Shown here: one piece after another, positions 1-25,435 of the stretch
How positions within the stretch are numbered: position 1 is the stretch's first letter
Layout: every line of letters begins with the position of its first letter
NCBI GenBank assembly: GCA_022813865.1
Contig: JALDZX010000052.1
Span: 124,001-149,435 of the forward strand
DNA from: Xylographa opegraphella
Taxonomy: Eukaryota
DNA length: 25,435 nt
Direction: 5' to 3'
Notes under the pieces: generated by a model
What the model saw: only the letters and a program-made list of their open reading frames with translations
Told to the model about the DNA's origin: nothing
The model's database searches: none
Position numbers and translations under genes: made by a program

Positions 1-2272
1 AAAATGGATCTCGAGCGCCTCAACAATGACGGCTTCCGCAGAGGCGATCTGATGCAAACTAGCTGCGGAAGTCCTTGTTATGCTGCTCCAGAACTCGTTG
101 TAACAGACTCCCTATATACGGGAAGAAAGGTAGATGTATGGAGCTGTGGTGTCATTTTGGTATATCTATCTGTTCCATTGAATCGTGATAAATGCTAATA
201 TTGCTATACAGTACGCCATGCTTGCAGGATATCTTCCATTCGATGACGATCCAGCTAATCCCGAGGGTGATAATATCAATCTGCTTTACAAGTACATCAT
301 GTCAACTCCACTAACGTTCCCCGAATATGTCACTCCTCATGCTCGTGACTTGCTTCGACGGATTCTTGTGCCAGATCCACGTAAGCGAGCCGACTTGTTT
401 GAAGTTGCTCGCCATAGCTGGCTCAGCGAATACGCTCACGTGGTGGTGCATGTCACGAGTAGCACAACAACTATTGGAGATATTCAGAATACGACAGTCA
501 CATCAGGTAGGCACTATTTTCAAAATAGATGACCCATGAATGTATCAACTAATCATGTTATAGATAACCAAGAGGCTCCCTTGTTAGCCAGAAGTGCTTC
601 GGTTCGAGAGCCCACCAAACCCACTGTGTCGAACGTGTCTCCAGTCGGTGGGCTCAGTCATCAAGGTAAGATTGATCCGGAAAAGGCAGAGAAATCGAAA
701 ACGCCTCGCGATCCCAAGCGTAGGACTGTTCAAGTCGAATACGTGGCACCTCAGTCGCAAACTGTGCGTGGCGAATTATCTCCTCCACCACCTCCACAGC
801 CAGGTGCGTTGGGACCTCCTCTGCCGGCACAGTTCCAAGAGCGGAATCGATCTAGTGGTCCAGCTTCGACCGAGTCTGCTAGGAAAACAAGTCAAGTGTC
901 CGCTGCCAGGAAGCCTCTCCCACAGGATCCTCCTGTCTCCCCAGATCTAAGGGGTTTTCAGGAATCTCAAGTCGGGTCGAATCTCAGAACAAATCAACGT
1001 CCTGCAACTTCGCAGCCAGTCATGCAACCGCCTGCGCGTCCCATAAGAGATCCACCGAGGTCAGTGTCCGACTCGATAAACGCTTTTGGTCAATTACCAA
1101 CATCGTCTGCAACTCGACCAACCACGGGAGGCTCTATGGTATCTACAGGTGCCGGGAGACTGCCTTCTCGAGGCAGCTCTTATAGTCAAGTCCTTGGACC
1201 GACTGTTGTCGCTACCAACGCGCAAGGGAAACTTGCGCAGCCGAAAAATGGCAGGAGCTACAATATCTCTGCACCCATACCACAAGCCGAACCTTACATC
1301 TCCGACCCCTCGATTGGCGTGTCAAGTGCTCAGCCTGTTCCCTCGAGATACAGCCAGACCCCACCTGCACGTGATGATGCCAAGTCTCATAAGCGGTCTA
1401 ACACTCTAACCAACATGTTTGCAAAGTCAGGTTCTTTCTTTAGCGGTAAATCGCAGACTCAATTGGCTCCCGAGTCGACCCGTCCGCAAACGGAAAAGAG
1501 ATACCCGCCCACAAGTATGAAAGGGCCTATTGCATCGAACAGTCCCCGACAATCTACAGATTCGAGGCGACCATCTTTCAGTTTCAGCCGCAAAAATAGT
1601 GATCCCGCAAAAGCTGATAAGCCACGGAGATTTTCACTGCTGCCGGCGTCCTTTTCTCTCAAGAGCATGACGGCTGGAGCCAAAGATCAGAACTCCGACT
1701 CCTCGAGACCCATGTCTCAGCGGCAGCAGTCATACGGGCAGCAACCGCAAAGTACGGGGTATGACAGGGGTGCAAGCCAGACAGACAGCGAGGAGAGTAT
1801 TCCCGCCTATGATGGCGTTAGCAATGGGAGTAGAAATGTATCTGCTCCATTATCTAGGCGAACAGATCCTTCGATACGCGGTACACGCAATGCAGAGCCA
1901 TTGCAACAGCCTCCATATCTGTCGCCGCAGTACGAGTCTTCTCAGATCAGTTCGCAAAGCCGACCAGCGCCACCAGGACAATCCTTCTTCATCAACGAAA
2001 CCGGGGCTCCTACGGAGTCTGAGCTCTCTGTGGGACAATCTCCAAATCAGCCTCGGTATCCGGCTGGCTTCAACAGCTACGACGAGGAACCTCGACGATC
2101 GATGCAAGGTCGCAACGGTAGGGGTCCGGCTGTTCTGCAGAAGCCGAACAGGAAGTTCGCGGACGCATACGAACACGATCCGGGTCACCATGCCGGATCG
2201 TCGGGTGCCGCGAAGAGGGTAATGGATTTCTTCCGCAGGCGAGGGCGGTCGCGCGCGGGCGAGGACCGGTAA
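1..2272 (+). CDS. KIN4: Ser/Thr protein kinase, Kin4/KfsA/Ppk1-like (CAMKL); 5'-truncated by the window edge
   Basis: Exons <1-159, 212-506, 564-2272. Introns 160-211 (GTATAT..GCTAAT..CAG) and 507-563 (GTAGGC..ACTAAT..TAG) join the frames correctly. Kinase C-lobe reads [52 protein letters not shown], followed by a long S/P-rich tail ending [15 protein letters not shown], as I recall for the Kin4 family. Confidence 0.85.
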
Positions 2273-3642
2273 TGGCGGCGTCGTCGATCGGAGATCTCAT
2301 TGTTATTGGCATACAAACATAGACCACTACCTTTCGAGCTCAGGATATCACACCACGGTTGTCGTTTCTGCACATAGTTCAGGGCTGCAATGAGTTTCAC
2401 TACATTTTTTCATCTCACAGCGGCTGGAGGCCGACTGGTGGTCAGCATCTTTTCATCTTGCTTGCAGCGATTTTCCTTGTTGTTATTTTTTTCTGTCGGG
2501 GCGGCCAGCTGTTTCGCGGGGATAATTGAAGGTGCGATCCAGATGGCTTGGGGAGCCGGACTTCGGGGCTCCGTTGATGGTTGCGATAGCAATATTGGGG
2601 AAAGGCGAGATACGCTCGCCGTTTTCGCTGTGGATGAGGAGGGTGTCTAGCTGGGAGTAGATTGTGCGGACGAGATGTAAAATTAATTGAGGGCACGTGA
2701 GGCTAGGCGTGAATAAAAAGGAGAATTTTGAAGTTGTGAACGCGTGCCACGATTTTGATGCTGGAGTAAGGGGTATGTGACAAGCTTCAGTCAGCCTTGC
2801 GGAGATCTGGGCTAGCTCGACTGGGTAAGTGAGAAACCTGTCGCTTCATTGTCCTTGACGGTAGAACCAGTCAAGAAAATCTTTCGACATCTCGGCGATT
2901 ACAGCACTGTCCTGGCATCCACAACATCGACATGTTATCTAGACACTTCATTGTTAGTTCTGGGCTTCAATTACCCGGAGCCAGCGTTCTAGCTTCCAGC
3001 CTTCCGCTGTTTGAGGTGTGGCAGCTGGCAGACCGGGGGTGATGCAGCGTCCTATTGCTCAGCCTGGTCCAGCTCGGCCACCCGAATACCGAATGCCAGG
3101 ACATCCCTATGCACTGTCTTATCTCTGCTGCGGTCCAGAGAGCCACCAGATGGGAACGAGGGAAAACTGTGTGGACCCAATCCCCGCTTCTGCCATGAGC
3201 AGGCCATTATTACTGCTCTCTTGCATTCTTCCTGGACTCTTCTCCATGCCATGTGATTATGGAGTGAGCATGAAACTGACACGGATGCTAGCATTGTGCC
3301 GCAATACTGATAAGCTTGGAATTCGACGGGCCTATCAGTATCGAAGTTCTTTCCGTCGTTTTATGCAGCAGGGCCCACGATCTGCATCAGCCTCCCATGA
3401 AGAAAGCGCCACCAGAATGTTGATTGGCGAGGCCACTCACCCAGAAGACTGTGGGGGCGGATTTGGAGCAGGCTGTGCTAACAGTACTGAGTCGCTTCAT
3501 CTCAATATCCCCTTCCCCACTGCTCGCTGCCCGTTGCGAGAATGATCAACTGCTCTGAAGAGAAAGAGAACTGGTGGCCTGCAAGTTTCATTCTCGACCG
3601 AATGTAATTGATATTACGCAACGGAAGTTCCGTGGCCTCCTG

Positions 3643-6600
3643 ATGGATCCAATTACCATTCTGGGTGCTGTAGCGACGGCTCTGAAGCTCGTCAAAAGCG
3701 TCTGCGAAATCATCCAATGGATGCAACAGGTCAACGATCGTCTGAAAAATTCGAGTCGAATTCTAAAGATGATCTACCTCGAGTGCAACATCTATGGAGA
3801 CTCCATCAAAAGCATCGGTGCATGGCTGAAAGAGAATCAGTCTACGAAGGGGCTCCAGAAACAGCTGCGCACGACCCACAATGCTATCACCCTCGTCAAG
3901 GTCTCAATGTTGAACTTACAGCGCGATTTAGAAACCATTGGCAATGGGCAGGAGAAACTTACCATCAAGTCCTTCAAGAACTGTATCAAAGTGAGGCACC
4001 AGTGGTTCGAACAGACCATGAAGAGTCATCTTACCGAGCTACGGTGCCATAGCCAAACGCTCCAGCTAACACTTCAAGTCATTCAGCTGTAAGTATAAGC
4101 ACTCCCGAGACTATGGCTATTTGCTCTTGGTGACCGACTTTAGAACTAAGCCTTCAGAACTGTCACCTGCAGAAGCACAAAAGGCACCAGAGAAATTGGA
4201 ACAGAAGACGAGGAGCCTGGAGAAGAGGTTACTTCTTCGGCATTTCCTAACGAAGGCCCTTGAGATACGCCGTGCCGAGATCGCAGCGGACGAAGAAAGG
4301 CAAAATCAAGTCATGAAAGAATTTATACGACCCGCGCCCGTGTCTCCATTGATTCAGTCTCCGATCCTTTCAGAGGGTCAACCTCAGACACCAACTCTCT
4401 TGACTGTAGCTGAGCAGACGCGCCAAAACGCCGGTGCTGAGAAAGAGAATAAACCCGAAGACCTCTTATCAAATGATATTGAGGATCTGATTGACTTCTC
4501 CAACGAAGCCAAGAGTCTACCTACCTGGGGGGCGACGACCGGTGTTTGCGGTCTTCAAGACCTAGTTGGTCTCCGCTGCCTTTCGATGCCGCAACAGAAT
4601 GGACCTGACAATGCTGACAATGCCGAGAGTGATACTCCCGATATGCATGTTGTGTTTCATCAATCGAACCTGCAGTCTCCTCAACTCGTCTCTCCGCCTC
4701 AGACTGTCAGTCTTGACTTAGTGAATACTGATACTGAGCGCCAGAAAGACGCTGAGAAATTCGAACCCGAAACGGCAGAGCGTTCCCAGATTGTCTTCCA
4801 GTTTCCAGCTCCATATGCTGGCATGGCAAACGTCGACGCTCAAAGCATGCTGAGTGGCCGCAACTTTGATCTATCGCCCACCACAACTGCAACACCAAGC
4901 ATATTCAGTCATGCCTCAACTTTGACCAGCGCGAGCGATTCTTCCTTGCGTGACATAACAGACGGAGAGCTTCGGGAACGCGAATTAAAGACACAAACCC
5001 TGTCAAACCAGTCGTCAGCGCCATCACAAACTCTCTGGCGGAAGGCTGTGAGATCATGTTCATCTGAAAGCCTTGAACAGAGTAGTCTTAGTAGCCCTCA
5101 TACGGCATCGTATCCTGTCTCACCGCCGATAATCCATGAAGACGCAGAGTTTATTTCATCAACTATGAGTCGAGCTCCCATCGGAGACAAACTGGCGTCT
5201 ATGAAATTCGAATTACCACCCCGAAGCAAGTCCGGGGAATTGGTAAGTCAGCTTGAGTCTATTACCGTGGCATCCCTCCAAGAAATCAACAAGCCGGATG
5301 GAGCAGGCTTCCCGTGGATTGTCCAGGCAGGACGCGACGGAGACGAAACACAGACCAAGAGGCTCATTATCAGCGGGGCTAATCTTGAAGCCGTACATAC
5401 CACAACTAAAAGAACTGCACTCTGCGAGGCGTCGTTACACGGTCATAGCAATATCGTTAATCTTCTCATCCACGAAGGTTGCTCGACGAATCATGCCGAC
5501 GCCGAATCTTACACGGCGTTACATCACGCGTGCCACAAAGGACACCTAGCGACAGTCAGAAGCCTTGTCGAAGCCAAAGCCGATATCGAAGCCTTGGGGC
5601 CACAGAGCAAGACACCTCTACACCTTGCGGCGCAGGTGCCTCATAGAAATGTGGTTATGCTGTTACTACAGTCGAATTCAAACATTAATGCGCGAGACGA
5701 AAATAATCAAACTCCTTTACATATCAGCGCCGCACGAGGCAATGTCGAGATGTGCAGCTATCTTCTCGAGAACGGCGCCCAAGTCGATAACAGAGATTCC
5801 AATTCGAAGACTGCTCTCCAATTAGCATGTGAAGCCGGCCACTATGACGCAGTGGAGGCAATGCTGAAACACTCGAATCTGAGAATCACTGATCTGACCT
5901 TTCTCACGGCCTTCTTTGCAGCTGTGGAACATGGCAATGTTCGCGTTGCCGAAAGCTTTCTCTCCCGAGGGCTGGACCTTCAGAAGCTGAATAAGAAAGA
6001 TATCTATAAACCAGCAACAATAGCAGCCAAGAGCGGAAGTCCAGCCATGCTTGAGCTGATGATACGCGAGAATTGTAGCATCAAAGCCAAAGATGATGAC
6101 GACTGGAACGCTCTACACTTCGCTGCTCACCGTGGTCATTGGCGACTGATCGAGCAATTGGTAGGCAACGATGTGTCTGTGAAATCCGCAACAAGAATGA
6201 AAGACACGCCGTTGACTCTTGCTGTCAAAGGAGGGCACTTTGCAGCCGCCGAGATACTCCTTCGTAGCAAAGGCATCTCTGTAACAGTAGAGGATGGACA
6301 GTCAGAACAGCCAATCCATCACGCAACTCGAGCAGGATCATTCGAACTCTTCAATCTCCTAATATCTAATGGTGCTAAGATCGCTGTGGAGAATGCGTTT
6401 GGCTGGCATCCTATCCATATCGCTGTAGCATATGGTCATACAACACTGGTCAACAGATTGATCGAGCAATCAGCCAAGATTGAGGAGAAGCTAGGTTCAC
6501 CAACGATAAAGCACGATCAGACACACAAGATGGTCGAGGATGGTTACTGGGCTGAGGCTAGATGGCCATACCCTGGCAGTCGTCCGCTACATCTGGCCTG

Positions 6601-8035
6601 TGAATACGGGCATTATCAGATTGCATCTAACCTCATAAGCAAAGGTGCGAAGCTGGAAGCCACATGTTCAGAAGGATGGCGGCCACTACATCATGCGGCC
6701 TTCAATGGCTCGTCCGCTTTGGTAGCACTGCTGCTCAACGCAAACTGCTATCCGTGGGCCGAGACAGAGGAAGGCAATATACCTCAGACGCTGCAGTTTC
6801 GAACAGCGGGTTCCCCAATCTCTCAAGAGGAAAAGGATAAAGTGCATCTGCTGCTACAAGCGGCCATGGATAGGACGACCAAGCAACCCGTGGCGAAGGG
6901 ATTCAAGGTTGGGCTGAAGAAGGGTCGCACAGTGGAAGAGAAGCATAATCTAATTCGAGCTGCGACCTTCTCGATGGAGATGACTGCGAAAGCGCCAAAA
7001 CAGAGTACAGAAATTCATCGCTCTAACCACAGGCAACCCCCAATGCCGCACTCGAATACCTTCCCGAGCGCTCTCCCAAGCATACATCACCCAGCCCTAG
7101 CCGCCCAACCGTCTCAGTCTCTACTTATCGAGAGACCAGTATCCGGTAGTTCGAACCGTGCCGCCATCACAACAAGCGAATCGAACTCAGAAACAGCAAT
7201 CAAAATCGCTTCCCCAACAGCGAGTCTCATAAGTCTCCCTTCTACTGCACTCAGCGAGTCCAACTTCGCAAAAGCACCCAACAATGAGGTTATGGCCCTA
7301 GGGACTGCGACCACTGTTGCTTTGCAGCATTCAATAGGTCCCGTGCAAGGGCTACCGGACCTGCCTATGAATTTGATGAAGAACAAATTTAAGCTCAAGC
7401 GAGCTTCGACCTTCGGGGTGGGCATCTCGAAACAGGGTATCGAAAAAATGTCAAGCGGGTTGGGCTCTTCGAAGCAAGGATTCGAGAAGATATCAAGTTA
7501 TTCGCTGGATGTGTCGAAGCACGGCATCGAAAAAATGTCAAGTGGGCTCGGCTCTTCGAAGCAAGGGATCGAGAAGATGTCGAGCTATTCATTGGATGTC
7601 TCGAAGCAGGGTTACAAGAAGATGTCCAGTTACGGACAGAACATGTCGAAGCAGGGGCTTGAGAAGATGAAGAAGATCAACTACGGGCAGAACGTGTCGA
7701 AGCAGGGCCTCGAAAAGATGAAGAAGTTCGGTAGCAGGAAGGACAAGAAGCTCGCGAACCAGGACGCGGATGGGGAGGATGCTCACCACCGTGATCGTGC
7801 GAGCGCGAAAACTTCGAACCTCAACGTCCCCAATGCGCCTGCCCTCTCGCAAAACTCGGGAGGACTTCAGGATTTGGGGCCAGGTGCAGGGGGAGGTGCC
7901 GCGGATGACACGACCGGCCAGGAACCTGGGAGCGATGAGGAGCTCTCGTATGACAGTGATGGTGCGGCAAGCACCGGTGCGTTCTCGCTGGGCGGATTCG
8001 ACACTTATGATGCTGGTGGCGACGATGGGTTCTGA
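3643..8035 (+). CDS. 1445-aa ankyrin-repeat protein with N-terminal HeLo-like/SesA-type (fungal STAND N-terminal) helical domain and C-terminal tandem peptide repeats
   Basis: Exon 1 3643-4088 (MDPITILGAVATALKLVKSVCEII...ELRCHSQTLQLTLQVIQL), phase-2 intron 4089-4143 (GTAAGT..TAG), exon 2 4144-8035 in frame. About 14 ANK repeats (TALHHAC, TPLHLAA, TPLHISA, NALHFAA, RPLHLAC, RPLHHAA) at about 5305-6760. The HeLo-like call is pattern recognition of the MDP+hydrophobic helix start and the LQLTLQVIQL end. Confidence 0.85.
7427..7729 (+). repeat. Coding tandem repeat: 7 copies of SK[QH]G[IFYL][EK]K[MI], period 14-17 aa, with an 87-bp higher-order duplication
   Basis: SKQGIEKMSSGLGS / SKQGFEKISSYSLDV / SKHGIEKMSSGLGS / SKQGIEKMSSYSLDV / SKQGYKKMSSYGQNM / SKQGLEKMKKINYGQNV / SKQGLEKMKKF; DNA units begin TCGAA[AG]CA. 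Confidence 0.95.
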
Positions 8036-8125
8036 GACTCCGCCTTGCGATACTTTGCAGCAGAAGGTATCGAAAGCGTAGGTGCAGTTTTACTTTCCGA
8101 AGGCTAGACTGTCAAGCTTCCAAAA

Positions 8126-8138
8126 GGGGGGGGGGGGG
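8126..8138 (+). repeat. G13 homopolymer about 90 nt downstream of the ankyrin gene stop
   Basis: caaaa-G13-cg read directly. Confidence 0.95.
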
Positions 8139-8366
8139 CGTGAGTAATTTTAGAAGTAGGAGAACTAAGTATATTTACGAGATAAACGCTTCGAAACATC
8201 TCAGGTCACGCTCTGCTTGCTCTCCTTCAATGATGAGCACACGGTGAGCATCCAATTATGTATTCTCCGAACAACCGTCGCCGAGTGTTCACTTTACTCC
8301 CTCCCCTCCCCAACCCTCGGGGTCCTGCACGCCCGAGTTGAGCCTCACATCAAACCAAATCAATCT

Positions 8367-8963
8367 CATCAGCATCAGCATCAGCATCAGCACACCGGAA
8401 CCCTGCATCCTGCATCCTCTCCTCCTGCCGCTTCATTCCCAGCCACCACGTCCAACCCAACTCCCCATCCCTTCCCTCCCCGCTAGATAAGCAAAATCCC
8501 ACACCGCGCTGGCGGAACTCATAACTCCTGACTTCCATCTCTGCGTCGCGCCGCGGTGGGACTATTTGTCGTCTTACTTAATAGGTATCCCTAGCGCTCG
8601 CTATAGAATACAGATACGGGGCAGGGAGGCAGGCAGATAGGCAGGCAGCGCCAAGACTGCACGCACGCACGCACGCAGTCACGTAGGTCTTATGTGCTGG
8701 CAGCTATGGAGGGTGGAAGGGAGGGAGGGAGGGTAAGAGGGAGGGATGGGATCGTCGGGATGGATGGGATCGCTGGGTTCGCTGGGATGGAGGTTTCGAT
8801 CTCCTATCCGATCCCTCCCATCCCATCCCATCCCATCCCTCCGCAGCGGCGAGGGCGAGGGCGAGGGCGAGGAAGCACCACCGCTATTTCGCGAATGGGA
8901 TACGATAGGAAGCGATGGGTTATCCTCCACGATCCACAAAACAACCGCACATCCACAAAACAA
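8367..8963. repeat. Cluster of simple sequence repeats in the convergent intergenic region
   Basis: (CATCAG)4 8367-8390; (GCAC)4+ 8659-8677; GGGAGGGAGGGAGGG 8719-8733; (CCCAT)n about 8817-8839; (GGCGAG)4 8848-8871; ATCCACAAAACAA twice (8932, 8951). Confidence 0.9.
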
Positions 8964-9695
8964 TCCCGTCTTCCGTCTCGAAGCCAGCTGCAGAAACCAG
9001 CGACAGGTGGTGGCTTTCAGAGACGGTCTACGCCCTACCTCCTACCAACACCCCCACTCGCGGACATGGAATCTGCCTCCCGCGAGCCGTTTTCGTCGCC
9101 CGGGAGCGGGAGAGCGACGAGTGGGTGGGAAGCCCACGCGGCCCCTGGGGAAAAGATACGGCGATGCTGATGGGGTTTGGGGTAATGGTAGATTACTTGT
9201 ATGTAGTATGCAGCATGCAGCATGCGCGGGCGTGCTCTTATGCAACCATCTCGACGACGAGAGGCGGAGACGAGACCCCAAGGGCGGTTTTTTGGTGTGC
9301 TGTTATGCTATGAGTGATGAAAATAAAAAAAATGTGGGTATCGAAGAAGAAAGTACAGAAGTGCAGTAACAAAGTAGCACGAAAGGTGATCGCCCGTGTA
9401 AATTCGCTCCGTTCTTTTCATCCAAATGCCGTAATTAGGGTAGGGTAGGGTATTGATGGAAAGGTGCGGGATACAAAAGCATGCAGATGCCCAACTGACT
9501 GACCGACCGCCGTGCAATATTGCCCCTTTTATGCTTCGCCGCCGGATGCTAGGTTAACCACCACCACCACCGCCATCGCCATCACAAGTGCTGGACTGGT
9601 ATGCTCGTATCGAGATTCCCTCCCTCCCTTTCCCACAAAACACAGAGGTATGCCCACCCGGTATGCGAATGCAACGCGCTCCGCCCTGACCCACA

Positions 9696-11228
9696 TCACA
9701 TGGAGCAGATCTGGGAGAACTTCCGCGCCGTCAGCGGCTGCGGGAACACGCCGGCGTCCAACAGCCTGAAAAGGTCCCACTCGGCGCTGGCTTCGGTCTT
9801 GAAGTTCCAAAATACCCAGCCGCGCGTGTACTGCTCGTAGACCTCGAGCTGGGCCTCGATGTAGCCGCGCACGTCGTTGCGGTACGTGTCGTCCCAAGTG
9901 TTGATGTCGTTGATGGTGGCGCAGGAGCCGACGAAGGAGGAGCCCGGGTAGGTGCCGTCGTAGCGGGCGCCGATGAGGTAGCCGTTCAGGGCGGGGGCGC
10001 AGTCGGTCATGGCGGCCGTCCACTCGCCGACGACGGTCCAGTGCGCTTGGTTGGCGGTGTAGCTGAAGGCGTTGTTGCAGACGAGTTGGCGATGTTGCTG
10101 GGAGGGGAATATGTTAGTGATGTGGTTGGCTGTGGGGATGAAAAGTGGAAGTGGAGGTGGGTACTTACCCAGGGCACGAGGGCGACGTCTGCATTGGAGA
10201 AGACTTGGTATTCGTGGTGGTCGAGCACGACTGGCTGGTTCAGCTTGGGTACACAAATGTGGAGCAAAGACTACATACCGTTCTGGGCCCCGGGCGGGAC
10301 CAAGACGTTGCTCCAGAACCCGTCAGGCTCAAACGCATCCTGGATCATGACTGGGGTGTTGCTGACGTCCCGGACGGCGTTGTAGCCTTGCTGGTAGAAG
10401 GATTCGAGCTCCGGTGTGCTTTGCAGCGCCGAGGCCAGAGGCTCGTTCAGCAACTCGATCGCGACCACCACGTCCTGCATCGACGGCGTGGCGTATTTGC
10501 CCGCCATAATCTGGATGACCTCGAGCGTCTGCTGGACCGTGGAGCCCGACTCCCATCCCGGCTTTGCGGTTCGATGGCCCGAGTTGTCGTAGCCGTTCTG
10601 CGAGCCCGGAGCACCATGCAGGTCGATCCACACTTTGAGATTTGTCTGTCGAGCCCAGCTGATTGCTTGGTCGAGATATTGTTCTGCGCCTTGGATGTAT
10701 GGCTCTCCTGGGACAAGCATAAATGCCCAATCTGAAGCCTCATCAGCTACCATGTTCGTCGCTATCGCAAGCGGAATTCCATCAACTCACATCCTACTGG
10801 GATTCGGACGGTATTGAAGCCGGCCGCGGCTATTTTCTGGAAGTCTGTGAGTGTCGCCCACGTCGACCAGTGCTGCTGCAGGATGGCGGCTGCATTCGGC
10901 ACCATCTCGCACAGCGTCCATTCGTCCACAACGGAGCCATTCTGCGCCTGGAATATTGAAGGAGTGATCCACCTAAGTATATGAGTCAGCAACGGGAAGC
11001 GAGCAGAAGGTGAAAGGTGTGTGTGCTTACGGTTCCAGCACCAGCCAGCCACCGATGTTGACGCCACGAACTATCTCATTCCCGAAGTTAAACGCAGCAT
11101 CTCGGCGGAGGATTGGAGTCCTAGGGATTTAGGTCAGAAAGGGGAGGTTGTATGTGCCGTGGCATGAACACTCACGCATGAGCAGCCCCCAAAGCTAGGA
11201 TGGCCGTGAACAGCCGATTGATCCGCAT
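9696..11228 (-). CDS. exgA: Secreted glucan 1,3-beta-glucosidase (exo-beta-1,3-glucanase), GH5 (Exg1/ExgA-like), 413 aa
   Basis: Six exons (minus strand): 11228-11176, 11120-11031, 10972-10791, 10731-10279, 10230-10169, 10097-9696; all introns GT-AG and phase-consistent. Signal peptide MRINRLFTAILALGAAHA, Kex2-like RR site, [48 protein letters not shown], acid/base ELLNEP, DHHEYQVF, nucleophile VGEW, GWVFWNFKTE. Confidence 0.95.
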
Positions 11229-11359
11229 CGTGAATGACAGGTGATGGTGGGGAAACGATCGAGGGTTGCAGAGGAGGCAGAGTTGAAGTGTATGTCGATG
11301 AAATGTTTTCAGATGTAAGCACGTGAGGAATGTGGAGGTAACGAGGAATTATGAGTAAG

Positions 11360-11470
11360 ACAGAGAGAGAGAAAGAAAGAGATCAACAAGTCAGTCAACG
11401 TTTGCAGCCCTATGAGACGAACACAGAATGTGAGCCCTAAAACACGCTCGGTAGCGCCGACATATATAAA
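11360..11470 (-). promoter_or_regulatory. Probable core promoter of the glucanase gene: TATA-like box plus pyrimidine (CT) tract
   Basis: Minus strand TTTATATATG at 11470-11461 (about 235 bp upstream of the ATG), then a TCTCTTTCTTTCTCTCTCT tract at about 11382-11362, an arrangement common in fungal core promoters. Confidence 0.5.
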
Positions 11471-13061
11471 GACGGCGGCCCCCCCTCCTCGTATCCGTGA
11501 CTGACAGTGACATGGCCGGTGAAGCTATGGAGATCTCTTTGTCTAATCTTAAGGGCAGGACTGCGACGGTGGGTCCGCACATTGCAGCAGAAACATCCGG
11601 CGGACGAGCTTGTGCAGGGCGAACCAGTGGCAGCAGGCTTGGCGGGAGGATGCCGTCCGCGAGATGGACGCTTCAAGTGGAGGTTGATGTTGGTTCGCGT
11701 TGCTCAAGCAGTCTCCCTTTCATATCTCGTATGCCGGCACAGGGATGAGAAGCTGCATCACCGCTGACTGATAGGCGGCTGCCAGGGGTCTTCCTTGGCG
11801 CCAGCCACACCGAAAACAAGCTTCGTCCGCTGTAGCGCCACTCCGCCATCCTGAACGGGGGGCGATGGAATAGGAGCAATCCACGAGGCTGGTCCCCGAT
11901 TCATGCCAACTCATCAATCGCAGCGCTGTATTTCCGGAATTGTCCCTTTCAATCTGCCGAACGAGCGCAAGGAAGTTGTCGGTGGAGGCTGCGGCATTGT
12001 GCAGATCCCAAATCTCTCTGTATTTTTAGCATCCAACCTCCTGTTTCGGCGCGTCTTTAGCCCCGAACATAGGGCCGGCTTTAGTCCCAAAACGGGAGGG
12101 ATGCGCCTCCTTTCGGAGCGGAACAATCTACACGGCTAGTGGCCGATGGACATGTTCATGCTTTCAATCTTGTTTTATCTACGGAGTACAGCTTCGATTT
12201 CCAGCAACAGAGTACTTTAAAAATAGCGTTATATGAGTCTTGATTTGGATGAGTCTGACTGGGTCTTGATATCCTATGCCGCTTGGGGAGCCTGATCTTC
12301 CTTCAAAAAGCATTCGGGAGACGGAAGTCGATGGATATACAGTGTTCGTTTCACTGCTGTAAACTGACAGGCAAAACATTTCACACCAAGTGGTTGTTCC
12401 ACAAAAAGCAACAGACTTCCTGCTTTTGCACGCTGTCTACAGGTTTGATTATATCTGTATCTAGTGGTTGCATTGGATGGGAATACCGTATCCTATAAAG
12501 CTCTTCTCCTTATTCTAACCCTACCTTGGCCTCAGCATTCCCGATCCAGTCTAGTCGTTCCTTCGAAAGACTCTAAACGTGGCGTGACATCTTGATAGGC
12601 ACACAAGAACCTCACATCCGCTTGCGCTCATTCAATCAAGCCCGTATCCTCAGCAAACGTGGAGACGATTGCCTGGGGAGTTCCTTGTCCATGCTGACGT
12701 CCCCAAGAAGCTGGATTTTTGGTGGTGTTGCTGCCTCTCGCCTTCGTATGTACCAAGTGAGCGATGCCTACCAAAACCACTCTCCTTGCTGTACCTTTCG
12801 TTACTACTACATAACACTCAGCCAGCTGATACAAGAATACCAGCATGCCGCATACTGGGGCGGAGATATCGATCCACCGTAAACCAGCTGGGCTCAACGC
12901 TTCGCTCGTACATTGACATGTTGTGGCAGCGTATCCGACGTACGACCGGCTGGACGGTGTCAGTAGGAATTCCATACATCCTACATTCCAGACGGGCGCT
13001 TAGGTTTAGTGTATCGTAGCCCTCGGCCTGCTTGTCACTTTCGTGCGGATGAACCGTCCTG

Positions 13062-13159
13062 ATTCCCTCGTTCCCTCATTCAGCCAAGGACTGAGCACGG
13101 CCGATATCATATTGCCTCATTCCCTCATTCAGCCAAGGACTGAGCACGGCCGAAATCAT
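13062..13159. repeat. Tandem duplication of a 49-bp unit (46/49 identical) overlapping the MEF2 stop codon
   Basis: 13062-13110 attccctcgttccctcattcagccaaggactgagcacggccgatatcat versus 13111-13159 attgcctcattccctcattcagccaaggactgagcacggccgaaatcat. Confidence 0.95.
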
Positions 13160-16064
13160 ATTCCCCGCATCTCCTTCAGCACCGCCTTCTCCCGTTGAGA
13201 TCCCATCCGCTCAAAGCGGTCAATGGCCATGACGAAAGTCCCTCTGCCGCCCGTCAGACTTCTGAGATGCTTGAGGTAGCCTACCATTTCCTTGAGCGGC
13301 ACTCTGGCGGTGATGGTCCTCTGTCGGTTCCCGTTGCTCGCCATGGAGACTTCATCGTCGGTCAGCATGGAGGTGACGTCGAACGGATCGGGTGGAGAGT
13401 AGACTCGTCGCAGATCTATGAGTGACACATCGTCTCTCGTGTGGCCACCTCCGCTGCCGGAGACGATATCTGCATCGTCAAGGGATACGATATGGCCTCC
13501 GCGTGAAGACGAGAGGTCATGAACCACTGAACCCAAGCTGTCTTCGTCGATACTGATGATGACATTCATGACCGGCTCCATTAGCACGGTTGATACTTGC
13601 TGGAACGATTGCTTCAGAGCAGCTTGGGTGGCTAAACGAGCCGCCGAGGTCAAGGCCGATGGAGTAGTGTCGGTTCCAAAAACCTGGGTGGAGAGATCAA
13701 GGGTGACGGAAACACGTGTGCTGTGTAGAGCGAACGAGTGCTGGGGGCCACGTGCGAGTGCTGTGAGAGCACCATTCTGCAGGGCTGTCCTAATCATCGT
13801 TTCTGAGAGGTGTGGTGGAATGGAAATAGTGGACGAGTCTGATTCGATTTCCTGGTCTGCGCTCCGGATCAGATGGACGTCGATGACATTGCCGTCTTGC
13901 TGGAAGGTCGTGTCAAACCGACCGACTTCTGGCTCCGATGAAGTCTCGATCAGAGGGCTGACAGAGGCTGTACAAGCCGCCTTTCCACTTCTTCCCGCTA
14001 TTTCTCGGTCGAATAAGGCTGTAGAAGGTCCTCCTGATGCAAGGATGCATTCACGGTACCCAATCTCAATTTTTCCCATTGAAGCTTTAGCCTTCAGCTC
14101 CTGGACTAGACGATCTCTAGCAATCTCCAGATGAAGCTCGCCCATACCACTCAGAAGGGTCTGGCCGGAGTCCTCGTCAACGGAGAGATGGAGACTCGGG
14201 TCTTCACGGAGGAGTAAAGCCAGCGAATTGGCGACCGTTTGTTCCTCACTCAAGCTTTGCGATTCGATGCTTGCAAAGAATACTGGAGGTGGCACTTCGA
14301 TGGGACGAAGCTGAAGAGTATTCAGCGGGGCAGGTGGGCCTGATTTCGGGTTTGCGCCAGTATACGCCACTAACGTATCGCCCGTTCGTGCGTATTTCAA
14401 GCCAACAACCACACCGATTTGACCAGCAGAAAGAGCAGCGACTTCAACAGCGTCGGAAGCATACATCTCTAGCAGACGGGGCACTCGCTCCGAAACTTGC
14501 AGATTTGTGTTGAACAGCATCGAATTACGCTGTACAGTACCATGATACACACGTACATACACGAGGACTCCCCTCTTGGGATCGTTGACGACCTTGAATG
14601 CAAGGGCACATGACTCTAATTTGGCAACTGCGGCGGACGAAGACTTCTTTGATGATACTGCATGCTTCGCTTTGGACGGAACGACTGCTGTTGTGAGAGC
14701 CATCTTGGCTTGAATCAGCTGTCTTAGCCCCCCTCTCGTTCCTCCAACGCTAATCTCTGGGTCCGGGCTCTCTTCTGGACTTGGCAAGAGACTGATTACA
14801 GCGTCGAGTAGAGGTTGGACTCCAATGTTCCGAAAACTAGCCCCTGCAAATACAGGCACAAGATTTTTCTGGTCCAATACACATCGACGAAGAGCAGCCG
14901 TGATATCCTCGGCCAGTATGGCCATGTGATCCTCGTTACATTCGAGATACTTTTCGATAATCAAATCATCGTGTTCACCGAGCAGCTCAACAAGTGCTGT
15001 TCGAGCTCTGCGAGTCGTTTCCGCAAGCTTTGGCTCCAATGCTTCAAGCTCGTCTAGGCCCATGATTTTCATAATTTTACCATCTCCACCGTCGGGCCAG
15101 TGCAGTCCTTTGAGTCCGACAATGTCAACTATACCAGCGAAACGACCATTTCCGCCCTCAAACCAAGGTATCTGGCACACTGCGGGCCATGTATGAAGCT
15201 TGGAAGCAATCTCTTTGATTGTCTTTCCAAAAGCAGCACCGTCTCGATCCAACTTGTTTACGTAGATGACCTTAGGTATCTTGTACGTTGCTGCTTGATA
15301 CCAAACCTTTTCCGTCTGAGCCTCGACGCCAGCTACGCCATCTAGAATGCAAATGGCTCCGTCGAGAATCCTCAGAGAGCGAAGTACCTCGAAGGTAAAG
15401 TCGGCATGTCCAGGTGTATCTATCAGATTGATAGTATGAGGCTCCACGATTGAGGAAAGAGGCACTACTGGCTTTCCTATAGCACCAACGGCTGCTCTAT
15501 TCTCTGTCTTCAAGGCTGGCCAATGGAAAGTAATGGCAGCTGATTGTATGGTAATGCCTCGAGCTCTCTCTGCTGGCAGAAAATCTGTCACTGTCGAGCC
15601 ATCATCGACATCTAGAATGGTAATCAGAACCGAACAGTAGGCCACGTTGAGCAGAATGAGAAAACAAAGCAAGAGCAGCAACAGTTTAGAAAAAGGAACA
15701 TTTGATATACAACTTGATACTGCAGAGACACTGAAATAACAAAATTTGAAAGGTGATAGGGGGAAAATACCGCCAATTCTGCGTGTATAGCCACTATAAT
15801 AGAGCATACGCTCTGTCGTCGTTGTTTTGCCCTTCAGAAGACTTAGCACAAAGTACGGCTAGGAGAATGATGAATCTGCCGAACAGCATCAATATGTGCA
15901 ATAATTCCAATATTTCTTGTCTTCCAGAGCGCTTTGGAATCGGAACCAGCACTATCATGGAGGAACTTTCTTGTGAACGCCCCTTGGGACAGGGCCAGGC
16001 TGGATCTCTGGCATGTAAGCTGAGGTGTGAGAATGGCCCATCTTGGGCCAAAGATAGTCTGCAT
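13156..16064 (-). CDS. MEF2: Mitochondrial ribosome-releasing factor 2 (EF-G2mt/RRF2mt), about 898 aa
   Basis: Exons 16064-15885, 15831-15771, 15611-13156; introns 15884-15832 and 15770-15612. Splicing restores [25 protein letters not shown] (G1), [26 protein letters not shown] (G2), DTPGHADF (G3), NKLD (G4), [10 protein letters not shown] and LRSLTGGRG. The N-terminus resembles a mitochondrial presequence. Confidence 0.93.
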
Positions 16065-16346
16065 CTACAAGCAAAAGGCTCGATGTATATAAAATTAAAC
16101 TGAAAATGAAATGCTTCTGTAGACCAGTCGGCACTAGTTACGTAATTCGAGGTCCACACCATTGGTCACCGTTAATTCACAAATCAGCTCTCACGGCAAC
16201 AGCTTTGAGTACATGTTGTGCTTTTGTCCAAGGAGAAAGCAGATCAAGGAAGCACATCCAGAGTAATTACGGTATGGCAAACATCATCATGAGGGGTAAT
16301 CTTCCATCTCGCATCCGGGCCTACTGACACCAATTTCCAGCGCCTC
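16065..16346. promoter_or_regulatory. Compact divergent (likely bidirectional) promoter between MEF2 and VPS17
   Basis: Head-to-head start codons only 282 bp apart. Confidence 0.6.
16272..16340 (+). other. Probable 5'UTR intron of VPS17
   Basis: GTATGG donor at 16272, TACTGAC branch point 16322-16328, TTTCCAG acceptor ending 16340, 6 nt before the ATG; 69 nt long. Confidence 0.6.
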
Positions 16347-18315
16347 ATGGATTACTCCCAGCTACCGAACGATCCAGACCACCCTCCCGGGACATCACCC
16401 TGGCAAACTTCACCTCGACAATCAAGGGGAGAGAGCTTTATTAATTCTGTCAGCGGAAGTGAGCCCCCGTCGCCAATCGCTACGAACCCTTCCTATCAGA
16501 GTGGGGCTCCTACGCCAAGTCAAGAGCAAGGAAGTGATCAAGGTACACTGGTAGCAGGGAGCAGGGAGTACTTGGGTGCTGAGGATTCTGAGCCCTCAGA
16601 AGCGCCTACGGAGAATGGGAGCTCTCCGGACCTGTCGACCCGATTGCAGAGTCCGCCGCTGACGGAGGGAGAATTTTCCTCGCAGCAACAACAATACTTG
16701 CAGCAGCAACAACAGCAACAACAACAAAGGCAGCACTCGTATCAGCAACAACAGAGACCCAGTAGGTATCAGTCAGGCAATCGGCCTACACAGCGGCAAA
16801 ACGTCCCACAACCAAAACTACAAGCGAAGATTACCGGCCTCGAGCGGACAGGAAGGAAGGATCCTATTCTACGATTCGATGTACATGTAAGTATATCGCA
16901 GCTTTCTAGATTCTGTCGTACTTATTACTGTAGACCAATCTTCCGCGCTTTCGAACCACCCAGTTTCGCGATGTTCGGCGTACGCACTCGGAATTTGTGA
17001 AGCTAGCGGATCATCTTATCTCTGCAAACCCAGATGCGTTCGTTCCAGCAGTGCCTCCTCCAGTCACAGCTGCTGGGGCTGGCACCGACGAAGATGAGGC
17101 TCGTGTTAAAAGCTCGTTACAAAGGTGGTTGAATTATGTATGTGGGAATGAGGTCTTGATGCGCGACGAAGAGATGATTCTCTTTGTAGAGAGTGATTTT
17201 GGCTACAGCCCTGTAGTTAGAATGAAGCAGCCGGCTACTGGTGTTCGAAGACGAGTCTTGAAGCAATTCGCCCCTCCTCCAGACGATACCCCCGAGCTTC
17301 ACGAAGCTCGTCCAGTGGTTAAGCTTTTCTATCTCGGTGCAATGGACACAGGTCAAAAGGTTGACCGCGTAGTGAAAGCTCGACGAGGTATGTGGCAGAG
17401 TCTTGAGTCTTATCGGGAATTCGACTGACCATGTAACATCAACCAGGTCTGGGCCTTGCAGAATCCGATCTCGGGGTCAAGATCGGCCAGATGCATGTCC
17501 AAGAAACACACCCAGGCCTCTCCAGCGCTTTCAAGAAACTCGGCCGCACGATCCAAACCACAGGCGACTACCACGCCGCCCAAGGAACCGCTGAAGCGAC
17601 CACCCTCTCCGACCCTCTAGCCTACCATTCCAACGACGCCTTCATCGTCAAAGAGACCCTCACCAACCGCCACATCCTTCTCCGGGAGCTCGTCCAAGCC
17701 CAACAAGCCACCCGGAGCAAGCTCAGCGCCGCCGACCGCCTCAAAGCTTCCGCCAGCGTGCGCCGCGAGAAAGTCGACGAAGCGATCTCCGCCCTCGACG
17801 AGGCCAAGAGCCACGAGCAACACCTCTTCCAGAAATCACAGCGCGTGACCGCAAACCTCCTCCACGAGAAACGCCGCTGGTTTGCCCGCACGTCCGCCGA
17901 TCTGCGCGCCAGCATCCGCGAGTACGTCATCCGCGAGATCGAGGTCGAGCGCCGCACGCTTGCCACCCTCGAGTCTGTCAGGCCAGACATCCGCTCCATC
18001 GATGCCAGCGGTGGGCTGTCTCGCCTCGGCAGGGAGACACACCCCGCTTCTCGACGGGCCAGCATGGCGGCTTCACAGGGTCCTCGTGGCGATGCATGGA
18101 GCGGTGTCCCACGCAGAGGTGATCAGCTGAACAGGAGCATCAGCGGAGGATTCGGAGGCCAGGCACTGCCGGAGGAGACAAAGGAGCAGGTGGCGGATGC
18201 GCAGCGGCCTGGAAGCTCGGCTGGGAGTTCGCTGGGACAGGTGAAAGAGGACGATGACGAGGATAGAGTAGATGCCAGGAACGCGGCGAGTCGGCTGGCG
18301 ACGAGCACGTTTTAG
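16347..18315 (+). CDS. VPS17: Vacuolar protein sorting protein 17 (retromer PX-BAR sorting nexin), 620 aa
   Basis: Exons 16347-16886, 16934-17387, 17447-18315; introns 16887-16933 and 17388-17446. LQAKITGLERTGRKDPILRFDVH|TNLPRFRTTQFRDVRRTHSEFVKLADHL (PX domain), LKQFAPPPDDTPEL, BAR region KETLTNRHILLREL, C-terminus RVDARNAASRLATSTF. Confidence 0.95.
16683..16753 (+). repeat. CAG/CAA polyglutamine tract in the Vps17 N-terminal region
   Basis: Encodes QQQQYLQQQQQQQQQRQHSYQQQQ. Confidence 0.9.
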
Positions 18316-18695
18316 GAAAGAAGAGCCGCGAAAAGAACAGGTTGGGTTGAAAAATGTAGATGTGCAGGCAGTCCGAGGTGGATCGAGTATGAGTCTCCGT
18401 ATAGATATATTCTACTGTGGCCAACGCTCAGGTCTCGTGGTTTCATTTCTGGCTGCTACACTATTGGTACCTCCGCCCATCACAGCAATGTTAGAGACTA
18501 TTCGGACATGACTATGGCACTGAGACCAATGAAAGCAGAATGCTAGTTGTATTGACTGCGAAAGCCCCTGCTATGCTGGGCATATCCAACAACGATTATG
18601 CTATGCAAGCTCTGCTCGGATCCCAAACGCTAAGGATAGACATCCACGGAATACTGCTTGAGGATTGGGCAGTACGCCATCAATATTGGACAGAC

Positions 18696-21600
18696 TCAGA
18701 GTTCCTCCTGCAAGCCCTGCGCCGGAATTAGTGTCTCGTCTGTAGCGCTAACCACTTCCACTTTCTGTTCCGCGTCACCGAGTTCTCTTCCCCTTTCCAC
18801 AACGCCTTTGAGCACCTTCAGCTTCGCCTCCGTGACTCCAATCGCCCAATCGATTTCCCGCTCCCCGACGCCCTTCATCTCATTTATTTTGGTCTTCATC
18901 CCTCTGCCCTTCAATATCTCTCGCTTCTCATCCTTCGCTCTCCTACTAGAGTCACCATTGCCAGCCTTCGCAGCAGCAGCAGGATATCCGAAGCCGCCCC
19001 CATCGCTCATACCCACGCGTTCCTCCAGCCAGTCCCAGAGTGCAGACTCTTCGGCTCGCCAGATCTCTTCATACGCAGCGATACGCTGGGGTGTGAGACC
19101 TGGGGAGTAGGGTTCTATCCCAGAAGAGGAAGAACGAAGGCGGGAATTTCGGAACCAGGAAATGATAAGCAGGAAGATTAGGAGGCCAATAAGGGATTGG
19201 GCGGTCAGCAGTGGTTGGAATATGTCCAGGACAGGACTGAGGATGTCGTGAAGAGGCTCCAGCGGACCCCAATTGGACTTTTGGGTTGCGGCTTCGTTAG
19301 CTTTGGAGGCAGCAGATGCTTTGGTGTCGTCAGCATCTCCCTTCTTCTTGCGGCCCTTCTTCATTCTAGAGCCGCTGGTGCCTGCACGAGGTCGGCTGGT
19401 CAGGCCAGCGCGGAGAGATTTTACGAGATCGTTGGCATAGGTCAGCTGACCATCATTCGCGCCGCTTTCGATAGGACCTATATTTGAATCTTGTCAGCCT
19501 CTTGCTCACCGATGTGGATTCGCATAAACTGTATTCGAAAAGGTATCAAGGAACAAACCCTTCAGCCAGCTTTTGCCTGTCCACTCGATCATGCAGCTCA
19601 TGATTAACCTAGTACCATTATCTGGGCCCCACATTATACAATATCGTGTCTTGGTACTAAACACGCTTCCACTAGGCACATCGGGTGTTTGTGTAGTCAC
19701 AGTCACCGAAACAGATCGCTCGAGGTCAATAAAATCCAGCACTTCTGTTGTTATGCACTTCGTCTTCTTGGGTCCGATGGCTCCCGAAAGAGGTTTTATG
19801 TAAGAGTACGTTCTACTCTTGTTGTCGCCACTTAGACCTTTCTTATCGTCCTCCAGCTGTAGCTCCATAGCCTTTACTTCGTCGAGAAGGAATCTTGTGA
19901 CGAAACCCCCGGAAGTTGGACCAAAAAGCATAGAATAGATTTTTCCCAAAGGTGCAGGAATAATTTCATCCTTCAGTACGTTGGAGTAATGCTGCGTACT
20001 ATCAGTGCATTCAGTCGGTGCATGGGTTGGTGGACCTGGAAAGTCGGTGGCTGCTGCTGCTGCTGCTCCAGCCTTCTCCGCAGCCTTCGTATCACTCGGT
20101 GTGGGAACAGAGCCAGCTGCTTGACCAGCAGCAACACCGACCGCGGATGCCTTTCGGGCGACAGATTTTTGTTGCGGTTCTGGAGGCTCGCTGCCTACCA
20201 CACTTCCGTTGAGAGTCTCCACGAAGCTACCAGCTCCCTCATCGTCCTCATCATCCTCATCGTAGACTTCTTCATCGTCTTCGGAACCTTCGGAGCCTTC
20301 ACCACTTTCACTGGGCTCAACCTTCTCGGTTTTGGTTCCTGTGCCACCGTTGACTAGTTTGACACCATTCTCTGAGCTCTGCAATCCAGGATGGCTGATC
20401 TTCCAAATTCCAATCAACAGATCATAGGTAGCCTCCCTACTAAGCAAACTTCGGAATGTATGGCGAGCGTGAAGGGTCTGTATTGCGATAGCGTTTGGGA
20501 AGACCATCGCTGTCGTTTCCTTCTCGACAGAAACGACTTCATCAAAGCTTATTACCAATGTGGTTATCCAACCCAAGATATTACTAGAAAAGCATATGTG
20601 TCCTTCAGAGACATAGATCCTTCCTGCGAGGATAATATCTCGCTGAAGCGCACAACTATAGTCCTCGATGAGGTAATCATCCTCAGGTACACTCCGAAAG
20701 AGCTGGTGAAAATCCCTGTTACGCTTCTTGCTGGCAACTGCGAACCCTGTCAACTTTGGAACACTGCTATTGACGCCGGGACTCATTAGAGTAGTATGGC
20801 TTGCGTTTATCATAGCGCCAATTGTCGTCCCTGTAGAGTTTGATCCGTTTCGGCGCCTTTTCACCTTGTCAACCTTACTTCGTATACTAGCATTACGGAA
20901 AATGCCGCCACTTTCACCTTCGTAGATGCTTCCGTTTGGTGGTGTCTTGTCTCCGGAAACGCTGGGTTCGTAGTTTGACTTTGGTCTACTTATAGCTAGA
21001 GTATCCTCTGCGGTTGGAGTTGTTGTGGTACCGGGATCTGCTTTTTCACCGTATGCCACAGATACAGCGCGAGCGGCGAAAACATCTTCAGCACGAGCAG
21101 CAGCCTCTTCTCGATGGACTGAGTCAACGTTGCTATCACCACCAGTCAAAGCAGGACTGACAGCTGTGGTTGCCTGAGAAAGCGCATCACTCGATATGCC
21201 GAGCTGACTCAAACTCAGATCACCGGAACCGATTGTGTCAACAGCGAGCTTTCTAGGCTGGTCGACCGGGTGAGTTGCATCCTGATTCTCAGCAACGGCC
21301 AAGATTTCGGACGGCCTTTCTTCCGTATCACCAGTACCACTTCTTGACCGAGATGGGTTATTCCCTATCGTGTTGGTGAAAGTGTTTGCAGCATTTTGAG
21401 CGGCCACGAATACCGACGAGAAGAACCCAGTAGAAGACGCAGCATTCCCTGAAGTAGTCCGAGAGCCTGGTGTCTTGGTCTCTTCCATCATCGGCGTAAG
21501 TGGAGCAGACATTGCATTAGAAAGTTTACTGGGCTGGTGAGTGGCAGAGTCTGACCTTACTCGCCGATGAGACGGCACGTAGGAGGGTAGGTTGCCCTTA

Positions 21601-23038
21601 CTGGAATTGACAGCGTCAGGACTGTTGGAGCCAGTCGGTGCGTCAATTTTGGCGTATAACGATGTTCCAGAAGCTCCTTCAACGCCACCATCTACCGGTG
21701 TTGGCGGTGTGACTGTGGTGATTGGTGCCTCAAGGGACGAGCGAGGTGGAGTTGCCGGAACAGTATTGAGAGATGGGAGACTTTTGTTACTTGATTGTGC
21801 CTCCGTATTCATAGTCTTCAGAACTGCTGGAGCGACTGGAGCGGCTGTAGTACTATCTGCCACCTTAGATGACCGGCGTGAGGATATACTACCAATTCGG
21901 TCTTTGCTAAAGAGCGCACCCAGTGAGGTTCCAGGCCCAGATGACCCCGTTTTACGTTCAGGACTTCCATTGTGTGTGCTATTCTTACGAGAACCTGGCT
22001 TAAATGCCTCCTTTAGTCTGAAACCCGGAGAGACGCTCCGGGACACTGACCTCCCAGATCCCAGTGAATCCACAGAATAAGTAGACTCGCCGGTAAGAGG
22101 TCCTGGGCTAAATATCTCTTCACTGGTCAGGTTTGTGTTGATAGATGGAGTACTGGTGGTTGTAGGAGGGTTACTCGTGGACTCAGCAGCCTGGACGGAA
22201 ATTAATGGGCTGTAGTTGAAAGGCGGCGAGATAGACTCTTCTGGAATAGCCGCAGCCTTCACAACCGGAGAGGACGACGTCAGATAGCCAATATGCGACT
22301 CATGGCTAACCAGTGGAGGGGCAGCACTATGGGTTCTATTATTTTCAAATTAGCATTCGGGAAACGTTCCTTGAAACGCGTGTGGCACGGAGCAGAGATA
22401 TGTAATATGGTCTTTTGTGCAGCTTTGAGACTGTCTGCTGGATCTTCGTGAGCCATATTGAGGCAAGGTATCCAATGTTGATGTGATTCGTTGATACGGG
22501 CTGCAATGAAATGGTTTGGACTATGCAGGCAGCACACAGCTCTCACTCTTGAGGAGAGCAATGAAACGAGCCTGAGGAAAGAGATTATGGGAACAGCAAC
22601 TCACTGTTCTTCTTCGGAGTCTTCTGTCATCTGACTGCTCCCATCGTCGTCATCCAAGATACTCTGGTTCTCACTGCTCAATCCTGTGCCAGTGGCAGCC
22701 TCGCCATCCCCGGCACGTCGTCCACGCGGTCCTTCCGCATCTTCAGCCTCCTCCTTTGCCCTGCGCTTCCGCTCTTTCCTTTTCCGCGTCCCAGGTATCA
22801 GTTTAGCAATACTGACTCCACTCGATGTATCAGACGGATCGTTATCCTTACGCGCGGCGTTCTTGATCTTTTCCAGCGCAGAATCCATAGAGTCACGGAG
22901 GCCATGACTTTCATTGCTCCCTTCAGAGGCCGGAAATGAGGTTGTAGAGGAGTTGTCGAGCTTATTTCGTCGAGCTTTTGCAAGCATGCCCTTCAATCCA
23001 AGGCCGGAGGGAGCGGGAGAGACCTCTCCAGAAGCCAT
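18696..23038 (-). CDS. GRAM + VASt (StART-like) + transmembrane membrane-contact-site sterol transfer protein, Ysp2/Lam/Ltc family, about 1327 aa
   Basis: Exons 23038-22605, 22326-19559, 19477-18696; introns 22604-22327 (278 nt, GTGAGT..GCTAAT..TAG) and 19558-19478, both phase-consistent. GRAM: RNRDFHQLFRSVPEDDYLIEDYSCALQRDIILAGRIYVSEGHICFSSNILGW. VASt: YSYIKPLSGAIGPK..TQTPDVPSGSVFSTKTRY..WTGKSWLKGPIESGANDGQ. TM: LIGLLIFLLIISWF, then YEEIWRAEESALWDWLEERVG. The exact yeast orthologue (Ysp2/Lam4 or Lam5/6) cannot be resolved by eye. Confidence 0.9.
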
Positions 23039-23420
23039 GAGTACGGATGGGTTTTGTGTTCGGGGAGTAATAGTTTTGGTATCTTATCTATATTAATGTT
23101 CGCTGCATAAGATACGACCATTGAACAAAGACCGGCATGGTGTACTCAAGATGTTGCAGATGCGTTCGGCACTTTGCTCGTCAGCCCTCCATCATAGAGA
23201 AGGGATTCAAGCGCAGAAGTGGCTTAAGCTTCACGGGAATTAGGTTTAGTTGCCGAAGTGTGGCGTCATTGTTGATCATTCTTCGGTGTTCTAAACTAGC
23301 ACATACAGAGTACCTTAATATACCTCTTGTGATGCACCGTTGATTGACGCGACAGAGCCATATGGTAGATGAAAACACGGTGGACCTTTGCACTCCTTGA
23401 AGTCACAATATCTCCAAAAA
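23039..23420. promoter_or_regulatory. Divergent promoter region between the LAM-family gene and the Atg38-like gene
   Basis: Head-to-head start codons 382 bp apart. Confidence 0.55.
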
Positions 23421-24962
23421 ATGGAGTCTAGCCCCCTTATTCTGGTAAGCAATCTGTACAATCCCCAAGCTTCTCTGCTCACTATCCCAGGCACACTCGC
23501 ACGCCAGGAATGCCTCCGCAGAAACCCACAAGGCCAATTCCATAGCCGCAAGCGAAGAGCATGATCTCGCCGCCGGAGAGTTCTCGAATGCGGCCCAGAC
23601 AACCAGCGATGCAGAGGTACGAAATATTTAAAGCTCTCTGATACAAACAGAGACTAAGGAAAACCACAGGCACTACGCACTCTCAAGCTGCTGGAACAGC
23701 ACCACCAGAAGCTTGCCGAGCTCCTCAAATTCCGGCCTCAAGATGTTCAATCAGTAGCTACGACCACCCAGCCCTCGTCGCCGCTACAGGAGCCATCCCT
23801 CCCGCCCTCAATCCAACCTAAGAAAATACTCGAAAGTTCTCCCCGCCACATATCACAGCATCCTCCCCCTCTGCTATCGTCTCCGCATCGAGATCTGACC
23901 TCGTCTATCGCCAGCAACCTAGCCTCGGCGCGAGGCATCCCTTCCAACCGGCAGCGTAGAGGCAACCAGCTCCCCACAACCTTGTCCTCTCAAGTCGCGG
24001 AGGGGACACTCATACCCCCTACACGACGATCCAAATCCAGCGAGCTCGATGTCAAACCGTCCCCGGGGCTCACCCCTTCTCAGGCCCGCCCCTCCGCGCT
24101 CTCTCCCACACGCGCGCGCGTCTCCAGCCCGGACATAACCACCACATCCCCCACCCGGCAGCTCCACACACCTGCCCCAGCTCCCCCAGACGACTCCTTT
24201 TCCCGCTTCTACTCCGTTTTCGAGCCCTTCCTCACCGCACTCTCCGCGCCCCTCGCCTTCGCCGGCCTCCCCCTAAACCCCGATCCACCAACCCCCACTC
24301 CCTCCGAAAAGCCCCCTGCTACCAACAAAGCCACCCTCCCAGCCCTAGACCCCGACATCACTCGCCTCTTCTCGCGCGCCGCCCTCCGCGCCGTGCAGCC
24401 CGAGCACACGAACCCACACGAGAGCTTCTACGTCGTGCCCACGACCGGCGGCACGATGTCGTACGCAGGCATGCTAGCAGCGACGAAACGTGACTCACGC
24501 CTCACGGACTCGGACGACGCCTTCGTGGACGCCCTGGAGCAGCCCCGGGCCCCGAGCCGGCGCGCAGCCGGCAGCGCGAAGACGACGGAGGAGCTGCAGG
24601 TGGAGAACGAGGCGCTGAAGGCGGTGGCCATCGATCTCGGGGACCGGCTGCGCGCGTTCGAAATGGGCGCTCAGCGCAGCAGCATGGCGCTGCAGATGAG
24701 CGTGCGCGCGATGCAGAGCCCGAGCGGGAGCATGGCGCAGGTGAGGGGCGGGGCCGAACGCGCGGCGGGTGAGCTGGAGGCCCGGGTGCGGGAGCTGGAG
24801 GAGGAGGTGCGCAGTGTGAGGAGGGAGATGAAGAGGCTGGGCAGGGAGAATGTGAAGCTGGTGAGTGTGGTGGAGCGGTATCGGGAGCGGTGGGAGATCT
24901 TGAAGGATGGAGCGAGGGAGAGGATGAGGGGGGACGGGAGGGAAGGGGAGGGGAAGGCTTGA
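23421..24962 (+). CDS. MIT-like N-terminal domain + C-terminal coiled-coil protein, probable Atg38/NRBF2-like autophagy PI3K complex I subunit, 480 aa
   Basis: Exons 23421-23444, 23491-23616, 23670-24962; phase-0 introns 23445-23490 (GTAAGC..GCTCAC..CAG) and 23617-23669 (GTACGA..ACTAAG..CAG). N-terminus MESSPLILAHSHARNASAETHKANSIAASEEHDLAAGEFSNAAQTTSDAEALRTLKLLEQHHQKLAELL looks like a MIT three-helix bundle; ESFYVV motif; coiled coils KTTEELQVENEALK and LEARVRELEEEVR..RYRERWEILKDGARER. The gene model is firm, the Atg38 identity is inferred. Confidence 0.7.
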
Positions 24963-25244
24963 AGGGGTTGGTAGTGCGAGTGTCGTGGTGCAAGTGTTGG
25001 GTTTAGGATAACTGTCATTGTTGGTGCAACGGCAACTGCACTGCCTAGGTACTCTGTAGCAAACATATTCCTGTTTTAAGACTTTTCATTCATTGGTAGC
25101 GCTGTTTCTTAAGAGTGCTAACTACCTATGGAAAGAGGCGCCATGCAAAGCGCCAAGTAGCACGTAGATGTGTCATATAGACAGCTGTGCTAGGATGTTC
25201 CCAGATGTTTGAGAGAGGGATGCTCCTAGCTTCGTGAACAGTGG

Positions 25245-25435
25245 TACAGTAGACTCCGTTACCGGGTAACGGGCCACACCCTCGGGCCATTAAATTAAGC
25301 GAGACGCGAGGGCTAGGGCACGCATTAAAATAGATAAAATTAATACAATTAAATTATATTCAGGTAAAAACAATATATGTTGAAAGGTACGATGGGTACT
25401 GAAGCGCAGTGGTCATTCTAGCAGAATATATGGGT
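25245..25435. mobile_element. Possible terminus of a Tc1/mariner/pogo-type DNA transposon or MITE, running off the window
   Basis: TA then CAGTAGACTCC at 25245-25257, a palindrome CCGTTACC-G-GGTAACGG at 25256-25272, then an abrupt AT/TpA-rich stretch. The partner TIR is not visible. Confidence 0.3.

Follow-up and report, generated by a model that had tools for sequence, protein, structure and literature searches.

Gene structure and protein architecture

The window, i.e. the whole stretch of 25,435 nucleotides of Xylographa opegraphella DNA that was analysed, contains on its + strand a gene whose two exons (Table 1) join to encode 1445 amino acids followed by a stop codon, and the joined protein is identical to the NCBI model MMC26_006173 (P0002) of the same species. 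This identity bears out the proposal, made in an earlier note on this DNA, that a 149-aa reading frame constitutes a first exon split from the rest of the gene by an intron. Each reading frame is open by itself, which favours the alternative of two genes, one for a 149-aa helical protein (unspliced ORF 3643-4092, MDPITILGAV...LTLQVIQL) and one for an ankyrin protein starting from the ATG at 4313, but we consider this arrangement extremely improbable. The ATG at 4313 is the earliest in frame in exon 2 and lies 3' of a conserved helix (helix 5) whose coding sequence (47-90% identity in 10 orthologs) falls between the intron and this ATG, and would hence be untranslated if there were two genes. 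The intron has a canonical donor and acceptor, and an orthologous locus (L001), with an N-terminal domain ~50% identical to that of X. opegraphella, carries an intron (7489-7545 of that locus) at the same position and in the same phase. Independent NCBI models of seven species likewise join the N-terminal and ankyrin parts in one gene. Judged from sequence, the gene has two exons, and its intron is conserved. At E<=1e-3, a profile search of 1.84 billion representatives found no more than 48 matches, 20 of them ending at profile position 149; the coincidence of the domain boundary with a conserved phase-2 intron explains many orphan ORFs of ~150 aa in unspliced gene calls.

Table 1. Features of the X. 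opegraphella gene and its predicted protein (positions are those of the window).
Feature	Position	Strand	Description
Exon 1	3643..4088	+	residues 1-148 and two bases of Leu149; encodes the predicted four-helix N-terminal domain
Intron	4089..4143	+	55 nt, phase 2, GTAAGT...TTAG, interrupts the Leu149 codon
Exon 2	4144..8035	+	residues 149-1445, stop codon 8033-8035
Helix 5	4166..4321	+	residues 157-208, holds the conserved LEKRLLLRHFLTKALEIRRAEI segment
S/P/T/E-rich linker	4322..5305	+	residues 209-536, poorly conserved, with two conserved islands
Linker island SPTTTATPSIFSHASTLTSAS	4874..4945	+	residues ~393-416
14 ankyrin repeats	5306..6769	+	residues 537-1024; ~25-aa insert between repeats 12 and 13
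Most conserved protein segment WAEARWPYPGSRPLHLACEYGHYQI	6548..6622	+	residues 951-975, 92% identity to three distant orthologs
Conserved post-ankyrin basic segment, including FKVGLKKGRTVEEKHNLIRAATFSM	6770..6997	+	residues 1025-1100; 47-87% identity, 10 orthologs
Tandem SKQG[IF]EK[MI]SS-type repeats	7403..7732	+	residues 1236-1345
Acidic, G/D/A-rich tail, ending FSLGGFDTYDAGGDDGF	7733..8032	+	residues 1346-1445

A mostly S/P/E-rich linker of about 400 aa had been described between the N-terminal domain and the ankyrin repeats. The stretch is indeed 387 aa long (residues 150-536), though residues 157-208 within it form the conserved helix 5, which is modelled as a helix with block pLDDT values of 74-89 (pTM 0.73). 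The linker proper (13.6% S, 7.8% P, 7.8% T and 7.2% E) varies between 306 and 452 aa among 11 orthologs, and that of X. opegraphella is 24-61% identical to those of the 10 others (24-29% outside the closest relatives, as with three distant orthologs that are named or full-length). At the island SPTTTATPSIFSHASTLTSAS, identity rises to 52% in residues 401-425 against 11-29% in the segments on either side, and a PS[IM]FS motif is shared by all 12 orthologs searched but missing from both paralog-like proteins.

The ankyrin repeats, earlier estimated at about 14, number exactly 14, and Pfam identifies the array with Ank_2 at E 2.6e-71, PF12796 (236.7 bits), PF00023 (194.8 bits) and PF13637 (173.7 bits) all scoring above their cut-offs. 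The earlier account of the architecture stopped at this array and overlooked the ~420 C-terminal amino acids (residues 1025-1445). Within these, TRF reports tandem repeats at 7414-7632 with periods of 42, 45 and 87; the SKQG-type repeat region has no Pfam match, and other Lecanoromycete orthologs have GKQGLE-type repeats at the same position. In the tail, F1429, S1430 and G1432 are invariant in a six-sequence alignment.

The N-terminal helical domain

In the AlphaFold2 model (pLDDT 80.7) helices are predicted at residues 3-33, 39-64, 69-101 and 108-148, and the domain of ~150 aa is, according to this model, an up-down four-helix bundle. Its most hydrophobic stretch is the N-terminal 19-mer in the first helix (Kyte-Doolittle 1.69), in agreement with its initial description as a helical domain with a hydrophobic first helix.

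The likeness to HET-S and MLKL that had also been envisaged extends to the predicted four-helix bundle, but not to a Foldseek match, none being returned for the N-domain model at E<=1e-3, nor to MLKL scores above background. In the structural search used, in which Z below ~13 is noise for helical bundles, MLKL (4btf_A) was aligned over 100 residues with Z 11.4 and an rmsd of 2.2 Å, and the other entries of the MLKL/CC set (6ux8_A, Z 11.0; Rx-CC, 10.5; NRG1.1 CC-R, 10.2; MLA13 and AtMLKL3, 9.2 each) fall inside the same noise range. MLKL or plant CC/CC-R bundles account for seven of the best 50 rows, every one aligned from its own N-terminus; no HET-S chain appears among these 50, and the best row, a designed protein (Z 13.6), lies above all MLKL/CC rows. 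Leading matches comprise designed bundles, IncA, a gamma-tubulin complex protein, dynactin p150 and the Sla2/HIP1R THATCH domain. In a profile search of PDB sequences, the best 60 of 90 matches (E<=10) are all coiled-coil or designed proteins and include neither HET-S nor MLKL. The N-terminal domain of MLKL, the plant CC/CC-R domains and HeLo (HET-S) are likewise up-down four-helix bundles, the fold being a predicted one here, but the MLKL/CC executioners differ in that their Z-scores lie within bundle noise, below those of designed proteins, with no sequence-level link to the N-domain; moreover, unlike executioner-domain proteins, the X. opegraphella protein has no kinase-like, amyloid or NOD trigger attached. 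In MLKL a brace helix follows the four-helix bundle. The helix that follows the N-domain bundle recalls this brace, and on the basis of the model helix 5 may have a brace-like role adjoining the bundle.

The proposal that the N-domain is HeLo-like or SesA-type can be retained tentatively: it is favoured by sub-threshold matches in 4 of 29 relatives and by ESM Atlas neighbours, but for the X. opegraphella domain itself Pfam gives no relevant match up to E 10. Two of the 29 family members match PF17111 (PigL_N, formerly Helo_like_N), all below the cut-off of 27.2 bits, the best being P0053 with 20.5 bits (E 3.3e-4, or 1.9e-4 for its N-terminal part alone), and two of the 29 match PF17107 (SesA), the best being P0046 with 22.0 bits (E 1.8e-4; cut-off 26.3). 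Chance families in Pfam score comparably (COG6_N in two members, best E 4e-5; FH2, E 4.9e-4). The sub-threshold alignments are anchored at the start and collinear, with residues 1-146 of P0053 aligned to 1-138 of PigL_N and residues 5-109 of P0046 to 3-92 of SesA, and hhalign finds the ortholog profile homologous to the distant subgroup that holds these matches (99.4%, E 6.4e-22). HeLo itself (PF14479) is absent from the full Pfam tables of the X. opegraphella N-domain and 24 relatives, and is not among the 25 of 75 families listed in the scan of 29 members. In the ESM Atlas, 28 of 30 feature matches are clusters in which 11-29% of members are labelled PF17111 and/or SesA, 20 of the 30 being clusters with 11-18% of members labelled PF17111; the best score is 0.96, with 201 of 256 features shared. 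We infer that the N-domain belongs, as a divergent representative, to the HeLo-like/SesA class of fungal N-terminal helical bundles (Pfam PigL_N/SesA).

PF17111 takes in helical domains of ~140-200 aa at the far N-terminal end of ascomycete proteins. Typically, members of the HeLo-like/SesA class begin with MDP at the extreme N-terminus, and their first helix is hydrophobic. PF17111 and PF17107 domains are alike in being helical, of ~140-150 aa, and placed in this way; the N-domain studied here, at the extreme N-terminus of its protein, has the same MDP start and hydrophobic first helix, and the pattern is seen in the family. In contrast to these domains, no member of the X. opegraphella family reaches the Pfam cut-offs, and beyond what PF17111/SesA proteins offer, the bundle is followed in this family by a conserved fifth helix, a linker that varies between 306 and 452 aa, and exactly 14 ankyrin repeats, with KQG-E repeats and a tail of acidic composition at the C-terminal end. 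The attachment of a PF17111-type N-domain to an ankyrin protein is a combination already named, i.e. PigL, after which Pfam now calls PF17111 and which we take to lack a NACHT domain. PigL (MpigL) of the Monascus azaphilone pigment cluster likewise has an N-terminal helical domain attached to ankyrin repeats. Table 3 of PMC6431638 enters MpigL under 'Ankyrin repeat protein'.

Ankyrin array, distribution and relation to NLRs

The ankyrin array measures 488-490 aa, with no gap of at least 3, in 11 of 11 orthologs, and with 58-87% identity among them is the best-conserved region, against 24-61% for the linker. The repeats differ strongly from each other (mean identity 19%, maximum 36%), none of the 91 pairs reaching 50% and none 85%. 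Fungal NLR repeats, according to PMC4986451, are highly conserved internally (enriched at identities of at least 85%) and length-polymorphic, so that the X. opegraphella array, with divergent repeats and a fixed length, is the opposite. Because the array is free of indels and well conserved between orthologs whilst its repeats are mutually so dissimilar, the solenoid probably binds a conserved endogenous partner and not a variable non-self ligand.

Named orthologs of the same architecture occur in Xylographa (four species), Cladonia, Psora and Calogaya, with a paralog-like protein in Caloplaca; all nine relatives with organism names are Lecanoromycetes, and the ortholog taxa presumably span Ostropomycetidae and Lecanoromycetidae. 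The combination of N-domain and ankyrin repeats is found in 10 of 10 full-length relatives, none of which has a NACHT or NB-ARC match in Pfam. These predicted proteins of NOD-less four-helix bundle plus ankyrin type form a family conserved in lichen-forming fungi (Lecanoromycetes). The surroundings of the gene are of the housekeeping kind, as the earlier note had said, with a GH5 cellulase, a PX+Vps5 sorting nexin, an EF-G-like GTPase and a GRAM/VASt protein nearby. No kinase was detected among the 25 ORFs scanned in the neighbourhood, and no common neighbours were found with L001, the only related locus compared.

The protein had been regarded as an NLR that lacks its nucleotide-binding domain, and as far as sequence signatures go the lack itself is confirmed: neither G.{4}GK[ST] nor the looser [AG].{4}[GA]K[ST], nor even GK[ST], occurs anywhere in the protein, and Pfam returns no P-loop NTPase family for exon 2 at E<=1. 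Nor is a cryptic NTPase evident at the sequence level in the linker, which has no Pfam match and no PDB sequence match at E<=1; in six orthologs the loose P-loop pattern is present only within or just past the ankyrin region. The accompanying view of a sensor or decoy, which would be of the fast-evolving immunity type, is not supported, as the array is fixed in length and its repeats are divergent. With all 10 full-length relatives NOD-less, nothing suggests an NLR ancestry, and the protein does not look like a degraded NLR or an immune receptor that has lost its ATPase.

Likeness to fungal NLRs lies in the order of parts, i.e. a possible effector-type N-domain followed by a C-terminal ankyrin array, and it could suggest an NLR-type immunity or cell-death module with a disordered linker in place of the NTPase, whose ankyrin repeats would sense a guarded target or non-self and whose HeLo-like bundle would kill by inserting into membranes, or else a decoy for a pathway of this kind. 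The effector-like N-terminal bundle with its hydrophobic first helix, the presence of MLKL, Rx-CC, NRG1 CC-R, MLA13 and AtMLKL3 in the best 50 structural rows (at the noise-level Z of 9.2-11.4) and the partial PF17111 or SesA labelling of the ESM Atlas neighbours are all compatible with this. So too are the statements that ankyrin is the commonest repeat type of ascomycete NLRs (PMC4986451) and that HeLo-like domains are treated as pore-forming effectors of NLRs (PMC12258605). We nevertheless hold such a module to be quite unlikely: fungal NLRs have NACHT or NB-ARC, for which none of the 10 full-length proteins has a Pfam match, and no oligomerisation device to replace the NOD was identified. 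The X. opegraphella repeats, in contrast to those of NLRs, are old, divergent and unchanged in number in all 11 orthologs, and are followed by an additional ~420 aa. The gene adjoins housekeeping genes and is kept as orthologs across a fungal class, persisting in what we take to be both Ostropomycetidae and Lecanoromycetidae.

Proposed role and significance

The explanation that we favour, with a probability of about one in two, is that of a lineage-conserved NOD-less four-helix bundle plus ankyrin protein of lichen-forming Lecanoromycetes whose N-domain is of the HeLo-like/SesA class and which acts as a regulated adaptor. A conserved endogenous partner would bind the ankyrin array, perhaps with help from the conserved motifs of the linker and the C-terminal region, and this binding would control exposure of the basic, amphipathic bundle, which, once exposed, would associate with membranes or with another protein. 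The output of the bundle might be lethal, through pores or damage to membranes in the manner of HeLo and MLKL domains, or might amount to no more than localisation. In its evolutionary pattern this looks like a stable and unremarkable gene family, its product a predicted protein of hypothetical status.

A plainer possibility, which we consider rather unlikely, is an ordinary ankyrin scaffold. Its N-domain would then serve protein-protein contacts, e.g. in trafficking or the cytoskeleton, as a generic helical bundle or coiled coil that is related neither by evolution nor by function to HeLo-like or MLKL domains. The strong conservation of the array, the lack of a relevant Pfam match for the X. 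opegraphella N-domain, PF17111/SesA matches in relatives that are no stronger than those to chance helical families, and the nature of the leading structural matches (designed bundles, dynactin p150 and the Sla2/HIP1R domain among them) would all suit a scaffold. Against this, however, 28 of the best 30 language-model neighbours are clusters with PF17111 and/or SesA labels, the sub-threshold HMM alignments cover the whole domain from its start and are not local coiled-coil stretches, and the extreme N-terminal position, MDP start and hydrophobic first helix are those of the HeLo-like/SesA class. At the other extreme, and quite unlikely, is a conserved NOD-less executioner particular to Lecanoromycetes, in which the fixed 14-repeat solenoid would hold a conserved endogenous or symbiosis-related partner whose loss or modification would free a HeLo-like/MLKL-like bundle, with helix 5 as its brace, to attack membranes.

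To our knowledge, the cell-death and recognition pathways of lichen-forming fungi are almost unstudied; for Xanthoria parietina, a preprint (10.1101/2024.08.16.608140) gives only 23 putative NLRs. Should the N-domain truly belong to the HeLo-like/MLKL class, lichen-forming fungi would be deploying such bundles outside NLRs, mounted on ankyrin scaffolds that are conserved. More modestly, the Pfam models PF17111 and PF17107 miss the sub-family in its entirety. The executioner, if real, would represent a way, confined to lichen-forming fungi, of gating a necroptosis-type domain of fungi independently of NLRs.

Gene model, intron and setting

The window carries an ATG-initiated reading frame of 149 residues at 3643-4092 (MDPITILGAV...LTLQVIQL), and joining 3643-4088 to 4144-8035 across the splice-site sequences CAGCT/GTAAGT (4088/4089) and TTAG/A (4143/4144) yields 1445 codons plus a stop. 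The two-part gene with a 149-aa first frame described in the earlier note is present at those positions, and the joined product is identical to P0002, the NCBI 'hypothetical protein' MMC26_006173 of lichen-forming Xylographa opegraphella. Comparative evidence supports splicing of 4089-4143. The two parts are fused in independent gene models from four Xylographa species, Cladonia borealis, Psora testacea and Calogaya, and the orthologue at the metagenome locus L001, whose N-domain (i.e. the counterpart of residues 1-149) is ~50% identical to that of the window, is interrupted by a 57-nt intron (GTAAGT..ACAG) at the same position and phase, within the same Leu codon. Moreover, exon 2 offers no in-frame ATG before position 4313, which falls past a conserved helix (residues 157-208; 47-90% identity among 10 orthologues), so that exon 2 cannot stand alone. 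Two models of relatives are irregular: P0005 (Xylographa bjoerkii) is without the last 15 exon-1 residues that its three congeners have, and P0008 (Calogaya) is missing part of helix 4 and ends within the ankyrin (ANK) array. These look like gene-model artefacts (involving the conserved intron and the model's 3' end) rather than real differences.

The housekeeping setting proposed previously agrees with the neighbours identified here, none of which is immunity-related (Table). Synteny, raised in the earlier note as a possible line of evidence, was not seen at L001, the sole related locus found in a search with a 5-sequence alignment: over the 7 kb to either side it has no neighbour in common with the window, and it holds no counterpart of any other window gene. 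A second ANK-repeat coding region lies ~3 kb upstream at L001 (2952-4202), with 22-32% identity to the window ANK array.

Table. Positions of features within the studied protein and in its surroundings
Feature	Residues	Window positions	Strand	Remarks
Linker island DLIDxS	263-268	4484-4501		five letters invariant in 6 orthologues
Linker island SPTTTA(A/T)PSIFSH	393-416	4874-4945		PSIFS at ~400; conserved amid variable linker
ANK array, 14 repeats	537-1024			Pfam and repeat list
Most conserved protein stretch, WAEARWPYPGSRPLHLACEYGH	951-975	6548-6622		in repeat 13, after ~25-aa insert
Tandem repeats SKQG[IF]EK[MI]SS	~1240-1312	7414-7632		TRF, periods 42, 45 and 87
GH5 cellulase-family glucanase		9529-10786	-	
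EF-G-like GTPase		13159-15858	-	GTP_EFTU, EFG_III, EFG_C
PX + Vps5-type sorting nexin		16934-18312	+	
GRAM + VASt lipid-transfer protein		19509-22349	-	
Open frame, 579 aa, stop to stop		533-2272	+	no Pfam match at E<=1e-3
Open frame, 434 aa, stop to stop		23658-24962	+	no Pfam match at E<=1e-3
Short tandem repeat, CATCAG x4.3		8367-8392		downstream of gene
Short tandem repeat, 18-mer x2.4		8745-8788		downstream of gene

Fold and affinity of the N-terminal domain

AlphaFold2, supplied with a 29-sequence alignment, predicts residues 1-149 to form an up-down four-helix bundle (3-33, 39-64, 69-101 and 108-148; pLDDT 80.7), to which a 209-residue model adds residues 157-208 as a single long extra helix (pLDDT 80.9, pTM 0.73). 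Hydrophobicity within the domain peaks in the first helix (19-mer Kyte-Doolittle mean 1.69; 9 of 29 family members reach 1.6 or more), and the four helices together contain 18 K+R against 9 D+E. A docking prediction between ANK residues 530-1030 and residues 1-209, made with the alignment unused and without controls, returned ipSAE values of 0.00 and 0.00, which speak neither for nor against such docking.

The earlier note assigned this domain to the HeLo-like/SesA type, a label that we consider plausible, with a probability of roughly two in three that the N-domain is a divergent bundle of this class, but unproven. It lies outside every curated definition of HeLo-like/SesA membership: comparison of the window N-domain with the Pfam HeLo, HeLo-like, SesA, Goodbye and MLKL_N families gave no match even at E<=10. 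When 29 family members were scanned, two touched PF17111 (best 20.5 bits, cut-off 27.2), two touched SesA (best 22.0 bits, cut-off 26.3) and one, the relative P0032, touched MLKL_N (E 0.067), scores that are equalled by chance helical families, i.e. COG6_N (2 members, best E 4e-5) and FH2 (E 4.9e-4). The PF17111 and SesA alignments of these relatives nonetheless start at residue 1 and cover the entire domain, and hhalign finds the orthologue profile clearly homologous to the subgroup bearing these hits (99.4%). In the ESM Atlas the N-domain adjoins clusters of ascomycete proteins of ~141-159 aa (top score 0.96, 201/256 shared features); among 30 hits, 20 are clusters with PF17111 on 11-18% of members, and the other labelled clusters comprise four with PF17111 plus SesA and four with SesA.

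In structural comparison, which the earlier note had also envisaged, neither N-domain model had a Foldseek match in the PDB at E<=1e-3. MLKL and coiled-coil-type domains occupy seven of the best 50 VIA-align rows, led by 4btf_A (Z 11.4, rmsd 2.2 A over 100 residues) and 6ux8_A (Z 11.0) of MLKL, then Rx-CC (10.5), NRG1.1 CC-R (10.2), Sw-5b (10.1), and MLA13 and AtMLKL3 (9.2), all of which fall below the Z of ~13 under which scores for helical bundles are uninformative. Designed bundles score higher (Z up to 13.6), and HET-S is absent from the best 50 rows for both models. The best 60 of 90 matches at E<=10 in a PDB search with the profile alignment A2 are coiled-coil and designed proteins only.

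A five-orthologue profile searched against 1.84 billion representatives retrieved only 48 proteins at E<=1e-3. Most are ORFs of ~150 aa that stop exactly at the intron position, which we read as exon-1 fragments out of unspliced gene calls, and the remainder include exon-2 ORFs starting at helix 5. Many of the matches, at ~140-165 aa, terminate in ...LQL exactly at the intron, and the Atlas neighbours are likewise ~141-159 aa; many such orphan 'proteins' seem really to be first exons of the N-domain class, made by unspliced gene calling on fungal DNA.

Linker, ankyrin array and C-terminal region

The linker (residues 209-536) is S/P/T/E-rich, ranges from 306 to 452 aa in 11 orthologues, and shares only 24-29% identity with orthologues beyond the closest relatives. 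The DLIDxS and SPTTTA(A/T)PSIFSH islands within it are candidate short linear motifs. Consistent with the previous report of no P-loop, neither a strict nor a loose Walker A pattern occurs anywhere in the 1445-aa protein, and exon 2 matches only ANK families at significant E-values in Pfam. A cryptic NTPase within the linker was rejected from sequence alone (no NTPase match, no Walker A, poor conservation).

The array of about 14 ANK repeats noted earlier holds 14 repeats at residues 537-1024. It spans 488-490 residues, without a gap of three or more, in 11/11 orthologues, is 58-87% identical among them, and is with the N-domain the best-conserved region; its 14 repeats are divergent from one another (mean identity 19%, maximum 36%). 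An insert of ~25 aa separates repeats 12 and 13; the stretch that follows, WAEARWPYPGSRPLHLACEYGH, is 92% identical to three distant orthologues. Conservation of this degree points to a site of key importance for binding or for structure.

Residues 1025-1445, which the earlier note left undescribed, comprise a conserved basic segment and a stretch of low conservation, followed by tandem repeats and an acidic tail; residues 1031-1445 gave no usable ESM Atlas match. The repeats alternate with GLGS and YSLDV spacers, have GKQGLE-type equivalents at the same place in orthologues of Cladonia, Psora and other relatives, and match nothing in Pfam or the ESM Atlas. PP/RHIM-like amyloid motifs have the core G-x-Q-x-G; the K/E-rich repeats differ in their G-K-Q-G spacing, and their identification as a fungal amyloid signalling motif was set aside.

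Relation to fungal NLRs and proposed function

All 10 full-length relatives recovered by word-indexed searches, which can miss some (P0002-P0007, P0009, the truncated P0008, the more distant P0057 and Caloplaca P0058), consist of N-domain and ANK array, and none has a NACHT or NB-ARC match in Pfam. The nine named proteins are all Lecanoromycete, and the orthologues among them come from several orders of that class. The proposal of an immunity module derived from an NLR minus its nucleotide-binding domain (NOD) is thus not supported, since 10/10 relatives are NOD-less and the ANK array is of fixed length. According to PMC4986451, repeat arrays of fungal NLRs show an excess of high internal identity (85% or more), of polymorphism in repeat number and of positive selection, whereas the array studied here has mutually divergent repeats and a constant length. 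Taken with housekeeping-type neighbours, the fixed array, its divergent repeats and the N-domain + ANK order in all relatives make a pattern that, at the level of sequence, is that of a conserved protein binding a conserved partner.

The former Helo_like_N family is the present PF17111 (PMC9815663), and Pfam now names it 'Pigment biosynthesis cluster protein PigL N-terminal'. In Table 3 of PMC6431638, the entry for MpigL, which belongs to the Monascus pigment cluster, reads 'Ankyrin repeat protein'. A PF17111-class N-domain on an ankyrin protein is therefore already a named combination. PigL is not known to have a NACHT domain. A search of the open-access literature found no paper on the studied family or on a HeLo-like + ANK protein of lichens.

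Alongside the observed domain order, conservation pattern and absent NTPase signature, a working mechanism may be proposed in which the ANK solenoid would hold a partner that is itself conserved. Docking or regulatory sites would be provided by the conserved short motifs of the disordered segments together with the KQG-E repeats, which are multivalent, and the basic, amphipathic bundle would form the output end, associating with membranes or with another protein. In the boldest version of this reading, which we judge improbable, the protein would give lichen fungi a conserved means of gating a necroptosis-type bundle independently of NLRs.
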